A stretch of DNA of 64,000 bases from Promethearchaeota archaeon Loki_b32. Lineage in GTDB: Archaea; Asgardarchaeota; Lokiarchaeia; Sigyniarchaeales; SOKP01. The notes beneath the pieces were generated by a model. The model saw nothing but the letters and a program-made list of their open reading frames with translations, had not been told where the DNA came from and made no database searches. How positions within the stretch are numbered: the stretch's first letter is position 1; each line of letters starts with the position of its first letter. The stretch spans positions 62,323 through 126,322 of the forward strand of contig NJBH01000009.1 in assembly GCA_005223125.1 (NCBI GenBank). Reading direction: 5' to 3'. Shown one piece after another: positions 1 to 64,000 of the stretch. Made by a program: the position numbers and the translations under genes.

Positions 1-890
1 CCAAACCCAAAAAATTGACTCAAGATTAATGTTGTTTTATTGCCAATTTTATCAGTGATGCGTCCAGCAGGAATTTGAAAAAGAGCATTTCCTATATTAA
101 ACCATAAGTAAATGAAAGCAATATCAGCTTTAGTTAAATTGTAATACTTATATAAACCACCAGTATAAATTGATAGAGAAATGCTATATACGAAAATATC
201 TAAAGTAAAGAAAATTAAAATGGATCTTGAAGTCTTGGTTGTTAAAATTTTCACCCATATATTATTCTTTTTCTTTTCAAGATTCTTATTTGGCATAGTT
301 CGATTTTGAGAATCTATAGATTGAGCAGAAATAAAGAATGTAAAGATTATTCCCTCAATAACTAATAAAAGAATAAAAAACATAAAATAAAATCTTGAAT
401 TGATTATTTGAGTAAGAATTATGAATAAGGATCCAGCAATTGTTCCCGCAAAATAGGAAAAAAACATAAATCCGAAAATCAAACCTTTCGATTTATTACT
501 ATTCTCAGCAACTAAAAATTGAGTATTTAGATTATTAATTATAAAACCTAAAAAGTAGAGCAATATTCCTAAAATGACATAATTTAAGCTATTCGGACTA
601 GCTAAGATTAACAGGAAGAGTCCTAAGATATAGAGGGGAATACTTGAAATGAGTAAATATTTGCGGTTAAATTTATCAGAGAATTTACCTATTATAGGCA
701 TTGGTAAAAATTGCATTACTGTTCCAATTGAAATAATCAAACCCGTTAAGACTATTGAATTTGTGAGTTCCAGTAAAAAGGGTTGATATACTATGGTAAA
801 CATACCAGTACCAAAACCATGAATAAGTTTAGTTATGGCTAAAGCGATTAAATTTCTACGTTTACTTTTATCTAAACTATTAAATACCAT
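1..890 (-). CDS. MFS transporter (3' end runs off the window)
   Basis: Manual translation from ATG at 890: MVFNSLDKSKRRNLIALAITKLIHGFGTGMF...; multiple hydrophobic helices and the MFS motif-A-like GKFSDKFNRK. Not in the ORF track. Confidence 0.8.
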   Translation of the reverse strand, partial: MVFNSLDKSKRRNLIALAITKLIHGFGTGMFTIVYQPFLLELTNSIVLTGLIISIGTVMQFLPMPIIGKFSDKFNRKYLLISSIPLYILGLFLLILASPNSLNYVILGILLYFLGFIINNLNTQFLVAENSNKSKGLIFGFMFFSYFAGTIAGSLFIILTQIINSRFYFMFFILLLVIEGIIFTFFISAQSIDSQNRTMPNKNLEKKKNNIWVKILTTKTSRSILIFFTLDIFVYSISLSIYTGGLYKYYNLTKADIAFIYLWFNIGNALFQIPAGRITDKIGNKTTLILSQFFGF

Positions 891-1027
891 TGAAATATCC
901 AATAAACTCTATTTTAATTTTAATAATTTTAATGTAGAAAATACATAATTAAACAAGAATATTATTTTTCTATATTAATTTAGAATGATTAAACTCCCAA
1001 ATTTGGAGAAGTTATAAAATAATGTGT

Positions 1028-1423
1028 TTACTTTTCTTTTTTTTTCATTTTTTTAAGGTTATTTAAAGCTATCTTGTATCCTTTATTCTTATTTGCTCTA
1101 TCTTCTAATCCAGTGCAGGGAAACTCTTGGCATTGATAACAATATTCCAATTTCTTATCATTTATACAACAATCTCTAATCCAACATTCTTTTGTCCAAC
1201 ACTCAGAAAGTTCACCCCTACAAGTACTACAATGAAAATCTTCTGGCTTTACATTATCCCACATCTTATCAAATATTCTAACTAATTTAGAAGCAATTCT
1301 GGGGTTAATTGGGGCTTGATAGATCTGACAATTACTGCAATCTAAACCACAAACCGAAATTATTTTTTGAATTCGAAAAGTTTTCACATCTTTCATGATT
1401 TTGATAATCCTTTCCTTTAACAA
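1028..1423 (-). CDS. DUF3795-like Cys-rich (Fe-S/Zn) protein
   Basis: CGLDCSNC...CSTCR...CWIRDCC...YCYQCQEFPC cysteine pattern. Confidence 0.7.
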   Translation of the reverse strand: MLKERIIKIMKDVKTFRIQKIISVCGLDCSNCQIYQAPINPRIASKLVRIFDKMWDNVKPEDFHCSTCRGELSECWTKECWIRDCCINDKKLEYCYQCQEFPCTGLEDRANKNKGYKIALNNLKKMKKKEK

Positions 1424-1488
1424 AAACCTCTCAATAAAGTGTCTAGATTAATATCTTTATCTAAATAATAAAGTTGATTTATGTCCAT

Positions 1489-2031
1489 TTAATATTCAAT
1501 ACCATATCTAGCTGTTATTCCTTGGGAGGAATAATAATGTTTTATCATTCTCATTTCAGTTACTAAATCTGCTAATTCCTTTATTTTAGGGTGCATTTTT
1601 GGCCCTCCTGTAAGTATTAATTCTACTCGACTTGGTTTCCTTTTAATAAGATTTAAAACCGGTTCAACTGTTATCACATTCATAGATATTGCAACACCAA
1701 TTTCATCAAGGATGACAACATCATATTCATCGCCCATAATAACCTCTTCAGCGAAAGCAAGAGCTTTTTTTCCTTCATTTTTATCAAATTCTCCTGGTTC
1801 TGCAATGAGTTCAGGACTGCCAAATTGCTTTAATTCAAAATTAGATATATTTTTGATAGCTTCAATTTCCCCGTATTTATAATTACCTTTCATAAATTGA
1901 ATCATATATACCTTAAATCCATGTCCTGTTGCACGTATACCTTGCCCTATCGCAGCAGTGGTTTTACCTTTCCCTCGTCCAAAGTATACTTGAACTAAAC
2001 CTTGCTTTAATCTTTTTCTAGTTGTACTCAT
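1489..2031 (-). CDS. cobO: Cob(I)yrinic acid a,c-diamide / corrinoid adenosyltransferase (CobO/BtuR)
   Basis: GLVQVYFGRGKGKTTAAIG, IQFMKG, YDVVILDE, ELILTG, ADLVTEM, GIEY. Confidence 0.92.
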   Translation of the reverse strand: MSTTRKRLKQGLVQVYFGRGKGKTTAAIGQGIRATGHGFKVYMIQFMKGNYKYGEIEAIKNISNFELKQFGSPELIAEPGEFDKNEGKKALAFAEEVIMGDEYDVVILDEIGVAISMNVITVEPVLNLIKRKPSRVELILTGGPKMHPKIKELADLVTEMRMIKHYYSSQGITARYGIEY

Positions 2032-2091
2032 CGTTATTCAATCTATTAATTTATTATATTTTGAAATACTCTATTATTTAATTAGTTTTTA

Positions 2092-2880
2092 ATGCTAGAT
2101 AGATGTGATTTCATGGGCAAATATGAGAATTTAAATAATAAATTGAATAAATATCTGAGATTAGCTACATTTCCTGTTGGAATAAAATTACTGGAAGATT
2201 CTAAACATTTAGATGATATTAAGTTTTTAAAAAAACCTGAACATAAAATTGCGCTCTGTCAAATATTTAGTTATGCTAGATATTATGGCTGGACAATGGG
2301 ATGTACAAAAGAAGATAATTTATGTCCATTAGCAGGAATTAGCATTGGTTTTGAAGAGTCATACAAGCTTTATGAGGAAGGTTCTTTTTTTATTGGAAGG
2401 TATAATGAAACCAAAGAAGCTGCTAAAAAAACAACGGCTACAATACCCAAATTACCTTATAATCAATATTCTGCAATAGTTTCTGGAACTTTGGGTCGTA
2501 TAGACTTTGAACCTGATCTAATCTTAATTTGGGGTAATTCTGCTCAAATTATGAGAATAATTCAAGGTTATTTATGGAAAAGAGGAGGAAGGGTTTCAAT
2601 GACTACTTTCTGTGATGGTGTATGCGCAGATACGATATCAAATGCGATGCTTACAGGTGATTTGCAGATTGCTTTTCCTTGCCTTGGTGATCGTCGATAC
2701 GGAATGGCAAAGGATTCCGATTTAATAGCATCAATACCAATTGACATTATAGATGAAATTATTGATGGAATGGAGGAAACTCATAAAGCAGGGACAAGAT
2801 ATCCGATTCCTTATCAGGTATCTACTCCTGAGTTTTTTGTAAAATTAAAAAAACAATTAGATAAAGTAAAAAAAAATTAA
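2092..2880 (+). CDS. DUF169 family protein (probable start 2113)
   Basis: PVGIK, LCQ, CPLA, PDLILIWG, CADT, PCLGDRRYG pattern. Confidence 0.8.
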   Translation: MLDRCDFMGKYENLNNKLNKYLRLATFPVGIKLLEDSKHLDDIKFLKKPEHKIALCQIFSYARYYGWTMGCTKEDNLCPLAGISIGFEESYKLYEEGSFFIGRYNETKEAAKKTTATIPKLPYNQYSAIVSGTLGRIDFEPDLILIWGNSAQIMRIIQGYLWKRGGRVSMTTFCDGVCADTISNAMLTGDLQIAFPCLGDRRYGMAKDSDLIASIPIDIIDEIIDGMEETHKAGTRYPIPYQVSTPEFFVKLKKQLDKVKKN

Positions 2881-4034
2881 TTTAATTTATTTTTATAGCG
2901 TTCTTCACCATATTTCTGATAAGCTTCTGGTATCGATTCAACAGGTATTTTATTCTCGACTTTTTCAAGAATTAATCGCTTAGATGAACAATTTGTTGAA
3001 CATACTCCGCACCCAATACATAAGTCATTTTTTAATTCTAAGTTAAATTTACCACCTTCTTCAATTGACGGAAAGATAGCATGAGTTGGGCATAAATCTA
3101 CGCATCGATAACATTCGGCGCATTCTATTGATTGATCTATTTTTGCCCGAAAGTTCGAGAGAGCCAATCCCCCCATTCTATGAAACTTAGTTAACATCTT
3201 TAAAATTCCACAGTGCTCTTTATCACAATTACATATGAAATCTGGTTTTTGGGCATTTAAAGTGCAATGTACCAATCCATTTTTTTCACATGTTATCAAT
3301 AATTCTAAAGCTTCTTCCTTAGATAATCTTTTACCCATTCCATTTTCAATGAAGTATTCTGCTACCATATCAAATGTCATACAAACATCTATAGCTGTTT
3401 TAGGTGTGTAACCCAAGTGTGTAGCTTTTACTTTGCAAGAACACGGCATTGTGGAAAAGGCTGTATATTGATTTATCAATTCTTCAACTTCCTCGAAAGC
3501 TAAGATTTTTTGTGATACAATTCCTAAATCTTCGTTAACTATAATCAATTTTTCTGATGTTTTAGAAGGTAGAACTCTAGGAAATGGATAATTAGATGCC
3601 CATGCTGTTGGAATTATATATCTGTTTAAATATTTATCAAAAAGCCTTGCGAGTCGCTTTATTTTCTCATCTGAATATATTTTTGCATTACTGAATACAA
3701 ACTCAAAAATACCTATTACAGTAGGCCAAATCATGAATTTTGCTCTTTTCCGGGATTTTCCTAATTTAAACATTAATCCTCTTTCTGCTAGAGAATTCAA
3801 AATCTCAATTACTTTTTCTACAGGTTTACCACTTCTTTGAGCTATCTCTATCGGAGATGCTTGGTCCATGATAGGTGCTTCAAAATAACTCAAAATCTCA
3901 GCTTCTTCCTCAGTAAAAATTTCTTTTAAAATTTTCATGATTCCAATAGATTTTGGTGTTCTTGTAGGCCATTTATCCATCCTTTGCCTTAATAATTCAT
4001 AATAATCCATTTTCAATGATTGATCTTGTGTCAT
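2877..4034 (-). CDS. 4Fe-4S dicluster protein with N-terminal wHTH
   Basis: C-terminal CAECYRCVDLCP and CIGCGVCSTNC; PCSC and ICNCDKEHC; N-terminal HTH-like segment. Confidence 0.8.
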   Translation of the reverse strand: MTQDQSLKMDYYELLRQRMDKWPTRTPKSIGIMKILKEIFTEEEAEILSYFEAPIMDQASPIEIAQRSGKPVEKVIEILNSLAERGLMFKLGKSRKRAKFMIWPTVIGIFEFVFSNAKIYSDEKIKRLARLFDKYLNRYIIPTAWASNYPFPRVLPSKTSEKLIIVNEDLGIVSQKILAFEEVEELINQYTAFSTMPCSCKVKATHLGYTPKTAIDVCMTFDMVAEYFIENGMGKRLSKEEALELLITCEKNGLVHCTLNAQKPDFICNCDKEHCGILKMLTKFHRMGGLALSNFRAKIDQSIECAECYRCVDLCPTHAIFPSIEEGGKFNLELKNDLCIGCGVCSTNCSSKRLILEKVENKIPVESIPEAYQKYGEERYKNKLN

Positions 4035-4231
4035 ATAATATTCACTAAAAAACTTTTTTAATTAAGGGAAAGCTAAGTAAAAATTTCTTATAAATCTGAT
4101 GTTAATTTTGATCTATTCTTTCTTAATAACAACTTACTAATAATATTGTTTTTAATTTGAATAATAATTATAATCTCTATATAATATTCTTAAAGAACCA
4201 TTAATATCAAATAAAAAAATGGCGTTTTAAA

Positions 4232-4831
4232 ATGACTGAGAGCAAATTGATGCCTTTACAAGAAGCTATATCAACTTACGTTCAAGATGGAGACCTTATA
4301 GGTATTGGAGGCCTTTCTTTTTGGAGGAAACCCATAAGTGCGTGTAGGGAAATAATTAGACAAAATAAAAAAGATTTATCAATTTGTACATTCGTAGGGG
4401 GGATAGATGTTGATATGCTCATAGCAGGAGGGTGTATTTCAGAAGTAAGAAGTTGTTTTATAGGAATGGAAATCTTTGGTATGGCACCACATTATAGAAA
4501 AGCTGTAGAATCAGGTGTTATTCACGTATCAGAGGAAAGTGAGGCTAATATTGCTTTAGGATTGAGAGCTTCTTACTTGAAAGTACCATTCATGCCTTTA
4601 AAGGGTATTATCGGAACTGATATGCCAAAAGTAAGAAATGATATAAAACAAATCGAAGATCCCCTTGGTTCAGGAACACAGGTTATGGCAGTACCTAAGA
4701 TCGACTTAGATGTAGCAATAATTCATGTTCCATATGCTGATGAATTTGGGAATGGTAATATAGCTGGAGCTGTATGGATGGATGCTGACATGGGAAAAAC
4801 AGCAAAAAAGACAATTATTAATCCTATATAA
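4232..4831 (+). pseudogene. 3'-truncated CoA-transferase subunit A (gctA-like), copy 1
   Basis: Near-identical protein to 7646-8506 up to ...TAKKTII, then a stop. Confidence 0.85.
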
Positions 4832-4877
4832 AAATCTAAAAAATTCTATAATACATTTGAAAATAAGGTGATATTAA

Positions 4878-5174
4878 ATGGTTGAGAGCAAATTGATGTC
4901 TTTAAAAGAAGCAATTTCAACTTACGTTCAAGACGGTGATCTTGTAGGGATTGGAGGGCCTTCCTTTTGGAGAAAACCCATTAGTGCATGCAGGGAAATA
5001 ATTAAGCAAAATAAGAAGGATCTATCAATTTGTACTTTTGTTGGTGGAATAGAAGTTGATATGCTTATTGCTGGAGGATATATTTCGGAAGTATGTTCTT
5101 GTTTTGTTGGAATGGAGATTTTTGGAATGGCACCACATTATCGAAAAGGGATTTTCTATAATAACCCCTTTTAA
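4878..5174 (+). pseudogene. 3'-truncated CoA-transferase subunit A (gctA-like), copy 2
   Basis: Matches the first ~90 aa of 7646-8506 (to PHYRK), with L>P, C>Y and R>C changes. Confidence 0.85.
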
Positions 5175-5223
5175 ACTCGAGAGCTTTAATAGAAATAATA
5201 ATAACCCCTATGGTGTTGTATCG

Positions 5224-7437
5224 ATGCCATTATCTATTAACAAAGCTTTAATAAAAATAAAAAAAATAAAAAAAAGATCAAGTAAAATTAAATATGAGTT
5301 TTTTTTTATATTAAACAGAATAATCCAAAGAAGAAGTGAAAAGAAAATAACTAAAAGAGTTTCATATTTTTTAGGTGTATCAATAGTTTTATGTTTGGTA
5401 TTTGGATCGTTAAAATTAGCGTTTAATTCACTCAATACTTCCGACACACAGCAAGCGGAAATGAAATTTAATAAGAACAATTTCAAAGAGCGTCCTAAGA
5501 TGTCTGTAATTCACGTACCAATTATTATTAACGGAAATGGTGACTTTCATACTCAAGCGTTGAATGAAGGGTGGTTTGGAGATGGAACGGAAGGCAATCC
5601 ATATGTTATTGAGGATTATATCATAAATATTAGTTATCCAAATTACCACTCTAACGGTATTGATATTCAGAACACAAATGTCTATTTCATTATCCAAAAA
5701 GTAACTATACACAATGAACATGGATATGATAATAGTGGATTTAGTTTATTCAATGTCAAAAACGGAGAACTAAGGGACAATACCGCCATTAATAATAATT
5801 ATGGTTTCTTTCTCCAATACGCTACCAATATCACCCTTATAGGTAATACTGCCTATAATGATTTCACTGCATCTTATGGTACAGGCTTCTACCTCCAAAA
5901 CTCAACTAATAACATCTTAATGGGCAATACTGTTGATAGTGATAATGAATATGGTTTTTACCTCCAATCCTCCGCCAATAACACCCTCACGGGCAATATC
6001 GTAAGCAAAAATTATAATCATGGTTTCAAGCTCAATGAATCTAGTAATAACTCCTTTATAGACAATATTGCTAATGATAATTTATTTGGTTTCTACCTCC
6101 AAAACTCTACCAATAACAACTTGATAGGTAATACCGCTAATAATAATTATAGAGATGGAATCCTCCTCCATAGCTCTGCAAATAACGTTTTAACCAACAA
6201 TATATTTAATAACAACGGAATTCGTATATTGAGTGACACATTAGAAGAATCTATTCAAACTCTAGTAGAAAATAATACAGTAAACGGAAAGGATTTGTTA
6301 TATTTTCAGAATAAGGTAAAAACTGTTATTTCTTCTGAAGTGGGACAGATTATCCTCGTTAATTGTTCATCCATTCAAATCGAAGATATTATTATTGAGA
6401 TGAAAGCATCAGTAGGATTTTTATTAATGTTTAGTAAAAATATCTCAATGATAAATAATACTGCTATTAATAATTATTATGGTTTCTACTTTCAATACTC
6501 TACTAATAGCACCTTGAAGGGCAATACTGCTATTAATAATCATATTGGTTTCCATCTCCAATACTCCACTAATAACACCCTAACAAAAAATACCGCCAAT
6601 AATAATTTTATTGGTTTCCACCTTCAATACTCCATTAATAATACCTTAACCGGTAATTACCCAAATGATAATGATCACGGATTCTATCTCTATACCTCCC
6701 CCAATAATATTTTGACTGATAATGTACTTATTAACAACGGTTTTGGCATGCACAGTTATACAGTAGAAGATTCCATTCAATCTTTAGTAAAAAATAATAC
6801 AATAAATGGAAAGGACTTGATATTTCTTCAGAATGAGATTAATACAATTATATCTTCAGAAGCTGGGCAATTTATTCTTGTTAATTGCTCGTTAATGCGT
6901 ATCGAAAATCTTATCATTGATATGAAGGTATTAACGGCGTTTGCATTGCACTTTAGTACAAATATTTTAATAATTAATAATACCTTCAACAATGTGTTTA
7001 TTGGTTTCCATCTCTGGTTCTCTACCAATAACACTCTGATAGGTAATACTGCTAATAATAATTACAATGGTTTTGTCCTCTATGCCTCCGTCAATAACAC
7101 TCTGATAGGCAATACTGCTAATAATAATCATAATGGTTTCTATCTCTATGGATCTTCTAATAATACCTTAATGGGCAATATAGCCAATTATAACGATGAG
7201 AATGGTATATACTTAGGCTCCAGTAATTATAATATAATTCGTGGAAATATTTTATTACATAATGGAAGAGATTGTATTGTTCAGCACGATTGCCTAGGAA
7301 ACGTTATTTTTGATAACATTTGTGAAGTTGATGAGACTAAAACTATAATTTCAAGCTATAATGTAGTGTTTTTAATTGGAATAATTACTCTTGTTTCCTT
7401 AATTTACATTAAAAAAAGATATATCAATTATAAATAG
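5224..7437 (+). CDS. NosD/CASH-type parallel beta-helix surface protein with C-terminal membrane anchor
   Basis: Many GFxLxxSxNNTLxGNTAxNN repeats; PIIINGNGDF...GDGTEGNPYVIE start; hydrophobic N-terminal segment; C-terminal ISSYN + TM + KKR (Loki-CTERM-like). The ORF-track start at 5056 overlaps the gctA fragment, so the true start is uncertain. Confidence 0.8.
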   Translation: MPLSINKALIKIKKIKKRSSKIKYEFFFILNRIIQRRSEKKITKRVSYFLGVSIVLCLVFGSLKLAFNSLNTSDTQQAEMKFNKNNFKERPKMSVIHVPIIINGNGDFHTQALNEGWFGDGTEGNPYVIEDYIINISYPNYHSNGIDIQNTNVYFIIQKVTIHNEHGYDNSGFSLFNVKNGELRDNTAINNNYGFFLQYATNITLIGNTAYNDFTASYGTGFYLQNSTNNILMGNTVDSDNEYGFYLQSSANNTLTGNIVSKNYNHGFKLNESSNNSFIDNIANDNLFGFYLQNSTNNNLIGNTANNNYRDGILLHSSANNVLTNNIFNNNGIRILSDTLEESIQTLVENNTVNGKDLLYFQNKVKTVISSEVGQIILVNCSSIQIEDIIIEMKASVGFLLMFSKNISMINNTAINNYYGFYFQYSTNSTLKGNTAINNHIGFHLQYSTNNTLTKNTANNNFIGFHLQYSINNTLTGNYPNDNDHGFYLYTSPNNILTDNVLINNGFGMHSYTVEDSIQSLVKNNTINGKDLIFLQNEINTIISSEAGQFILVNCSLMRIENLIIDMKVLTAFALHFSTNILIINNTFNNVFIGFHLWFSTNNTLIGNTANNNYNGFVLYASVNNTLIGNTANNNHNGFYLYGSSNNTLMGNIANYNDENGIYLGSSNYNIIRGNILLHNGRDCIVQHDCLGNVIFDNICEVDETKTIISSYNVVFLIGIITLVSLIYIKKRYINYK

Positions 7438-7645
7438 CTATTTAAAATCCAATTTTAATCTGCGATCTGAAATTTTCTAAATAATAAAATTATTTAATTT
7501 TAATTCTAAACTAATTTAGATTTCAGATAAAAATTATAAAAAGAGCTCTCTCATTCTCAATTCTTTAATTTGATAAATAATTATATTTTGCAAAATTAAA
7601 TTTTCACTAATATTAAATGAAAATAAATTGAGTATGTGTAAATAA

Positions 7646-8506
7646 ATGAGAAAGAGCAAGTTATTATCTTTAGAAGAAGCGATTTCTACTTATATACAAG
7701 ACGGAGATCTTGTTGGAATTGGTGGACTTTCTTTTTGGAGGAAGCCAATTAGTGCTTGTAGAGAAATAATTAGACAAAATAAAAAGGATTTATCTTTATG
7801 CACATTTGTTGGTGGTATTGAAGTTGATATGTTAATTGCGGGTGGATGTATTTCTGAAGTACGATCTTGTTTTGTTGGGATGGAGATTTTTGGAATGGCA
7901 CCAAATTTCCGAAAAGCAGTAGAATCTGGTTCGATCAAAATATCCGAAGAAAGTGAAGCTACAATTGCTTTAGGATTAAGAGCCTCATACTTGAAAGTCC
8001 CTTTCATGCCTTTAAAAGGTCTTATTGGTACTGATATGCCGAAAGTAAGGCATGATATTAAACAGATCGAAGACCCTCTTGGTTCCGGGACTCAGATTAT
8101 GGCAGTACCTAAGATAGATTTAGATGTCGCTATAATTCATGTGCCTTATGCTGATGAATTTGGAAATGGTAATATTGCTGGTGCTGTATGGATGGACGCT
8201 GATATGGGAAAAACAGCAAAAAAGACAATTATCACATGTGAGAAATTAGTGGAAACAGAGGATATTCGCTATTTACCCGGAAAAGCACAACTACCAATTC
8301 AAACAACTAATGCAGTAGTTAAAATGCCTTTTGGAGCACATCCAACCTCATGTTATCCTATATATACCTTTGATCCACTTCACATTCAATGCTATTTGAA
8401 AACTGATTTTGAAGATTATAAGAAAAAATTCATAACAGATAAAACACCTACTCAATATTTAGAAGAAACAGGTGGAGTACAAACAATTTTTAATATACTA
8501 TTATAG
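7646..8506 (+). CDS. gctA: Glutaconate/3-oxoacid CoA-transferase subunit A
   Basis: EAISTYIQDGDLVGIGG, VPFMPLKGLIGTD, DVAIIHVPYADEFGN, PFGAHPTSC. Confidence 0.85.
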   Translation: MRKSKLLSLEEAISTYIQDGDLVGIGGLSFWRKPISACREIIRQNKKDLSLCTFVGGIEVDMLIAGGCISEVRSCFVGMEIFGMAPNFRKAVESGSIKISEESEATIALGLRASYLKVPFMPLKGLIGTDMPKVRHDIKQIEDPLGSGTQIMAVPKIDLDVAIIHVPYADEFGNGNIAGAVWMDADMGKTAKKTIITCEKLVETEDIRYLPGKAQLPIQTTNAVVKMPFGAHPTSCYPIYTFDPLHIQCYLKTDFEDYKKKFITDKTPTQYLEETGGVQTIFNILL

Positions 8507-8515
8507 GAGGGAAAA

Positions 8516-9397
8516 ATGATGAGTGAATATTCAAAAGATTATACTACAGATGAAATGATGACTGTATTAATGGCAAGAGAAGTTAGAAACGATGATGTAA
8601 TGATCGTTGGTGTGGCAACTCCTATGGTATGGGCAGCATTTACATTAGCAAAATTGACTCATGCACCAGATGCAATATACCATTATATCATGGGAAATAC
8701 TTTTGTACAAGAAGCACGACAAGTATCACTACTATATCTTGAGATGAATACAGCGAGAGCATATCGATTTCAAGATAGTGTAGAATGTACCTTAGAATCA
8801 TTACCCTCTGATAAACTTACAACCATTGAATTTTTTCGACCAGCCCAGATTGACCAATATGGGAATTCTAATAACATTTGTATAGGAGATTGGAAGAAGC
8901 CTAAAATTCGACTCCCTGGTGCTGCAGGTATCTTAGATTTTAGCATGTTTTATGCTCGTGGTTCTTTTCTTTATACACCACGACATGATACAAGAACATT
9001 TGTACCGACAGAAAAGTTATTCTTTATTTCTGGTGTAGGATTTCCAGATGGAAAACCTTCTATATGCGGGGGGGCTGGACCTCAGTGTGTAATTACTAAC
9101 CTAGCTTATTTGGATTTTGAAAACGAAACAAAAAGGATGAGGTTAAATTCAATTCATCCTGGCAATGATCTTGAGACTTTAAAAAATTCAACTGGATTTG
9201 AACTGATTGTTTCAGAAGAAATAAAAGAGACTATACCTCCTACGAAGAAAGAAATTGAATTATTAAGAGAAAAGGTTGATCCATTAAATATCAGAAAATT
9301 AGAAGTTCTTTCAGGTAATGAACGAGAAGAGCTATTAGATGATATAATTCAAAAAGATTTAGCAAAGCAAAATAAATTTCCCAAATTATTATTCTAA
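8516..9397 (+). CDS. gctB: Glutaconate/3-oxoacid CoA-transferase subunit B
   Basis: AQIDQYGNSN, RLPGAAG, GPQCVITNLA, SIHPG, TGFEL; follows subunit A with a GGAGG RBS. Confidence 0.85.
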   Translation: MMSEYSKDYTTDEMMTVLMAREVRNDDVMIVGVATPMVWAAFTLAKLTHAPDAIYHYIMGNTFVQEARQVSLLYLEMNTARAYRFQDSVECTLESLPSDKLTTIEFFRPAQIDQYGNSNNICIGDWKKPKIRLPGAAGILDFSMFYARGSFLYTPRHDTRTFVPTEKLFFISGVGFPDGKPSICGGAGPQCVITNLAYLDFENETKRMRLNSIHPGNDLETLKNSTGFELIVSEEIKETIPPTKKEIELLREKVDPLNIRKLEVLSGNEREELLDDIIQKDLAKQNKFPKLLF

Positions 9398-9584
9398 GTA
9401 AATAGTTAAATACATCTAAAAATATCGCAAAATCTTATTTTTTTTTGATCGTTATATTTAATAGTTCAAAAATACCTATAAAACAACAATAAGTTTTGTG
9501 TAATATAATAAAAAGTTATTAGATTATTAATTTATAATATAATTAGTGAATTTTGTAGTTGAAATGAAAGATAGTTAAAACAAA

Positions 9585-10022
9585 ATGGAAAGAGTAAAAT
9601 ACAAGATTATAAGTATAGATGAATTGGAGAGAGCGATAACTAACATAAGTAAAAATCATGACGAGATTTTATTATGTTATTTATATGGTTCTTATGTATC
9701 AGGGAACAAAACAGAATTTAGTGATATTGATATTGGAATTTTCCTTGATAATGCATTCAAAAAACACTATTTATATCAAGTAGAATTAAGCTTAGAAATA
9801 GAAAAAGAATTCGATAACAAGATTGAAATAGATTTATGCATTTTAAACGAGGCTACGCCTCGATTTTTGTACAATGTTATAAAAAGTGGACAGAATATCT
9901 ATTCAAAGGAAAAAAAAATACAATATGAATATGAAATAAGAATTTTATATTATTATTTAGATATTAAGCCAATGTTAGACATGTATGACAAGATAACCAT
10001 CATGGAGGCACTTAAAAATTAA
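9585..10022 (+). CDS. Minimal nucleotidyltransferase (MNT) antitoxin, type VII TA
   Basis: YLYGSYVSGNKTEFSDIDIG (GSx10DxD) and IDLCILN. Confidence 0.88.
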   Translation: MERVKYKIISIDELERAITNISKNHDEILLCYLYGSYVSGNKTEFSDIDIGIFLDNAFKKHYLYQVELSLEIEKEFDNKIEIDLCILNEATPRFLYNVIKSGQNIYSKEKKIQYEYEIRILYYYLDIKPMLDMYDKITIMEALKN

Positions 10023-10434
10023 AATAAATCGTGATTTAGTAATTACTAGGTTAAATAAGCTAAATGAATTATTAGATATTTTAAATGAGCTAAAAAATAT
10101 AAAGAAAGAAGATTTCCTGTCTAACTATAAGAACTATTTTACAACCCAGAGAACTTTAGAAATTTGTATAAACATATGTATAGATATTGGAAATCACATT
10201 GTTTCTCTCAATAATATAGAAAGACCTGAAACATTTAGCGATATCATTAAAATATTAGCTAAACATAATGTTATAAGCGAGGAACTTTCAACTCGATTAA
10301 TTAAAATGGTAAGATTTCGCAATTTATTAGGACATTTTTATTTAGAAATTGATAATGAAATTATTTATAATATTTTACAAAATGATATTAAAGATTTTAA
10401 TTCTTTTAGGGAAGCAATATTAGCTAAGTTGTAA
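10018..10434 (+). CDS. HEPN/DUF86 ribonuclease toxin; no canonical start (ATT at 10018)
   Basis: Manual translation (I)KINRDLVITRLNKL...RTLEICINICIDIGNHI...MVRFRNLLGHFYLEID...AKL*; Rx4H motif RNLLGH; GGAGG at 10004-10008. Not in the ORF track. Confidence 0.8.
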   Translation: MKINRDLVITRLNKLNELLDILNELKNIKKEDFLSNYKNYFTTQRTLEICINICIDIGNHIVSLNNIERPETFSDIIKILAKHNVISEELSTRLIKMVRFRNLLGHFYLEIDNEIIYNILQNDIKDFNSFREAILAKL

Positions 10435-10495
10435 ATAAATTTGTAAGATAAAAGTTAAAGCCTCTATTGGTTTTTATTTAATCATTCTAAAAGAT

Positions 10496-10648
10496 AAGAA
10501 GGAAATCAAACTATAAAGGGAAAGAGTAGGTCCATTGGGAACGAGAAAGTTAAAAGAACTTGCTGGAAAAGAACGTGAAGAATTACCTAATAAAATTATC
10601 AAAAAAGAATTATCTATGGAAAAAAGGTTTCCAAAATCATTTAATTAA
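10496..10648 (+). pseudogene. Degenerate copy of the gctB 3' end
   Basis: Translates KKEIKL*RERVGPLGTRKLKELAGKEREELPNKIIKKELSMEKRFPKSFN*, versus gctB KKEIELLREKVDPLNIRKLEVLSGNEREELLDDIIQKDLAKQNKFPKLLF. Confidence 0.8.
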
Positions 10649-10699
10649 TATTTTATAGCATAATAGAAAACTTTCATTGATTTTGAGCGATATTAATAT

Positions 10700-13600
10700 A
10701 TGAAATTATTTAATAAACTTGAATTGCTTTATATTCCAGCAACTTACTGGAATGAATCATCAAGTAGTTTCAAATTGATTTCTGAAGGAAAACAACTTCC
10801 TCAAAATACTAACTTTTTTCTTTTGTGGATCCCGTCAAATAATTCAGAAAAGGAGCTCACTGAGCATATTAAGCTTATTTTTCCAAACATTCCAATAAAA
10901 AAGCTTTTATCCTGTAAAATTAACCTAGCAATTCCATTTAGCTCATCAAAAAAAGTTTTTGAAGTTATATCACATATAGGAAAAATTATACCTATTCTAC
11001 CAGCTACAAAATTACTTTATCAAATGGAAATAATTGAAAATCCTGATCGAAGTAGAATACATTATAGCAATTCTATTAAAATATGGGCTCTTCTAACAAA
11101 ATTAGTATTTGAATTATTAAATAAAGGTCAATTTGTACCTGCTTTAGAACCAACTAAAGAAAAGTTGTATAATAGTCAATGGCGCTTAATCTTAAAATCT
11201 CAGTATGATAATGATCGTTTTAAATCTATTTTGAATCATAGTTCTTGGCCAGCTTTTTGTCTCCCTATAAATAATTTTCAAGAAAATGGGGTAATTAAAA
11301 CGAATGGTCTTTGGCACCCTTCTTACCTTTTTTCAGTATTTTTGGATAGTGTTGGAGATTCTCTGATACGTTCTACCTTAAATAAAAGTAAATTTCAAAC
11401 TTTTGATGAATTTTATAGCGCTGAAATAAAAAAAGAAGTAAATCCAGATTTTAGATTAAATTGGGATTATAAATTTCTTAAAGCACTTGTTAAAAAAGAT
11501 AATAGTTTTAAGGTTGATGAATTTTATGAATCTATTTTACCTGCATTAATTCAGAATTGGACTCAATCTGCTTTAGGATTCCAATTAAGATATGATTTTA
11601 CATTAAGTTTGGAATTAAAATATCCAGAAAAAGTAGAAGATGATTGGTTATTAAAACTTTCCCTGTCATCACGTGATGGAATTAAAACTATACCTTTAAA
11701 TGAGCTTTGGGAAGGATTTGAACTAAAAAAGGAAATTTTTTCAAAAATCATTGAAAGTGATGAGCATTATTTAGAAATAATTTTAAGAGCTCTAGGAGCA
11801 GCATCAAAGATATTTCCACCAATTAAGAGAGCTTTTTTAGAAAACATTCAACATGAGATTAAACTTACCTCGAGCGAAGTAATGGAATTTTTAAAATATC
11901 CAAAAGATTTATTAATTCAGAGTGGATTTAATATTGTTCTACCTGAAGTATTTACAACAAGTGGAAAACAGCGTTTAACTGCCCGGTTAATCATTCGTTC
12001 AAAAGAAGATACAAAAAAAAAAACAGAGATATCTAGTGTTTTACCATCTATGTTTGATATCGATTCAATGCTGGACACTAAATGGGATGTTAGAATTGAA
12101 GGAAAGAAAATTACAGAAGAAGAATTTAATAAATTAATTGATTCTAACGAACCATTAGTCAATTTAAGGGGAAAATGGATATTAATTGACCAAAACGATG
12201 TCGAAGATTTAAGGAATATTAAGAAATTCGGTGTGAAAAATTATTTAGATGCCTTAAAAATAGGATTAATTGGAAAGGTTCAACTACAAGAAAATGGTAC
12301 TAAATATGATGTAATTATTGAAGGAGAATTAAACGAAATAATTACACGAATACAATCTATAGATTCTTTTGAAGAAATTCCTTGTCCTTCATCGTTTAAA
12401 GGTAAACTGCGTCGCTATCAGGAAGTAGCACTTAAATGGATGGGAAATATGACAAAACTTAATTTTGGATTGTGTTTAGCTGATGACATGGGCCTTGGAA
12501 AAACTATTCAAGTAATTGCATTTTTGCTTTATCTTAAAGAAAAATATCCAAATAATAAGGGTAGTGTTTTAGTTGTGTGTCCTACTTCAGTACTGTTTAA
12601 TTGGCACCGTGAATTTAAGAAATTTGCGCCCAATTTAGAAATAATACTTCATCATGGACCTAATCGATATAAAAAAGCCTCAGAGATTCCAGAATTTTTA
12701 AAAGCACATCGAATCTTTCTAACATCTTATGGAACTATTAGAAATGATATTGATTTCCTAGAAACAATTCCGTTTAGTGGCATTATTATAGATGAGAGTC
12801 AAAATATGAAGAATTATATTTCAAAACAGACTCAAGCAATATCCAAACTGAAAAGTCAATATAGAATTTGTTTAAGCGGCACTCCAATAGAAAATCGTTT
12901 ACTTGAACTTTGGTCCCTTTTTAATTTTTTAAATCCTGGTCTTATAGGAAATAGAGAGGAATTTCAAGAGAAGTTTATCTTACCTATTGAACGATTTCAA
13001 AATCAAGAAGCAATTAATGATCTAAAGACAATCATCGCTCCTTTTATTATGCGTCGTGTTAAATCCGATAAATCAATAATAAATGACTTGCCTGAAAAAA
13101 ATGAAATTAAAATAACAATTGAATTGACTAAGGAGCAAGTGATATTATATGAAGATCTTACCGAAGAGACAATAAAAAAGATTGAAGATAACACAGTCGA
13201 TAAGAGAAAGAAGAGGGGAATAATCTTAGCCCTATTAGTTAAATTAAAGCAAATTTGCAACCATCCTTATCAATATCTTAAGAAAGATATCACATCAATA
13301 AGAACAGATAAAGAAATAAAACAAATCATTTCCCAATCAAATAAGTTGGTAAGATTATTAGAAATGACTGATGAAGTTATTTCCAATGGAGAAAAGGTTT
13401 TAATTTTTACCCAATTTACACAGATGGGAACAATTATAAAAAAGATACTTGAATGGAAGTATAACTTCAAAATTCTTTTCTTTCATGGTAGTGTACCTGA
13501 AAAGAAAAGGAGTGAAATAATAGATGATTTTCAATCAGAAGAAATTGAAAGTCCTCCAATATTAATTTTATCTTTAAAAGCGGGTGGGATAGGCTTAAAT

Positions 13601-13870
13601 TTAACTCAAGGAACAACAGTCATCCATTTTGACAGATGGTGGAATCCCGCAGTTGAAGACCAAGCTACAGATAGAGCTTATCGAATTGGTCAAAAATCAG
13701 TAGTGAATGTATATAAATTCATTACAAATGGGTCGATTGAAGAAAAAATCGATTCTTTATTAGAAGAAAAACGAGTTTTATCCGAAAAAATCGTTGTATC
13801 CACCGGAGAATCTTGGATTTCTGATTTAAATAAAGAAAAACTTAAAGAACTGTTACTACTAAGTAATTAA
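10700..13870 (+). CDS. SNF2/Rad54-family (DEAD/DEAH-like) ATPase with DUF3670-type N-terminal region
   Basis: LADDMGLGKT, VVCPTSV, IIDESQNMKN, LSGTPIEN, SLKAGGIGLNL, DRWWNPAVEDQATDRAYRIGQ. Confidence 0.93.
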   Translation: MKLFNKLELLYIPATYWNESSSSFKLISEGKQLPQNTNFFLLWIPSNNSEKELTEHIKLIFPNIPIKKLLSCKINLAIPFSSSKKVFEVISHIGKIIPILPATKLLYQMEIIENPDRSRIHYSNSIKIWALLTKLVFELLNKGQFVPALEPTKEKLYNSQWRLILKSQYDNDRFKSILNHSSWPAFCLPINNFQENGVIKTNGLWHPSYLFSVFLDSVGDSLIRSTLNKSKFQTFDEFYSAEIKKEVNPDFRLNWDYKFLKALVKKDNSFKVDEFYESILPALIQNWTQSALGFQLRYDFTLSLELKYPEKVEDDWLLKLSLSSRDGIKTIPLNELWEGFELKKEIFSKIIESDEHYLEIILRALGAASKIFPPIKRAFLENIQHEIKLTSSEVMEFLKYPKDLLIQSGFNIVLPEVFTTSGKQRLTARLIIRSKEDTKKKTEISSVLPSMFDIDSMLDTKWDVRIEGKKITEEEFNKLIDSNEPLVNLRGKWILIDQNDVEDLRNIKKFGVKNYLDALKIGLIGKVQLQENGTKYDVIIEGELNEIITRIQSIDSFEEIPCPSSFKGKLRRYQEVALKWMGNMTKLNFGLCLADDMGLGKTIQVIAFLLYLKEKYPNNKGSVLVVCPTSVLFNWHREFKKFAPNLEIILHHGPNRYKKASEIPEFLKAHRIFLTSYGTIRNDIDFLETIPFSGIIIDESQNMKNYISKQTQAISKLKSQYRICLSGTPIENRLLELWSLFNFLNPGLIGNREEFQEKFILPIERFQNQEAINDLKTIIAPFIMRRVKSDKSIINDLPEKNEIKITIELTKEQVILYEDLTEETIKKIEDNTVDKRKKRGIILALLVKLKQICNHPYQYLKKDITSIRTDKEIKQIISQSNKLVRLLEMTDEVISNGEKVLIFTQFTQMGTIIKKILEWKYNFKILFFHGSVPEKKRSEIIDDFQSEEIESPPILILSLKAGGIGLNLTQGTTVIHFDRWWNPAVEDQATDRAYRIGQKSVVNVYKFITNGSIEEKIDSLLEEKRVLSEKIVVSTGESWISDLNKEKLKELLLLSN

Positions 13871-13880
13871 CAAATTATAG

Positions 13881-14825
13881 GTGTTAAATATAAATAACCG
13901 GAAAAAAGAGTTCATGGATAGGCGAAGAAATAAGCAAAGAAAACCCGTTATATCTCAAAGAAAGACTGAATCTGAGAGACAACGTACTCGTGAGGAAGTT
14001 GAACAAATTAAAAGAGATCTCATAAACTTTGCTAAGACTTCATGGGGAAAACAATGGATTCAATCAAATCTAAAAATAGGGCGCCCTTTTAGGATGCAAA
14101 GAGGAATTGAGTATGTAAAAGATAAAAGACGAATAGATAATCTTTCGATTAACCCAGGTCAGATTTTTGCAACAGTACAAGGTACAGCTCCAACACCATA
14201 TCGAGTAAAAATAAAATTTGAAACCATCCAAGAAGATGAATGGAAAATTATTCTAAAGAAACTTACAAATAAAACCATCAATCTTATAGAATTATTAGAA
14301 GGATCCTTACCAGAAGATTTAATTACTATTTTTAATACAAGCGGATACTCTTTATTTCCAGATGCATCAGAAGGTTTAAATGCAACCTGTTCTTGTCCTG
14401 ATAAAGCAATTCCATGTAAACATATTGCTGCTGTTATTTTATATCTCGCACTCGTTATTGATTTCAATCCATTTTTATTATTAGAATTTCGAGGAAAACC
14501 TAAGAGTGAGATTCTCACTGATTTAAGTTTAGATCAATCATCAAAAAGTAAAAAGAAATTAGAAAAAACCTCTACTTATCAACAAATTGAGTTTAATTTT
14601 AACGTGCCGAAAATCTCTATTCAAGAATTATTAAATACACAAAAGGAAAAAGATGATTTTATCATTGATTATAAACTTAAAAAACCTGGAAAAATCATAG
14701 AAACTTTAGAGAATTTAGGATTACCGCAAAATCTTGAAAATAAAGCTTTTGAAATTGTTTTAAGAGCCATCTATAAAAAGATTACATCTGAGACATATTC
14801 ATTGTCTTCAGAATTAAATAAATAG
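13881..14825 (+). CDS. SWIM zinc-finger protein (SNF2 partner)
   Basis: WGKQW, ATVQGT..PYRV, CSCPDKAIPCKHIAAV (CxCx7CxH). Confidence 0.88.
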   Translation: MLNINNRKKEFMDRRRNKQRKPVISQRKTESERQRTREEVEQIKRDLINFAKTSWGKQWIQSNLKIGRPFRMQRGIEYVKDKRRIDNLSINPGQIFATVQGTAPTPYRVKIKFETIQEDEWKIILKKLTNKTINLIELLEGSLPEDLITIFNTSGYSLFPDASEGLNATCSCPDKAIPCKHIAAVILYLALVIDFNPFLLLEFRGKPKSEILTDLSLDQSSKSKKKLEKTSTYQQIEFNFNVPKISIQELLNTQKEKDDFIIDYKLKKPGKIIETLENLGLPQNLENKAFEIVLRAIYKKITSETYSLSSELNK

Positions 14826-14836
14826 GAAGTGTGATT

Positions 14837-15568
14837 CTATACATTGGAGTATAATTCAATTTTCCGCCCATTTTCTTTCAAACGGATTAAATTGTCCTTA
14901 GACAATTTATCAATATGATATTTTACAGTATTTCGTGCAAGATTGATTTTCTTAGAAATCTCGGAGGAGGAAATCCCCGGATAATTTTGAATTAATTTTA
15001 AAATTTTTGTCGTAGTTTCTGATTTAATTGGTAGATTTTTAAAAGCATCAATTGATTCAATAGAGGATGTAATTGGAAAATATATTGTATATTGCCCATA
15101 TTTTTCCTTTTTTATTATACGATACTTCAATAAAACATCTAAATGCCATTGTAATTGACCTTTTTGTAGATTACAGTTTCGCATCAATTCATTTTGATGT
15201 ATTCCTGGATTATTGATGATTTCCCTTAATATGTTCAAACGATTTTCATTTTCAAAAATATCTGTGAGAGTTAAGTAAGATTTTCCTTTTTGAATAAAAG
15301 GTTTTCTTATAAAATAACCTATATATTCTTTTACAGTAAGTACTTCAAAAATAGATAACAATAAAATTATTCCTATTAAAATAGATACTAAAATTATTCC
15401 AAGAGTTATTTCTTCAGCAGGACCTAAAAATTCATCCAATGGTTTAATTAACTGATATAGAACCACGGATAATATTACAAGAGAGAAAATAATAAGAACA
15501 AATTTCAATAGGGAAAAATAAATAAATTTTTTGGATGATTTACGATTATTCAATTTCTCAAAACCCAT
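14837..15568 (-). CDS. Membrane-anchored (2 TM) double winged-helix transcriptional regulator
   Basis: Two N-terminal hydrophobic helices, then IFENENR...PGIHQNEL...GQLQWHL and PGISSSEI...NTVKYHIDKL; paralog of 26962-27687. Confidence 0.85.
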   Translation of the reverse strand: MGFEKLNNRKSSKKFIYFSLLKFVLIIFSLVILSVVLYQLIKPLDEFLGPAEEITLGIILVSILIGIILLLSIFEVLTVKEYIGYFIRKPFIQKGKSYLTLTDIFENENRLNILREIINNPGIHQNELMRNCNLQKGQLQWHLDVLLKYRIIKKEKYGQYTIYFPITSSIESIDAFKNLPIKSETTTKILKLIQNYPGISSSEISKKINLARNTVKYHIDKLSKDNLIRLKENGRKIELYSNV

Positions 15569-15574
15569 TGAAAA

Positions 15575-16165
15575 TTATTTTTTTTCTATTTTATTTCTAT
15601 TTAATTTTAAGAAGGGAAACATAAAAAATACATTATTTGCATAATCTAAAAATTCATCTCCATATTTAGCTTTTAAGGCATACTCTTCAATTTTTGCTAA
15701 AATAATATAAGCTAATACTTCGCCAGTCCAAATCAAAAACATAAAAATGTATACATCGATACTCAAGTCAAAATTGACAATAGGACTGGTTTTGAAAACC
15801 ATTAAAGTCATTCCAAAAGTCATGATAATTAATGATATATATTGAGGATGTCTTAAATATCTATATGGTCCAGTTCGAATTAGTTGTTTTCTGTGAGTTA
15901 ATTGATAAATTAGAGATGTGATAAAAAGCATGAACCCTAATATTATAATATATATTTCATAGCTATTAAATAAGAATGCAAGATCCGATCCTAAAATTCC
16001 TGGGTTTTGAAAAAAGAACGCTAAATAGGTAATTAATGGCACACTCATAATACCAAACCATATGGCAGTGCATGGCACATATTGGAAAATCGGGATTAAT
16101 ATAGAGGAAAGACTTGTAGCAACCGAAGTTATTTTATTTTTTATTTTATTTCCTTTAAGATTCAT
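15575..16165 (-). CDS. Isoprenylcysteine carboxyl methyltransferase / PEMT-family membrane methyltransferase
   Basis: LIRTGPYRYLRHPQY and IEEYALKAKYGDEFLDY; multi-TM. Confidence 0.8.
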   Translation of the reverse strand: MNLKGNKIKNKITSVATSLSSILIPIFQYVPCTAIWFGIMSVPLITYLAFFFQNPGILGSDLAFLFNSYEIYIIILGFMLFITSLIYQLTHRKQLIRTGPYRYLRHPQYISLIIMTFGMTLMVFKTSPIVNFDLSIDVYIFMFLIWTGEVLAYIILAKIEEYALKAKYGDEFLDYANNVFFMFPFLKLNRNKIEKK

Positions 16166-16223
16166 ATGTTAATACCTTTTAAATTTATAGATTTACTTAT
16201 AAAAAATGAAACAATTTTGTTTT

Positions 16224-16251
16224 TAAAGGTTTAAGGTGCACTTTTAGAACA
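16224..16251 (-). promoter_or_regulatory. Conserved 28-bp upstream motif, copy 1 (putative operator + BRE/TATA)
   Basis: taaaggtttaaggtgcacttttagaaca; one mismatch to the copies at 17482 and 31219; 59 bp upstream of the ICMT-like start. Confidence 0.75.
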
Positions 16252-16353
16252 ATTTTGGATATAAAATAAAGGATGCTTATCTATTTCTTTATTTCTTCTT
16301 AGAAAATATATATCCTACAATTTCTAAAGTAGCATTCCTTTCCAATAAAAAAT

Positions 16354-17430
16354 CTATTTTTTATATTTATATATAATAATAATAACTATTACTAAACCTG
16401 TCATAATAACAACTATAATAACTGGGATTATAAAATTTGGATTTTGAGGTAGAGATAGATTTGAAAGTTCGAGGATTTCTAAACCATCATCTAAGTCAGT
16501 TAAAAATACTATATTATTATCAACAAATAGATTTCTCGTGTGCCCTCCATCATTAAATCCGCCTATCTTCCAAGGATTAGTAGGATCACTTATATTAACG
16601 ATTTCAAGCCCATCATTATCATCTGATAGAAAAGCTATATCATCTAAAATGAAAGCATAGTATACATTACCTCCGTTGTTGAACGATCCCAAAGTAATTG
16701 GATGGATAGGATCACTCACATTCAAGATCTCTAAACCATTTGAACTGTAACACAAGTAAGCAATATTTTCTATGACCTTAACACTGTAAGCACCTTCCCC
16801 ATTAAAACATCCACCGATTTCGGAAGGATTAAACGGATCTGAGATGTTAACTATTTCAAGACCTGCATGATATTCTGCTATATAAGCTAAGTCTCCTTTA
16901 ATAAAAACCCCGTTAGGCGATCCACCATCATTGTATTCACCAATTTTATTTGGATGTCTAATATCGCTGCAGTTAATAATTTCAAGTCCATTTTCTATAC
17001 TCACTAAATAGACAAGATCTCCAACAGTAAAAACATCAGAAACATGTCCTCCATCATAGAAATCACTTATCTTAGTAGGGTTTAATGGATTTGATACATT
17101 GACTATTTGCAAACCACTAAAATAATTCGCTAAATAAGCGACTCCATTAAGAACATCGATACTGTGAGTTACTCCGAGGTCAAGATGCCCCAATTCGGTT
17201 GGATTGCGAGGATCAGAAACATCAATAATTTGCAACCCTTCTTCATTTCCCCCTATATATGCTATATCATCGATTACTACAACATCCCAGGCAAATAAAG
17301 TGTCGAATTGCCCGATCTTTTGTGGATGCATAAATAAATCAGCATATACTTTATTATTGTTTGATAAAACCGTAAAAAATACTATAATAATAATAAAAAA
17401 TATCTTTAAGGGGGGTGCCTTTGAATTCAT
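16354..17430 (-). CDS. LVIVD-repeat beta-propeller surface protein with signal peptide and C-terminal TM anchor
   Basis: Repeats of AY(I/L)xxxxxGL(E/Q)I(I/V)(D/N)(V/I)SDPxNP; hydrophobic N- and C-termini with a KYKK tail. Confidence 0.9.
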   Translation of the reverse strand: MNSKAPPLKIFFIIIIVFFTVLSNNNKVYADLFMHPQKIGQFDTLFAWDVVVIDDIAYIGGNEEGLQIIDVSDPRNPTELGHLDLGVTHSIDVLNGVAYLANYFSGLQIVNVSNPLNPTKISDFYDGGHVSDVFTVGDLVYLVSIENGLEIINCSDIRHPNKIGEYNDGGSPNGVFIKGDLAYIAEYHAGLEIVNISDPFNPSEIGGCFNGEGAYSVKVIENIAYLCYSSNGLEILNVSDPIHPITLGSFNNGGNVYYAFILDDIAFLSDDNDGLEIVNISDPTNPWKIGGFNDGGHTRNLFVDNNIVFLTDLDDGLEILELSNLSLPQNPNFIIPVIIVVIMTGLVIVIIIIYKYKK

Positions 17431-17481
17431 ATTTCCTCAAATATTTTTGAATGTTTAATTTAATTTATGAAAATATTATTA

Positions 17482-17509
17482 TAAAGGTTTAAGGTGCACT
17501 TTTCGAACA
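17482..17509 (-). promoter_or_regulatory. Conserved 28-bp upstream motif, copy 2
   Basis: taaaggtttaaggtgcacttttcgaaca; 52 bp upstream of the LVIVD gene start. Confidence 0.75.
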
Positions 17510-17561
17510 TTTTAAAGTATTAATTTTACCTTGGAAGATTAAGACTTTAAAATTTTAAAAC

Positions 17562-18356
17562 TTACTTGAGTAATATTGCAGAGAACAGTTCTTCTACTAG
17601 TTTGTTTACTTCTAGTAAACTTTTTGATTTATCAGAGACATCAATTATTGGTTTTCCTTTTAATTCAAATTCAGTTATTTCATTATCTTCTGGAATTTCT
17701 GCTAAAAGGGGTAATTTTAGATCATCAATTTTCTTTTTAATCTGACTTGTATTACCTTTAACTCTATTTAAAATGAGACCTAACTTTTTATATTGAGTAA
17801 ATTTTTTTGCACCATTACGTATAGCAGCAGCAGTTTCTATACTCCGTATTGAGATATCTGAAACAATTAAAAGGATATCTACTGTTTCAATAACCATTCG
17901 ATTGATTTGCTCAAGTCCTGCTTCACAATCAATTAAAACTATGTCAAAATCTTTAGTGATTGAGTTAATTACCTTACGTAAAAGTGCATTTGAAGGACAA
18001 AAACATCCAGGTCCCTCAGGTTGTCCTATAGAAAATAAACTAAAATTTTTACTTTCTGTAATTGCATTATATACTTCAAAGTCAATATTTTCTGCTACTT
18101 TATCCAAATCTTTTGCTTTTGTTAAAATTTCATCTATAACATCAGTTCTTAATTTTTCAAGACTTTTTTTGGGAATTAAATTTACCATATGACTCAAATG
18201 AGGATGTGTTGGATCTGCATCAATTAATAGTATATTAAAATCATATCCTTTTGAAATACTCTTAGCTAAAAGAGTTGTTATAGCTGTCTTACCAGAACCA
18301 CCTTTTCCTACAACTGAAATTGTTAACGGTTTTTCATAATTTTTTTGTTTTTTCAT
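17562..18356 (-). CDS. cooC: CooC/AcsF-type nickel-insertion ATPase (MinD/ParA family)
   Basis: GKGGSGKT, IDADP, GPGCFCPSNALLR, DCEAGLEQ. Confidence 0.85.
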   Translation of the reverse strand: MKKQKNYEKPLTISVVGKGGSGKTAITTLLAKSISKGYDFNILLIDADPTHPHLSHMVNLIPKKSLEKLRTDVIDEILTKAKDLDKVAENIDFEVYNAITESKNFSLFSIGQPEGPGCFCPSNALLRKVINSITKDFDIVLIDCEAGLEQINRMVIETVDILLIVSDISIRSIETAAAIRNGAKKFTQYKKLGLILNRVKGNTSQIKKKIDDLKLPLLAEIPEDNEITEFELKGKPIIDVSDKSKSLLEVNKLVEELFSAILLK

Positions 18357-18377
18357 AATCTCGATAATTCTACAACT

Positions 18378-19160
18378 TTATCTTTCAATTTTTTCTCTTT
18401 CAACTAATACTTGTTTAATCTCATAACATTCTTCTTGATATGGACAGATCTCACATCCCCAATCATATTCACAATCTATTCTTTTTTTCCAATTTTCTAT
18501 TTTCTTTAACCATTTTTCATTTATATAAGAATTAATTTTAGAAGTGATCTTAATAAACTCATCAATTACATTTGTATAAGTATTAACAAAAAAAATCTCC
18601 ATAGACTCAATTAGATCTTTGAAACGTTGTTTGTATAAATAAAAAATCGCATTTCCTAAAAATTCAAAAGTAAAATCCTTCATTATTTTCTCACTAATTC
18701 TACACCAAAATTTTCTAGGAATTGTCCTTATCAAAAATCCTTCTATTCCATTAGATATTAGATTAAATTGTCTTAAAGAATCCCAATCCTTTTCAGTAAT
18801 ATTCTTTCCCCCAATCAGGATTATCATTCCAAAATCGATCGATAGGTCGTGTATATCCTTATTTTCTACTCCAATTAACGTAATTGTTCCTTTTTTTACA
18901 GCATTTATAAAATCTAATTCAGAGAAAGGATAAACTAATGAAAATGACTTTTTATTGATACCTCCCAGTTCAAGCTTAGTTTCTTCTTGAAGAATAATCT
19001 CTTTATGCTTATCTAATTCAACTTTAATACTTAACTTTTCAAAGAGTTTAGGAGGATTAGGATTTTCTTCATAAATAAATACATTTCTCCCTTTTTGGGA
19101 CTCGGAGTTTATATGATTCCTTAAACCATCAAGAAATTCTTCAAATAATTCGATCTTCAT
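18378..19160 (-). CDS. Stand-alone protein resembling part of the acetyl-CoA synthase beta subunit (CdhC/AcsB-like), with a C-terminal Cys cluster
   Basis: ETKLELGG, GTITLIG, EGFLIR, WCRIS and terminal DCEYDWGCEICPYQEEC; adjacent to cooC. Confidence 0.5.
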   Translation of the reverse strand: MKIELFEEFLDGLRNHINSESQKGRNVFIYEENPNPPKLFEKLSIKVELDKHKEIILQEETKLELGGINKKSFSLVYPFSELDFINAVKKGTITLIGVENKDIHDLSIDFGMIILIGGKNITEKDWDSLRQFNLISNGIEGFLIRTIPRKFWCRISEKIMKDFTFEFLGNAIFYLYKQRFKDLIESMEIFFVNTYTNVIDEFIKITSKINSYINEKWLKKIENWKKRIDCEYDWGCEICPYQEECYEIKQVLVEREKIER

Positions 19161-19212
19161 AAAATTCCATTTATGATTCTATAAAGATAATAAAAAAAAA
19201 GGATTAATAGTT

Positions 19213-20478
19213 TTAACTCTTAATTGCTTTATTTATTAATTCTGATAGATCAAAGGTTTTAATTTCACCATCTTTGATATTTGCCTTGAATTGGTTTAAA
19301 CAGAATGGACAGCAAGATACAATTGCTTCAGCAGTAGTTTCTTTCGCTTCCTCAATTCTTTCATTCGCGGCAAAATTTGATAAATCTTTAAATGCTGACC
19401 TCACACCGCCCCCAGAACCACAACACCAAGCATTTTGTTTATTTCTTGGCATTTCCATTAAATTAATTCCAGGAATGTTCTTCAATACTTCTCTTGGGGG
19501 TTCAAAGATTCCCATATGGCGACCAATATGACAAGGATCGTGATACGTTATGTTCATGTTTACATTGTTATTGAATTTTACCTCATTATTATTTAATTTC
19601 TCCAGTATAAACTCAGGTAAATGAAGTATCTCAATACCATGGTCAAGCCCAAATTTCTTAGGGTATGTCTCTTTTAATGTTCGATAACAACCCGCACAAG
19701 ATGTTATAATTTTTTCAATTCCTTCATTTTTAAAGATATTTACATTAGTCTCAGCAATCTGTTTTGCTTTTTCAGTTTGTCCAGTCATATATACAGGAGA
19801 TCCGCAACAATACTCCTCTTTAAGTATTTTAAAATCAACTTGAAGGGAATTCAATATTTCTGCGGTATTAATTGCGATTTTTTGTTCTCTATAACTTGTT
19901 GTACATCCAACAAAATATGCTAGTTTTGCATCTTGAGATTGTTTAATATTTGAGGTAATCCAATTTGTTCTATCTTTATGTTTTTCCATATATGGATTAA
20001 ATTCTTTACCAACATGGTCAGTATACTGTTTTTGTTCTGGCATTGGTCCTAAACCTTTTTGAACTGCTTTTTCTCTCATTGCCATCAACCATTCTCCGGC
20101 ATAATAGTGAATCTCTGGTATTTGACATTGTTGTGTACATGCTAAGCAAACAGAACATTGGTAAAATATATTTGCTAAATTTTCTGTCCAATCTAAGCGA
20201 TTTGAAGTAACTGCCCAAGAAAGAAGATTTTTTCCTCCTAAATAATAAGCCTCAAACTTTCCAAATTCTCCAGAGGGACAAACTCGAAACCAACCCTCTT
20301 CCTGATATCCAGTTCGGCATGTACCACATTTTCCACATTGATATAAGATGTCTTTATAATATTCTAAATCTTTATGTCTATCAAGTTTTTGTTGATCGGG
20401 GACGGTTTCAATACGAGTTATGCCTTTACCATCGACAAATTTTATTTTTTCTTCTTTCACCATTTTAATCATCTCCAA
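19213..20478 (-). CDS. GlcF/HdrD-like Fe-S oxidoreductase with CCG domains
   Basis: CGKCGTC, CSVCLACTQQC, YFVGC, CCGSP, YHDPCHIGR, CCGSGGG. Confidence 0.9.
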   Translation of the reverse strand: MEMIKMVKEEKIKFVDGKGITRIETVPDQQKLDRHKDLEYYKDILYQCGKCGTCRTGYQEEGWFRVCPSGEFGKFEAYYLGGKNLLSWAVTSNRLDWTENLANIFYQCSVCLACTQQCQIPEIHYYAGEWLMAMREKAVQKGLGPMPEQKQYTDHVGKEFNPYMEKHKDRTNWITSNIKQSQDAKLAYFVGCTTSYREQKIAINTAEILNSLQVDFKILKEEYCCGSPVYMTGQTEKAKQIAETNVNIFKNEGIEKIITSCAGCYRTLKETYPKKFGLDHGIEILHLPEFILEKLNNNEVKFNNNVNMNITYHDPCHIGRHMGIFEPPREVLKNIPGINLMEMPRNKQNAWCCGSGGGVRSAFKDLSNFAANERIEEAKETTAEAIVSCCPFCLNQFKANIKDGEIKTFDLSELINKAIKS

Positions 20479-21940
20479 TACCCTGTCCTGGATTCATAAT
20501 ATTATTTGGATCAAGAAATTTTTTTATCCTTTCAATTAGATTATTTGTTTCTGGAAGAGTTTTATCCTTATAGTGTTGAACTACCCATTTTGGAGGTTTA
20601 TACATTATTGTTCCTTCAAGTTGTTGAACAGCATCATGAATTTCTTTTAGAATTTGCCTTGTTTTTCTTATATCTTCTGGATCATTTTTATTAAAATTCA
20701 CATTAGTCCTTGTAACGCAATAATGACCACCAAACATAATTCTACAATAATATTGAGGTGATTTTCCGTATTTAAGGCAGATTTCTCTTGATATTTGGTA
20801 ATATTTTATAATATTGCGTGTTGTATTATAACATCCAATCCACTCTCCTCCGCCACCTCTAGCAAAATTCCAACATCCCCAAAATTGTATTGGCATTTGA
20901 CCTCCCGTTACTGGGAATATATGACCTAATACTCCCCTCATTTTTTTGGGAAAATTTCTTGTTTGAACATCAGCAGTTAGTGGTTCAATATTATATTCAC
21001 GACATATTTTTTTAATAGCATCGCACTGTGCTTTATGCTGTTCTTCTGTGTATGCTTCAGTTGTAATTAGACCAATAAAGTCAGGCAACCCTAGTGAAAC
21101 GGGGTCTATTGCTACACTTTTCTGATCAAAACATTGAAGAGATTGAGCCCATCCCATATTTGTCATCAATAAGTCTACAATTCCTAGACCCGCTTTTGAT
21201 AATTTAAGCAACATAGGAACTCCATCTTCAACTCTAGTTGCAAAAGGAAGAAAATCAGTTCGATATGGGAGTTTTGGCCATATTTTAATTGCTGCTTTTG
21301 TTACGATTCCAGTAGTACCTTCCCATCCTATAAATAATCCTGAAATATCCGGTAAAGGCTGTCTACCGTACCAATAATCAGTAAGACTACATGAACCGGC
21401 TCTTATTAGTTCTCCAGTTGGTAAAACTACCTCTAAACCATTGGTAAATTCTGCTCCTGTCCCTCCTATCATACCAAGATCCCACATTCCATAAGCTAAA
21501 CATGAAGGAACCACACCTGTACCTGGAGGTGAAAATGTGACTCCTATACGAAAATCTGGATGATATTTATCAAAATATCCCTTGAAATCCGCCCACGTAA
21601 TTCCTCCTTCAACAACAGCATACATATCATCCTCATTTACTTCAAGCACATGATTCATGCGTCGTAAATCTACAACAATACCTCCTTTTCGAGGTGTAGC
21701 AATTGAACCAAAATTAATCCCTGAAACCCAAGGTACGATTGGAATCTTATGTTTATTCGCAATTTTTACAATTTCTTGGACCTCTTCAGCAGTTTCAGGC
21801 ATTATAGCAATATCACATTTACCTTCTGGTTCTGCGGTTATAAAATCATAATGGTATAAATATTGTATCTCAGGTTCATCAGATACATATCGATCTCCAA
21901 CAATTTTTTCTAATTCTGCTATTATCTCGCCATTATTCAT
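20465..21940 (-). CDS. FAD-binding oxidoreductase (GlcD / D-2-hydroxyacid dehydrogenase family)
   Basis: PETAEEVQEIV, VDLRRMN, GLEVVLPTGE, GWEGTTGIVT, KKFLDPNNIMNPG. Confidence 0.88.
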   Translation of the reverse strand: MNNGEIIAELEKIVGDRYVSDEPEIQYLYHYDFITAEPEGKCDIAIMPETAEEVQEIVKIANKHKIPIVPWVSGINFGSIATPRKGGIVVDLRRMNHVLEVNEDDMYAVVEGGITWADFKGYFDKYHPDFRIGVTFSPPGTGVVPSCLAYGMWDLGMIGGTGAEFTNGLEVVLPTGELIRAGSCSLTDYWYGRQPLPDISGLFIGWEGTTGIVTKAAIKIWPKLPYRTDFLPFATRVEDGVPMLLKLSKAGLGIVDLLMTNMGWAQSLQCFDQKSVAIDPVSLGLPDFIGLITTEAYTEEQHKAQCDAIKKICREYNIEPLTADVQTRNFPKKMRGVLGHIFPVTGGQMPIQFWGCWNFARGGGGEWIGCYNTTRNIIKYYQISREICLKYGKSPQYYCRIMFGGHYCVTRTNVNFNKNDPEDIRKTRQILKEIHDAVQQLEGTIMYKPPKWVVQHYKDKTLPETNNLIERIKKFLDPNNIMNPGQGIGDD

Positions 21941-22005
21941 TTTTAATTCACTTAATTTGAAATTTTAATATAAAATTATATTTACTTAATGATATTAAAG
22001 CGTTT

Positions 22006-23307
22006 TCACATTAGTGTCTGAGAAAACATCTTTATTTTATCCCGAATAATTTTTTCAGATGCAAATCGAGCATCCCCCACGTCAACATCAATTAAAAGCA
22101 TTGGTATACCAACTTCATCTCTTAATGCTTCTCTTAAAATTTGAGGAACACTTCCGAATTGCTTACAACCAATATGAGATGTAAATATAAAACAATCAGC
22201 GGAATAATCTTTTGCTAATTGAACACATTCATCTATAAAAGAGTAATAGAATTCTGCAGACTGCTTAACCATGGGTGCTTCCATTGACCTCCTCGCCATA
22301 CCATAAAGCATAGTATCTAAATCTGATTTAGTATTAATTGGTTCAGCAAAATTATAATTAAAAATATCAAATAAAATTGACATTCCAAGATGACGATCTA
22401 ACCATTCTCCAAGTTCTAAATCAAAGAATATAATCATATATGGCCAAATACTCCTTATTTTTTCCTCTCCAGCATGGTGTTCTTTATTTTTATACCTTTT
22501 TTTCGATATTTCAAGCATGTCATTATAAAAACTTGCTTTTTCAGTACGCCCAGATAAATAAATTGCTGCTGCTGCTGACATTGCGTTAAACATATTCTCT
22601 ACCGGACATGGTTTTACCTTTTTTAATTCGAAAATTTCTAATTGCAGTTTTGTCACTTGATTTTCTAATTCAATTGCTTCTCGTAATTTACTATAATCGG
22701 GTTCTTGATTTATAACTTTACCTAACGCTTCTAATCCCAATTTAATTTGTTCCCCATGATAATGATAACTTTTTTCCTCTTTTAAAAAAGGTAAATCTGG
22801 TGCTATAAGTGGGATTTTTTTATGATAAGAGAAAAAGGGATATGATGCGTATGTGTTATCACATGGAGCTGTTGGTGTAATAATAGCATCAAACTTAAAT
22901 AGATCATCCAAAGTCATTCCCATTGTACCTTTCTGAGAGGTACAAGTGTGAAAGGGGTGACCCCAATTAGTAATTAAATCATAATATTTCTCAGAACCAT
23001 GCGGTAATAGTGCTGCCAATAGATATGAAACAGCTTCTATACAAACAGGAACACAATCAAAGCAAGAAAGGTATTCTGTAGGGAAAGAGAAATGGTGTCC
23101 AATTATGGGTAAGCCTTCTCTTGCTTTTTGGATATATTCTTCCATCACTGATTTTAAATGTTTTAAACCAATCCGTAATGAGGGGATTCCCTTATCTGGG
23201 AGTATTCCTTCTATTAATCCAGAAGTAGATTTAACTGCTTCATATAACATTTTATATGGAATTATTCTATTTTCTAATTCAACTCTTTTTGCCAATTTTT
23301 TTTTCAC
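22006..23307 (-). CDS. 2-hydroxyacyl-CoA dehydratase subunit (HgdA/FldB/BcrB-like)
   Basis: TCTSQK, APCD, SHIGCKQ, GIPMLLIDVDVGDAR. Confidence 0.82.
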   Translation of the reverse strand: MKKKLAKRVELENRIIPYKMLYEAVKSTSGLIEGILPDKGIPSLRIGLKHLKSVMEEYIQKAREGLPIIGHHFSFPTEYLSCFDCVPVCIEAVSYLLAALLPHGSEKYYDLITNWGHPFHTCTSQKGTMGMTLDDLFKFDAIITPTAPCDNTYASYPFFSYHKKIPLIAPDLPFLKEEKSYHYHGEQIKLGLEALGKVINQEPDYSKLREAIELENQVTKLQLEIFELKKVKPCPVENMFNAMSAAAAIYLSGRTEKASFYNDMLEISKKRYKNKEHHAGEEKIRSIWPYMIIFFDLELGEWLDRHLGMSILFDIFNYNFAEPINTKSDLDTMLYGMARRSMEAPMVKQSAEFYYSFIDECVQLAKDYSADCFIFTSHIGCKQFGSVPQILREALRDEVGIPMLLIDVDVGDARFASEKIIRDKIKMFSQTLM

Positions 23308-23335
23308 ACTTTTCTTTATGTTATATCTTAATATC

Positions 23336-24481
23336 TCAAGAAATCATTTCTATAAAAGCTTCAATTCTCGTTTGCAAACGAGTAGTATCTGCTTGAAAGA
23401 ATTCTCTATCAATATTTAGAACAGGAATTTCCAAATCTTTTAATTCATGAGAAAAAAGCATATTATCACATCCTGCTAGATCACAATTATTAATTCTTTG
23501 TAAAATTACTCCATCAATCTTTGCCCTTTTTATTTCATCTTTAATAAAATCTAAGCGCCGTTGATGATCATCCATCATTCTGGGGCAAGAGATCCGGTAA
23601 TAATGACGCCTAGAAATCATTTCTAAAGGATTCTTTCCATCTTCTAATTTTACATCATCTAAGAAATTTCTAATTCCAAAACATAAGAAATCTGATACAA
23701 TATTAGCGCCAGAATTTTCAATTAGTTTTGTAAAATTAATATCATCAACTTCACTTCCGACAAGCATTACTCTTTTAGCATCTGTTTTCAATCCTTCAAT
23801 CTCTTTTAATAAATTTAAAATTCGTTCTAATTCCTGATTAGCTATATCTTTTGGAACAGAAGAATTAGCCATCGATATTTGCAATGCCTCAGTTCCTGTG
23901 ATTTTTGGAGCATCTTGAATTCTTAATTTATGAATCTCTCGTAATAGACTTCGATTCTTGTTGTAAATATTAATAGAATTTAACAGATCCTCATCAGTGA
24001 TTTTTTTATTATTATAATTTTTTTCTATTTCTTCTTTTAATTCCTCAATTTCTCTTTTATACCATTCAAAACCTTCTTTAGTTACGATATGGGGTATAGC
24101 AATATAGAATCTTGGTACTTTTTTATTAAAGCCCTCACGTTTAAATACCTTTAAATCAAATAATTCAAACATTCTGCGGGAATGATCGCAGGAATTACAA
24201 ATAAAAAGACCATCCAAAAAATCATAAAACCCACGTAAAGCCATATCTAATGTGGCTCTAACGAATGAACATGTAAACCGTACCATATATATATCTCCGA
24301 GATCTGTATCCTCATGTCCAGTTGCTCTGATTCTGAATGGTAATAAATTAGCGGCATACAATAATTCTTCTGGAATATAGGTACAATAATGACCTACTAT
24401 TTTTTTATTATCTTTTTGCCAATCTTCAATATAATGATTTTTTATAGAATTAGAAGCTGTTAAAAATGGATCTTTGTACAA
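23336..24481 (-). CDS. 2-hydroxyacyl-CoA dehydratase subunit (HgdB/FldC/BcrC-like)
   Basis: CTYIPEELLYAA, TCSFVR, NSCDHSRR, SCPR, NCD, TRIEAFIEMI. Confidence 0.85.
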   Translation of the reverse strand: MYKDPFLTASNSIKNHYIEDWQKDNKKIVGHYCTYIPEELLYAANLLPFRIRATGHEDTDLGDIYMVRFTCSFVRATLDMALRGFYDFLDGLFICNSCDHSRRMFELFDLKVFKREGFNKKVPRFYIAIPHIVTKEGFEWYKREIEELKEEIEKNYNNKKITDEDLLNSINIYNKNRSLLREIHKLRIQDAPKITGTEALQISMANSSVPKDIANQELERILNLLKEIEGLKTDAKRVMLVGSEVDDINFTKLIENSGANIVSDFLCFGIRNFLDDVKLEDGKNPLEMISRRHYYRISCPRMMDDHQRRLDFIKDEIKRAKIDGVILQRINNCDLAGCDNMLFSHELKDLEIPVLNIDREFFQADTTRLQTRIEAFIEMIS

Positions 24482-24498
24482 ACTTATGATAAAACACC

Positions 24499-24987
24499 TT
24501 ATCTACCTTTTTTATACATTTCATGTTTACCTATCATTAAACATCTTACCAATTTGATAGCGGCAACATAAGATCCTTTTATTTTAGCTTTTCCTGGAAT
24601 GATGTATTTTAAAAGTTTTGCTAACCCAAAAATATTGCTCTTAGAACGAATTATACTACTTATCACAGTAAGAATTTTCTCTTCTTTAACATTTATAATA
24701 ATTCTTGCAACAGGATCAATAGCTTTCTCTGCGTGACAATTAAAATTATTCCGATCTGATGTGAGTATGAATGTAATGTATCCATCGAATTCTTTGAGGT
24801 ATAATTCAATTTCTTTACCTTTATGCTTGCCTACTTTTTTAAAGGGTTCATCTTGACCGTATAAATCGACTAGCATTTTTGCTAACCTAGCAATATTGAG
24901 AATTTTTGTATCTTTAATTAAATTCTCTGCTCTAATATTTATATCAATTTTTTTTGAGGCGTTTGTTTGATTTATAGCTGCCACCAA
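24499..24987 (-). CDS. Hypothetical protein, SCP2 (sterol-carrier)-like
   Basis: C-terminal GKAKIKGSYVAAIKL resembles the SCP2 signature; first gene of the dehydratase operon. Confidence 0.45.
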   Translation of the reverse strand: MVAAINQTNASKKIDINIRAENLIKDTKILNIARLAKMLVDLYGQDEPFKKVGKHKGKEIELYLKEFDGYITFILTSDRNNFNCHAEKAIDPVARIIINVKEEKILTVISSIIRSKSNIFGLAKLLKYIIPGKAKIKGSYVAAIKLVRCLMIGKHEMYKKGR

Positions 24988-25075
24988 TTATGTGAGATTG
25001 CGGTTATTATATTTTGAATTTTCAAGTATTTAAAGATTTTATTGTCAAATTTATTTTCTAATGTTGGAATTAAAG

Positions 25076-25435
25076 TTACTCAAAAGGTTCAAAACTTCTA
25101 CAAATAGATTCTTTTTTTAAAAATTTATTCTTAATTTGACAATGAAATATCTCCTCATTATAGTAGACACAATTGCAACAAGAGAAGAGATGATTTTTTA
25201 GTTTTTTAGTTATTTCCTTTAATTTTTCAGGATACTTTCCTTTACTTAACATAGTTTCAAGTTTATCGTGTGATGTTGCTGTTAATTTACAAAAGATGAC
25301 CTTTGGAGAGGGAGGATTCCATATTTCAATCAAAGACGTACCAGTTACATTCGTAGGAGAATTTTGGTTGTTATACCCACATTTACAAAATTTTTTCCTT
25401 AACATATTTCCACATTCAGGACAGAATTCAACCAA
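25076..25435 (-). CDS. Small double Cys-cluster protein with an RpoM/TFS-like N-terminal Zn ribbon (paralog A)
   Basis: VEFCPECGNML..CKCGY; C-terminal CCNCVYY..HC..SIC. Confidence 0.7.
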   Translation of the reverse strand: MVEFCPECGNMLRKKFCKCGYNNQNSPTNVTGTSLIEIWNPPSPKVIFCKLTATSHDKLETMLSKGKYPEKLKEITKKLKNHLFSCCNCVYYNEEIFHCQIKNKFLKKESICRSFEPFE

Positions 25436-25619
25436 TATTCTTTTATCACCGTTAGATGTGTATAATAGGATATAATTAATTAAAAAGTCTCTAATTTTAT
25501 AATTACAATTAAATTCTCTGTTATCATATTTCAGAAAATATTAGTTGAGTGTTAAAGTAAAATCCTTTAATTTTTCTTTTTTATTTCAAAATTAGACAAA
25601 TAGACTTATTTTAAGTATT

Positions 25620-26366
25620 TTATATGTAAGGAGAGATATCAAAATCTTGCTCTAAAGAAAGATTTATGAAGTCATCTACTTCTTGCTGCGAATCTCCATA
25701 AATTTTTAAGAGATATCCATTATCTTTCTTCTCAACTTCAACTCTAAAACCATAAAACATTGTTTTATATTCTAATTCCTTGACTCTCCTTTCATTATCA
25801 GCATCACCCAGAAAATATTCGCCATAAAAGTCACCCTTCGATAGTTTACGGAGCGAATATGCTGGAATCTCAACAACTTTACCATCAGATCTCTGGCAAT
25901 TAATCCTTGCATTTTGGGTAAATTCACTAGGTTTCTCTAAGAGCCTTACTTCTTTTGATTGGGTTATCCAAAATAACATATCTCCTATTTCTATGGATTC
26001 TAGCATACTTATTGTCTCTTTACTAGCACTCTTACTAATAAACCTTAACCGTCTTTCTTCTTTCTGTATCCATTCGCAGGCTCTATTAAGCAGTACTTTT
26101 ACTCCAAAAGAATTGCCACTATTGAATTCTCGCCAAAATTCATCTAAATAATTACAGATATAAAAATCTAATTGCATATCAAGAATCTTGAATGGACAAT
26201 TTTTCTTATTTTGACGACAAATAAAATATTTTTTAGACATTAAATTATGTAAAAAATAACACTTCAAATATAAATAATTAATGAATCTATTGGGAATAAG
26301 AAAAAAAATTTTATAAAGTACCGAGATAATTTCTAAGTTTAGAAAACTGCTCCTTAGTAAGTTCAA
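25620..26366 (-). CDS. Hypothetical protein (probable start ~26240, MSKKYFICRQ)
   Basis: Long ORF; the 5' extension overlaps the nuclease fragment and is probably spurious. Confidence 0.55.
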   Translation of the reverse strand: MNLLRSSFLNLEIISVLYKIFFLIPNRFINYLYLKCYFLHNLMSKKYFICRQNKKNCPFKILDMQLDFYICNYLDEFWREFNSGNSFGVKVLLNRACEWIQKEERRLRFISKSASKETISMLESIEIGDMLFWITQSKEVRLLEKPSEFTQNARINCQRSDGKVVEIPAYSLRKLSKGDFYGEYFLGDADNERRVKELEYKTMFYGFRVEVEKKDNGYLLKIYGDSQQEVDDFINLSLEQDFDISPYI

Positions 26367-26594
26367 TACCTGTCCACTCTTTTATCTGCTTAAGGATTTC
26401 ATTCATCCAAATATTCTGATCCCATTTCTCCCAGATTTCTACCAATATTACATTCTTATCCTTACAAATAAGCCTCTTCTTCCTATCAGCTTCCTGTTGA
26501 TCTGGATGACTATCACCATGCCAATATGTCCCCTGAGCTTCAAAAGCAATTCCTATCCACTTATCATCTAAACCTAGATAATCCTTAAGTGGTT
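26311..26594 (-). pseudogene. 5'-truncated Vsr/DUF559-like endonuclease domain fragment
   Basis: Manual translation ...YLGLDDKWIGIAFEAQGTYWHGDSHPDQQEADRKKRLICKDKNVILVEIWEKW...GTL*; ExxGxYWH...DxxK...IWE pattern. Confidence 0.65.
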
Positions 26595-26641
26595 CGGCTC
26601 ATATCTAATATCATCTAAACCTAGATAATCCTTAAGTGGTT
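26562..26641. repeat. 33-bp perfect direct repeat (26562-26594 and 26609-26641) with a 14-bp spacer
   Basis: tatcatctaaacctagataatccttaagtggtt occurs twice. Confidence 0.9.
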
Positions 26642-26645
26642 TATT

Positions 26646-26934
26646 TAATTCCAGATAATTCTCATATATTTATATGGTCCGGTTCGAATTAGCTGCTTTC
26701 TATGAGTTAATTGAAATATTAATGAGTAAACAAAAAGCTGAAATAAAAATAGTCAGTTGATAGAATTCTGGGATTTTGAAAGAAAAAGGATATGTAAATT
26801 ATGAACGGAACACTCATTATACCTTTCCATATAGTTAAACAGGGTACATACTGAAAAATTGGAATTAATATTGAAGAAATTCTCGTAGAAATTGCTTCAA
26901 TTTTTCTTTTAATTTTACTTCTCTTAAAATTCAT
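26646..26934 (-). pseudogene. Disrupted ICMT/PEMT-like paralog of 15575-16165
   Basis: N-terminus SSILIPIFQYVPC...; after a deletion/frameshift it reads SLIFQLTHRKQLIRTGPYKYMR and is then truncated. Confidence 0.82.
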
Positions 26935-26961
26935 CCTTGGTTCCCATATATCTATTGCGAA

Positions 26962-27687
26962 TTATTCTTTTTGATTTACATATAACTTTATTTCACGATT
27001 ATATCTTTCAAGTATTATTAAATCAAGTTTAGCCAGTTTATCAACATGATATTTCACAGAACTTCGGCTCATATCTAATTTCTTAGCAATCTTCGCTGAA
27101 TTAATGCCAGGATTTTTTTCAATTAAATCTAGAATTTTTATGCTAGTTTTAGACTTTGTAATCAATTTTAATGGTATTGTTTTCATTTCTTTTTTGGATA
27201 AAACAGGGAAAAAGGATACATATTGTCCTAATTTCTCTTTTTTAATTATTCCATATTGTAATAATACATATAAATGCCATTGTAACTGCCCCTTCTGCAA
27301 ATTACATTTTCTAAGGAGTTCATTATTATGGATTCCGGGTTCTTGTAGAATTTTATTAATGATATTTTTACGGTTTTCATTTTCAAAAATATCTTCGAAA
27401 GATAAATAAGTATACCGTTCAGCTACTATTGTTTTTCTTCTAAAATAGTCTTTATACTGATTAACAGTTAGTATGATTAAAAGTGATGTTAAAATTAGTG
27501 TGAAAAATGCTAATAAATCGATTAAAAACCAATTGATATTATCTTCAAGATAAAAAGATATCTTCGTTTCAGGAGAGATTAGTAGGAATAAGGATAATAG
27601 AGAAATGCAAATAAGAGTGATTATAATACCTAATTTGATATAAAATAACCGTTTGTATTTCCCTATTTCATTTTTAAAAAAACTCAT
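26962..27687 (-). CDS. Membrane-anchored (2 TM) double winged-helix transcriptional regulator
   Basis: Two TM segments, then IFENENR...PGIHNNEL...LQKGQLQWHL...PGINSAKI...VKYHVDKL; paralog of 14837-15568. Confidence 0.85.
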   Translation of the reverse strand: MSFFKNEIGKYKRLFYIKLGIIITLICISLLSLFLLISPETKISFYLEDNINWFLIDLLAFFTLILTSLLIILTVNQYKDYFRRKTIVAERYTYLSFEDIFENENRKNIINKILQEPGIHNNELLRKCNLQKGQLQWHLYVLLQYGIIKKEKLGQYVSFFPVLSKKEMKTIPLKLITKSKTSIKILDLIEKNPGINSAKIAKKLDMSRSSVKYHVDKLAKLDLIILERYNREIKLYVNQKE

Positions 27688-27707
27688 ATTAAATAAAAAG
27701 AAATTGG

Positions 27708-27998
27708 CTAATTAAAAATTTTAAAAATTATTTTAGTCTTAATTTTTTTTTTAAAATCGTTTACTCTAACTGTAGAATATAAGGTTCCCGCGGGGTAAAT
27801 ATGTTTGGAATTTTCTATCCGAACAAGAACGATTAAAAATCCTAAGAAACTAACTACTATAATTAATAGGATTTTATATAATAGAGAATGTTTACTGTTA
27901 TCAAATAAAAATACTTTGTTTATTTCTTTTCTGTTTAGACCTAATCCCTCTCCAATTTTATATAGATTAAATATTTTATCAAACATTTTATTGATCAC
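27708..27998 (-). CDS. Small single-TM protein, YPxGTxYS family member 3 (putative rSAM substrate)
   Basis: LYKIGEGLGLNRKEIN - TM - YPAGTLYSTVRVNDF; likely start at ATG 27986. Confidence 0.75.
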   Translation of the reverse strand: MINKMFDKIFNLYKIGEGLGLNRKEINKVFLFDNSKHSLLYKILLIIVVSFLGFLIVLVRIENSKHIYPAGTLYSTVRVNDFKKKIKTKIIFKIFN

Positions 27999-28065
27999 AC
28001 TTCTATTTTCTTGTTAAAAAATTATTGGTTTTAAATTTTGGTGTCTTAATTTTCTCTTTATGCAA

Positions 28066-29412
28066 TCATGATATAGTTCCAATAGAAGTAATTGGTTCAA
28101 ATTTTGGTACGACACCTTTCTTACGTTTTATCCAATTTAATTCATCCGTTATAACAGATTTTATCTTACCTTTATTTCGAATATTAGTTATTCTTAGAAG
28201 ACGCAATGCCTTTTTATAAATTTTCAAAGCCTGAGAATTCGATTTTAGCTTTACTAAAACTTTACCTAAATTCCAATAAAATAAAAAATTGTCTCTATAG
28301 AGTTGTATAGCTTTTAAAAGCATATTATAGGCTTTCTTATAATTTTTTTGATAAAATATCTTTACACCGAGATAAAAAAAATTAAAAGCACTTCTTTCTG
28401 CTAAAGCAGATGCGAAAAACTTTAAATTATAATCTTCGTTTTCCTTTGATAAATTTCTTAATTTATCGATAAGATTTTTTCTTTCCTCTTTGACTTTTAT
28501 TAGATTTGTTATAAATTTTCTCGCAAAAGATTCTATTGAATAAAAAACAATTTTTTGTGATCCTGAATTAATCGGACCTTTTTTTAATAAATTATATAGA
28601 ATATTGGGGAAATTGTATTGAATTAAAAGATCTGTAATTTCTCGTATGTTCGAATTTTCAGATTGAGAAATAAAATATTTACTTTCTATTACTTTCAATA
28701 ACAGATTGACGATTTGAGGCCATTTTATGAGTGATTCAATAATTAAGTCATAAATTAACTTTTTATTCTTCTTTCTTTTAAATTCAAGCGTTTGTATTGC
28801 GATAAAAGATAATAAATCTTCTTGTTCTTTAATTAACAGTGAATCATTAAAATTACTGTAATTCATAGTAAGTAATTTTTTACGGATTTTAGCTATAATT
28901 TGAAATATTTCTGTTTCATATACATTCATTACTTTAATACATTCAAATCTTACTGATGGAATAAATTCATGGTTGTAAAAACTTTTGGTACTCATATTTT
29001 CAAATCCATTATTTTCTAATAGTTCAATTAACAAGAAAGGAGGAAAACATAATTTATGTTGTAAACCTTTATGGGGTATTCCGTAAATCCAACCTAAAAT
29101 TTCTTTTTTTTGTTCTTTGGTCGAATCTAGATAATGCCGACATACTTTCTTGAGATCAGGAGTCTCAATAATTAATTTACCTCCTGGTTCTAATACCCGA
29201 AAAAATTCACTTAAGGCATAGATTGCTTCAAAAAATGATAAGTGCTCTATTAGATGAATGGCTTTTATTTCTTCACTACAATTATCTTCAAATTGTAAAT
29301 CTATAGCGGACATTAATTTATCTGCAATTAATGTTTCATATAAATCAATATTGCAATAACCTATCTCGTACTTTTTTCCACAACCGATATTTAATTTCAT
29401 TTTTCTTTTCAA
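28066..29412 (-). CDS. Class I SAM-dependent methyltransferase with C-terminal TPR region
   Basis: KLNIGCG...NID, HLIEHL, FFRVLEPGGKLIIETPD; C-terminal YKKAYNMLLKAIQL...YWNLGKVL...ALKIYKKAL TPR pattern; likely start 29400. Confidence 0.82.
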   Translation of the reverse strand: MKRKMKLNIGCGKKYEIGYCNIDLYETLIADKLMSAIDLQFEDNCSEEIKAIHLIEHLSFFEAIYALSEFFRVLEPGGKLIIETPDLKKVCRHYLDSTKEQKKEILGWIYGIPHKGLQHKLCFPPFLLIELLENNGFENMSTKSFYNHEFIPSVRFECIKVMNVYETEIFQIIAKIRKKLLTMNYSNFNDSLLIKEQEDLLSFIAIQTLEFKRKKNKKLIYDLIIESLIKWPQIVNLLLKVIESKYFISQSENSNIREITDLLIQYNFPNILYNLLKKGPINSGSQKIVFYSIESFARKFITNLIKVKEERKNLIDKLRNLSKENEDYNLKFFASALAERSAFNFFYLGVKIFYQKNYKKAYNMLLKAIQLYRDNFLFYWNLGKVLVKLKSNSQALKIYKKALRLLRITNIRNKGKIKSVITDELNWIKRKKGVVPKFEPITSIGTIS

Positions 29413-29656
29413 AATCTTTAATTTTTATAGTAGAATATTTTGTGCCAGATGGATAAGTACTATCTGCTGAATTTATTCCAATAGATATTAAGAAGAATAA
29501 TAAGATAGAAGATGATACAATTAAAATAAAAATAAATAATATTCTAAATGAAATTTGATGTTTTTTATCATGAAAAAATAATAAATTATTTACCTCTTTT
29601 TTAGATAGCCCTAAAAATTTGCCAAATCTGTAAAATTGAGCAATTGTGGTAATCAT
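29345..29656 (-). CDS. Small single-TM protein, YPxGTxYS family member 2 (putative rSAM substrate)
   Basis: FYRFGKFLGLSKKEVN - TM - ADSTYPSGTKYSTIKIKDF; ATGA overlap with the upstream paralog. Confidence 0.75.
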   Translation of the reverse strand: MITTIAQFYRFGKFLGLSKKEVNNLLFFHDKKHQISFRILFIFILIVSSSILLFFLISIGINSADSTYPSGTKYSTIKIKDFEKKNEIKYRLWKKVRDRLLQY

Positions 29657-29988
29657 TTTAAAGATTTTACACCAATATTTAGAACTTTAAAAAATCTACT
29701 ATAGAAAGGGGAAACGAGTTTGCTAAATCTAGATTTATTCTTAAAATCTTTAACTTTTACTGACGAATAAAAAGAGTTGGAAGGATACGTGGAATCTGCG
29801 GGGTTGGTTATTATCATAAAGAGTGAAAATATAAATATACAGAAAAATGCAATAATAATTATGGAAAGACAGAAAAGTTTCATTTTTTTATATCTCCCCG
29901 AATAAGATAAGAAAACTCTATTGATTTCATTTTTATGAATTCCTAAACTCCTACCAATTTGATAAAACTGGATAATCTCATCAAACAT
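29653..29988 (-). CDS. Small single-TM protein, YPxGTxYS family member 1 (putative rSAM substrate)
   Basis: FYQIGRSLGIHKNEIN - TM - ADSTYPSNSFYSSVKVKDF; GGAGG RBS at 30001-30005. Confidence 0.75.
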   Translation of the reverse strand: MFDEIIQFYQIGRSLGIHKNEINRVFLSYSGRYKKMKLFCLSIIIIAFFCIFIFSLFMIITNPADSTYPSNSFYSSVKVKDFKNKSRFSKLVSPFYSRFFKVLNIGVKSLK

Positions 29989-30017
29989 TTTTAATATTAA
30001 CCTCCATTATCATGAAT

Positions 30018-31172
30018 TTAATTTAAGATATTAATTAATTTTGATATTGTAGTATCTACTTTTTTATTAATAGGTACAAGTTTATGATTTATCATTGTAT
30101 TTTCAATGGCTCTCAAACAATAAGGGTTTTCAAAGGATTTTAAAGCTAGACTAGTTCCAAGGCAACCCCCCCTACAATCATCAGCAAGATCGCATTGCTG
30201 GCAAAAATCTTTTAATGGATATCTTTTATTTTTCAATCTTTTTAAAATTTCATCTAAACTTTCATTTCTAATATTACCTTCAATATAATCATCTGGAAGT
30301 GTAAGACATCCTTTTATGTTTCCATTACTTTGAATACCTAAAACTGAATGACCTGCTTGACACCCAACCCAAGGATTTAATCCTAATTTAGGAATAAACC
30401 TTGAGAAATATCCAAAGCAATGAGCCCCGATTAAAGGTAATCTTTTGTAAGAATATTTTTTATGATTAATTGCTATAAATAATGCCAAAGTATAATATTC
30501 TTCTCTAGAAATAACTAATTCTTTTGGAAAACGTCCAATAGGGACTGCTAATTGGATTTGCCATGCGATATTTTTATCAATTAATAACTTCTTAATCATG
30601 TTTATTTCTTTAAAATTAATTTTACTTACGGACGTAATAACAGTTACTGGAAGCTTTTCTTTTTTTAGTAAACTTATAAGATTTAAAGTTTTTTTGAATG
30701 AATTGTTGATACCCCGTAAATAATCATGTGTTTCTCCTCTTCCTCCATCTAAACTTAGAGATACACAGTCTGTTTTTAATTCTTTTATCTCTTGTATATG
30801 TTTCTCTAAATTTAATCCATTCGTGATTATGGATAATTGCATTTTTTGATTTTTTACATCTCTTGCAATGTCATACCAATCATCTCGTAATAATGGTTCG
30901 CCCCCCATTAAAGCAACTCCCTTATAACCATATGACTTTAAGTCTTTAACTAATTTTAAAGCTTCATTTGTATTTAATTCATCAGAGCGAGCAAATCCTG
31001 CATCTGAACCACAGTGAATACATTTACTATTGCACTTTAACGTGATTTCCCAAACTGCACAATTAGGTTTAATTTTATTTAATAATAGATCTGAAAATTT
31101 CGTCATATGATTTTCTGAATTACGTTTATTATTGTTATTTATGATTTGTAAATTAAAATCCTTTGTTTGCAA
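30018..31172 (-). CDS. Radical SAM / SPASM-domain protein
   Basis: VWEITLKCNSKCIHCGS (CxxxCxxC), GGEPLLR; SPASM GCQAG...GNIKGC...GNIR...CQQC...CRGGC...PYC. Confidence 0.93.
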   Translation of the reverse strand: MQTKDFNLQIINNNNKRNSENHMTKFSDLLLNKIKPNCAVWEITLKCNSKCIHCGSDAGFARSDELNTNEALKLVKDLKSYGYKGVALMGGEPLLRDDWYDIARDVKNQKMQLSIITNGLNLEKHIQEIKELKTDCVSLSLDGGRGETHDYLRGINNSFKKTLNLISLLKKEKLPVTVITSVSKINFKEINMIKKLLIDKNIAWQIQLAVPIGRFPKELVISREEYYTLALFIAINHKKYSYKRLPLIGAHCFGYFSRFIPKLGLNPWVGCQAGHSVLGIQSNGNIKGCLTLPDDYIEGNIRNESLDEILKRLKNKRYPLKDFCQQCDLADDCRGGCLGTSLALKSFENPYCLRAIENTMINHKLVPINKKVDTTISKLINILN

Positions 31173-31218
31173 TAAAAAAAATTTAACTTCGTTATACTAT
31201 TAGTAAAAATCTTAGTAA

Positions 31219-31246
31219 TAAAGGTTTAAGGTGCACTTTTCGAACA
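31219..31246 (-). promoter_or_regulatory. Conserved 28-bp upstream motif, copy 3
   Basis: taaaggtttaaggtgcacttttcgaaca, identical to copy 2; 47 bp upstream of the rSAM TTG start. Confidence 0.75.
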
Positions 31247-31369
31247 ATACAAGATACTAAAATATTTAAAAAGGAGTTATCAAACATCTATAGCTAATAA
31301 ACAAAGATAAGAAAAAATGGCACTCGTTTTAAATATAAAATAGATCCCAACGTTACCTATTAAACCTTC

Positions 31370-31741
31370 TCAACCGATAATATCATACGGTTCATAACTT
31401 TTGCATATAGAATCTTTACTTAGATACTTATTCTTAAATTTACAATGAGATATTTCCTCATAATAGTAAACACAGTTTCTGCATGAATAAAGATGATTTT
31501 TAAATTTTTCTCTAACTTCCTTTAATTTTTCTGGAATCATCCCTTTATTTAGCATAGATTTAAGTTTTTCATGTGGAGTTGCTGTTATTTTACAATAGAT
31601 GGCATTTGGAGAGGGAGGGTTCCAAATTTTTATCAAATGATTGTGAGACGCATCCTTAGAGGTAGCATCCAACTCACCATACCCACACCGGCAAGTTTTT
31701 TTTCTTAACATGTTTCCACATTCAGGACAGAATTCCACCAT
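31370..31741 (-). CDS. Small double Cys-cluster protein with an RpoM/TFS-like N-terminal Zn ribbon (paralog B)
   Basis: MVEFCPECGNMLRKKTCRCGY...IWNPPSP...CRNCVYY..HC..SIC; clear paralog of 25076-25435. Confidence 0.7.
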   Translation of the reverse strand: MVEFCPECGNMLRKKTCRCGYGELDATSKDASHNHLIKIWNPPSPNAIYCKITATPHEKLKSMLNKGMIPEKLKEVREKFKNHLYSCRNCVYYYEEISHCKFKNKYLSKDSICKSYEPYDIIG

Positions 31742-31777
31742 AATCTTTTAAGTATTAAATCAGTTGGTTTATTAAAT

Positions 31778-32584
31778 TTATTCCAGTTCATTCAATCCTT
31801 TAGTTTTTATGTCTGGACGTGGCGGTACTCGATAATATATTTGTGTGGGATATCCGATAATTATTACACCCCATATATTACCGTGAATTCCAGTAAGTTT
31901 CTCCCGTATTTCTTTATTTGATGAGAGGACCCCATGAGCTAGCCAAATCCAACAAGATCCCAATCCTAAAGTTTGGGCACATAACATTCCATGTGTCAGA
32001 GCTATTGTAGAATTCATAGCATCTCCAGGATTTCTTGAGTGCAATATCATTACATGAGGGGCATTATAAAATATGGTATCTATCCCATGTTCCTTAGCTT
32101 TTATGAAATTTTCACTATACCTTGGATTACTTGAAGCAATAATTGCGTCCATAACTACCTCTGAAAGCTTTTTAATTTTATCATTATCTGAAATTATAGT
32201 ACATCGTAATGTTCGGATGTTAGCTCCTGTAGGGGCATATTTCATAGTGTCTAAAACTTTTTCTAAAACAGCTTTAAGAACTTTTTTCTTTTTAAAACCC
32301 CTAATTGACCGTTTGGCACTCATAAATTTATGCATACTTTCATATGAGATTAATGTACTAGGGTCTTGAACTTCTTCAAAAGTTAATAGTTCTCCAATAT
32401 TTTCATACATAATCGCATCTTATTTACACCTTGCAATGCAACGCCCACATGAATCAAAAAGATTATTGGGATCTTCAAACACCATTTTATTTAGCTCTTT
32501 ATCACGTCTAAAATATCTTGTGCACGCATTATAGCATATTTGACAATCGTCACATTTTTCATAATCTATTCCTAATATTGGCAT
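31778..32584 (-). pseudogene. Ferredoxin-nitroreductase fusion interrupted by an in-frame TAA (32420-32422)
   Basis: From ATG 32584: MPILGIDYEKCDDCQICYNAC...LFDSCGRCIARCK*DAIMYEN..., in frame with the nitroreductase ORF (RSIRGF, APTGAN, LGLGSCW). Confidence 0.8.
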
Positions 32585-32656
32585 AATTAATAAAAATTCA
32601 GTTTAAGTGATTTTTCGATTTATTTTTGTTTCTTAGAATAATAAAGAGTAATTTAA

Positions 32657-33631
32657 TTATCTTTTTTTAATTTCGAAATTTACATCTTCGAATTTATTAT
32701 GAATAGCACGATAAATTTTAAACTTTCCATCACCTAGAGCATGTTTTATAATCTCATTAATCTCTTTTTCATTTAGAAAGCTTTCTGAGATGATTTTGTC
32801 AATCTTTGAATACACTAATTCCTTAATTTTATATCTAAACCTATTTTTTTTCTTTTCATCAATAGATTCAGATAATTCTAAATGTTCTTTGTGATCCATG
32901 ATATTTTGCACTAAATCCTCCACCCCTTCCCCAGAAATAGCGTTAGTCATAGAGACTGGTGGTCTCCATCCACTCTGGAAAGTAGAATCGTCAAGCATCA
33001 TCTCAATTTGTACAGCAATATCTTCGCCACCTAAATCTTTCTTGTTAATATCATAGATATCTCCAATTTCAATTATACCAGCTTTCTGCATCTGTATCGC
33101 ATCCCCATAACCTGGTACGAGAATTACTACAACAGAATAAGCTAGATTGTAAATATCAAACTCCGCTTGACCTACACCGACGGTTTCTATGATAATTAAA
33201 TCCATTCCATATGCTTCATATAATAAACTAATGTCAAAAACCGCTCTTGAAATACCCCCTTTATAACCTCTTGATGCGAGACTACGCAAAAATACGTTAG
33301 GATGTAATGAAATATCTGTCATACGGACTCTATCTCCTAAAAATGCACCTCCACTAAAAGGAGATGTAGGATCTACACAAATAATCCCAACAGATTTTCC
33401 TTCTTCCAACAGCTTTTTAGAAATTTCACTTGTTAATGTACTCTTTCCAACACCAGGAGAACCCGTAATTCCAACAATATAGGAATCATGGCTTATTCCT
33501 TCGAAATGTTGGAAAATCTCGTGTGCCTTGTCAGGCTCATTTTCTATAATGGTTATTAATTTTGCTAAGGCAACCTTGTCTTTTTTTTTAAATCTATTAA
33601 TTAGCGTATCAATATCTTGCGTGGTTTTCAA
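32657..33631 (-). CDS. meaB: Acyl-CoA mutase-associated GTPase MeaB/ArgK
   Basis: GITGSPGVGKST, VDPTSPFSGGAFLGDRVRM, IETVGVGQ, PGYGDAIQ. Confidence 0.93.
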   Translation of the reverse strand: MKTTQDIDTLINRFKKKDKVALAKLITIIENEPDKAHEIFQHFEGISHDSYIVGITGSPGVGKSTLTSEISKKLLEEGKSVGIICVDPTSPFSGGAFLGDRVRMTDISLHPNVFLRSLASRGYKGGISRAVFDISLLYEAYGMDLIIIETVGVGQAEFDIYNLAYSVVVILVPGYGDAIQMQKAGIIEIGDIYDINKKDLGGEDIAVQIEMMLDDSTFQSGWRPPVSMTNAISGEGVEDLVQNIMDHKEHLELSESIDEKKKNRFRYKIKELVYSKIDKIISESFLNEKEINEIIKHALGDGKFKIYRAIHNKFEDVNFEIKKR

Positions 33632-33796
33632 TAAAATACATTCCTCAATTAGAAATAGCTGTTAAAATATAATTTAAAGAAAAAAATATTACATGTCTTT
33701 TTTATTTTTTGACATACACAATCTAGTGTATTTTTTATTAGCTCATTTTAGCAAAAAAACTTTTATTACAAAATTAGAGTTTTTAAAACTCTTCTC

Positions 33797-34633
33797 CTAA
33801 CCAGATATATCCACACGCGATTCGAATCTGGCAATTAGTTCATCGATATGACTGTAATCATCTATTGAAATGGAAATTGCCTCGTTAGGACATACCCTTT
33901 CGCAACGACCGCATCCCTTACAATTTTCCTGATCAATCATTGCCTTGTTTTTTTTCATCTTCAATCCGTCATATATACATACTTTAAAACAAGTCCCACA
34001 ACCAACACAAATATCTCTATTTACCCTTACTTCAACACCCTCCATTCTTTTTACCGTTTTTTGTATAAAGGATGGAGCATATTTCATTACGCTTACTACG
34101 CAGCAGCAAGAGCAACAATGACAAATAGACATAAATTCGTCCTCATAATCTAACACATCATATATTTTCGCATCACTTCTCAGTTTTCCTAAATGGGGAA
34201 CCAAACCATTTTCATAAGCCAAACGCTCTCGCTCTAAAGCTTCCTCTTTAGTTGCAAGACGTGCTCCTGGCCATTTAGATCGATCTACTTTACTAGCTCC
34301 TCGCCCCATCCAGGTACAACCCAGATGAACATCGTGATTTTTGCACACATTGGCTGTACGACATGGACAATCTATTAAAAGTATAGTCCCTGCCTTTTTG
34401 ATGAAGTATTCAACGAGTTTACGTGGTACTATTTGATCCTCATAAGTCCCCAGAGATAAATTAACTGGTATAGGGGAAGCTGTTTGGTTCTCCAAACCAT
34501 CGGGGTACAGGGGTTTTCTTGCTATTTGTTTTATTATCGGTAATTTGCCAAACTTGGCCAGCTTCTTCCATCTATTTGCTCTTGGTGTATCTATTTCGAT
34601 TGGTTTTAGATCCAACTTTTGTTTTTTCTTCAT
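33797..34633 (-). CDS. 4Fe-4S dicluster protein
   Basis: DCPCR, ICHCCSCCC, CVGCGTCFKVC, CKGCGRCERVCP; same broad family as 2877-4034. Confidence 0.82.
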   Translation of the reverse strand: MKKKQKLDLKPIEIDTPRANRWKKLAKFGKLPIIKQIARKPLYPDGLENQTASPIPVNLSLGTYEDQIVPRKLVEYFIKKAGTILLIDCPCRTANVCKNHDVHLGCTWMGRGASKVDRSKWPGARLATKEEALERERLAYENGLVPHLGKLRSDAKIYDVLDYEDEFMSICHCCSCCCVVSVMKYAPSFIQKTVKRMEGVEVRVNRDICVGCGTCFKVCIYDGLKMKKNKAMIDQENCKGCGRCERVCPNEAISISIDDYSHIDELIARFESRVDISG

Positions 34634-34772
34634 ATGATGCCCTTCTTTAAAATGGTATCTTATTGATATTAAAATCTATTATGCAATAAAAAGTTTAATT
34701 TAGATTCGTCTTTAAGTTCTATAATAATGAGGTCTTTTCTTATTGGATCTGGCACTTTCAATCAAAAGTAAA

Positions 34773-35009
34773 TTATGAATTCTTATTTAAATCTTGATTT
34801 TTTATCAGCAGATCGTTATAGAATTTAAAAGCTTCTTCAGAAAATTTTTTAGCCTTCTCATTTGGTTCACCATTCATTAATCTGATTAAATTTTCTGATT
34901 CTTCATTTGTTAAAATGACATCCGTGAATTCCGAAGCATTAATATAAAAATCAATCTTATCCTTCTTTATTGCTTGCTCTTTTGTTTTTTCTACCATGCA
35001 ACTCTCCAA
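34773..35009 (-). CDS. Small hypothetical protein (weak DUF1778/antitoxin-like resemblance)
   Basis: ILTNEESENLIRLMNGEPNEKAKK resembles the DUF1778 C-terminal half; no partner toxin is evident. Confidence 0.35.
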   Translation of the reverse strand: MESCMVEKTKEQAIKKDKIDFYINASEFTDVILTNEESENLIRLMNGEPNEKAKKFSEEAFKFYNDLLIKNQDLNKNS

Positions 35010-35395
35010 TAAGAAATATACTTTTTATTAGTTCTATAAAATGTATAATGATTGTTCCTTAAATCTTTATTTACATCTTCATTTTGTAATAAACATCTTT
35101 TAGAAATCATACTTGGTTTTATGATGTTTAAAAATTAGAAAGAAAGAAAAATAAAATAAAAATCGGGTAATTTTATAAATGAATGAAGAATTATAAAGTC
35201 TTTCAACGCCATTCGCTTGTAAAATCTTTCTACCCGCTTTTTTTTATCTTTCACCTCATTAACGCCAAGAACTAATTTGAATACTTAAGAATTTTATCGG
35301 TCTTAAATTAATCACTATTGAATGCAATGATTTGAGTCAGATCGTCCCATTCTTCATCCAAAGGATATTTAAGTTAAATTTCATTATTATTACAC

Positions 35396-36727
35396 ATGGT
35401 TGGAAGAAAAAAAAAGGTTTATGGACCGAATTGGCATCCCATCGAAGCTCAGAGCGAGAGTGGAGCGTGTTTCTCGTTAGGTATGATCCAACTTTTATGT
35501 CCCGCGTGCGGGAGTTCAAAGGTTGGTCCATATGGAACACACGACAGAAAAAACACCCGTGTTGAGACTTTTCAGTGTAAAAATCGTAAATGTCCGCATT
35601 TAAAGAATCACAAAACGAGCAAACAGTTTGTTTTAACCTCTTCATATCAATTCAGGGAGTTAATATTCGGTAAGCTCAAGGCTCTTTACGAAGACCTGCT
35701 GAAAGACGGTGCTAAAAACAAGACAATCGCGAAAAAGTATGGCATATCCGAGTCGCAAGTATCGGCGCTTAGAACCGAGATTGAATCTGCTATTGACAAG
35801 TTAAACGGGTTGGATACGCTCGTATTGGCACCTCAACCAGATACAGCTGTTGCCATTGATGAAACATTCCTTAAAATCGAAGGAACGTCCATTTATGTTA
35901 TCATAGCCACAGGGTACACGTCCCATAAAATTTTAGGAATAAAAGTGTCTAAAAGTCGTTCAGAAGAAGATATTCGCGAGGTTTTTAACGAGGCAGATGG
36001 GAACACCGAGCATAATATTAGCTCGATTAGTTCCGATGCCTTGAACGCTACGCAAGCAATGGCGAAAAACTTAAACAGGGAGATTACCCATATCATCCAC
36101 CCTCATAAAAAGCCGTTCAAGAAAGCCATTATCCGACATTACAGCTACAAAAACAGCGAAAGAATCACGACGACGATTGGTGTTAAAAGTAATTTCTTTA
36201 AAAAACGCGGCAAACGGCAATTCAAGTACATGGAAGCAAGAACTGATTTGAGCCCTAAAATTAAGAAAAAGCTCGGGCGACCTAAGGGTTCTAAAACCAA
36301 GAAGAGGCACAAAAAGCCAAGGACAAAAAAGAAACGCGGCCGTAAAGGGCTTTACACGGTTTTTGAAAAGGGAACGATCGGCTATGCAACAATCGACCCA
36401 TATCGGGACAAATTAAAGATAGGAAAAGGGTTGTCCAGACCGGTGAGCGCCGGGCTGAACGCGACATTAAAGTTGTTCCCCCTAATGTCAATACAAAATA
36501 ATCTTGCGGAAAATATAAATTCTATCCTCCGGGCTATTATCCGGTTAAGAGGTCCAAAAACAATAGAATCCGTGGAGAGACGCATTAGGGCGACATTGAA
36601 GATAAGGAATCATCCCGAAATCTTAGACGAGGTGCGAATCACGCGGCAAGTGAGGGGAAATTTTTTAATGAACAATCTAAAACTCATAGAATGCGCCGAC
36701 CTACTAGAACAGGGGATTATAATGTAA
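35396..36727 (+). mobile_element. IS transposase (Zn ribbon + HTH + DDE), apparently intact
   Basis: CPACGS...FQCKNRKC; IAKKYGISESQVS HTH; AIDETFLKI, ISSD, NNLAENIN; visibly higher GC than the flanks; no terminal inverted repeats identified. Confidence 0.85.
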
Positions 36728-36802
36728 GAAAACAAAAAAGGGGGTTAATTTATAATTGTTAATTCGTTTATAAAATTAACCTAAAAATCTATTAAATATA
36801 TC

Positions 36803-37201
36803 TTATCTTTTAACGTTTTCTCTTATAAATTCTATTATATCACGAGTCATTGACCCTGGACCATAAATATTAGCGACGCCCATCTCTTTCAATTTAGAAA
36901 AATCTTGGGCAGGAACGATTCCACCTAATAGGATCATAAAATTATCAAGAACGCCTCGTTCTTTTAATAAATCAATAATTTGCTGCGTATAAGCAAAATG
37001 AGCGCCAGAATGAATACTTAGTCCTATAACGTCAACATCTTCTTGAATTGCAGATTCAACAATTTGTTCTACATTTTGAAATCCTCCGAAAATAAGCTCC
37101 ATCCCTGCATCCCTAATAGCTCTTGAAACTACTATACCACCACGCCAATGACCGTCGATACCGGGCTTACTCATAAGTACTCTTATCTTTTTTTCTGACA
37201 T
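36803..37201 (-). CDS. B12-binding small subunit of an acyl-CoA mutase (methylmalonyl-CoA mutase C-terminal domain family)
   Basis: KPGIDGHWRG (DxHxxG), AIQEDVDVIGLSIHSGAH, GGIVP, YGPGS. Confidence 0.92.
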   Translation of the reverse strand: MSEKKIRVLMSKPGIDGHWRGGIVVSRAIRDAGMELIFGGFQNVEQIVESAIQEDVDVIGLSIHSGAHFAYTQQIIDLLKERGVLDNFMILLGGIVPAQDFSKLKEMGVANIYGPGSMTRDIIEFIRENVKR

Positions 37202-37218
37202 GTTTTACACCTCCAAAA

Positions 37219-38895
37219 TTAAATTGCTAAGGGTGGATCCCAGGTTCCCCATATTTCTCGATAGATATTACATACTTCTCCAACAGTAGCTCCTTCTTTT
37301 GTTGCTTCCATGACTGTTGGCATTACATTTTCTTCTTTTTCACAGACATTTCGTAGTTTATCTAAAATTTTCTCTAATTTTGCATTATCCCTGCGAGCTT
37401 TTAATTTTTCAATTCGACGAACTTCAATATTTATAGCCTCTTTGTTAGTTCTAAAAACATCTGTGACTGTATCATAAGGTACAGGATATTTATTTATGCC
37501 AAGCATTATTTCATCGCCACTTTCAAGTCTCATTCGCCGTTTATGAAAAGCATCTCTCATTTCTTTATATAAAAATCCTGACGAAAGAGCCTTATCAATT
37601 GTACCCGCTTTTTGGATTTTATCTATATATTTCCATACTCTATCTTCAACTTCATCTGTTAACCATTCAATAAAATAGGACCCTGCAAAAGGATCTATAG
37701 TATTATGGATTTTAGTTTCATCAGAGATTACTTGTTGGGTTCTTAAAGCGACTAATACTGCTTCTTCTGAGGGTAAACAAATAGCCTCGTCATAGGAATT
37801 AGTATGTAATGATTGACAGCCACCTAAATTCGCTTCTAATGCTTGAATGGCTGTTCTTACAATGTTTATTTTAGGTGATTGTGCAGTTAAAGAAGATCCT
37901 GCAGTTTGTACGTGAAATCGAAAACCGAGATTCCTCGGATCTTTAACTTCATACTTATCTTTCATTAATTTATACCAAATTCTCCTAGCAGCTCTAAATT
38001 TTGCAATTTCTTCGAAGAAATCTTTGTGTGCCGACAAGTGAAATGCTAAGCGCCCAACAAAATCGTCAGCTTTCCATCCTCTTTCAATTAAATTGTCAAT
38101 ATGAGAACATGCACTTGCAAATACAAAACCTAATTCTTGTACTGCATCAATTCCTCCTTCTCTATAATTATATCCTGTGAAATTAATTGGATGCCATTTA
38201 GGTACATTTTTCTGAGCGACAGTCCATTCAATGAAATCACATGCTAAACGAAGTATATGGTTAGGAGGACTATTCTTATACGGAATATATCCTACCGTCA
38301 TAGTTAAGATATCATTTTGAGTTGTTCCCATTAATTGTTTTATGTCATATCCTCGCATTTGCGCCATATTAAAATACATAGAACACACAGGAGCGGTTGT
38401 GAAAGGTTCTACTACTAAAGCTACGCTAATCTTATCGATTGGAATATCTTCGGTAAGAGCAAAAAGACTATCAATACAATAGAGAGGAACTCCAGATGTT
38501 CCCACTTCTGCTGCTGCATCTTTATTAGTAGGATCTATACCATTAAAGGTTAAAGCATCAACTGCAGCACTAAACCCAGTTTCACCATTTTCATAAAGAA
38601 ATTTCCATCTTTTGTTAGTTTCTTCAGGAGTTCCATGACCTGAAAATAATCGCATTGTCCATAAACGTCCTCTGTACATTGATGGATATACACCTCGAGT
38701 ATATGGTGGCACTCCAGGAAAACTGATATCACTCACATAATCTTTATCTTTTATATCTAAAGGTGTATAGAGGTTTTTAATAGGGATTTCAGAGTCAGTA
38801 ACAAACTTTACATCTCTTTCTTTTAAACTTTCATAAAGTTTTTCCCATTTTTCTTTTTCTTCTCTGACTTTTTCCAAATAATTTTTATCAAACAA
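37219..38895 (-). CDS. Acyl-CoA mutase large subunit (methylmalonyl/isobutyryl-CoA mutase family)
   Basis: PGVPPYTRGVYPSMYRGRLWTMR, FFEEIAKFRAARRIW, FHVQTAG, QSLHTNSYDEA, ALRTQQ. Confidence 0.93.
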   Translation of the reverse strand: MFDKNYLEKVREEKEKWEKLYESLKERDVKFVTDSEIPIKNLYTPLDIKDKDYVSDISFPGVPPYTRGVYPSMYRGRLWTMRLFSGHGTPEETNKRWKFLYENGETGFSAAVDALTFNGIDPTNKDAAAEVGTSGVPLYCIDSLFALTEDIPIDKISVALVVEPFTTAPVCSMYFNMAQMRGYDIKQLMGTTQNDILTMTVGYIPYKNSPPNHILRLACDFIEWTVAQKNVPKWHPINFTGYNYREGGIDAVQELGFVFASACSHIDNLIERGWKADDFVGRLAFHLSAHKDFFEEIAKFRAARRIWYKLMKDKYEVKDPRNLGFRFHVQTAGSSLTAQSPKINIVRTAIQALEANLGGCQSLHTNSYDEAICLPSEEAVLVALRTQQVISDETKIHNTIDPFAGSYFIEWLTDEVEDRVWKYIDKIQKAGTIDKALSSGFLYKEMRDAFHKRRMRLESGDEIMLGINKYPVPYDTVTDVFRTNKEAINIEVRRIEKLKARRDNAKLEKILDKLRNVCEKEENVMPTVMEATKEGATVGEVCNIYREIWGTWDPPLAI

Positions 38896-38961
38896 TCTTA
38901 AATCACGCCATATAGCTAATTTATTTTATGTAATTTAATCCATGATGATTATATTTATTTT

Positions 38962-39831
38962 TTGATAATTTCTTGCACAAATTTTAAAAAGGTTATTGGT
39001 AAGATAATTTATATGAGTTTTACAGATACAATTGACAAATATTCTCTAATCATCTTTTTTGTTCTCAGCTATGTCATAACAATAATTGCAACTCTCGTCA
39101 TATTAATTACAAATTCATTATTTATTCCTATGATGATTCTTAGTGTATTTAGTCCAACTATTTCCGCGATAATTGTCTCAGGTTTCATTGGAGGTTGGAC
39201 AGAAATTAAGAAGCTATTCAAAGGTTATTTAAAATGGAAAGTTAATTATAAATGGTATCTAGCAGGATTTTTCCTGATGATTGGTCCACTTATATTTACA
39301 CTGTTTTACCATTTATTCGGAGGTGATTCGCCAGGACCTGTCTCTGGATTTACAGTGCTTAGTTTCTTTGGCATTTTATTTTTGAATTTATTAATTGGCC
39401 CATTAAGTGAAGAAGGAGGCTGGCGGGGATTTGCTTTACCAAAACTTGAATCAAGATATAATGCTCTTGTTTCTAGTTTAATTTTAGGCATTATTTGGGC
39501 ATGTTGGCATTTACCTTATTACTTTGTTGAAGAACGAATGCCGTTTTATATTTTTGTTCCATTAGTCCTTGTAATTTCTATTTTGATGACCTGGGGATAT
39601 AATAATACAAATGGAAGTCTGATAATAACTATAATCTTCCATTTCAGCTTTAATTTTAATGGAAGATTTATTACTGGTAATTTAGGGCTATTGCCTGAGA
39701 TGGTATTTCAAATTGCTGGAGGAGTGATGATCGGGATATACGTAATAGTTGTTGTTCTTTACGCAGGTCCAGAAAAACTTTCTCGAAAACTGGACTCTGA
39801 AATGCCATTTATTAAATACACCAATCGATAA
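38962..39831 (+). CDS. CPBP/Abi (Rce1-like) intramembrane glutamic endopeptidase (probable start 39013)
   Basis: SEEGGWRGFALP, WACWH, HFSFN; multi-TM. Confidence 0.9.
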   Translation: MIISCTNFKKVIGKIIYMSFTDTIDKYSLIIFFVLSYVITIIATLVILITNSLFIPMMILSVFSPTISAIIVSGFIGGWTEIKKLFKGYLKWKVNYKWYLAGFFLMIGPLIFTLFYHLFGGDSPGPVSGFTVLSFFGILFLNLLIGPLSEEGGWRGFALPKLESRYNALVSSLILGIIWACWHLPYYFVEERMPFYIFVPLVLVISILMTWGYNNTNGSLIITIIFHFSFNFNGRFITGNLGLLPEMVFQIAGGVMIGIYVIVVVLYAGPEKLSRKLDSEMPFIKYTNR

Positions 39832-39974
39832 GAAAATCCAATAATTAGTGAATCTCTAAGCAGTTTTATTCCTTATTTTTTTTTTGTTCCTTCACCCGAT
39901 AATGCCTGAAATAAATAAAAATTGACCTCTACATGAAATAAAAATATATAGTTAAAAAAACAAAGTTATTATAT

Positions 39975-40367
39975 ATGCATAAAGAAGAAATAGAGCTTTT
40001 TCTAAAACGAGCAAGAAATTTTTTGGATGGAGCTAAAGAGAGATTTCAGAAAGATGATTGGGATTTAACTTGTTTTATGGCAGAACAATTTGTTCAACTT
40101 TTATTAAAAGCCACAATTTTAGAAAAGGGTGGTGAAATTCCCAAAACTCATTCAATCAGGAAATTATTTGGAATATTATATCAATTAACTAACGATGAAG
40201 TATTTAAATATGATAGAAAAGCCCTTATATTTCTCGAAAGTGCTTATTTAAATTCTCGAAATTTTAGCTTTGTTTATGAGAAAGAAGACGCTAAAGAAGC
40301 TTTAAAAATTGCAGAAGAGGTAAAAAGAATTGTCGAAAATGTTAGAGATGATGATAAGAACGAATAA
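39975..40367 (+). CDS. HEPN domain protein
   Basis: CFMAEQFVQLLLKA, PKTHSIRKL, LESAYLNSR. Confidence 0.85.
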   Translation: MHKEEIELFLKRARNFLDGAKERFQKDDWDLTCFMAEQFVQLLLKATILEKGGEIPKTHSIRKLFGILYQLTNDEVFKYDRKALIFLESAYLNSRNFSFVYEKEDAKEALKIAEEVKRIVENVRDDDKNE

Positions 40368-40689
40368 TATGATCAAAAATCACAAAAAATATTTAAAAAA
40401 GATTGAAAGCAGCATAAAAACGATTTTAAAGGATCCTCAAATTTTTTTGTTTGGGAGCATAATTGATGGAAATTTAGTTGCAGGGAGCGATATAGATATT
40501 CTAATAATTGCAAATATCCCTAAAAAGCACTTAAAAAGAGCAGAATTAATCGCAAAAATTGAAGAAAATGCTGGATTACCTCTTAGCCATCCGTTTGAAT
40601 TTCATTTATTAACACAAGAAGAATTAAATACTTGGATTAAAATTTGTAAGTTAAGGTTTGAAGATATTTCGGCTTATCTAGAGAGCTAG
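40330..40689 (+). CDS. Minimal nucleotidyltransferase (MNT), HEPN partner
   Basis: FLFGSIIDGNLVAGSDIDILI, PFEFHL. Confidence 0.85.
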   Translation: MSKMLEMMIRTNNMIKNHKKYLKKIESSIKTILKDPQIFLFGSIIDGNLVAGSDIDILIIANIPKKHLKRAELIAKIEENAGLPLSHPFEFHLLTQEELNTWIKICKLRFEDISAYLES

Positions 40690-40691
40690 AA

Positions 40692-40862
40692 TCTTCCTTG
40701 ACTTTTTCAATATAATTTTTATCAAACAATCTTAAATCACTCTAATTAGCTAATTTTCTTTATGTAATTTAATAGAATATAGTTATATTTATTTTTTGAT
40801 AATTTAGTGTAGAAGTTTTTTAAAGGTTAGTAACAAAATAGTTGACATGAATTTCACTGATA
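40692..40862. repeat. Diverged duplicate of the mutase 5' end + divergent promoter + CPBP start (cf. ~38858-39028)
   Basis: Minus strand TTG at 40729 gives MFDKNYIEKVKED versus mutase MFDKNYLEKVREE; shared atttttatcaaacaatcttaaatcac and ttatatttattttttgataattt; atgaatttcactgat versus atgagttttacagat. Confidence 0.8.
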
Positions 40863-40947
40863 TTTTACTATCTCTATTGACAAAAGTCAGCTAACAGAAA
40901 TCAATAAAACAAAAAAAGAAAGGTTTAAAATTTACAGAACTCAAATA

Positions 40948-41778
40948 TTGAGTATGAATATCTCAGCAATTACTAAAAAACACTCACTTGCTTTCTTTTT
41001 TATATTAAGTTATCTAATAATGATTATTTCTGTGATAATCAGAATTTTAATACCTATTGCCATGCCGACGGCACTTTTCTGGATTCTCACGATTTTTAGT
41101 CCAACAATTTCTGCTATTTTTGTATCAGGAGTAATTGGAGGGTGGACAGAGATCAAGAAATTATTATGTGGTTTCTTAAGATGGAAAGTAGGTATTAAAT
41201 GGTATTTAGCGGGGTTTTTATTAATGCTTGGTCCGCTTATTTTTGCAGGATTCTATGTTCTATTTGGAGGATATTATCCCGGACCAGCAATAGGTTTAAC
41301 TACACCAATATTACTTAGCAATTTGATTTTTACACTGCTTTCTGGTCCGATAAGTGAAGAAGCAGGTTGACGTGGCTTTGCATTACCGAGACTCCAGTCA
41401 AAATATAATGCTGTTACTTCAAGTTTAATTTTGGGAGTCATCTGGGCATGTTGGCATATTCCATTATATTTTGTTGAAACACGGATTCCTTTCTACATAT
41501 TTATTTTCCTTGTTATAGTCATTTCGGTTTTAATGACTTGGGGATATAACAATACGAAAGGAAGTCTGATAATCACAATTATTTTCCACTTTAGTTTTAA
41601 TTTTAATGGCGCATTTACCACAGGGATTTTAGGATTACTACCTGTCATGTATTTCTATATCGCTGGGGGAGCTATGATCGGAATATACCTAATAGCTGTC
41701 ATTTATTACGCAGGTCCTAAAAAGCTCTCTCGAAAACCAGATTCAGAAATGCCATTTATTAAATCAAAAGAGGAATGA
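40948..41778 (+). pseudogene. CPBP/Abi protease paralog split by an in-frame TGA (41368-41370)
   Basis: SEEAG*RGFALP where the paralog has SEEGGWRG; both ORF halves are in the same frame. Confidence 0.85.
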
Positions 41779-41972
41779 GATATATAACAATTAATTAATA
41801 ATTTCGGTTTTTTTAGTTTTCTTATTTATATTGAATTAAATTATAGGATTTGAAAAATAAAAAGTACTTCCTTAATTATTTCTTTCTGATTATACCCCTA
41901 TTTTTCAATGGTCCTATAGATTTAAATTTCAATTTTCATCGTATTCGATGTAAATTGCTTTGCCTTCAACGC

Positions 41973-42177
41973 ATTTCAACCAGATGTAATATTTCAACTA
42001 GATGTAATTCAATTTGCTGATGCGTTGCCAAAAACGAGAAGTGGAAAGATAAAAAGAAGGATTCTAAAAGCAATTGCCACTATGTCAGACGCGGGGAATG
42101 TTCCCACTCTAGCAGATCCAGAAGTTGTAGATACTCTACTTGGAGAACGGAAAAAAATGGATATTGAAATTGGCTAA
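41973..42177 (+). pseudogene. C-terminal fragment of acetyl-CoA synthetase (AMP-forming)
   Basis: [26 protein letters not shown]...TLADPEVV; preceded by an 18-bp tandem duplication atttcaac(c/t)agatgtaat. Confidence 0.8.
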
Positions 42178-43797
42178 TTTCTCTTAAACTAATTTTTTAT
42201 TTATTTTTATAAAGTTACCCAATAATCAATATTTTAAGATTAAACAACTATAAATCTTACCTTAAATACATAATCATAATTAAATCATATTTATATGGAA
42301 AAGGTTAATGGTGAAAGAATTCAAATTTCCAGACGGATTTTTATGGGGTGCTGCTACATCTAGTTATCAAATAGAAGGCGCTTGGAATGAAGACGGAAAA
42401 GGAGAAAACGTTTGGGATCAAATTTGTCATAATACAAAAAAAGTTCAAAATAGCGATACAGGAGATACTGCCTGTGATCATTATCATCGCTATAAAGAAG
42501 ATATCCAATTAATGAGCGAATTGGGTCATAAGGCTTATCGCTTTTCAGTATCTTGGCCTCGTATTTTTCCTTCAGGGAAAGGTACAGCTAATAATAAAGG
42601 AATAAATTTTTATGATAATCTAATTAATGAATTATTGGCAAATGGAATTGAACCAGTGTTAACTCTGTACCACTGGGACTTGCCAGTATCCTTACAGAAA
42701 ATTGGTGGATGGGAAAGTAGGGAGGTTGTTGAGGCTTATGTTAATTATGCATCATTTATGTTTGATCATTATGGTGATCGTGTTAAAAAGTGGATTACTT
42801 TCAACGAGCCTTTAGTTTTTACAATTTGGTTTTATTCTCGTGGGCTATATAATAAGCGAGATGTTAGAGGAGGGTTAATTTCCTCAATTAATGTGAATGC
42901 AGCGCATGCTAAAGCAGTAGAAATATATCACCAATCTAAAAATCCAGATGGACTAATAGGGATATCTCTCAACTTATCCCACGTATATCCTGAAAGTGAC
43001 TCTGAATTAGATAAGAAAGCAGTTATTTACACGGATGGAATATATAATAGATGGTTTTTAGATCCTGTTTTAAAAGCATCATATCCAAATGATATATTAG
43101 AATTAATAGAGAAACCATATAATATTCCTAAAATTCCTAAGAATGACATAGAATTATTAGAGAACAATCCCATTGATTTTTTAGGTATAAACAATTATTC
43201 TTGCACTCGGGTTAGTGCAAAAAAGGAAAAAGATTTAACTCTTCTTGGAAATTTTAGCAAGACAAATAAAGTCAAAGGACGTGAATATTCTGAGATGGGT
43301 TGGGAAGTTTGTCCTAAAGGATTTTATGATCTTTTAATGAGAATCGATGAAGATTATGATCATCCTATGATATATATTACTGAAAATGGAGTCGCATATA
43401 AAGATGACAAGATAATTAATGGAATAATACAAGACGATGATAGAATATATTATATTAAACGGTATCTTGAAGCTGCGTATCAAGCTATTAAAAAAGGGGT
43501 TAATTTAAAAGGTTATTTTGTCTGGTCATTAATGGATAATTTTGAATGGATTTATGGTTATTCTAAAAAATTCGGATTAATCCACATCAATTTTGAATCT
43601 CAAAAGAGGACGTGGAAAAAAAGCGCTTATTGGTATCGTGATGTGATTAAAGCAAATAGTTTTAATATATGAAAATAAGCCCAGTTTCTCTAATGAAAAT
43701 CTATTGGAAAATGATTATTTTTTAAAAAAAAATTTTTAACTAATCCCACTACATTATTCTTATTTATAATTAATATACAATTTGGCATTAAGCTAAA
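42175..43797 (+). repeat. ~1.6-kb direct repeat, copy 1 (copy 2 at 47016-48637)
   Basis: Same upstream region, CDS and downstream region at an offset of ~4840. Confidence 0.9.
42308..43672 (+). CDS. GH1 beta-glucosidase, copy 1
   Basis: FLWGAATSSYQIEG, DHYHRY, TFNEP (acid/base), ITENG (nucleophile), WSLMDNFEW. Confidence 0.95.
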   Translation: MVKEFKFPDGFLWGAATSSYQIEGAWNEDGKGENVWDQICHNTKKVQNSDTGDTACDHYHRYKEDIQLMSELGHKAYRFSVSWPRIFPSGKGTANNKGINFYDNLINELLANGIEPVLTLYHWDLPVSLQKIGGWESREVVEAYVNYASFMFDHYGDRVKKWITFNEPLVFTIWFYSRGLYNKRDVRGGLISSINVNAAHAKAVEIYHQSKNPDGLIGISLNLSHVYPESDSELDKKAVIYTDGIYNRWFLDPVLKASYPNDILELIEKPYNIPKIPKNDIELLENNPIDFLGINNYSCTRVSAKKEKDLTLLGNFSKTNKVKGREYSEMGWEVCPKGFYDLLMRIDEDYDHPMIYITENGVAYKDDKIINGIIQDDDRIYYIKRYLEAAYQAIKKGVNLKGYFVWSLMDNFEWIYGYSKKFGLIHINFESQKRTWKKSAYWYRDVIKANSFNI

Positions 43798-44052
43798 TAT
43801 AGGTTTAATCATGGTATTTTAAATAACAGTTTAGCCTTATAATATTGTTAAATATTTTCTAAATCCAGCTAGGGGTGATAGGATAAGTCAGGAACTATGT
43901 CGGTCTTTCGACCACAACAAATAAATGAAACCAAAATAAATACTTAGATACTGCTATAAAATTTTTTCCTTAAATATTATAAATTCCCCTTTCCTCCCAA
44001 AGGGATTACTAAACTATAAAAAAAATTATCCAAAAAAAAAGAATATAAAATT

Positions 44053-46593
44053 ATGAATATCAAGTTATCATTAGATAAAGAATGGCAAATGCAATCTTCT
44101 GAAAAGATATCCAAACATGGTGAAACGATTTCAACAATTGATTTCGACCCAGAAGATTGGTATAAAGTTGAAATTCCAACAACAGTAATAAACGGTCTTC
44201 TGCAGAATAAAAAAATCGAGGACCCTTATCATGGACTTAATCTTAAATCATTAGCAGGATACAAAAAAGAAGTAACAACTCAGAACTTCGAAAGTCATTA
44301 TAAACCGGATGATAGTCCTTATAGAAGCTCTTGGTGGTTTAGAAAAGAATTCAAATTAGATAATTCTATTGATATTAATAATAAGCAATTTTGGCTACTT
44401 TTCAAGGGTATAAATTATTCTGCAAATATTTGGCTAAACGGGCAACGATTTGCAGGTACTGATTATGTTATTGGGGCATATAGACAATATGATTTTAATA
44501 TAACCCATTTAATAAAGCAAGAATCAACAAATGTACTCGCTTTAGAAATTTTTTCTCCAAATCCAGACGATCTGAATATAAGTTTCGTTGATTGGTGTCC
44601 TCTGCCACCTGATGACGATATGGGTATTTGGCAACCTGTAACTCTTTATTCTACTGGACCCGTCGCTATGAAATATCCTTTTGTGAGAAGTAAACTAAAT
44701 ATCGAAACATTAGCAGAAGCAGAACTAATAATAAGTACAAAATTACAGAATAATCAGAAAGAAGAAATTAAAGCAATACTCGAAGGAAAAGTAGAAGAAA
44801 TTAATTTTAGGAAAGAAATTATTTTGAAACCGAATGAAATGAGAAAAGTTGAGTTCCCTTATATAAGAATAAATAACCTTCGTGTATGGTGGCCTTATCA
44901 GCTAGGTTTACCTGAGTTATATAAGCTGGATCTTCAAGTTAAAGTTAACGATGTGGTTTCTGATTCTACAGAAATCATCTTTGGAATAAGAGACATAAAA
45001 TCTTCGATAAATGAGCACGGATCACGTATATTTACAATAAATGGGCATGATATTCTTATATATGGTGCTGCTTGGACTCCAGATATGATGTTACGTCAAT
45101 CTAAAGAAAAAGATGCCATTGATGTGGCTTTTGTTAAAAATCTCAATTTGAATTCTATTAGATTTGAGGGTAAACTCGCGACAGATCATTTCTGGAATTT
45201 ATGTGATAAAGAAGGAATTCTTGTTCTTGCTGGTTGGTGCTGCTGTTCATTTTGGGAGAAATGGAAAAATTGGAAAAAAGGTGATATTAGAATTGCAGAA
45301 GAATCATTAAAGTCTCAGATTCTTCGATTACGAAACCATCCGAGTTTTATTGCGTGGTTTTATGGAAGTGATTTTCCACCACCAGGATCAGTTGAGAAAG
45401 TTTATCTCAAAGTATTAGAAGAAACATACATTGGTCTTCCTGCAATATCAAACGCGTCTAGTCGTCCTTCTGACTTAATGGGTGAAACTGGAGTAAAAAT
45501 GACTGGTCCATATACATATGTTCCCCCAATCTATTGGTACTCACAAGAAAGAAGAGGTGCTGCCGATGGTTTCAATACAGAAACGGGACCTGATGTATGT
45601 ATCCCCCCTTTTGAGAGTTTACAGCTGATGTTACCTGAAGGTTATAAGCATGTTGGAAGTGATGTTTGGAATTACCATACAGGGCTTGGTGCGTTTAACA
45701 ATACGCTAATAATTGAAGAAGCAATCGAAAAACGATATGGTAAACCAAAGGATCTAGAAGATTTTGCAAATACAGCCCAAGTACTAGCTTATGAATGCTG
45801 GAGAGCAATGTATGAAGCTCATGCAAATAATTTTCCTAAAGCAACTGGAGTTATTGGTTGGATGATGTGCAGTCCTTGGCCAAGCCTTATTTGGCAATTG
45901 TACGATTATTATCTTAATCCTAATGGGGCTTTCTTTGGCTCTAAGAAAGCTTGTGAACCAATTCATATTCAATACTCATACGATGACGCCTCGGTCATTC
46001 TCATCAACAAAACTCTTCAGAAAAGGCAAAATCTTACATCCAAAATTAAGATTCTCAATATGGATCTTAAGGAGAAATTTTGTCAATCAATAAACAATAT
46101 AATAATTGATAGATACTCTAAAAAGGAACTTTTTTCAATCCCCAAGATCAATGGACTTTCTAAAGTTTATTTTCTAATCCTTACACTTGAAGAGGATTCA
46201 ACTATTATTAGTCGGAACTTTTACTGGCTTTCATTAAGAAATGATATTTTCGAAGAAAAGGATAAATGGTTTTACACACCATTAAAAGAGCATGCTGATA
46301 TGAGGGCCTTACGAAATCTTCCAAAAGTTGAAATAAAAAAATCTATTAATATAGAAGAAAGTGAGAAGCTATATGAGATCTCTATAGATCTCGAAAATAC
46401 TTCTGATGCGATTGCTTTTTTTCTCAGAGTTTTTCTAATCGGTGAAAAAACTGAAAAAATTATTACTCCTGTCTACTTGAATGATAATTGCATAAGTCTT
46501 TTACCATCAGAGAGAAGGAAAATTGATGGTTTTATACCTAAGAAAAGTGTAACTGAAAATGTCTTAGTCAAAGTTCAAGGGTGGAATTGTTAA
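44053..46593 (+). CDS. GH2 exo-beta-D-glucosaminidase / beta-mannosidase-like
   Basis: GINYSANIWLNG, FVDWCPLPPD, RLRNHPS, GSD, KMTGPYTYVPPIYWY, FNTETGP, WQLYDYY. Confidence 0.85.
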   Translation: MNIKLSLDKEWQMQSSEKISKHGETISTIDFDPEDWYKVEIPTTVINGLLQNKKIEDPYHGLNLKSLAGYKKEVTTQNFESHYKPDDSPYRSSWWFRKEFKLDNSIDINNKQFWLLFKGINYSANIWLNGQRFAGTDYVIGAYRQYDFNITHLIKQESTNVLALEIFSPNPDDLNISFVDWCPLPPDDDMGIWQPVTLYSTGPVAMKYPFVRSKLNIETLAEAELIISTKLQNNQKEEIKAILEGKVEEINFRKEIILKPNEMRKVEFPYIRINNLRVWWPYQLGLPELYKLDLQVKVNDVVSDSTEIIFGIRDIKSSINEHGSRIFTINGHDILIYGAAWTPDMMLRQSKEKDAIDVAFVKNLNLNSIRFEGKLATDHFWNLCDKEGILVLAGWCCCSFWEKWKNWKKGDIRIAEESLKSQILRLRNHPSFIAWFYGSDFPPPGSVEKVYLKVLEETYIGLPAISNASSRPSDLMGETGVKMTGPYTYVPPIYWYSQERRGAADGFNTETGPDVCIPPFESLQLMLPEGYKHVGSDVWNYHTGLGAFNNTLIIEEAIEKRYGKPKDLEDFANTAQVLAYECWRAMYEAHANNFPKATGVIGWMMCSPWPSLIWQLYDYYLNPNGAFFGSKKACEPIHIQYSYDDASVILINKTLQKRQNLTSKIKILNMDLKEKFCQSINNIIIDRYSKKELFSIPKINGLSKVYFLILTLEEDSTIISRNFYWLSLRNDIFEEKDKWFYTPLKEHADMRALRNLPKVEIKKSINIEESEKLYEISIDLENTSDAIAFFLRVFLIGEKTEKIITPVYLNDNCISLLPSERRKIDGFIPKKSVTENVLVKVQGWNC

Positions 46594-47015
46594 GAGTAGT
46601 ACAATATCAGAAAAAACAATATTTCTTTAATGATTTAGAAGTTTTTTCAGTCCTATGGGAATTAATAACATTATAATTGTCCTAGATTTAAATGAAACTT
46701 TAATTAAAACAGGTGAAAGACTAGATAAAGAAAAAATAAACCTATTAAAGGTTTAATTAGATCACGTTTTTTAAATTCTGCCTATAAGATCAAGATTGTT
46801 GGTAATACCAAAATTCTAAATAAATATTGTAAAATAGGATTGATTTCAAAGATTTATATATTTCGTGTTATTTATTTTTAAAATTTAAATATATTTGAAA
46901 ATAAAATTTATAATAATAACATGAAAAAAATTGACAGAAATATATAAATAAATGAATCTTAGAATTATGTAGTAGATAATCTAATGAAAAAATTAAAAAT
47001 TAGATTTCTATGTTA

Positions 47016-48637
47016 TAATTTCTCTTAAACTAATTTTTTATTTATTTTTTTAGGTCACCCAATAATCAATATTTTAAGTTGAAACAAATTTAAATCTTAC
47101 CTAAAATACATAATCCTAATTAAATCATATTTATATGGAAAAGGTTAATGGTGAAAGAATTCAAATTTCCAGACGGATTTTTATGGGGTGCTGCTACATC
47201 TAGTTATCAAATAGAAGGCGCTTGGAATGAAGACGGAAAAGGAGAAAACGTTTGGGATCAAATTTGTCATAATACAAAAAAAGTTCAAAATAGCGATACA
47301 GGAGATACTGCCTGTGATCATTATCATCGCTATAAAGAAGATATCCAATTAATGAGCGAATTGGGTCATAAGGCTTATCGCTTTTCAGTATCTTGGCCTC
47401 GTATTTTTCCTTCAGGGAAAGGTACAGCTAATAATAAAGGAATAAATTTTTATGATAATCTAATTAATGAATTATTGGCAAATGGAATTGAACCAGTGTT
47501 AACTCTGTACCACTGGGACTTGCCAGTATCCTTACAGAAAATTGGTGGATGGGAAAGTAGGGAGGTTGTTGAGGCTTATGTTAATTATGCATCATTTATG
47601 TTTGATCATTATGGTGATCGTGTTAAAAAGTGGATTACTTTCAACGAGCCTTTAGTTTTTACAATTTGGTTTTATTCTCGTGGGCTATATAATAAGCGAG
47701 ATGTTAGAGGAGGGTTAATTTCCTCAATTAATGTGAATGCAGCGCATGCTAAAGCAGTAGAAATATATCACCAATCTAAAAATCCAGATGGACTAATAGG
47801 GATATCTCTCAACTTATCCCACGTATATCCTGAAAGTGACTCTGAATTAGATAAGAAAGCAGTTATTTACACGGATGGAATATATAATAGATGGTTTTTA
47901 GATCCTGTTTTAAAAGCATCATATCCAAATGATATATTAGAATTAATAGAGAAACCATATAATATTCCTAAAATTCCTAAGAATGACATAGAATTATTAG
48001 AGAACAATCCCATTGATTTTTTAGGTATAAACAATTATTCTTGCACTCGGGTTAGTGCAAAAAAGGAAAAAGATTTAACTCTTCTTGGAAATTTTAGCAA
48101 GACAAATAAAGTCAAAGGACGTGAATATTCTGAGATGGGTTGGGAAGTTTGTCCTAAAGGATTTTATGATCTTTTAATGAGAATCGATGAAGATTATGAT
48201 CATCCTATGATATATATTACTGAAAATGGAGTCGCATATAAAGATGACAAGATAATTAATGGAATAATACAAGACGATGATAGAATATATTATATTAAAC
48301 GGTATCTTGAAGCTGCGTATCAAGCTATTAAAAAAGGGGTTAATTTAAAAGGTTATTTTGTCTGGTCATTAATGGATAATTTTGAATGGATTTATGGTTA
48401 TTCAAAAAAATTCGGATTAATCCACATCAATTTTGAATCTCAAAAGAGGACGTGGAAAAAAAGCGCTTATTGGTATCGTGATGTGATTAAAGCAAATAGT
48501 TTTAATATATGAATCTAAGCCTAGTTTCTCTAATGAAAATCTATTGAAAAATGATTATTTTTTAAAGAAAATTTTTTAACTAATCCCACTACATTGTTCT
48601 TATTTATAATAAATAGACAATTTGGCATTAAGCTAAA
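47016..48637 (+). repeat. ~1.6-kb direct repeat, copy 2
   Basis: See 42175-43797. Confidence 0.9.
47148..48512 (+). CDS. GH1 beta-glucosidase, copy 2 (identical protein)
   Basis: Translation identical to 42308-43672. Confidence 0.95.
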   Translation: MVKEFKFPDGFLWGAATSSYQIEGAWNEDGKGENVWDQICHNTKKVQNSDTGDTACDHYHRYKEDIQLMSELGHKAYRFSVSWPRIFPSGKGTANNKGINFYDNLINELLANGIEPVLTLYHWDLPVSLQKIGGWESREVVEAYVNYASFMFDHYGDRVKKWITFNEPLVFTIWFYSRGLYNKRDVRGGLISSINVNAAHAKAVEIYHQSKNPDGLIGISLNLSHVYPESDSELDKKAVIYTDGIYNRWFLDPVLKASYPNDILELIEKPYNIPKIPKNDIELLENNPIDFLGINNYSCTRVSAKKEKDLTLLGNFSKTNKVKGREYSEMGWEVCPKGFYDLLMRIDEDYDHPMIYITENGVAYKDDKIINGIIQDDDRIYYIKRYLEAAYQAIKKGVNLKGYFVWSLMDNFEWIYGYSKKFGLIHINFESQKRTWKKSAYWYRDVIKANSFNI

Positions 48638-48993
48638 AAAGGGGTTAATACCTGCTATTTTTTTAATCGTTGCTATACTAAGTGTCTGGTCTTGTTATTA
48701 CATACTCCTTGTTCTCATCATCAAAATATCCATATAGCAACTTAATCAATTTAGTTATATTAATTTAAAACAATATAGTCTAAAATTATTAATATAATTA
48801 TTGTTGTAAGTTCTCAATTATCATTATTCCATTGAGTCTTATTCTTGAGAAATCCAAAATGATTGTAAAAACCTTGATTTTCTATAGAAAACGTAAGAAG
48901 ATAACCAAAAAGTAATTCTGCTATTAAACAAAATAGATGAGGACAAAAAATAATAATTGGGGCTAAAGATAAATATAAATTAAAGTTATCAAT

Positions 48994-50097
48994 TTGCATA
49001 AATTGGAAAGAACAATAAAATTAAATTATAAAGTCGTTATGAACTCGAAAATTAAAGTTAATGATTATATTACAATTTCTTCAGAAAGTAATAAAATATT
49101 AATTTACATTCAAGGAGAAAAATTTCAAGAACTTGATTATTCTTCCATAAATAAAATATTAAAAACAAGCAAAAATCAATTAGAGGAAACAAACACTCAA
49201 GGTAAATATGCTAAAAATAAATATAAAAAAGATTCAAAGAATACTTATTTCAACAATTTTGTTAATATTTTGAAATTCTGGATTCGCAATAATTATGATA
49301 CAGATATCCTACTATATGATTTATCATTTCCTCTACTGAGAAAATTAGTTGAAGTTGGAGATTCCCACGCAAAGAAGGTATTTATTTATGAAATTTTAAA
49401 AAATCTGTGGAGTGGTAATCCATTAGTTATAAAATATCTTGTTAACAAAGGGTATGATGAGTATGTAGCTCTGTATAACTACAGAAGACAAATTCATACG
49501 CCAAAAATAAAAGAAATAAAACTCACTATTTTTATTTGTTTTATAAATATTTTAATTTATATTCTTTTCATGGAGATATATCATATAGGAGATTTTTTTT
49601 TTGTTGATATACAGAAAATTTTAAATAAATTTGAAGTATGGAGAATATTTACTGGAATCTTTATGCATCCAGGAAGATTTTCTTTATTGATTAACACCTT
49701 TTTTTTATATTGTGTAGGTTCCTGTTTTGAGGTTAATAATGTTCTTTCTAAACCTATATACTTTATAGTATATATTATTTCTGGTGTGATGGGTAATATA
49801 ATATATATATTGATATCTTCTCAATTTCCTGATTATGCAGTATCAGCTGGTGCCTCAGGAGCAATATTTGGACTAACTGGAGCATTTACTATTATTTTAC
49901 TAATAAAGAGAAAATATAATTGGTTAATAATATACATTGCTATTTTCACATTTTTATATGTCTATACCATCGACCCCAGAATTAATTATATATCTCATCT
50001 ATATGGATTTATTACTGGAATGATAAGTTATTTATTTTGCGTATTCGTTTATCAACGTATAATCGCTTCTGACAGAAATAATATGTCTTATTTTTAG
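48994..50097 (+). CDS. Rhomboid intramembrane serine protease with a soluble N-terminal domain (probable start 49039)
   Basis: WRIFTGIFMH, AGASGAIFG (catalytic Ser), SHLYG (catalytic His); N-terminal KVNDYITI...NYDTDILLYDLSFPLLRKLVEVGD. Confidence 0.88.
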   Translation: MHKLERTIKLNYKVVMNSKIKVNDYITISSESNKILIYIQGEKFQELDYSSINKILKTSKNQLEETNTQGKYAKNKYKKDSKNTYFNNFVNILKFWIRNNYDTDILLYDLSFPLLRKLVEVGDSHAKKVFIYEILKNLWSGNPLVIKYLVNKGYDEYVALYNYRRQIHTPKIKEIKLTIFICFINILIYILFMEIYHIGDFFFVDIQKILNKFEVWRIFTGIFMHPGRFSLLINTFFLYCVGSCFEVNNVLSKPIYFIVYIISGVMGNIIYILISSQFPDYAVSAGASGAIFGLTGAFTIILLIKRKYNWLIIYIAIFTFLYVYTIDPRINYISHLYGFITGMISYLFCVFVYQRIIASDRNNMSYF

Positions 50098-50410
50098 TAT
50101 AAACACGAATATAATATAAGAAAAGAAAGATAGCAATATTTTGACAGAAAACATCTATTATAGGCCGATAATCTCCTTTTCCTTTTTTTTTCATATATAG
50201 AATGCGTCGTATTTTTATTAAATTATATAAGTTTATTCACTAAATTAATAATAAAGTTCCAAGAAAGTAAAAGAGTAGAGTATTTACATGAAGGATATAT
50301 TATGTGAAAATTAATCTAATCAATTACTTTTGAACAAATTAAATAAGGGAAATGCCAAGCTGAAGGGATTAAATCGAGAGTTTTTTGAATTATTTCATTC
50401 ATAGATTTAA

Positions 50411-50712
50411 ATGGAATATTCGACATTCCTTGGAGGTTCGAGTTTGGAAGTTGCATCTGGAATTGTTATTGACGGATTCGGGACATGTCTATATCACAGG
50501 TGGTACATGATGTTCAAATTTTCCGACAACTGCTGGAACTTATAATGAAATCTTTAATGCGAATATTGATGTATTTGTCTGTAAACTTTCAATGTTACCT
50601 AAATCTCACTAAGCACTCATAATTGGTCTTTCAATATTTGGAATTTCGGCTGGAATAGGTTTAATTATATATTTAAAGAAAAAAGTTCGGTTAGTTAAAA
50701 AATTCAGTGATG
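50411..50712 (+). pseudogene. Remnant of an SBBP beta-propeller surface protein with C-terminal TM
   Basis: MEYSTFLGGSSLEVASGIVID/(frameshift)GHVYITGGT*CSNFPTTAGTY...DVFVCKL...*ALIIGLSIFGISAGIGLIIYLKKK. Confidence 0.7.
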
Positions 50713-50728
50713 GCAAGATAATTGGATC

Positions 50729-52173
50729 ATGATTTGTTTCCAATATCTTGAAACTGATTATTTTTCAATCGAAATAAATAAGTCAACCTTGATTTCTTTC
50801 GATAAAAAGCTTTTTGTTAAGGTAAAATTTATAGGGAGGTTTTCCCTTAATTTAATTATGCCAATAACTAAAATAATAGGGAGAAACGCTCCCATAAAGA
50901 TAGAACAATGCACTCTAAATAAATTTTTCCGAGAAATACCTAAACCCAAAGAACATGGCTTAATAACGAAATTGAAGCAAATTAACGGCCTCTCAGTCAA
51001 TGAAGGGTATACGTTAAGAATGAAGCATGATGGTACGATTTATATTAAAGAAGAATATTGCCTTGGTTGCGGGAGGCGCATAGTTAAGGATGGGTATAAT
51101 CGCAGGATTGCAATTTTAGCCGAAGGGCTAGGAAAACACGAGTTTCGCATTCACAGGAAGCGTTGTCCTTATTGCGGAGAAATCAAACCAGATTACTCCA
51201 AACTTGCACCTAAAAACGGAAATTACCACGAGAGCTATAAAAGAAGGGCCCGGCAACATTATATGGAGGGATTAATGCCTTCGCAGATACAACGAGTCTT
51301 TAGAATCGATTTTGGCATTGAAATCTCCTTAACAACCATCGTCAACTGGATTGAAGAGGTTAGAGAGCCACTCAGAGAAATGCTCCATACTACCCCTGTG
51401 CCTTCCAGCGGGTACTGGGATTATGATGAAATTCACTTGAGGATTAACAAAGAATGGATGTATGCCATAGATACTGTAGATGTAATAACTCGATTCGTTC
51501 CCGTAGCTAAGATCTCAGAAAATATGGGTCGTAAGGCGGGCAGAGAAGTCTTAATGAAGGGAAGGAAGAACTGTCAGCTATGGATTAAGGGATAGTAAAG
51601 GATTGCACGACTAATCTAGGCGATCTATTTAAGAAAAAGAGTTTTAAGCGTATCATTCAGCAGAACTGCTTGACACATGTGAAATGGATTGTTTCCGCCC
51701 ATATAAAAGCATTTACAGGGATGTCTAAACGATCAAATAAACCTCTCCCTAAAGAGTAGCGATGGCTTCGGGACAGATTTTACGCACTTATTAATACCAA
51801 GCATGAATCTGATGCTTATATTCAATTAGAAATCATAAGAAACAATATTGAAAGGCTGAAAGGAAAAAGAATTAAAGAACTTCATACTGCACTCAAGCAG
51901 TTAGAGGGGTGGTTGCCAAAAATCATAGCTCACCAGCGAAACCCGTTCATTCCAACCACCAATAACCTATTAGAATTGTATCATAAGAAATACACGTATT
52001 ACCCCTCGTTTAAACGGAGTATGATGACGATAAAAGGAGCACAGCGAGTCTTGGATTATCGTGTTTTCAGACATAATTTTGGAAGATTTCCCAAACATAA
52101 AGAGATGTTTGAGATGAAATTTGAAGAGTTTAAAATCATTTTATCCGAATTACATTCAAAAATACTGAAGTAA
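50729..52173 (+). mobile_element. Degenerate IS transposase (DDE, IS256/ISH6-like); frameshift at ~51590 and internal TAG at ~51757
   Basis: CLGC...CPYC ribbon, WDYDEIHL, then in a shifted frame IVKDCTT...QQNCLTH (CxxH)...PKE*RW...PTTNNLLE; probable start 50858. Confidence 0.8.
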
Positions 52174-52206
52174 AAGAATAAAGGCAATAAAATAAATTAT
52201 CCTTAT

Positions 52207-52980
52207 ATGAAAAGAGGTATAAGTATGGATAAAAGAAAAAAAGGGATTGATAAATACAATGAAATATTTGGTGATCATCTAAATACATTCACAGAAACAG
52301 ATCCCGATCTGATGCTAATATTAAAAGATTTCATCTTTGGTGAAGTATTTTTTATTGGGAATATAGACGATAGACTTAGAGAATTAATTACCATTGCAGT
52401 TTTGACAACTAATTCTACACTACCACAATTGAAGGCTCATATTGGAGCTGCTTTGAATATAGAAGTAACACCAATTGAAATAAAAGAAGCAATTTACCAA
52501 TGTACTCCATTTATCGGTTTTCCAAAAGTACTTAATGCTGTTGCTATTTCTAATGAAGTCTTTTCGGATCGAGGTATAAAACTTCCACTCCAAAGTCAAA
52601 AACAAATAGAAGACAATGAACGATTTAAAAAAGGTGTAGAAATACAATTCCCAATTTATGGTGACGCTATAAAGAAAAACTTAGAGAAATTACCCGAAGA
52701 CCAACGAGAATGTATTCCTAGATTTCTCACTGAATTATGTTTTGGTGATTTTTATACACGAAGCGGTATAGAAATAAAAGTACGAGAATTATTAATTTTA
52801 TGTGTATTATGCACTTTAGGTGGATGCGAAACACAAATCAAATCACATGTAGTAGGAAATTTAAAGGTTGGCAATAGCCGTGAAACAATAATATCTGCAA
52901 TTACACATTGTCTTCCATATGTTGGATTTCCGAGGATGCTTAACGCAATAAATATAATAAAGGATATTAAAATTCAATAA
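52207..52980 (+). CDS. Carboxymuconolactone decarboxylase (CMD/AhpD) family, two tandem domains
   Basis: FIFGEVF...RELITIAVL...HIGAAL...PFIGFP and CFGDFYTR...RELL...PYVGFPR. Confidence 0.88.
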   Translation: MKRGISMDKRKKGIDKYNEIFGDHLNTFTETDPDLMLILKDFIFGEVFFIGNIDDRLRELITIAVLTTNSTLPQLKAHIGAALNIEVTPIEIKEAIYQCTPFIGFPKVLNAVAISNEVFSDRGIKLPLQSQKQIEDNERFKKGVEIQFPIYGDAIKKNLEKLPEDQRECIPRFLTELCFGDFYTRSGIEIKVRELLILCVLCTLGGCETQIKSHVVGNLKVGNSRETIISAITHCLPYVGFPRMLNAINIIKDIKIQ

Positions 52981-53291
52981 ACTTTTCCAGAATTAATGTT
53001 TTATTTATTATATAAATTGAATTTGTTCAAGTTCGGAAAATGTAATAAACACTTTTTATTTCTAATGTAGAATCATTTGATTAAAAAAGCTAGATGAAAA
53101 ACAATTTCCACATTATTTACCAGCACTGAATTTTGTAACCACCCAAAAGTTCATGTATCAAATTAAAAGAAAAAGTGAACAATCTAAATGGCTAAAATTT
53201 TTAATTCTTTTTTAATATTCAAATTTTCCAATAATGATATTTTCAAAATGTAAAATAGTGAATTGTTTTACCTTAAAAATGGGGTAATCTA

Positions 53292-53341
53292 TGTACTCCC
53301 AAATAATGATTGCATTCTAAAAAGTGGTGTACTCCCAAATA
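53292..53341. repeat. 14-bp direct repeat tgtactcccaaata (53292 and 53328)
   Basis: Seen directly; followed by a short gcac...gtgc stem. Confidence 0.6.
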
Positions 53342-53469
53342 GCACACACTCCATCGGGTGCGCCAGCTTTTTAGGCAAAATAAAAATAAATGTATGATTG
53401 AAAAAAAAACCCAAAGCCTGGAGAAAAATCAGATGTTTTTGCTATTTTAAAGCTTCCTGATATATAAAT

Positions 53470-56400
53470 CTATATCTTAAAATAAACCTTGATCTTTTGA
53501 ATCTCCCCTGTCTTGTTAAAAACTGAAAGACTATCTTCTTTAGAAAGCACCAAATTGTCCGATTGGAAACCTTCCCCTTTGAGGTTATTAATGACTACTT
53601 TTTCTTTCCCTCTAGAAACGATAATTGGGACCTGGCAGAAGGTGAATGCATAGCTGCCTTTTTCAAGCTTAATTTCCCGTCTGTTTTCATCAAAATCATA
53701 ATATTCTAGGAAATCCTCAGTAGTCAAATATTCTCTGTCATCCACAAGGATATCTATAAAATGGATCTGACCCTCTTTGATAAAAAGTCCAAGTTCAGCC
53801 TGTCTGGTGATGATTTCTTCTTTTACCATCCCTGTCATGCCTGGTTGTTTGGCTCCGGATCCGACCGGTGAATGTGAATAGGGATCGATGGGGAAGGCAC
53901 CGTATACGTCTGGTGTTTTGCTATACCCGATACCATCCCGAATCTGGAAATATTCATTCCTTAGCAGGAATGCTGTTGCCATATCTTCTTGTTCGGCAGC
54001 TCGGAGTACTGCTTCCTGGGCTGCCAGTAGAAGTTTAGATACCATATGCCAGTAAATACTGCCCAGTCCTTCGTAAGCAAAAAAAGTCCCGGATCGTCCA
54101 GTAAAACTTCTGTGATCAAACACATCTTCATAAAGTTTGAGTATCTCATTCTTTTCAGCTGCACTCAGCTTGTTGTTGGGATGTTGTTGATTAAAACTTT
54201 CAATTGCTTGTTTTAAATTAGTATTATTTCTGAATGTCCAGTTAAAATGGGCAGAACCATTTTGATTTGGTTCCAGAATTGGATTATTATTAAATTTGAG
54301 TACTTTCTGAAGTACCAAATTTTTTGCCACGGTTTCTTTCGAAATAGTGTTTTTCCTGAGAAACCCTACGAGCTTGCGGTCTGGGTAAAGCATATATGTA
54401 TTCTGATCTTCCCGGTACATTCGGCTTTCTCTGAGAGACTTAAGTATCTTCAGCACTTCTTTTGGTGTCATCTCAAATGAAGAGATCCCTGCAACCTGTC
54501 CTTCCAGCATCTCATAAAGATTATGTATTTTAGCCCCTTCCGGAGTGATCTCCAGAGTATTATACGAATGTAGAAGATTATCTTCTCTTATATTGTTCCT
54601 AAGTGTATCTCTGAACCAGTTACCTGCCAATTCCAGAAATGCAATAATATTTTTTCCACTTAGGTAGTTTTTTTTATCAGAAAATCCGTTTTTATATATC
54701 TTTTTTCTGAATTTTTCACCCGCTTTTCCAAACCTGTCCATAATGATCAGCCTATCCAGATCAGTCAAACTGGAAGAAATTTTTTCGCTGTATATCGTCA
54801 GTGTATTATTGATATCGTTATACCATGTAGCTGTTTCTTCAAACAATTCAAAATTCTGCCCTATTTTTGTTCTTATCAATTTTAGTATGAAATCAGAATA
54901 TCGGATCAGATATGACAGAGTAACAATAGAGAGACCATGACCTACCAATGCATTATTGGCATCATTCCATTCAGGTCTTTGAGTATTCATCCATATACCT
55001 CCATTCGGGACAAAATTTGTCAGTTTAGCTAGTAGTAGAATCAACACTTTTTCTATCATAGTTGAATGATATAGATTGCCGTTAGTATCTGTTAGTAATA
55101 GACCGTCAGATCCAATTTTTTCTGATCGCTTTTTTAAAATTTTATCTTTTTTCCACATAAACTGTATAGAATTTTCAGGATCTGCTATAATTTGTTCGTA
55201 TGATTTGATTTCGTAAGGTACATCGGCATAAACAAACCATGAAGAGGAAAGCCATTCTCCCAACTTTCCGGGGAAATAATGTTCAGCCAGCTCAAGTAAC
55301 TTAGATAAATAGATTATCTGGTGATCACTCCAATAACCGAAATTGGTCCAGGGATTATCTGGTTCTGGCATTTCCCAGTCGATTCCACTCCGTGAAATTT
55401 TGTAAGGATTATATCCATCGGCAGTTGTTGCATTTAGAAATTTAGAAATTACGTTAAAAACATAATCTGGATTTGATAAAAGAAGTGATTCCCAGTTCTG
55501 GAAAATATCACGCCAGTTTCCTTCAAAACCAATTCGTACAGTACCGTCATCATTTCTTGTATTAATAGAGAAATTATTCCAAGGACGGCTGGGATCACCA
55601 TGCCTGCGGCTAAATGTAATCGGTAGATACTCCATTGCTAATCTTTTCAGATCTGGATCTTTTACATTATCTACCTCTTTTATCAGGTCTGTTATAGTAA
55701 TCATTGAAGGTAATTTGGCTAAAAATTCATCATTCCGATAAGATACTTGATTATTGGCACCGGAGATAAAATTGGTGAGGTCTTTGGAATTAATGCTGTA
55801 TCCTCCGAAGAAATATCCTCCTCTCATTAAATTAAACATAACATTGTTGAAATGATGGGAAGATGCCAATATGCTACCTGTTTTCTGCAGGCCGTCATTT
55901 AAACCTATGATTTTTTTAAGGTCTTTAGTCGCTTGCTTAATATCATTTTCTACCTTTTCCTTTAGTAGAAGTGGATTGTTAATCAATTCCTTGACTAAAT
56001 TATGAATTGTTACATGTCTTTGATTTACTTCTCCACAGAAGAACCAACTCTTGGAATTTCCGCTGTCTATTTTCAGGCTGCTCTGGATAAAATAAGCACC
56101 TCTTCTTCCCTTAATATCTCGCTCTGTCTCAGTTTTACTAGTACTGCGAAATATAGACAGCTGGCGGGAACTCAATAGTATACTCGCTGCTTCAAGACCA
56201 TGCTGCCACCAGGATGAAGCACCGAGTGCTTCACTTGGTCCAGGTCGGTCTGTAAGCCTGGCATTGAGTGAATATATACCCAAACCACACTTTTCAACCA
56301 GTTCATTCCGTTTATAGGCGTTAAGAAGATTACTTAAATTTTTTTGAATATGCTCAGTTATCATAGGAGGAAGTACATTCTGTACCCCGTCTAAAATCTT

Positions 56401-56934
56401 TATAGATCTGCTAAATGATGCAGTATTGATAATTTCTGTTCTTTTGACTATACCATAAGAAGGACTGGTTGTCCAGGTTAACCGACAAACAAGTTCAAGA
56501 TCAGAATTGGTTTCTTGAAAGATAACTATATTACCGGGAATATTCTTGAAAATATCACGCCTAATGAAAAATAATCCTGCATATCTATCTGAAAACGGTT
56601 CCCAATGAATCCACTCATTTTTGTCTTTATTTAATACCTTTAATATTATTTTACTACCAGTATTTTCCTGATTTTCTGTTATTTTATCCACTGTATAATA
56701 GGGGAAAAGAGCATTATTTGCATTAATTCTACCTGCTGTTATTCCACCTGTTGTCGATAAAAACATCCAATGATTCTGTGGGCTTGTAATAGTCATAAAA
56801 AATGGTTCCATCAAGTGGTAGTTAGCTATCTTGTAATATGGTTCTCCATCAATCTCAACAAATCCTCCGCTAACTTTATCATTATTGTTAGAAGAAATTT
56901 CGGAGAATCCTTTTTTAAACACTCTGTCTGTCAT
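53470..56934 (-). CDS. GH149-like beta-1,3-glucan phosphorylase
   Basis: 1154 aa; PFFMTI..S..HWMFLS, FSRRHGDPSRPWN, WMNTQRPEWNDANNALVG, MLEGQVA, FTGRSGTFFAYEGLGSIYWHMVSKL, QPGMTG. Confidence 0.78.
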   Translation of the reverse strand: MTDRVFKKGFSEISSNNNDKVSGGFVEIDGEPYYKIANYHLMEPFFMTITSPQNHWMFLSTTGGITAGRINANNALFPYYTVDKITENQENTGSKIILKVLNKDKNEWIHWEPFSDRYAGLFFIRRDIFKNIPGNIVIFQETNSDLELVCRLTWTTSPSYGIVKRTEIINTASFSRSIKILDGVQNVLPPMITEHIQKNLSNLLNAYKRNELVEKCGLGIYSLNARLTDRPGPSEALGASSWWQHGLEAASILLSSRQLSIFRSTSKTETERDIKGRRGAYFIQSSLKIDSGNSKSWFFCGEVNQRHVTIHNLVKELINNPLLLKEKVENDIKQATKDLKKIIGLNDGLQKTGSILASSHHFNNVMFNLMRGGYFFGGYSINSKDLTNFISGANNQVSYRNDEFLAKLPSMITITDLIKEVDNVKDPDLKRLAMEYLPITFSRRHGDPSRPWNNFSINTRNDDGTVRIGFEGNWRDIFQNWESLLLSNPDYVFNVISKFLNATTADGYNPYKISRSGIDWEMPEPDNPWTNFGYWSDHQIIYLSKLLELAEHYFPGKLGEWLSSSWFVYADVPYEIKSYEQIIADPENSIQFMWKKDKILKKRSEKIGSDGLLLTDTNGNLYHSTMIEKVLILLLAKLTNFVPNGGIWMNTQRPEWNDANNALVGHGLSIVTLSYLIRYSDFILKLIRTKIGQNFELFEETATWYNDINNTLTIYSEKISSSLTDLDRLIIMDRFGKAGEKFRKKIYKNGFSDKKNYLSGKNIIAFLELAGNWFRDTLRNNIREDNLLHSYNTLEITPEGAKIHNLYEMLEGQVAGISSFEMTPKEVLKILKSLRESRMYREDQNTYMLYPDRKLVGFLRKNTISKETVAKNLVLQKVLKFNNNPILEPNQNGSAHFNWTFRNNTNLKQAIESFNQQHPNNKLSAAEKNEILKLYEDVFDHRSFTGRSGTFFAYEGLGSIYWHMVSKLLLAAQEAVLRAAEQEDMATAFLLRNEYFQIRDGIGYSKTPDVYGAFPIDPYSHSPVGSGAKQPGMTGMVKEEIITRQAELGLFIKEGQIHFIDILVDDREYLTTEDFLEYYDFDENRREIKLEKGSYAFTFCQVPIIVSRGKEKVVINNLKGEGFQSDNLVLSKEDSLSVFNKTGEIQKIKVYFKI

Positions 56935-57280
56935 ACAAACTCTCCTTTAATTTCATTAGCTGTAAAATGCAATATTATTAAATTATTATTTCTATATGTC
57001 AATAAAATACAACCCTATTTATTTTCTAAGCATGCCATTGTTTTAATAAATATTCTCCTATCTTTATATTATTTTTTCATCTATAATTTTAAATATTTGA
57101 GATTTTGGTACAATATATATTGGACAAATACAAATAAAATTAAATTTAAAGGTATATGATCTTATATGGTATATTGAAAGCTTAATAACGTTAATTATAA
57201 CACTTTATCTTCTTAGATACATTAAAAAACATGATTTAATAAATAAATGGTATAATAAACTTAATAAAAAGAAAATATAT

Positions 57281-58345
57281 TTATCTATTCTGTAAAAATT
57301 CAGTCTTTTTTAAACTCGGGAGAAATACAAAGAAATTTGTTCCTTTTCTATATTCACTCTCAACAAATATTTTTCCTTTAATAAAGTGATTTATATCTTC
57401 CTTTGAAATTGATACCAATGGTTTTATTTTTTCAATAAATCCTATAACTAAATTTTGTTTTAACTGGTCGTCTGTTGTCTTATTAAATTGTGTTATTTCT
57501 TGAATTAACCATTTATAAATCTTTTTTACTGTTTTTAAACTTTTTCGATGAAATTTATAATGAGAAATAGTAGGAATCTCAAGATCATCATCAATAAAGG
57601 ATTTTGGAGTTTTTCCAATTGTTTTATAAAATTCATCTCTAAATTTTTCAAGAAAATATCCTTCTAAAATCATATCATCTGAACCTGATAATGTTTCATC
57701 TTAGGCGGTGCTGGTACTCGAAGATTTACTCTTTGCTATTTGAGCTGCTTTTAACGTAAGATGATCTAAATTATACATTTCTATTCTCCGAAATGGTATC
57801 TGCTCTGTTTTCTCGACACTTTCTATAATGCTATAATCCTTTTTCAATTTACTAGCATTAGTCTTCTTTTTTACTATAATAATAACAATTAATGCGATTA
57901 CTACACCTATTACAAGAAGAATTATAGGAATAATTATAATTATTAGAATATTACTAGAGTCATTACTTGAATTAATATTACTTGATGGATCGTTAGGATC
58001 TGTTTGCGCGTCCACTTCTTCTCCATCGCTAAATCCATCTCCATCGGAATCTGCATCATTCGGATTTGTGTTATATATATTAATCTCATCCAAATCTATA
58101 AGTCCATCTTCATCTGTCTCTAAATTATATTTTAGTAAAACTAGATCAGAATTACTTCCATCAGAATTTTGAGCATTGTATCCCGAGATATATATACTTC
58201 CATTATTATCTAATATAATACCCTTTCCTGATTCAGACTCAGTACTCCCCCATGTTTCATACCAATCAAGAAGTCCAGATGAATAATATTTAATTAGAAA
58301 TACATCACCATTTACTTCTCCATAGTTTTCAGTTGATCCCGTAAT
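57281..58345 (-). pseudogene. 5'-truncated single-pass surface protein (beta-propeller repeat + DxDGDG Ca-binding repeat + TM + cytoplasmic domain) with internal TAA at 57701-57703
   Basis: Open frame from 58345: ITGSTENYG..DVFLIKY..WG..GIILDNNGSIYISG..DLVLLKY..DADSDGDGFSDGEE, then TM; the 57281-57673 ORF is in frame just after the stop. Confidence 0.7.
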
Positions 58346-58470
58346 TTAGTCATTGATGCCCAAATAATTTTTTTTTAATAATGCATTTATTTTTTGATTT
58401 TTAGAAGAATATATTAAGAATTAAATTTGAATTATATAACCATTTCTTTTCCTTGAATTTTATTACAAAT

Positions 58471-60510
58471 TTAACCTAAATATTCAAACCCAGTTTGAAG
58501 CCGAATATCTCGAGAAGAATCACCAATTAAAATGTTGAAGTTTCCTTTCTCAGCTATCCATTTACCATGACTTTCACTATAAAAAGAAAGATCACTTTTA
58601 TCTATTTCAAATGTAATTGTCACTCTTTCCCCAGGTTTAAGATAGACTTTTTTAAATCCTTTGAGTTCTTTAAGAGGTCTTTCTACACTTGATTCAACAT
58701 CTTGTATGTATAACTGAACAACTTCTGATCCTGGATATTCCCCTGAATTCATGATATCGACAGATATGGTAAGAATTTCATCTTTAGTAAGTTTTTCTTT
58801 AGAAAGCATGAGATTTTCGTAAGTAAAATTAGTATAAGATAACCCATGACCAAAGGGAAAAAGGGGCTCAATGTTTTTTGTATCAAAATGACGATATCCA
58901 ACAAAAATACCCTCTTCATAAAATACCTTTTCATCACCCGGAAACGTTCGTTCAGATACATGTGCTGGGGAATCTGCGAGCATTTTTGGAAATGATATGG
59001 GAAGTTTACCTGAAGGGTTTACATCGCCAAAAAGAATGGCAGAACTCGCATTTCCTGTTTCCATTCCTCCATACCATGCCTGTAGTACGGCAGGAACTTC
59101 ATTTATCCATTCGATCATTGATACTGAAGTTCCAGCGATCATGACTACTATCGTATTTGAATTTTCTTTAATAGTCTTTTTAATCAGATCAACTTGTTCT
59201 GGAGGTAAAGCAAATGAATTCCTATCATCACCTTCAGCATCCATTCCCTTTATGTGTCTGAGTCCCGCAAAAAATATAGTAACATCTGCCATCGCAGGGG
59301 AATCAATTATCTCAATTTTTTCTTTACACTTTTGTTTTAATCCTTCAAGGGGCGTAATCTCATAAGGGGGAAAATTAGTAGAACTACCACCACCTAAAAA
59401 TGTTTGTATATTCGCGTTCGGTCCGATTACAGCAATTTTTCTTAATTTATCCATATTTAATGGCAGAAGATCACCCTCATTCTTTAAGAGTACCATTCCT
59501 TCTTCAGCAATTTTACGAGCTAAGATTTGATGTTCACGGGTATTTCGGCTCCCTTGAGGCAAGGTAGACACCTCATCAAAAAGACCAGTCAGAAACATTA
59601 TCCTCAACAAACGTTTAACATTATCATTGAGTGTTTCTTCAGTGAATTTACCTTCATTAAAAGCTATTCTCATTTTGGAGGGGAAATACTTACTTAGAGT
59701 AGGCATCTCAAGAGTTAAACCTGCATTTATACAACTTTCAGTACTAGTAGTACGGTTCGTAGCGCCCCAATCTGAAACAACGAATCCCTTGAATCCCCAT
59801 TCATTCATCAATACTTTCCTTAGGAGATGGTGATGTTCAGAACCATAGATTCCATTTATTTTATTATAACTACTCATGATTGACCAAGCATCTGCTTCTT
59901 TGACAGCTGCCTTAAAAGCAGGAAAATATATTTCTTGTAGAGCTCTTTCACTAACCTCAGAACTTACGGTAAATCGGTTGGATTCCTGATTATTGCAGAT
60001 AAAATGTTTTACACACGCAGCAATTCTTTGGCTTTGAATCCCTTTTACAACTGCCACAGCTAGTTTTTTATTAAGATATGGATCTTCTGTTTGGTATTCA
60101 AATGTTCGACCACAAAGAGGTGTTCTTTGAATGTTTATTCCTGGAGCGAGTAACATGTGAGCTCCAACGTCCCGGACTTCTTGAGCAATGGCGATCCCGA
60201 ATTTTTCAGATAATTCAGGATTCCAAGTAGCAGCTCTACAAATGGTTGAAGGAAAATAAGTAGATTGTATTTTACCTTCAGTATCTACCCGAACACCATG
60301 AGGTCCATCATGCATGGCAAACGATTTCATCCCTAATCTTCTTAATGGTTTTGTATACCACCAACGCCTACCCGCACATAGCTTAAACTTTTCATTTAAT
60401 GTCAATCGTTCTAACAAATCTTCTACTCTTTTTTCCAGTTCAAGATTATTATTCAGGAAAGGCAATTTCGAAAAATTAATTTCAGGTTTTTCTTCACTCA
60501 ATATAATCAC
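58471..60510 (-). CDS. GH3 beta-glucosidase with Fn3-like C-terminal domain
   Basis: HDGPHGVR, RTPLCGRTFEY, KHFICN, VVSDW, PFGHGLSYT, EVVQLY. Confidence 0.93.
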   Translation of the reverse strand: MIILSEEKPEINFSKLPFLNNNLELEKRVEDLLERLTLNEKFKLCAGRRWWYTKPLRRLGMKSFAMHDGPHGVRVDTEGKIQSTYFPSTICRAATWNPELSEKFGIAIAQEVRDVGAHMLLAPGINIQRTPLCGRTFEYQTEDPYLNKKLAVAVVKGIQSQRIAACVKHFICNNQESNRFTVSSEVSERALQEIYFPAFKAAVKEADAWSIMSSYNKINGIYGSEHHHLLRKVLMNEWGFKGFVVSDWGATNRTTSTESCINAGLTLEMPTLSKYFPSKMRIAFNEGKFTEETLNDNVKRLLRIMFLTGLFDEVSTLPQGSRNTREHQILARKIAEEGMVLLKNEGDLLPLNMDKLRKIAVIGPNANIQTFLGGGSSTNFPPYEITPLEGLKQKCKEKIEIIDSPAMADVTIFFAGLRHIKGMDAEGDDRNSFALPPEQVDLIKKTIKENSNTIVVMIAGTSVSMIEWINEVPAVLQAWYGGMETGNASSAILFGDVNPSGKLPISFPKMLADSPAHVSERTFPGDEKVFYEEGIFVGYRHFDTKNIEPLFPFGHGLSYTNFTYENLMLSKEKLTKDEILTISVDIMNSGEYPGSEVVQLYIQDVESSVERPLKELKGFKKVYLKPGERVTITFEIDKSDLSFYSESHGKWIAEKGNFNILIGDSSRDIRLQTGFEYLG

Positions 60511-60763
60511 CCCACTTTTACAAATAAAATATTATAAATAATATAAGATTGATGAAAATATTAGTCCTAATTAATTATCAATAATTAGTAGATTCTTATA
60601 ATCATCAGCATTCGAAAGCAAAAGATATATCTTTCTGAAGCTCCCCATGCATAATTTAAGATTGTTTCTTTTGTTACCTCTGGAAAATTTTCTAATTTGT
60701 CAAGAAATCGTGGTATGAGATATTTGCATTCTATATTTATTATACTTAGTATGAAAATGAAAA

Positions 60764-61231
60764 TATACGTATGCAAAAGAAACACAGAAGTCAAAAAAAT
60801 GCCTTCGATGTGGTCGTTCTCATATAGTATCTCGGATCAAAAATCTCGGTGAGATTGTAAAAGGAATGACAAATGCCGTAGAAAGAGTTAAACAAAAATA
60901 AAATGAATTAGCCATAGGAGAATTAGGAAATGAGCCTGAGTTTATAACTTCAAGCGATTTTAAAATCACTAATAAAATTTTACCTAAAAAACCGGAATTA
61001 CCTGAATTTCAAGTGAAAAATAATAAAGAAAATGAGGATGATTATTTAGATACTTTTAAGAAAATGCTTTTAGAATTATCTCAATCGTATAAAGAATTCC
61101 CTCTCTCTATAATAGAGCTAATAGCCGAGAATTATAACATTCCTGATAAAGAATTAAAAATATTAATACGGAATCTCCATAAAAACAAGATGTTGATACT
61201 GAAAAATAATTTATTTCTTTTTAATTTTTGA
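60764..61231 (+). pseudogene. DUF1922-like Zn-ribbon protein remnant with in-frame TAA (60899-60901); includes ORF 61013-61231
   Basis: YTYAKETQKSKKCLRCGRSH...VKQK*NELA... continues in frame into the 61013 ORF. Confidence 0.5.
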
Positions 61232-61380
61232 TTTGTGTGAATTTTAAATAAGCAAATTTATATAACTAAAAGTCTAAAAAAAAGAAAAAAGTAATTAAGA
61301 ATAATGAAATATTTTAAACAAAAGCTAATGAGGGAATTTAACGTAAACAAATATACAACGCTCAAATTGGAAGGGAATAC

Positions 61381-61570
61381 TCATACTTTTTGAGGAGAGG
61401 GGCACACGCGGGAGGGTGATGATAGAGAGAGAAAGAGAAGTGCCTATCGCAATCTGTACACTCGTAATGTTGTGGATGACCTTTTACTTTGGTGTCGTGC
61501 CCTCTTTTAATTATATTTTCTGACGAACAACCCTTGAGCGTTTTCGGGCTGGGTAAAAGTCAGCTATCAT
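61381..61570 (-). pseudogene. Transposase N-terminal Zn-ribbon remnant
   Basis: AGGAGG + ATG, then after a frameshift CSSENIIKRGHDTKVKGHPQHYECTDCDRHF; GC-rich patch. Confidence 0.5.
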
Positions 61571-61886
61571 ATCATTCCTCCTAAATTTTTAATTATTTTA
61601 ATAATTAAAATAAGAGATTAGGCGAATTTAAGTTTATTGTTTAGGAAAAGCGTGATTTAATTTAGATTCCAATAGCTTTAAATATTTTTGTCGATGAAGG
61701 TAAATAAAAAAATATCTTTTTATCTAATAAATATATATCTTTATATATTTTTTATTATTCAAAATTTTTATAAACATTCAACTCCTATAGCTGGAAAATA
61801 AAAGAAAATAATTAAATAACTTTCTAGTTATTTATTAACATATAAAAAATACAATATGATAAATTATATATAATAAAGGGGATATT

Positions 61887-62423
61887 ATGGATTTATTTGA
61901 AGCAATAAAGAACAGATATTCTTATCGAGGAGAATATAAGGAAATAGAGATTCCAATAAAACACTTAAAACAGGTTGTTGAGGCTGGTTTACAAGCTCCT
62001 TCTGGTTCGAATAAACAAACAACTTCTTTTGTCATAGTAAATGATGAGATAATTCTTAATAAAATCAGAGAAGTACTTCCTAAGGTAAAACCAATCCAGA
62101 CAACCTCAGCTATTATTTTATGTATTATGGATAAAAATCCAGAGCAAATTCATGGAAACCCACATTATGAGATAGAAGATTGTTCTGCGGCGACAGAAAA
62201 TATGCTTATTGCTATAACCGCACTTGGATATGCTTCTGTTTGGCTTGATGGAATTTTAAGGAGTGATCAAATTGCCGAAAATTTAGGAGAAATAATAAAT
62301 CTCCCTAAAACAAAAACAGTTAGAATAGTATTACCTATCGGTATTCCTACCATAGATGGTCCTAGACCTGATAAACTACCATTTGATCAACGAGCATGGT
62401 TTAATCAATATAATGGTGAATAA
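61887..62423 (+). CDS. Nitroreductase family protein
   Basis: AIKNRYSYR, APSGSNKQ, DCSAATENMLIAITALGYASVW. Confidence 0.9.
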   Translation: MDLFEAIKNRYSYRGEYKEIEIPIKHLKQVVEAGLQAPSGSNKQTTSFVIVNDEIILNKIREVLPKVKPIQTTSAIILCIMDKNPEQIHGNPHYEIEDCSAATENMLIAITALGYASVWLDGILRSDQIAENLGEIINLPKTKTVRIVLPIGIPTIDGPRPDKLPFDQRAWFNQYNGE

Positions 62424-62771
62424 AAGACTCAATATAATCTTGGTTCTCGAATTTTTAACAAAATAATGAGAAATTATGAAAATAGTCTGACAAGAAAAAG
62501 AAAAAAATTTAGTGAACTCCATGAAACTTTTGGAAAATTAATAGATAAAGTTGGAAATAAAAAAAATTGAGTTGAATAATTAGTTTTTATCGATAATTTC
62601 TTTTAATCCTAAAATGGGTACAATAATTTTATTTGGTCTAAATAAAATCTCATAATTTAATTCACGTAAAGCCCTTTCAATATAGAAATAAGTAATTAAT
62701 GTGTAATGCTAATATTAAAACTATTAAGAATATTCTGTCTTTTTATAGAATAATTATCAGAAAAAAATAGA

Positions 62772-63809
62772 GTGAAAATTATGAAGCAAGAAGTAATGAC
62801 AGCTCCAGGTAAAATAGAGTTTCATGATATTCCGATTCCTGAATTAAAGCAAAATGATGTCCTTGTAAAAATGATGAGAATTGGTGTGTGTGGAAGCGAT
62901 ATTCACGTTTATCATGGAAAACATCCATATACTGATTATCCTGTTACTCAAGGCCATGAGGTTTCTGGTAAAATTGAAAAAATTGGTTCAAATGTAAAGA
63001 ATCTTAAACCAGGTGATAAGGTGACTATTCTACCTCAAGTGGTTTGCGATCAATGTTATCCATGCACTCATGGAAAGTATCATATCTGCGATGATCTGAA
63101 AGTAATGGGGTTTCAAACAACAGGAGCGGCTTCGGAGTTCTTTAAGGTAGATTCAGAGAAAGTAATAAAGCTTCCTGATGATATGACTTATGAACAGGGT
63201 GCTATGATAGAACCTTGCGCGGTAGCTGTTCACGCTGTTTCAAGAGGTGGAGATATATCCGGTTTTAATGTGCTTGTATTAGGTGCGGGTCCAATTGGTA
63301 ATCTTGTAGGGCAAACTGCTAAAGCTTTAGGAGCATCGGCAGTAATGATTACTGATTTTAGTGATTTTAGATTAGAAATTGCAAAAAAAGCTGGTATTGA
63401 TTTTACTATCAATCCAACCAAACAGGATCTTTCTGAAGAAATTGGAAAAGTTTTTGGACCAAGTAAAGCAGATTTAATAATAGAATGTGTCGGTTCTAAT
63501 AACACTATAGATGCTGCGATTAATAACGCAAGAAAAGGTACAGATATAATTGTTGTTGGTGTTTTTGGTGTTAAGCCTATAATTGATCTTGGATTTGTTC
63601 AGGATCGGGAACTCAGGTTAATTGGCACTCTTATGTATCAATCTGATGATTATCTTAAAGCGATTGAGCTTGTAGACTCGGGAAAAATTAAACTTGAACC
63701 ATTAATGACTATACACTTTCCATTCGAGGATTATAGTAGAGCCTATAAGTATATTGATGATAAGAAAGATAAAGTAATGAAAGTATTTATTGATGTAAAT
63801 AATGAATAG
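62772..63809 (+). CDS. Zinc-dependent medium-chain (sugar/polyol) alcohol dehydrogenase
   Basis: GVCGSD, GHEVSG, CDQCYPC..C structural Zn site, GAGPIG. Confidence 0.92.
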   Translation: MKIMKQEVMTAPGKIEFHDIPIPELKQNDVLVKMMRIGVCGSDIHVYHGKHPYTDYPVTQGHEVSGKIEKIGSNVKNLKPGDKVTILPQVVCDQCYPCTHGKYHICDDLKVMGFQTTGAASEFFKVDSEKVIKLPDDMTYEQGAMIEPCAVAVHAVSRGGDISGFNVLVLGAGPIGNLVGQTAKALGASAVMITDFSDFRLEIAKKAGIDFTINPTKQDLSEEIGKVFGPSKADLIIECVGSNNTIDAAINNARKGTDIIVVGVFGVKPIIDLGFVQDRELRLIGTLMYQSDDYLKAIELVDSGKIKLEPLMTIHFPFEDYSRAYKYIDDKKDKVMKVFIDVNNE

Positions 63810-63929
63810 AAAAGAAAAAGGTTTTTTTAAAAAAAACTTTAGTGTCAAACAACACTCACCCGACAAAAATAACTAGGCTCGTTAAGCTTAATAGAAAGAT
63901 TTATCTTCGTTAAATCCTTATCTTATTTA

Positions 63930-64000
63930 ATGCCAGCAAAACCTTCTGAAATTAAAAAAGCTACAATCCACACCTATTGGGATTTTAAAGAAGGATTGAT
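63930..64000 (+). CDS. Start of an ORF running off the window (unknown)
   Basis: MPAKPSEIKKATIHTYWDFKEGL... Confidence 0.3.
   Translation, partial: MPAKPSEIKKATIHTYWDFKEGL

Follow-up and report, generated by a model that had tools for sequence, protein, structure and literature searches.

A 28-bp repeat that occurs three times in the window (the whole 64,000-nt stretch of Loki_b32 DNA analysed here) is a genuine control sequence, conserved in evolution and joined directly to the TATA box in a small number of promoters. The operon at the core of its targets encodes an ICMT-like methyltransferase and REG, a protein with transmembrane (TM) helices and two winged helix-turn-helix (wHTH) domains. 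We consider it likely, from sequence comparison, that this box is the autoregulatory operator of REG and defines a cell-envelope regulon. The first-pass annotation of this DNA joined two loci in one regulon on the strength of the repeat; this link holds, with a fourth site on another contig, and the regulon extends beyond two loci of one genome and is far more ancient.

A conserved element abutting the TATA box

Exact matches to TAAAGGTTTAAGGTGCACTTTT(C/A)GAACA are found on the plus strand at 16224-16251, 17482-17509 and 31219-31246, against none expected from 100 dinucleotide shuffles. Both these positions and the mutually unrelated flanks of the three copies are as the first-pass annotation had described them, and so is the BRE/TATA-like sequence that it placed behind the box: on the minus strand the element reads TGTTCGAAAAGTGCACCTTAAACC and runs without spacer into a TATA box (TTTAWAAA). 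When the entire 4.13-Mb genome (8.3 million positions) was scanned with a PWM, only four sites exceeded 10 bits, namely the window sites with 53, 52 and 49.5 bits and a diverged fourth one (G000:C52:14095) with 38 bits, and no site scored between 10 and 38 bits. All four are intergenic and share the orientation of the next gene. Extension of the scan to relatives, as had been proposed along with the motif, yielded 87 sites in 41 genomes of the genus.

Across 78 non-redundant genus sites, positions -1 to +30 hardly vary, in contrast to flanks with 0.03-0.3 bits. TTTA stands at a fixed distance (78/78 sites at positions 23-24, 75/78 at 25 and 74/78 at 26), followed by WAAA at +27..30. The imperfect inverted repeat GTnC-N7-GnAC seen earlier persists as a set of near-invariant positions (G0, T1, C3, G11, A13, C14), whereas the GTGCAC palindrome is not strict, with GTGGAC or GTGTAC replacing it in 14/78 sites. 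Outside the region covered by the search pattern, TAA at +51..53 is kept in 70-75% of the 44 promoters of genes other than ICMT. This conserved TAA, 28-30 nt past the TATA box and thus at the spacing expected for archaea, is a putative initiator. Fixed-spacing TATA and an initiator ~25 nt past the TATA centre are the layout of an archaeal TBP/TFB promoter, as far as sequence can tell. The conserved block also covers the BRE position beside a near-consensus TATA, and is therefore compatible with activation or repression. Folding of the leader RNAs gave no predicted structure in comparison with shuffles (z +0.3 to +1.4), and a search of Rfam 15 gave no credible match, with one sub-threshold chance match elsewhere in the region.

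The gaps between box and minus-strand start codon measure 58 nt for the ICMT-like gene (ATG 16165), 51 nt for the LVIVD gene (ATG 17430) and 46 nt for the radical SAM (rSAM) gene (TTG 31172), in agreement with the 59, 52 and 47 given before. The last of these probably has to be revised: because orthologous rSAM genes begin 121-138 nt past the box, the true rSAM start is probably ATG 31106, 66 nt further downstream, with a gap of 112 nt.

Genes behind the boxes

The features of the window are collected in the table. The LVIVD protein, a variable member of the regulon, carries an N-terminal signal/anchor and a C-terminal TM anchor. The type of rSAM cassette seen here is also present behind boxes in other genomes and on contig C52 of this genome, where a second such cassette (rSAM-SPASM / small TM peptide / MTase-TPR / 340-aa membrane protein) lies behind the diverged fourth site. 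Downstream of REG2 lies a 71-aa ORF which looks like a truncated remnant of ICMT. The DNA between the window copies carries metabolic operons, and the region of the second locus holds duplicated Zn-ribbon genes.

Table. Box sites, predicted transcription starts and associated genes in the window
Feature	Position	Strand	Remarks
Site 1	16220..16251	-	Box 16251-16224 and TATA TTTAAAAA 16227-16220; ICMT-like/REG1 operon promoter; 51.9 bits
Site 1 predicted start	A at 16198	-	TAA 16199-16197
Site 2	17478..17509	-	Box and TATA TTTATAAT 17485-17478; LVIVD gene promoter; 53.1 bits
Site 2 predicted start	A at 17456	-	
Site 3	31215..31246	-	Box and TATA-like TTTATTAC 31222-31215; rSAM cassette promoter; 49.5 bits
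Site 3 predicted start	A at 31193	-	
REG1, membrane-anchored regulator	14837..15568	-	243 aa; PF24266 and PF13412
ICMT/PEMT-like integral membrane methyltransferase	15575..16165	-	196 aa; first gene of core operon; PF04140, PF04191
LVIVD-repeat beta-propeller	16354..17430	-	358 aa; PF08309, E 2.4e-35
Zn-ribbon gene	25076-25435		Duplicated in locus-2 region
71-aa ORF like ICMT N-terminus	26719..26934	-	blastp: ortholog residues about 1-65, 40-78% identity
REG2, REG1 paralog	26962..27687	-	241 aa; 47% identity; end of rSAM cassette
Rest of rSAM cassette	27708..29988	-	Three small TM proteins and MTase-TPR protein
SM3 small TM protein	27708-27998	-	rSAM cassette
MTase-TPR protein	28066-29412	-	rSAM cassette
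SM2 small TM protein	29345-29656	-	rSAM cassette
SM1 small TM protein	29653-29988	-	rSAM cassette
Radical SAM/SPASM enzyme	30018..31172	-	PF04055, PF13186; ORF from TTG 31172
Zn-ribbon gene	31370-31741		Duplicated in locus-2 region

At 79/87 genus sites, a co-oriented ORF starts within 160 nt. ICMT is the first gene at 33/87 sites, with a gap of 55-58 nt in 27/33, and a separate REG gene comes directly next at 28/34 sites that have ICMT (33) or an ICMT-REG fusion (1) in first place. Two genomes encode such in-frame fusions, 430-431 aa long. Behind 13 boxes, LVIVD comes first; the variable targets comprise LVIVD or SBBP propellers, small multi-TM proteins, rSAM/small-peptide/MTase-TPR cassettes and an HExxH-containing protein with a signal peptide and a C-terminal anchor. 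The target families are membrane or secreted proteins. More than 50 species retain the box in orthologous positions between flanks that have diverged. Conservation of a site before a transcription factor's own operon and before other genes, between diverged flanks, is the pattern of an autoregulated regulon. A permutation test within the genus gave no sign that boxes from the same genome resemble each other more than boxes from different genomes do (p = 0.19), and co-variation of factor and site is therefore visible only between lineages.

REG as the candidate reader of the box

The Pfam matches of REG1 are PF13412 (HTH_24, E 4.6e-21) and PF24266 (E 7.5e-20), with similar values for REG2. The AF2 model of REG1 displays helices at 9-45 and 52-86, followed by wHTH domains at 101-162 and 184-241. 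Both long hydrophobic N-terminal helices are conserved in 33 orthologs, and the recognition helices of REG2 are nearly identical to those of REG1. With a DNA-binding domain and a predicted TM segment in one polypeptide, REG has the sequence features of one-component transmembrane transcription regulators (TTR, PMC10269533). The only annotation carried by its homologs is 'winged helix-turn-helix transcriptional regulator', and 5duk is its only sequence match in the PDB (E 2.7e-5). The ICMT-like protein scores above the Pfam gathering thresholds for PF04140 (32.5 bits, cut-off 24) and PF04191 (31.2 bits, cut-off 25). Residues R105-H106-P107-Q108-Y109, E149 and E160, which may correspond to the cofactor-binding motif of ICMT, are invariant in its 36 orthologs.

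Comparison of the genus sites with variants in seven further genera of two families offers a view across lineages. In every examined lineage with intact upstream DNA, the REG operon is preceded by the box or by a lineage variant. Four more genera of the family (g13, g14, g15, g17) have variant elements with the skeleton TGTTC...ACCT...TATA at a distance of 45-80 nt upstream of ICMT-REG or REG-alone operons, and so does a second family (g8, g9), which lacks ICMT. In genome G043, boxes stand about 155 nt ahead of REG and ICMT does not intervene; G024 is arranged similarly, with a variant box. Genus g12 contains many long REG-like paralogs; in one of its genomes (G095) the genus variant GTACACCTC occurs at least 13 times, mostly ahead of genes for signal-peptide proteins and also ahead of a 768-aa REG-like gene. 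Because variants precede REG operons order-wide, also in ICMT-less lineages, REG is the only constant downstream gene.

Within the genus, 41/44 genomes with REG contain a box with at most one mismatch, against 5/9 of those without REG; in g14 the corresponding counts are 18/32 and 1/10, both sets of counts being phylogenetically non-independent. The three REG-positive genus genomes lacking such a box have diverged boxes in two cases and a contig break in one, while in g14 the variant GTGCACCAAT is found in 4/5 of the REG-positive genomes without canonical box that were looked at. ICMT co-occurs with REG, and therefore the phyletic pattern alone cannot separate the two; only the DNA-binding domains and the ICMT-less lineages single out REG over ICMT. 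The earlier proposal that the TM-wHTH proteins read the motif is in line with these patterns: the constant position downstream of the box and the co-occurrence with it make them the best candidates, and REG is most likely the box-binding protein.

In the mechanism we propose, the box would be the operator of REG1 and REG2 at roughly -58 to -31, fused to the TATA of a small promoter set. REG would be tethered by its N-terminal two-helix hairpin, with almost no external loop, and its two wHTH domains would read the asymmetric 28-bp site. The ICMT-like enzyme, co-transcribed with REG or in some species fused to it, might serve as membrane partner or signal input and modulate REG. Besides its own operon (autoregulation), REG would control the variable envelope genes, that is, surface beta-propellers, the HExxH-containing secreted or anchored protein and small multi-TM proteins, as well as the rSAM/small-membrane-peptide/MTase-TPR cassettes. 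As for the sign of this control, activation and repression appear roughly even.

It is unlikely that the box is a genuine regulatory site read by another factor, such as a soluble regulator, a specialised TFB/TBP paralog that reads an extended BRE or the Zn-ribbon protein encoded next to the box, with REG being just one of the regulated genes. Inclusion of the BRE position directly 5' of the TATA in the conserved block would suit such a factor, but REG is the only DNA-binding gene consistently in cis, and it alone stays downstream in two families, including the ICMT-less lineages. Boxes without a detected REG ortholog were encountered in G005 (100% complete) and G020 (92%), which fit this alternative, and in the incomplete G019, G049, G064 and G122; against this stand the overall co-occurrence of box and REG ortholog and the box variants, which follow REG lineages. 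In at least 17 loci, the first box has a conserved upstream neighbour, a gene for a 119-123-aa Zn-ribbon protein whose end lies 3-130 nt away, yet the Zn-ribbon gene at 25076-25435 in the window has no box downstream.

Very unlikely, in our view, is that the box represents only an unusually long and strong core promoter (BRE/TATA with an upstream extension), inherited and copied, with no dedicated regulator. The near-consensus TATA at fixed distance and the loosely maintained dyad symmetry could be read this way, but the copies number just 1-4 per genome within the genus and are confined to one functional set of envelope genes and the regulator operon. Archaeal BRE recognition takes about 6-7 bp, and the about 23 near-invariant positions before the TATA go far beyond what a BRE needs. 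Moreover, TATA-like sites before genes of this genome do not generally have CC directly 5' of TTTA (C 8-9% at -1 and -2).

A mobile-element end, attachment site or structured leader RNA is hardly credible: a 28-bp repeat containing a short palindrome and the rearranged second locus, with its ICMT fragment and duplicated Zn-ribbon genes, might evoke one, but all copies are co-oriented with the downstream gene at fixed distances to TATA and start codons, without inverted pairs, orthologous positions persist between diverged flanks, metabolic operons fill the space between window copies, no transposase or integrase occurs among the neighbouring genes scanned, and the leaders lack predicted structure or an Rfam family. 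The random scatter or mobile-element ends that the first-pass annotation had named as grounds for abandoning its claim are thus not what the box displays; it is a promoter-proximal cis-element abutting the TATA.

Returning to REG as reader of the box, a further-reaching interpretation, quite improbable on present grounds, would see ICMT and the tethered tandem-wHTH REG as a new archaeal transmembrane signalling module, with the methylatable envelope/peptide substrate of ICMT as signal and remodelling of the surface proteome as output. Such a module may be order-wide in Loki-type Asgard archaea, and the substrate may be the rSAM-matured small membrane peptides of the same regulon. If true, the circuit would be an autoinducing peptide/surface loop with a bearing on contact between cells or on syntrophy.

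Our literature search found no Asgard archaeal transcription factor with a defined operator and regulon. The 28-bp site and the soluble tandem-wHTH part of REG, its candidate binder, offer a precise pair, within a compact envelope-gene regulon conserved over dozens of species. The system points to membrane-transcription coupling in Loki-type Asgard archaea, suggests a regulatory role for ICMT-like enzymes and ties uncharacterised rSAM/small-peptide cassettes to surface proteins. As a marker, the box allows new regulon members, mostly secreted or membrane proteins, to be found in any related MAG.

Comparison with known regulators

Among archaeal systems, the ArnR and ArnR1 proteins that activate archaellum and pilus promoters in Sulfolobus acidocaldarius, both of them one-component and membrane-bound, resemble REG in being transcription factors anchored by two TM helices, in forming a paralogous pair, in having boxes just upstream of BRE/TATA (-43 to -84 for ArnR) and in targeting cell-surface structures (PMC6396743). 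In ArnR, however, a single HTH stands at the N-terminus, HAMP and sensor domains are present and the TM helices lie at the C-terminus (PMC6396743), whereas the TM hairpin of REG is N-terminal and its two wHTH domains are C-terminal. The boxes of ArnR are a pair of 15-bp palindromes (TCGAC-N5-GTCGA; PMC6396743), in contrast to the one asymmetric 28-bp block that touches the TATA here. ArnR also lacks an ICMT-like partner. With reversed topology, no HAMP or sensor domain match in the Pfam search of REG and no sequence relationship found between the two, we reject membership of REG in the ArnR/ArnR1 family.

ToxR/ToxS, TcpP/TcpH and CadC-type regulators likewise tether a winged-helix domain to the membrane and control envelope genes (class survey PMC10269533). 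They are bacterial, with OmpR-type wHTH, a periplasmic sensor and sigma-70 promoters, whereas REG is archaeal, works in a setting of TBP/TFB promoters, carries tandem MarR/ArsR-like wHTH domains and has as its partner a polytopic ICMT-like methyltransferase, sometimes fused to the regulator. ToxS and TcpH are membrane partners encoded in the operon of their regulator, a likeness to the ICMT-REG pair.

Ptr2 of M. jannaschii and TFB-RF1 of P. furiosus are activators whose site lies directly upstream of, or abuts, BRE/TATA, as here. They are soluble Lrp-type or single-domain factors and act at promoters with weak core elements. Unlike in those promoters, the TATA here is near-consensus, and repression by BRE occlusion is therefore equally possible.

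Two consecutive winged-helix domains are also seen in PDB tandem winged-helix proteins (P. furiosus PF0095 2quf/2qlz, ScpB, RPC34/TFIIIC modules), which Foldseek matched to REG with E 7e-5 to 4e-3 at low TM-scores (0.2-0.3). None of these is membrane-anchored or shares sequence kinship with REG beyond generic wHTH.

The box and its occurrences in the genome

The 28-bp box is a real, ancient and highly specific promoter-proximal element, a putative operator that defines an envelope regulon. Its three copies in the window lie where the first-pass annotation had placed them, differ only by C/A at one position and have flanks that sequence comparison confirmed to be unrelated; in a shuffle control, no copies are expected. 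In the minus-strand reading, the box runs TGTTC(G/T)AAAAGTGCACCTTAAACCTTTA; with AAAA, TAAT or TTAC next, its last four bases open a TATA-like octamer.

The window corresponds to C58:62323-126322 of an assembly of 4.13 Mb in 71 contigs. Scanning both strands of the entire 4.13-Mb genome with a weight matrix made from related sites, a check that the annotation had proposed, returned four matches (53, 52, 49.5 and 38 bits) and none other above 10 bits. The weakest is a diverged box (TGTTCTATAAGTAGACCTTAAACCTTTATTAA) about 125 nt 5' of a second radical SAM (rSAM) cassette on contig C52. Hence, the regulon suggested to link the two window loci comprises four promoters in this genome rather than three.

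Features of the window and of the second rSAM cassette (coordinates of the window unless a contig or locus is named)
Feature	Position	Strand	Remarks
Box copies	16224, 17482, 31219	+	
Predicted transcription starts	16198, 17456, 31193	-	
ICMT/PEMT-like membrane methyltransferase (ICMT-like)	15575-16165	-	behind box at 16224
REG1	14837-15568	-	243 aa; two hydrophobic helices and two winged-helix domains; 6 nt after ICMT-like gene
LVIVD beta-propeller	16354-17430	-	signal/anchor and C-terminal anchor; behind box at 17482
Radical-SAM/SPASM gene	30018-31172	-	heads cassette behind box at 31219
Other rSAM cassette members			three paralogous small TM proteins, MTase-TPR protein, REG2
REG2	26962-27687	-	second regulator, in rSAM cassette
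rSAM leader	31107-31214		~110 nt
71-aa ORF	26719-26934	-	directly 3' of REG2
Zn-ribbon paralogs	31370-31741, 25076-25435	-	119-123 aa
SCP2/2-hydroxyacyl-CoA-dehydratase operon	24987 downward		
Fourth box	C52:14095 (locus L093 about 2096-2127)		
Second rSAM cassette	L093 2251-6046		rSAM-SPASM (374 aa), small TM protein (86 aa), MTase-TPR (449 aa), CBM96-like Zn-ribbon membrane protein (340 aa)

The downstream genes named by the annotation (ICMT-like, LVIVD and rSAM) were confirmed, but an rSAM start at TTG 31172 is probably wrong. Because orthologous rSAM genes start 121-138 nt from their boxes, the TTG is probably an ORF extension and ATG 31106 the likely true start. The rSAM leader is conserved across species (…aagatttttactaatagtataacgaagttaa…; orthologs in loci L056, L078 and L087); no stable fold is predicted for it, and either a short ORF or a further regulatory site could reside in it. 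The match of the 71-aa ORF behind REG2 to ICMT orthologs is confined to their N-terminal third, and the ORF looks like a truncated ICMT remnant.

Conservation and promoter anatomy

Of 24 sampled genomes of g1, the genus of the window genome, 23 contain the 18-mer core, and pairs 1.2-1.8 kb apart are common. With flanking DNA included, 87 sites were gathered in 41 genomes of the genus. Across the 78 non-redundant sites, T(-1) to about +30 (numbered from the G of GTTC as 0) is nearly invariant, in part due to selection by the search pattern, and the 25 nt 5' of the box carry 0.02-0.3 bits per position. T-1, A-3 and the TATA-completing WAAA are conserved though outside the search pattern. The annotation had described an imperfect inverted repeat, GTnC-N7-GnAC. 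Its bases G0, T1, C3, G11, A13 and C14 are indeed near-invariant, as are A5, A7-G9, T10, C15-A20 and TTTA at 23-26, but 14/78 sites have GTGGAC or GTGTAC in place of GTGCAC, so that no strict palindrome is required.

Downstream of the box, the 44 non-ICMT promoters favor T/A/A at +51..53 (75/70/73% vs ~ 45% at neighboring positions), and all three window sites have these bases. Their spacing of 25-26 nt from the TATA centre is as expected of an archaeal initiator. Leaders were no more stable than shuffles upon folding, and an Rfam search gave nothing credible. For the BRE, only 11 intron-less tRNAs were detected, and TATA-like sites 5' of 1,700 ORFs were used; these provided no usable signal for a generic BRE consensus in this 30%-GC genome, and the CC before TTTA is not generic among them.

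Matches to the 18-mer outside the family, with two mismatches (loci L004-L008, L022 and L032), were taken as chance, since they have neither 5' TGTTC nor 3' TATA and their contexts are unrelated. Concerted evolution within the genus, seen as greater likeness of sites within a genome, was not significant (p = 0.19).

Genes behind the box across related genomes

A co-oriented ORF starts within 160 nt of the box at 79 of the 87 sites, and four sites lie at contig ends. Where ICMT or an ICMT-REG fusion comes first, a separate gene for REG, the membrane-anchored tandem-wHTH regulator, follows directly in 28/34 sites, the rest being fusions or contig ends.

First genes behind the box in the genus
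First gene	Sites	Remarks
ICMT-like	33	gap 55-58 nt in 27/33
LVIVD propeller	13	
rSAM	9	
HExxH-containing protein	7	510-535 aa; signal peptide and C-terminal anchor
Small TM peptide of rSAM cassettes	4	
Multi-TM protein	4	167-217 aa
SCP2/HGD operon	4	long distance
SBBP propeller	3	
Multi-TM protein	2	236-241 aa
REG, directly	1	
ICMT-REG fusion	1	

In some relatives (loci L063, L077, L090 and L067), a box with a conserved ttccatttcca stretch behind it lies 195-413 nt 5' of the SCP2/2-hydroxyacyl-CoA-dehydratase operon; the same operon of the window is without a box (24988-25075 compared).

ICMT and REG are adjacent throughout f1, the family of the window genome. The two are fused in frame in genomes G018 (L039:~6800-8100, 431 aa), with an own box 50 nt upstream, and G002 (L068, 430 aa), 27 nt behind a standalone ICMT gene; in G101 (L141), a tandem ICMT-ICMT protein of 414 aa precedes REG. 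The RHPQY...E...E pattern is invariant in ICMT orthologs, so they probably retain their enzymatic function. ICMT is the putative membrane partner or signal input of REG, a regulator without its own sensor domain. A complex prediction of ICMT with the TM hairpin of REG (residues 1-100) scored 0.21, below the mark of 0.32, and was counted neither for nor against this pairing.

In at least 17 related loci, an ortholog of the Zn-ribbon proteins (MVEFCPECGNMLRKK...) ends 3-130 nt 5' of the first box, as a conserved neighbor. The rSAM/REG2 locus lies between the two window copies, suggesting that a segment was rearranged; an ESM Atlas search with the Zn-ribbon protein gave only leads below 0.9.

REG as putative reader of the box

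REG lies downstream of the element wherever upstream DNA is intact, in g1 and in genera g14, g13, g15 and g17 of the same family. In a second family (g8 and g9), ICMT is absent and a variant element, e.g. TGTTCTAAAATTATTCCTTAAGTTTTAAAT, which keeps the skeleton TGTTC...ACCT...TATA, lies ~ 45 nt 5' of a REG-like gene, which leaves REG as the sole gene constantly found downstream. Likewise, the box lies ~ 155 nt 5' of REG with no ICMT between in G043 and, as a variant, in G024.

We then compared genomes with a REG ortholog (best E-value per genome ≤ 1e-45) and without, counting boxes at up to one mismatch, where a reversed-pattern control gave 12 matches vs 113 real. The box was present in 41/44 REG-positive vs 5/9 REG-negative genomes of g1, and in 18/32 vs 1/10 of g14. 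The pooled Fisher test (p = 2.5e-4) ignores kinship and is only descriptive, as it lacks phylogenetic correction. Four of five examined REG-positive g14 genomes without the canonical box carry the variant GTGCACCAAT, and a few further genomes carry still other variants. In G005 and G020, the box is present and a REG ortholog was not detected.

Genus g12 has many long REG-like paralogs (~ 760 aa) with a signal peptide and a large extracellular domain ahead of the TM and tandem wHTH part. A genus-specific box variant occurs in 3/4 sampled g12 genomes; none was found in G071 with the genus-variant pattern. The system is expanded in G095 (e.g. L136:3750-8560, L143, L150-L156), which has at least 13 copies of the AGTTCGAAAAGTACACCTCAAACCTTTATATA / GTACACCTC variant, mostly 5' of large signal-peptide or anchored proteins and a REG-like gene, and about 16 REG matches, long paralogs among them.

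In the AF2 model of REG, helices 9-45 and 52-86 form a TM hairpin whose outer loop spans only ~ 6 residues; flexible linkers come next, and both wHTH domains are well predicted. The recognition helices of REG1 and REG2 are almost identical. Genera g1, g9 and g12 share an invariant wHTH1 helix (GQLQWHL), and the wHTH2 helix is different in g12, a weak hint that the invariant TGTTC half is read by wHTH1; wHTH2 would then read the variable GTGCAC/CCTTAA half. Several lines of evidence converge on REG as the most likely putative binding factor of the box. The annotation had proposed an activator site. The conserved block spans the BRE position beside a TATA close to consensus, where the factor could just as plausibly repress by occluding TFB as activate by recruitment.

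REG homologs in Promethearchaeota/Lokiarchaeota MAGs are annotated merely as wHTH regulators. In Foldseek, the REG model matched nothing but generic winged-helix proteins, tandem or single, and a PDB sequence search with REG one weak match only. The REG/box system is not described in the 'dark matter' paper (PMC4158269), and among the papers searched, we found no functional literature on HVO_0163, the namesake of PF24266.

Membrane-bound regulators are a known class in archaea (PMC10269533). The studied case, ArnR/ArnR1 of Sulfolobus, has boxes between -43 and -84 in the promoters of surface structures (PMC6396743). In contrast to REG, ArnR/ArnR1 are reversed in topology and have only one HTH, along with HAMP/sensor domains (PMC6396743). 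The reader of the box is most likely a membrane-tethered tandem-wHTH regulator from the same operons, in a putative system that works like the membrane-bound class but falls outside the ArnR family.

Follow-up and report, generated by a model that had tools for sequence, protein, structure and literature searches.

What does a radical SAM/SPASM enzyme do when it is encoded beside a set of small membrane proteins in an Asgard archaeon? Peptide maturation by enzymes of this class is well known from bacteria, and a cassette of Promethearchaeota archaeon Loki_b32 raises the question of whether archaea use the same logic on substrates that stay in the membrane. As discussed below, the cassette is probably a RiPP-like system for the maturation of ribosomally made peptides or proteins, with three small proteins, P1 to P3, as its substrates, and we regard it as a variant of rSAM-dependent RiPP-like maturation that has not been described previously. 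The window analysed here is the whole 64,000-nt stretch of contig NJBH01000009.1 (62,323-126,322; assembly GCA_005223125.1), and all coordinates refer to it.

Layout of the cassette

Read from its promoter on the minus strand, the cassette comprises a promoter-proximal box, the rSAM/SPASM gene, P1, P2, a methyltransferase-TPR fusion (MT-TPR), P3, a double winged-helix (wHTH) protein with two transmembrane (TM) helices, and a truncated ICMT-like gene. The initial annotation had proposed just this order, and every gene that it listed was found on the minus strand. The rSAM gene (30018-31106, 362 aa) is likely to start at the ATG at 31106, judging from alignment with homologs; an alternative TTG at 31172 would add an unconserved, low-complexity stretch. 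P1 (29653-29988, 111 aa) has a ribosome-binding site of its own, a GGAGG 14 nt 5' of the gene, and P2 (29345-29656, 103 aa) starts on the P1 stop by way of an ATGA. The ATG of MT-TPR (28066-29400, 444 aa) lies inside P2, where the final 18 codons of P2 overlap the MT-TPR start in another frame (56 nt). The initial annotation had noted all three of these features. P3 (27708-27986, 92 aa counted from ATG), the third paralog, lies 3' of the MT-TPR gene.

The promoter-proximal box (AAGGTTTAAGGTGCACTTTT in plus-strand reading), a near-palindrome centred on GTGCAC, occupies 31221-31240 of the minus strand and precedes the rSAM ATG by about 115 nt. Only three exact copies are present in the 4.13-Mb genome; all of them lie in the window, each ahead of a gene on the minus strand. 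A copy with three mismatches precedes the other rSAM locus of the genome, which lies on contig C52. The box is common to the cassette, an LVIVD gene and a gene for a membrane ICMT/PEMT-like methyltransferase.

The two distal genes had been counted as members of the system. The 2-TM wHTH protein (26962-27687, minus strand; PF24266 67 bits, HTH_24 64 bits) carries its two TM helices at the N-terminus, together with a pair of winged-helix DNA-binding domains. A paralog lies within the window at 14837-15568, and a homolog stands behind the cassette only in loci L058, L059, L067 and L068. We regard the protein as a candidate regulator whose linkage to the cassette is confined to this lineage. The minus-strand region 26660-26934 is, by alignment, a truncated ICMT-like gene, in agreement with the earlier call of a pseudogene. 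The first 62 residues of its 71-aa ORF (26719-26934) match the N-terminus of an intact paralog at 15575-16165 (PF04140, 32.5 bits against a cut-off of 24), and a further fragment, 26660-26738, matches 15851-15929 at 80%. The 71-aa ORF itself has no Pfam match, and thus no full-length ICMT/PEMT domain, while the gene is intact at the same position in relatives L058 and L059 (191-aa match). Membership of these two genes was not borne out, as their linkage to the cassette is confined to the closest relatives and lies outside the conserved core.

Linkage, distribution and the P proteins

The arrangement of the cassette is far beyond chance. Wherever both flanks are visible, the core runs from the rSAM gene through one to three P copies to MT-TPR. 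Among 30 family loci, the rSAM gene adjoins P in 27 and MT-TPR adjoins P in 28, with a single lone P gene (L028) lacking both partners. The order is kept without exception in 12 distant loci from the phylum, and the core recurs at a second locus of the Loki_b32 genome. Co-occurrence, the measure by which the initial annotation had suggested that its reading be judged, is nearly perfect: within the cassette's own family, strong P matches and MT-TPR are found together in 52 genomes and apart in three (P without MT-TPR in two, where it sits at a contig end, and MT-TPR without P in one), although related genomes are non-independent samples in such counts. About 40% of the family's species have the cassette, with a patchy distribution within a genus (28-29 of 53 species). 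Its linkage nevertheless persists across several phyla at 16-39% P identity. Diverged forms are carried by Thor-, Hel-, Hod- and Heimdallarchaeota, Atabeyarchaeia, Thermoplasmatota and Aenigmatarchaeota. The family is found in the majority of Asgard lineages and in several further phyla of archaea, a wider range than the Asgard one first assigned to it. A literature search found neither a paper on the cassette nor a characterised family member.

P1, P2 and P3 are paralogs with a mutual identity of 33-34%. Each has a leader motif, G-x3-G-L-x3-E-I, then a TM helix, then a core, which in P1 is the tyrosine-rich STYPSNSFYSSVKVKDF followed by an unconserved tail. The family core reads Y-x-x-G-T-x-Y-[G/S]-[T/S]-[I/V]-x3-D-F and the tail of the window proteins Y-P-x-G-T-x-Y-S-[S/T]-[I/V]-x3-D-F, with Y68, P69, Y74, S75, D81, F82 and K85 invariant among the three. 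Across 34 P sequences (16-39% identity), G16, Y68, Y74 and D81 are invariant and G12, L17, E21, G71 and F82 reach at least 90% conservation; conservation thus falls into a leader block and a core block, while the TM helix and the remainder vary. The same comparison revealed no conserved cysteine in the core. None of the NCBIfam peptide models matches the P proteins.

Copies of P differ among loci. P1 is kept in the closest relatives (86-87% identity in L058 and L059), the two closest have a broken P2 or none, and P3 is truncated in L059/L067. A P copy 3' of the methyltransferase gene is also found in L069-L071 and L074, and in the related locus L015 the end of P and the methyltransferase start share an ATGA. 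The membrane segment varies as well. A variant with two TM helices, which places the motif halves on opposite sides of the membrane, is present in Promethearchaeum syntrophicum MK-D1, Heimdall and Thermoplasmatota. Archaeal metagenomes include relatives with no TM helix, in which the same leader is followed by one to six tandem 15-aa cores (YKAGTxYGT[I/V]SPKD[L/F]). In 15 of 20 such loci, one to three homologs of the rSAM enzyme (38-57% identity) are encoded close by on the same contig and in most cases flank the peptide genes. One TM-less cluster (L130) also includes a papain-like protease and two B12-rSAMs and adjoins an archaeal ThrRS; a Thermoplasmatota MAG combines a TM-less P with two rSAMs and MT-TPR. 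A leader followed by tandem cores, beside rSAM paralogs and free of any membrane segment, favours a precursor over a membrane anchor, and a conserved leader and core encoded beside a maturase follow the generic logic of RiPPs.

The two enzymes and the leader

The rSAM enzyme scores well above the cut-offs of both PF04055 (Radical_SAM, 88.8 bits against 29.5) and PF13186 (SPASM, 27.6 against 21.5). In an alignment of 26 homologs, the CX3CX2C motif (C25-x3-C29-x2-C32) is conserved and seven SPASM cysteines (C249, C267, C302, C305, C311, C315 and C330) are invariant, which places the enzyme in the Radical SAM/SPASM subfamily with two auxiliary 4Fe-4S clusters. The highest-scoring NCBIfam models are TIGR04103 (nif11-class peptide rSAM maturase 3; 199.6 bits, 6.6e-59, and 198.3 bits in the genome scan) and TIGR03913 (170.9 bits, 3.3e-50, residues 31-354), but the curated cut-offs of 725 and 591.75 leave the enzyme outside both families. 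Models for heme, PQQ and MoaA enzymes rank lower than these peptide maturases. The nearest solved folds to its AF2 model (pLDDT 86) are SuiB, SkfB, PqqE and CteB (Foldseek), while the lipid enzyme GDGT-MAS (7TOM) comes 41st among the fold matches (TMq 0.49), behind the RiPP maturases. The likeness to peptide-associated SPASM clades, first noted by eye, thus extends to NCBIfam models and folds, with every score below its family cut-off. In these comparisons the enzyme stands nearest to peptide maturases and not to the cofactor or lipid enzymes, clustering with which had been named beforehand as a ground for abandoning the idea.

One element familiar from RiPP systems is missing. The rSAM polypeptide opens directly at the catalytic core, with no N-terminal RRE domain, and there are no Pfam matches to PqqD/RRE among the cassette proteins, leaving the cassette without a PqqD-like recognition domain or protein. 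How might the enzyme find its substrate? A co-fold of rSAM with P1(1-90), SAM and three 4Fe-4S clusters scored 0.78, against 0.00 for the best of three controls; 58 of 80 solved complexes and 2 of 110 mismatched pairs attain that mark, in a calibration whose alignments and riding ligands differ from those of the co-fold. The runs showed at least 51% contact agreement and a partner pLDDT of at least 60. Confident contacts join P1 residues 4-36 to rSAM residues 165-169, 202-217 and 236-238, so the model supports docking of the P1 leader on the enzyme. Of the co-fold with the P1 tail that had been suggested, then, it is the leader that the model docks on the enzyme; the core tail was not confidently placed.

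The MT-TPR protein begins with a compact class I SAM-methyltransferase-fold domain (residues 1-157), which a helical linker joins to TPR-like repeats in the C-terminal part (about 330-405). Foldseek matches to its AF2 model (pLDDT 89) are SAM methyltransferases, among them 3SM3, 1VLM and 3L8D (probability 1.0, TMt about 0.5). G6-C7-G8, N17, D19, D27 and E52-H53-L54 are invariant in 14 homologs, and the glycine-rich motif I (G6-C7-G8) together with the acidic D19 after strand 2 conforms to the class I fold. TPR matches are weak in Pfam and reach E 7.6e-10 among PDB sequences. The TPR had been cast as the substrate recognition element, a role for which, on the confident contacts that put the P leader on rSAM, it would not be needed. 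The methyltransferase domain scores under the Pfam gathering thresholds (Methyltransf_23, 20.4 against 27; Methyltransf_11, 19.6 against 21.2), an observation that counts against a maturation role; the homolog from L064 passes the Methyltransf_11 threshold (24.9 against 21.2).

A proposed maturation model, its rivals and its relatives

The case for maturation is built on gene linkage, motif conservation, the TM-less repeat-core relatives, the fold classes of the enzymes and the co-fold model. In the mechanism that we propose, the N-terminal motif of P (residues ~5-30) would serve as a leader that docks straight onto an rSAM helix (~201-217), dispensing with a separate recognition protein. The enzyme would then act on the conserved tail, with one or other of the two invariant tyrosines as the most likely site, where it would form a crosslink or else excise tyramine from the backbone in the manner of a splicease. 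MT-TPR may add a second modification or hold the substrate. The initial annotation's RiPP-like reading is strengthened by the linkage, the enzyme class, the TM-less precursors and the co-fold, while the crosslinking and methylation that went with it are still conjecture.

The TM helix between leader and core in Asgard P proteins would keep the product tethered to the membrane rather than let it be released. With a length of about 85-110 aa and a TM helix close to the C-terminus, the P proteins must be inserted post-translationally, which would give cytoplasmic enzymes time to act on them. A cytoplasmic leader and a single TM helix would put the core outside the cell, and modification would then need to come before insertion. 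Where P has two TM helices, motif halves on opposite sides of the membrane make a crosslink in the Tyr-Tyr region awkward. Neither a leader peptidase nor an exporter was found in the gene lists or Pfam matches for the window cassette and L015, and their absence from the window cassette counts against a maturation system. A fuller scenario is possible, though doubtful: archaea, Asgard and some others, would make membrane-tethered RiPPs in which a tail-anchored-like P has its tyrosine-rich tail rewritten by the leader-guided rSAM and methylated before insertion, displaying a non-proteinogenic structure (a crosslink or a beta-amino/ketoamide residue) on the membrane surface, with expression under a dedicated membrane wHTH regulator and the shared promoter box.

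The P proteins could instead be small anchors whose N-terminal helix recruits the soluble rSAM enzyme and MT-TPR to the membrane, where the two would modify a lipid or an adjacent surface protein of the LVIVD-repeat or CBM96/DNRLRE-like kind. An anchor fits the confident co-fold contacts, limited to the N-terminal segment of P, equally well. Genes for membrane-anchored surface proteins often adjoin the cassettes (as in L015, or the LVIVD gene next to the rSAM gene in L058), and the promoter box ties the cassette to LVIVD and membrane methyltransferase genes. These neighbours vary from locus to locus, however, and the most conserved block of P is the core. TM-less relatives cannot anchor anything, yet retain leader and core between rSAM paralogs; up to six tandem cores are typical of precursors and meaningless for an anchor; and the enzyme stands nearest to peptide maturases, far from GDGT-MAS. 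We therefore consider a scaffold unlikely.

Slightly less probable again is a cofactor precursor, in which the tail tyrosines would give rise to a membrane-tethered counterpart of PQQ or mycofactocin, a redox cofactor made from a peptide, and not to a structural or bioactive peptide. PqqE and MftC are rSAM/SPASM enzymes with tyrosine-containing peptide substrates, the nearest folds include PqqE, the NCBIfam matches include both families, and no exporter or protease was found in the Asgard cassettes. That said, the rSAM enzyme falls far under the cut-offs for PqqE (TIGR02109, 74.5 against 381.35) and MftC (TIGR03962, 98.1 against 265), PqqB/C/D- or MftB/D/E-like genes were not found nearby, the patchy distribution is more typical of accessory peptides, and cofactor precursors seldom have tandem cores or several paralogs. 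That the P proteins are small membrane-tethered HTH-like regulators, or membrane proteins of an unrelated kind that simply share a transcript with two enzymes acting on something else, is very improbable: the leader resembles a helix-turn-helix, with faint NCBIfam matches to HigA, Tfx and MAD1 HTH (E 0.03-0.1), but these are far under cut-offs, the segment of about 25 residues is too short for a DNA-binding domain, the model docks it on rSAM while controls score zero, and the linkage to the enzymes outlasts deep divergence of P across phyla.

If maturation is the correct reading, its closest parallels are the binary (Y-protein-free) spliceotide systems of Rheinheimera, RhaX/RhaA and RasX/RasA (PMC11414181, PMC11626197). 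These share with the cassette an rSAM maturase that works without a separate RRE protein and, in AlphaFold models, a precursor leader helix lying directly on the enzyme (PMC11414181). Their target is likewise centred on tyrosine: the splice motif is X-Y-G (PMC11414181, PMC11626197), and tyramine splicing removes 135.06 Da (C8H9NO) at tyrosine (PMC11626197). In the P family, glycine follows the second tyrosine in 61% of 164 motif instances (129 representatives), serine in 23% and alanine in 13%. P1, P2 and P3 read FYSS, KYST and LYST, and Y-S in place of the Y-G of known splicease sites counts against a splicease-type step in the window. The cassette also differs in its TM-bearing precursors, its obligatory MT-TPR partner and its archaeal hosts. 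TIGR04103, which we take to be a splicease family, is the best model for the rSAM enzyme, but a score so far below its cut-off sets the enzyme apart, and the splicease comparison is one of description.

Other maturases share particular features. SuiB/StrB-type crosslinking enzymes (streptide; 5V1S/5V1T) are the closest solved fold (Foldseek E 3.7e-15, TMq 0.72) and have the same rSAM core, bridging region and SPASM domain with two auxiliary clusters, acting on a short aromatic-containing motif as the window enzyme would. They differ in having an N-terminal RRE domain, in sequence (18% identity) and in their short soluble precursors with Lys and Trp. TIGR03913 (GDL-motif peptide-associated, 'rad_SAM_trio') presumably represents a three-gene system whose small peptide has a tyrosine and a downstream D-L-type motif; P also has a tyrosine and D-[F/L], spaced Y-x12-D-[F/L], but the third gene is not that of the cassette. 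A SPASM rSAM from methanogenic archaea is reported to introduce thioether crosslinks into a protein (PMC13692751), and so acts, like the proposed system, on a protein rather than a released natural product; that chemistry needs cysteine, which the P core does not conserve.

The position of the membrane helix in the common form of P further distinguishes the family. We know of no RiPP precursor in which a TM helix joins the leader to the modified core. Modification of the tail would establish a new enzyme-substrate family, possibly with new tyrosine chemistry, and would add a new way of decorating the surface or membrane among the closest archaeal relatives of eukaryotes. Native proteomics is possible in cultured MK-D1, which carries the diverged 2-TM form with three tandem substrates.

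Layout and conservation of the cassette

The cassette at 26.6-31.3 kb is real and conserved, an uncharacterised system most likely for rSAM-dependent RiPP-like maturation, and the minus-strand genes listed for it in the initial annotation are all present. The radical SAM/SPASM gene (rSAM) occupies 30018-31106, with ATG 31106 chosen as its start because homologs align from there; a TTG farther upstream contributes solely an unconserved Asn-rich stretch. P1 (29653-29988) has a GGAGG 14 nt upstream, which bears out the ribosome-binding site ascribed to it. The ATG of P2 (29345-29656) overlaps the P1 stop as ATGA, and that of the methyltransferase-TPR fusion gene (MT-TPR, 28066-29400) lies 56 nt inside P2, both overlaps being as first described. 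P3 (27708-27986), a gene for a 2-TM protein with two winged-helix domains (wHTH, 26962-27687; PF24266, HTH_24) and a 71-codon ORF (26719-26934) complete the set, all on the minus strand. The ORF aligns only with the N-terminal 62 residues of an ICMT/PEMT-family paralog that is intact (15575-16165), and a separate stretch at 26660-26738 matches the same paralog gene farther along at 80%; the ORF is therefore a truncated ICMT-like gene, the pseudogene of the earlier reading.

P1, P2 and P3 are paralogs with 33-34% identity, and the tail Y-P-x4-Y-S-x5-D-F-x2-K is invariant in all three. P1 is 86-87% conserved in the two closest relatives (loci L058 and L059), where P2 is either broken internally or left with just its last 19 codons (L059, 7451-7715) and P3 is truncated; given this decay or absence of P2 and P3, P1 is the maintained copy. 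The last 18 residues of P2 (29345-29400) derive from a lost stop/ATG overlap of the kind normally shared with the methyltransferase gene.

The same genome carries a second cassette (contig C52, locus 8000-24000, 6251-10046 within it), in which an rSAM 62% identical to the first, a single 86-aa P and an MT-TPR with 50% identity are followed by a membrane protein of 340 aa that weakly matches CBM96 (DNRLRE-like) and a Zn-ribbon; an ATGA overlap occurs here again. Profile searches with P detected the family in 64 of the 134 other genomes of the host's taxonomic family. Among 30 loci excised with 1.5-kb flanks, the one to three tandem P genes had an rSAM beside them in 27 and an MT-TPR in 28, and a single lone P gene was accompanied by neither. 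Within the host's family, strong P matches and MT-TPR were found together in 52 genomes, P without MT-TPR in two, each time at a contig end, and MT-TPR without P in one, a pattern rather than a statistic given that these genomes are related to each other; many genomes without P are missing MT-TPR too. The co-occurrence expected of P thus holds for the rSAM and MT-TPR, and extends to the TM-wHTH solely in the closest relatives. The cassette is present in only about half of one genus's species and is thus an accessory system.

Conservation reaches well beyond the family. Twelve distant loci of the phylum have the same gene order (rSAM 43-51%, MT-TPR 28-33% and P 16-26% identical) and a P with a longer N-terminus. 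A scan with the MT-TPR alignment returned full-length rSAM and MT-TPR pairs in Thor-, Hel-, Hod- and Heimdallarchaeota, in Atabeyarchaeia and in the cultured Promethearchaeum syntrophicum MK-D1, as well as in Thermoplasmatota and Aenigmatarchaeota, so that a system proposed as Asgard is indeed found in many Asgard lineages but is not confined to them. A MAG labelled Dehalococcoidia contains MT-TPR and a P-like ORF on a contig that ends before any rSAM would come into view.

Forms of the P family

Three parts can be distinguished in P: an N-terminal block (the leader), G-x3-G-L-x3-E-[I/V]; a variable hydrophobic helix; and a tyrosine-rich C-terminal block (the core), Y-x-x-G-T-x-Y-[G/S/A]-[T/S]-[I/V]-x3-D-[F/L]. 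The transmembrane helix between leader and core is the distinctive feature of the P-rSAM system. In 34 sequences G16, Y68, Y74 and D81 are invariant, and G12, L17, E21, G71 and F82 are conserved in at least 90%. No Pfam or NCBIfam model fits any P sequence, a Protein Atlas search gave only FtsX-like TM noise (0.89), and 1.84 billion representatives, searched exhaustively by profile, yielded only 168 at E <= 1e-3. The literature on TIGR04103, TIGR03913, the GDL motif and Asgard rSAM RiPPs yielded nothing describing this system, and an archaeal RiPP survey mentions only generic rSAM RiPP classes (PMC12144867).

Some of the profile matches have no TM helix. In these the same leader is followed by one to six head-to-tail 15-residue cores, for example YKAGTxYGT[I/V]SPKD[L/F], and such members resemble precursor peptides, not membrane anchors. 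Genomic loci of the repeat peptides came from a metagenome scan; in species-representative genomes alignment A6 found none and alignment A5 was too variable. The TM-less representatives P0097, P0116 and P0145 lie on contigs of less than 1.3 kb, which give no gene context. At most of the metagenome loci (15 of 20), the TM-less peptide genes have between one and three homologs of the same rSAM (38-57% identity) nearby on the contig, usually as flanking genes. In one archaeal metagenome cluster (Ga0272441_10000596, 2195-8847), a precursor of 132 aa in which the YKAGTxYGT[I/V]SP core is repeated five to six times in tandem is encoded at 5977-6375 between two rSAM/SPASM paralogs, and a papain-family cysteine protease and two B12-binding/dependent rSAMs are encoded nearby; the cluster adjoins a threonyl-tRNA synthetase with an archaea-specific editing domain. 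The TM-less system of a Thermoplasmatota MAG (JALOTN010000007.1, 2749-8125) comprises an 80-aa P-like peptide encoded at 2749-2991 and a second of 72 aa, a tandem pair of rSAM/SPASM genes, MT-TPR and an adenylate-forming enzyme of the AMP-binding kind.

A third form, with leader, TM1, G-Y-P-[Y/F], TM2 and a C-terminal Y-[N/G/D]-V-[Y/F], is found in MK-D1, Heimdallarchaeota, Thermoplasmatota and Aenigmatarchaeota. In MK-D1 (NZ_CP042905.2; locus L119, 3385-7233) the rSAM (43%) and MT-TPR (26%) are immediately followed by three tandem 2-TM P-like genes at 5819-6265, 6323-6766 and 6763-7233, whose products end in Y-[N/D/G]-V-Y-D-S-S-K-K. From the forms of P across lineages and their rSAM neighbours, it follows that the link between rSAM and P is the deepest one.

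Enzymes, modelled leader docking and possible chemistry

The rSAM carries the CX3CX2C motif along with seven SPASM cysteines that are invariant, and lacks a recognition domain at its N-terminus. Its likeness to peptide-associated SPASM clades, first judged by eye, is upheld by profiles and folds. The best NCBIfam models are peptide maturases (TIGR04103, 199.6 bits; TIGR03913, 170.9 bits), followed by TIGR04133 and TIGR04053 (rSAM/SPASM families of unassigned function), with heme (AhbC/D, NirJ), MoaA, PqqE and MftC models lower. All of these models, the best ones included, score far under their cut-offs. The nearest solved folds are SuiB, SkfB, BlsE, PqqE, CteB and anSME, and the archaeal lipid enzyme GDGT-MAS ranks 41st. 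Close homologs in public records are all annotated just "radical SAM protein", a PDB sequence search gave generic rSAM matches only, and a TIGR04103 search in control genomes found no true member. In the MT-TPR model (pLDDT 89), residues 1-157 fold as a compact class I methyltransferase, a helical stretch follows, and the protein ends in TPR-like repeats. Its Foldseek matches are generic SAM methyltransferases and its Pfam methyltransferase scores fall under gathering thresholds; 14 homologs share motif I (G-C-G), D19, D27 and E-H-L without exception.

The suggested co-folding combined rSAM, with an alignment of 26 rows, and residues 1-90 of P1, with one of 34 rows, and included SAM and three 4Fe-4S clusters. 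It scored 0.78, against 0.00 for the best of three controls. Among solved complexes 58 of 80 attain that mark, as do 2 of 110 mismatched pairs; these counts are only rough here, the custom alignments and riding ligands differing from the calibration. Runs agree in at least 51% of contacts, with partner pLDDT of at least 60. Confident contacts join P1 4-36, the conserved leader block, to rSAM 165-169, 202-217 (the helix between core and SPASM domain) and 236-238 and to a few C-terminal residues. The core tail is not confidently placed, so the co-fold says nothing on the residue attacked. The model supports, but does not show, the predicted binding of P1 to rSAM. AlphaFold models of binary spliceases have the same arrangement, a leader helix bound directly to the enzyme (PMC11414181). 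With such direct docking in the model, the TPR domain would not be needed to explain recognition. A DNA-binding HTH role for the leader was rejected, since the segment is too short, its matches are faint and in the model it sits docked on the rSAM.

The leader would guide the rSAM onto the tyrosine-rich core of P, and MT-TPR would carry out a second step. P proteins are 85-110 aa long with the TM near the C-terminus. Tail-anchored and very small membrane proteins are known to insert post-translationally; since the TM of P cannot leave the ribosome much before termination, its insertion would have to be post-translational too, which would let cytoplasmic modification come first.

As to the chemistry, tyramine splicing is known for rSAM enzymes acting at x-Y-G sites of their precursors (PMC11414181, PMC11626197). 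The invariant tyrosine pair of P and the x-Y-G of most members (61% G) recall the spliceotides, but P1-P3 of the window have Y-S instead, and a search of the literature on TIGR04103 as a splicease family found no link. A tyrosine crosslink of the SuiB/PqqE kind is at least as likely.

Promoter box and lineage-specific neighbours

The promoter motif noted upstream of the rSAM is real. The 20-bp near-palindromic box AAGGTTTAAGGTGCACTTTT has exactly three copies in the 4.13-Mb assembly, all within the window and each upstream of a minus-strand gene: ICMT-wHTH (16226-16245), an LVIVD-repeat protein (17484-17503) and the rSAM (31221-31240). The second rSAM locus of the genome has a copy with three mismatches upstream (C52, 14101-14120), likewise oriented relative to its gene. 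Together these constitute a candidate small regulon. The near-palindromic box is a plausible candidate site for the membrane wHTH proteins.

Among the relatives, only the two closest have genes for wHTH and ICMT after the cassette; their loci read nitroreductase, Zn-ribbon gene, LVIVD (in one of the two), rSAM, P1, MT-TPR, intact ICMT and wHTH. In L058 the LVIVD gene is directly upstream of rSAM and ICMT-wHTH directly downstream of MT-TPR. The present genome has an intact LVIVD-ICMT-wHTH set at 14837-17430, 10-15 kb from the cassette and under the same box. It encodes a membrane-anchored LVIVD-repeat protein of 358 aa, whose gene has 126-nt repeats, a 196-aa ICMT/PEMT-like methyltransferase and, at 14837-15568, a 243-aa double-wHTH protein with two TM helices. 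Neighbours restricted to the closest relatives, together with an intact second set under the same box, make wHTH, ICMT and LVIVD a candidate lineage-specific regulon around a conserved three-gene core. wHTH and ICMT, missing from all but the closest relatives, were accordingly rejected as core components, and of the operon as initially drawn it is the rSAM-P-MT-TPR stretch that is conserved.

Paralogous Zn-ribbon genes (MVEFCPECGNMLRKK...) at 25076-25435 and 31370-31741, with 79% nucleotide identity over 255 nt, bracket the cassette. The close relatives have a single copy, upstream of rSAM, which points to a duplication or rearrangement that arose locally in the present genome. A perfect 33-bp direct repeat with 14-bp spacing (26562-26594 and 26609-26641) follows closely after the truncated ICMT-like gene on its downstream side, in an apparently rearranged region.

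Follow-up and report, generated by a model that had tools for sequence, protein, structure and literature searches.

The nearest studied relatives of the archaeal gene cassette described here appear to be the bacterial spliceases, which cut a tyrosine from the peptide backbone. PlpX-type spliceases are radical SAM/SPASM enzymes with an X-Y-G target, and in binary systems a leader helix replaces the Y protein (PMC11414181, PMC11626197, PMC11002830); the PlpX-type family TIGR04103 corresponds to IPR026482 (PMC11002830). The tyramine spliceases, represented by PlpX/PcpX with PlpY (type I) and by the binary RhaX/RhaA, RcsX and RasX, share with the cassette a radical SAM enzyme with a SPASM domain, for which TIGR04103 is the best or second-best named match. 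The other top-scoring family is that of the GDL-motif (DUF1843)/TIGR03913 systems, in which tandem small precursors are encoded directly before the enzyme and, in Aureibacter, a class I methyltransferase directly after it; GDL peptides carry near one end an (L/M/P)-Y-(A/G)-A motif resembling the tyrosine motif of the cassette. In the mycofactocin (MftA/MftB/MftC) and PQQ (PqqA/PqqD/PqqE) systems, a radical SAM/SPASM enzyme likewise acts on a small conserved precursor, at a conserved tyrosine close to its C-terminus.

The stretch of 64,000 nucleotides of Promethearchaeota archaeon Loki_b32 that was analyzed here (the window) contains three small genes together with a gene for a radical SAM/SPASM enzyme and one for a methyltransferase with TPR repeats (methyltransferase-TPR protein; Table 1). 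The small proteins are most likely precursors that serve as substrates of these two neighbouring enzymes, the whole representing what would be an uncharacterised archaeal peptide-modification cassette. A literature search, not including the spliceotide survey of Scott et al. (Chem 2022), found no publication on it.

Table 1. Coordinates of the cassette genes and of adjacent features within the window
Feature	Coordinates	Strand	Description
27-bp motif	31219..31245	-	GTTCGAAAAGTGCACCTTAAACCTTTA; TATA-like end; ~110 nt upstream of the radical SAM gene start
Radical SAM/SPASM enzyme	30018..31106	-	362 aa from likely start ATG 31106; Pfam Radical_SAM, Fer4_12, SPASM
Small protein 1	29653..29988	-	111 aa; leader hairpin, membrane helix, then core TYPSNSFYSSVKVKDF
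Small protein 2	29345..29656	-	103 aa; core TYPSGTKYSTIKIKDF
Methyltransferase-TPR protein	28066..29400	-	444 aa from ATG 29400; Pfam Methyltransf_11/23 and TPR matches
Small protein 3	27708..27986	-	92 aa from most likely start ATG 27986; core IYPAGTLYSTVRVNDF
Membrane-tethered double winged-helix regulator	26962..27687	-	20 nt downstream of small protein 3; Pfam HTH_HVO_0163_N, HTH_24

The locus and its radical SAM/SPASM enzyme

The original prediction of three paralogous ORFs, each with a leader, a transmembrane segment and a tyrosine-containing core, was borne out: all are present on the minus strand, with 34-36% pairwise identity and 16 invariant columns that include G, LG, E, N, YP, YS and DF. 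A GGAGG sequence lies 12 nt upstream of the ATG of small protein 1, the start codon of small protein 2 and the stop codon of small protein 1 share the sequence ATGA, and the last 56 nt of the second small gene overlap the methyltransferase gene in a different frame. Since homologues begin with MFDKIF, the start of small protein 3 is most likely the ATG listed in Table 1 and not the GTG at 27998. The profile of the small proteins matches the source genome at E values of 1e-40 to 1e-46, far beyond chance, and a fourth copy is found in a second cassette on contig C52 of the same genome.

Against zero expected, the window has three copies of the 27-bp motif, the other two lying at 16224 and 17482, and its 16-bp core recurs on the radical SAM side of the cassette in a genome of the same genus (L031); this sequence probably serves the cassette as promoter or operator. 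Two sets of nearby genes were considered as cassette parts and set aside: the double winged-helix regulator has no homologue at the 20 other loci and is a local neighbour, and paralogous Zn-ribbon genes are not conserved at other loci.

The radical SAM enzyme contains a CxxxCxxC motif and seven conserved SPASM cysteines, the cysteines being invariant in 17 orthologues, and is devoid of an N-terminal RRE domain. Its longest ORF begins at 31172. The best NCBIfam matches are TIGR04103 (199.6 bits, cut-off 725) and TIGR03913 (170.9 bits, cut-off 592), both scores thus being far below the respective cut-off, and all archaeal members of the enzyme family match these two peptide maturase models best, at 171-236 bits. 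The models of MftC, PqqE, WgkB and DynA match as well, at the lower scores of 69-130 bits, as do the PDB chains of MftC and PqqE. The enzyme shares 36% identity with a Nostoc TIGR04103 protein, the gene of which follows a Nif11 precursor ending in ...ALYGLPPELF and precedes a 71-aa ORF, corresponding to the plpA/X/Y layout, and likewise 36% with an Agathobacter enzyme whose upstream ORF ends in ...PVMYGTGVRM. The archaeal enzymes form a separate clade in the enzyme tree (support 79/96), with the Agathobacter enzyme and its M-Y-G precursor as nearest neighbour; the deep branching order is unresolved and the outgroup branches are long.

Distribution of the cassette in Asgard archaea and Thermoplasmatota

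At all 21 Asgard loci compared (20 fetched loci plus the window) the small genes, the radical SAM/SPASM gene and the methyltransferase-TPR gene are adjacent, in varying gene order and with one to four small genes per cassette, and no other gene is common to more than seven of these loci. The radical SAM and methyltransferase-TPR genes also occur in the same stretch, adjoining in nearly all cases, at 12 further Asgard loci representing wider families, most of which encode, by the pair, tandem proteins whose beginning resembles a leader and which carry YP(Y/F) and, in the C-terminal part, xYG(V/T)(Y/F). One wider-family Asgard locus encodes leaderless soluble peptides of 46-65 aa, in which only the two tyrosine motifs are kept (GYP(F/Y)...YGVY). 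Within the window family, small genes and methyltransferase-TPR genes co-occur in 52 genomes, with small genes only in five and the methyltransferase-TPR gene only in one, and most of these six mismatches are located at contig ends. Wherever the small proteins occur, the radical SAM enzyme accompanies them; in Asgard archaea so does the methyltransferase-TPR protein, the obligate third partner of the cassette, which had been missed in the original prediction and is encoded by 106 of 400 genomes of the phylum. A search with the radical SAM enzyme of a closed Asgard genome retrieved no named cultured organism.

In the methyltransferase-TPR protein, a class I SAM methyltransferase at the N-terminus is followed by a helical middle part and then by TPR repeats at the C-terminus, with G-x-G, N17 and D19 invariant in 19 orthologues. 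Its AlphaFold model (pLDDT 91.8) retrieved generic class I methyltransferases only in a Foldseek search, and the methyltransferases adjoining the Aureibacter and Thermoplasmatota clusters show no specific relation to it.

An exhaustive profile search recovered 176 clusters (50% identity), and the residues that are invariant agree between two archaeal phyla; the small-protein family is real and conserved across Asgard archaea and Thermoplasmatota. Some of its members are helix-less, carrying after the leader common to the family one to five tandem copies of YKAGTxYGT(V/I)SPKD, giving them the look of a multi-core RiPP precursor. In Thermoplasmatota MAGs the helix-less genes are flanked by three paralogous radical SAM/SPASM genes, the products of which are 40-51% identical to the window enzyme, and synteny of small genes and enzyme genes is likewise found at three Thermoplasmatota loci. 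No protease or transporter gene is conserved near the Asgard cassettes, in which respect they differ from RiPP systems with protease removal and export, an M6 peptidase is found near one Thermoplasmatota cluster only, and the cassette contains no PqqD-like ORF.

Architecture of the small proteins

Each small protein of the window comprises a two-helix N-terminal leader, one very hydrophobic helix (mean Kyte-Doolittle value of ~3.1-3.3 over 19 residues) and a coil containing Y-P-x-G-T-x-Y-S...D-F. The AlphaFold model shows the leader as a confident helical hairpin and the core as coil with a pLDDT of ~60 between confident helices. Residues G12, G16, Y64, Y70, S71 and D77 are invariant among 29 family representatives, and G12, Y64, Y70 and D77 are still so among 33 sequences, down to 20% identity; both tyrosines, the loss of which in homologues had been set as a test against the original prediction, are consequently retained throughout. 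The conserved heart of the family is formed by the N-terminal helical hairpin (x-G-x-x-L-G-L-x-x-x-E-I) together with tyrosine motif A (Y-P) and tyrosine motif B (X-Y-(G/S)). The membrane helix, correctly anticipated to be poorly conserved in sequence, as seen in the family alignment, is optional across the family.

Other elements of the prediction fared differently. The spacing of six residues between the two tyrosines holds in the single-helix and helix-less forms only; elsewhere among the Asgard families roughly 50-100 residues, including a second hydrophobic helix, separate the motifs. The suggested death-fold or HTH likeness of the leader was not upheld, as the leader is just a 26-residue helical hairpin without a family match. 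A basic tail is not a family trait, most members being 82 aa long and ending with KDFKxKK; in the 103-aa paralogue, the tail (EIKYRLWKKVRDRLLQY) arises where the ORF runs on for 56 nt, in another frame, over the conserved beginning of the methyltransferase gene. It was thus rejected as a functional element, being a by-product of gene overlap. The small proteins do not belong to a named family, as had been supposed, because Pfam and NCBIfam hold no model for them and yielded at most chance-level matches to short membrane families; a look-up of their sequence clusters returned no names, and a search of the ESM Atlas gave no usable match.

Across 304 core units, the residue preceding the second tyrosine takes 17 identities, and the residue following it is S in 158, G in 116 and A in 19 units, with G in 66 of the 76 helix-less units. 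The window sites are L-Y-S, K-Y-S and F-Y-S, nearly all close Loki relatives also have Tyr-Ser, and X-Y-G is present in relatives from other Asgard families and Thermoplasmatota. With regard to topology, the charges flanking the helix indicate an N-in/C-out orientation, which would place the core outside the cell and, once inserted, beyond the reach of a cytoplasmic radical SAM enzyme, whereas the reverse orientation is suggested by the Lys-rich tail and by the relatives with two helices.

The predicted division into a recognition leader and a modified core is consistent with the synteny with the radical SAM gene at 21 of 21 loci, with the helix-less relatives, whose leader precedes one to five core copies, and with the low-confidence coil of the core. 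As in RiPP precursors generally, a small gene lies beside an enzyme gene and the alignments reveal a clear split between leader and repeated core; the strongly conserved core differs from the hypervariable cores of many antimicrobial RiPPs.

Proposed function and its alternatives

It is proposed that the radical SAM/SPASM enzyme, the methyltransferase-TPR protein and one to four small proteins operate as a self-contained three-part cassette. The leader hairpin would dock on the enzyme or the TPR domain, the radical SAM enzyme would abstract a hydrogen from the unstructured core at, or beside, the invariant motif B tyrosine, the methyltransferase would introduce one more modification, and the product, considering that the cassette is without protease or exporter, would stay tethered to the membrane. 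That the small proteins are substrates of the radical SAM enzyme is regarded as likely; the complete chain, in which they are also modified at the tyrosine motifs and retained in the membrane, is favoured with less assurance.

As to the chemistry, splicease-like excision of a tyramine equivalent is the leading guess, put forward tentatively; the original prediction had not drawn the link to tyramine spliceases. The cassette resembles spliceotide systems in its N-terminal helical leader, in a C-terminal X-Y-G with variable X in most cassette lineages, some of them multi-site, and, as in binary systems, in the absence of a separate RRE protein (PMC11414181). It departs from them in that the window sites are X-Y-S rather than the X-Y-G splice motif, described spliceotides contain nothing that corresponds to the second invariant tyrosine (motif A, Y-P), a membrane helix lies between leader and core, a methyltransferase-TPR partner is obligate in Asgard, the hosts are archaea, and the leader is neither Nif11 nor NHLP. 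Tyr-Ser is a site not described for spliceases. A more elaborate version, speculative and rather doubtful, is that ribosomally made proteins of Asgard archaea and Thermoplasmatota have their backbone re-cut at tyrosine (in Loki at Tyr-Ser), yielding a methylated electrophilic alpha-ketoamide as a membrane-anchored, protease-blocking or reactive group.

In GDL systems, the tyrosine motif is N-terminal, the peptides are soluble helical proteins, the maturase has a long C-terminal extension (475-516 aa), and the Aureibacter methyltransferase is without specific similarity to the methyltransferase-TPR protein. Mycofactocin and PQQ systems share with the cassette the lack of an exporter and the matches of the MftC and PqqE models, yet the similarity is much weaker (98 bits to TIGR03962 against a cut-off of 265), neither an RRE chaperone (MftB/PqqD) nor a peptidase is encoded in the cassette, and its tyrosines are not C-terminal and reside in membrane proteins.

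The small proteins may instead be substrates of another reaction, which is possible though on the unlikely side: a tyrosine cross-link (a triceptide-like cyclophane between the Tyr ring and the beta-carbon of the second residue after it, or a bond in which both tyrosines take part), or a tyrosine cofactor of the PqqE/PqqA or MftC/MftA kind capped by the methyltransferase. The second tyrosine is followed by S, G, A, N or D and then by T, S, A or V, an arrangement closer to an aromatic-X-X3 pattern than to a strict Y-G, and a G-T turn is flanked by the two invariant tyrosines; the hypervariable residue before the second tyrosine, however, is as at splice sites. The three radical SAM/SPASM paralogues per two-Tyr unit in Thermoplasmatota suggest several distinct reactions. 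A strongly conserved core without protease or exporter is reminiscent of cofactor precursors, and the Y-G-V-Y of some Asgard forms recalls MftA, which ends in G-V-Y, although the models of MftC, PqqE, WgkB and DynA that match the enzyme score below those of the splicease and GDL families. An obligatory Tyr-Tyr cross-link was rejected in view of the wide gap, which includes a hydrophobic helix, between the motifs in other Asgard families.

It is improbable that the small proteins are membrane anchors, adaptors or regulators which hold both enzymes at the membrane while these act on a lipid, a cofactor or another protein. A folded helical hairpin could be bound by a TPR domain, the membrane helix is a true one, protease and exporter are lacking, and the overlap of adjacent genes suggests translational coupling and matched amounts; against such a role, soluble helix-less relatives repeat the tyrosine unit up to five times, the leaderless Asgard peptides keep just the two tyrosine motifs, invariant residues lie in the unstructured tail outside hairpin and helix, and the copy number varies from one to four. 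Finally, the notion that the small ORFs are chance frames or decayed, functionless copies in AT-rich DNA (the window has ~25-30% G+C, where long spurious ORFs are common) is refuted by the conservation data, i.e. the 176 clusters with the same invariant residues in two phyla, the retained position between two conserved genes, and frames intact in dozens of genomes.

One core motif is used in soluble multi-core peptides, single-helix proteins and multi-helix membrane proteins. Radical SAM peptide chemistry is almost unexplored in archaea, and the cassette is common, the methyltransferase-TPR gene being present in about a quarter of the 400 Asgard genomes; with three parts only, it is compact enough to be put straight to the test in co-expression. 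Splicing, if it is indeed the chemistry, would extend the known site rule beyond Tyr-Gly to Tyr-Ser or Tyr-Ala and would supply enzymes acting on membrane proteins, an asset for protein engineering with beta-amino acids. Should the re-cut, membrane-anchored reading be true, it would represent the first spliceotide-like product from archaea and the first one bound to a membrane, with a methyltransferase-TPR partner replacing the RRE protein. If the chemistry differs from splicing, it would be a new tyrosine modification, and either chemistry would assign a role to 176 so far unannotated sequence clusters.

Small proteins and gene content of the cassette

Any two of the three small proteins share 34-36% identity, and all have in common an N-terminal block (F-Y-x-I-G-x-x-L-G-L-x-K-x-E-I-N), a very hydrophobic helix of poorly conserved sequence and a core (Y-P-x-G-T-x-Y-S-T-V-K-V-K-D-F). 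A profile of the three recovered all of them from the window's own genome with E-values of 1e-40 to 1e-46, and a different contig proved to carry a second cassette with a fourth copy. Given these matches and the shared blocks, the original prediction of three paralogues with a leader, a helix and a tyrosine core is correct, and the pattern lies far beyond chance. The first two small genes share an ATGA overlap, and the third follows the methyltransferase-TPR gene. The window DNA belongs to a Loki-lineage Asgard archaeon and is AT-rich, with a G+C content of 25-35%, and homologues carry the taxonomic labels Lokiarchaeia or Promethearchaeota.

Features of the cassette and its surroundings in the window
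Feature	Position	Strand	Remark
rSAM/SPASM gene	30018-31106	minus	first in cassette order
Small gene	29653-29988	minus	after rSAM gene; ATGA overlap with next small gene
Small gene	29345-29656	minus	103-aa paralogue; ATGA overlap with preceding small gene
Methyltransferase-TPR gene	28066-29400	minus	444 aa
Third small gene	27708-27986	minus	after methyltransferase-TPR gene
Double winged-helix regulator, membrane-tethered	26962-27687	minus	last in listed order
Overlap of 103-aa small gene and methyltransferase-TPR gene	29345-29400	minus	56 nt, different frames
Zn-ribbon paralogues, 119 and 123 aa	25076-25435, 31370-31741	minus	flank the cassette
Dehydratase/reductase-like subunits and GTPase	22006-24481, 32657-33631		cassette neighbours
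27-bp motif GTTCGAAAAGTGCACCTTAAACCTTTA	16224-16250, 17482-17508, 31219-31245	minus	three copies with at most one mismatch, 0 expected

A word-indexed search yielded 126 metagenomic relatives, all without names, the majority of which have a length of 82 aa. A basic tail had also been put forward as a shared feature, which does not hold family-wide, as most relatives stop just past K-D-F-K-x-K-K; in the 103-aa paralogue this tail arises where the gene's final 56 nt read on, in a different frame, across the conserved beginning of the methyltransferase-TPR gene. Conservation of the subfamily tail EIKYRLWKKIRDRLLQY thus stems from that overlapping gene and not from the tail itself. G12, G16, Y64, Y70, S71 and D77 are invariant in 29 representatives, of which G12, both tyrosines and the aspartate are still invariant when 110-150-aa relatives from other Asgard families (20-29% identity) are included. 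AlphaFold places helices at 2-14 and 19-26 and a confident helix at 34-60, the tyrosine core being a low-confidence coil.

Both Zn-ribbon paralogues begin MVEFCPECGNMLRKK and are Cys-rich in their C-terminal half; in the 20 other loci, neither has a homologue close to the cassette. Conservation with the cassette does not extend to the further neighbours, two 2-hydroxyacyl-CoA dehydratase/benzoyl-CoA reductase-like subunits and a MeaB/ArgK-like GTPase. One copy of the 27-bp motif is located upstream of the rSAM gene; each of the remaining two directly precedes a minus-strand ORF ~14 kb away. In a same-genus genome (locus L031) the 16-bp core of the motif again occurs on the rSAM side of the cassette, and the motif looks like a shared promoter or operator tying the cassette to two other genes.

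Distribution in Asgard archaea

The small genes adjoin rSAM and methyltransferase-TPR homologues, in varying gene order, in each of 20 fetched loci, which come from the window's own family and two distant ones. According to an all-against-all comparison of neighbouring ORFs, these two are the sole genes common to all 21 loci, window included, with no protease, exporter or regulator common to the set. Within the window's family, 52 genomes carry the methyltransferase-TPR gene together with small genes and ~77 carry neither, the mismatches being five genomes with small genes only and one with methyltransferase-TPR only, most of which have the cassette region at contig ends. The cassette is a patchy accessory element in this family.

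Of 400 genomes of the phylum, 106 encode the methyltransferase-TPR protein. Twelve further loci contain its gene and an rSAM gene in the same stretch (adjacent in nearly all). In most of these the companions, encoded in tandem, are 140-180 aa long, have two or three hydrophobic helices and open with a leader-like sequence; Y-P-(Y/F) comes past helix one, and x-Y-G-(V/T)-(Y/F) lies close to the C-terminus. At L064:5521-6034, a locus of Asgard family f7, three tandem Lys/Pro-rich soluble peptides of 46-65 aa are encoded between the methyltransferase-TPR and rSAM genes, having neither leader hairpin nor membrane helix and keeping only G-Y-P-(F/Y) and (K/R/S)-Y-G-V-Y. The two tyrosine motifs are therefore the conserved heart, and their six-residue spacing is a feature of certain lineages.

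Probable maturation enzymes and comparison with spliceases

Seven SPASM cysteines are invariant in the window's rSAM, which also carries a CxxxCxxC motif and lacks an N-terminal RRE domain. For all archaeal members the best models are TIGR04103 (nif11-class maturase 3) and TIGR03913 (GDL-motif maturase), at 171-236 bits, which is far under the curated cut-offs; heme, mycofactocin, PQQ and sactipeptide models score well below these two, and other SPASM proteins of the window's genome reach at most 87 bits against TIGR04103. In a plasmid search, the window's enzyme was 36% identical to both a Nostoc TIGR04103 protein and an Agathobacter enzyme. The former has a Nif11 precursor ending ...G-G-R-G-S-I-A-L-Y-G-L-P-P-E-L-F before it and a 71-aa ORF after it, the arrangement of plpA/plpX/plpY. 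The Agathobacter rectalis plasmid record has a small ORF without annotation, with the end ...GPVMYGTGVRM (L081:3707-3913), directly upstream of the rSAM/SPASM gene, which has an MFS transporter next downstream; this ORF is likely a spliceotide-type precursor of a human gut bacterium. A maximum-likelihood tree places the 15 archaeal enzymes on one side of a branch (79/96), with the Agathobacter enzyme closest to them and the Nostoc and GDL enzymes forming a clade (100/99); long outgroup branches keep the deep order of the tree from being resolved. With a pLDDT of 91.8, the methyltransferase-TPR model is a confident one and structurally resembles generic class I methyltransferases only; its SAM-binding residues are invariant.

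PlpX-type spliceases are rSAM/SPASM enzymes that cut out a tyramine equivalent at X-Y-G, and in binary systems a leader helix takes the place of the Y protein (PMC11414181, PMC11626197, PMC11002830, PMC9811515). Across 304 core units, 17 different residues precede the second tyrosine, a variability shared with splice sites; the position following this tyrosine is S in 158, G in 116 and A in 19. The defining X-Y-G is found in most other lineages, whereas the window's three proteins have Tyr-Ser, and they are therefore treated as proteins that would work like splicease substrates, without being filed as spliceotides. Splicing itself is a rather doubtful assignment, and another tyrosine chemistry, whether cyclophane, cross-link or cofactor formation, is slightly less likely still. 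No description of an archaeal splicease or of this cassette was found in the literature searched, the main spliceotide survey being outside that search.

Membrane topology and helix-less multi-core relatives

Lys plus Arg counts within 15 residues of the helix (3.3 versus 1.2) favour an N-in/C-out orientation, whereas the Lys-rich tail past D-F and the loops of two-helix relatives give the opposite signal. With the tail outside the cell, the modification would have to come before membrane insertion, which is conceivable because in 82-aa members the helix ends only ~23 residues from the C-terminus, as in tail-anchored proteins.

When 1.84 billion representatives were searched exhaustively with a profile, 176 clusters were found, and 33 of 266 family sequences have no hydrophobic helix. 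These helix-less members, hosted by Thermoplasmatota MAGs, have the same leader as the family (I-Y-K-I-G-K-x-L-G-L-x-K-K-D-I-D), followed by 1-5 tandem units of Y-K-A-G-T-x-Y-G-T-(V/I)-S-P-K-D-(F/I/L). On the MAG contigs L056-L058 (e.g. L057:3422-14147), two multi-core Tyr-motif precursors are interspersed among three rSAM/SPASM paralogues, which share 40-51% identity with the window's enzyme, and nearby are an Rv2578c-like radical SAM protein, an OYE-type FMN oxidoreductase, a Methyltransf_23 protein, a NosD-like beta-helix protein and an M6 peptidase. Here the system takes a richer, soluble form. A conserved leader ahead of a repeated core, beside paralogous maturases, is what RiPP precursors classically show, and it argues strongly for the tyrosine tail as a substrate and not an anchor. 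That the small proteins are non-substrate adaptors is improbable; they are probably substrates of the rSAM enzyme.
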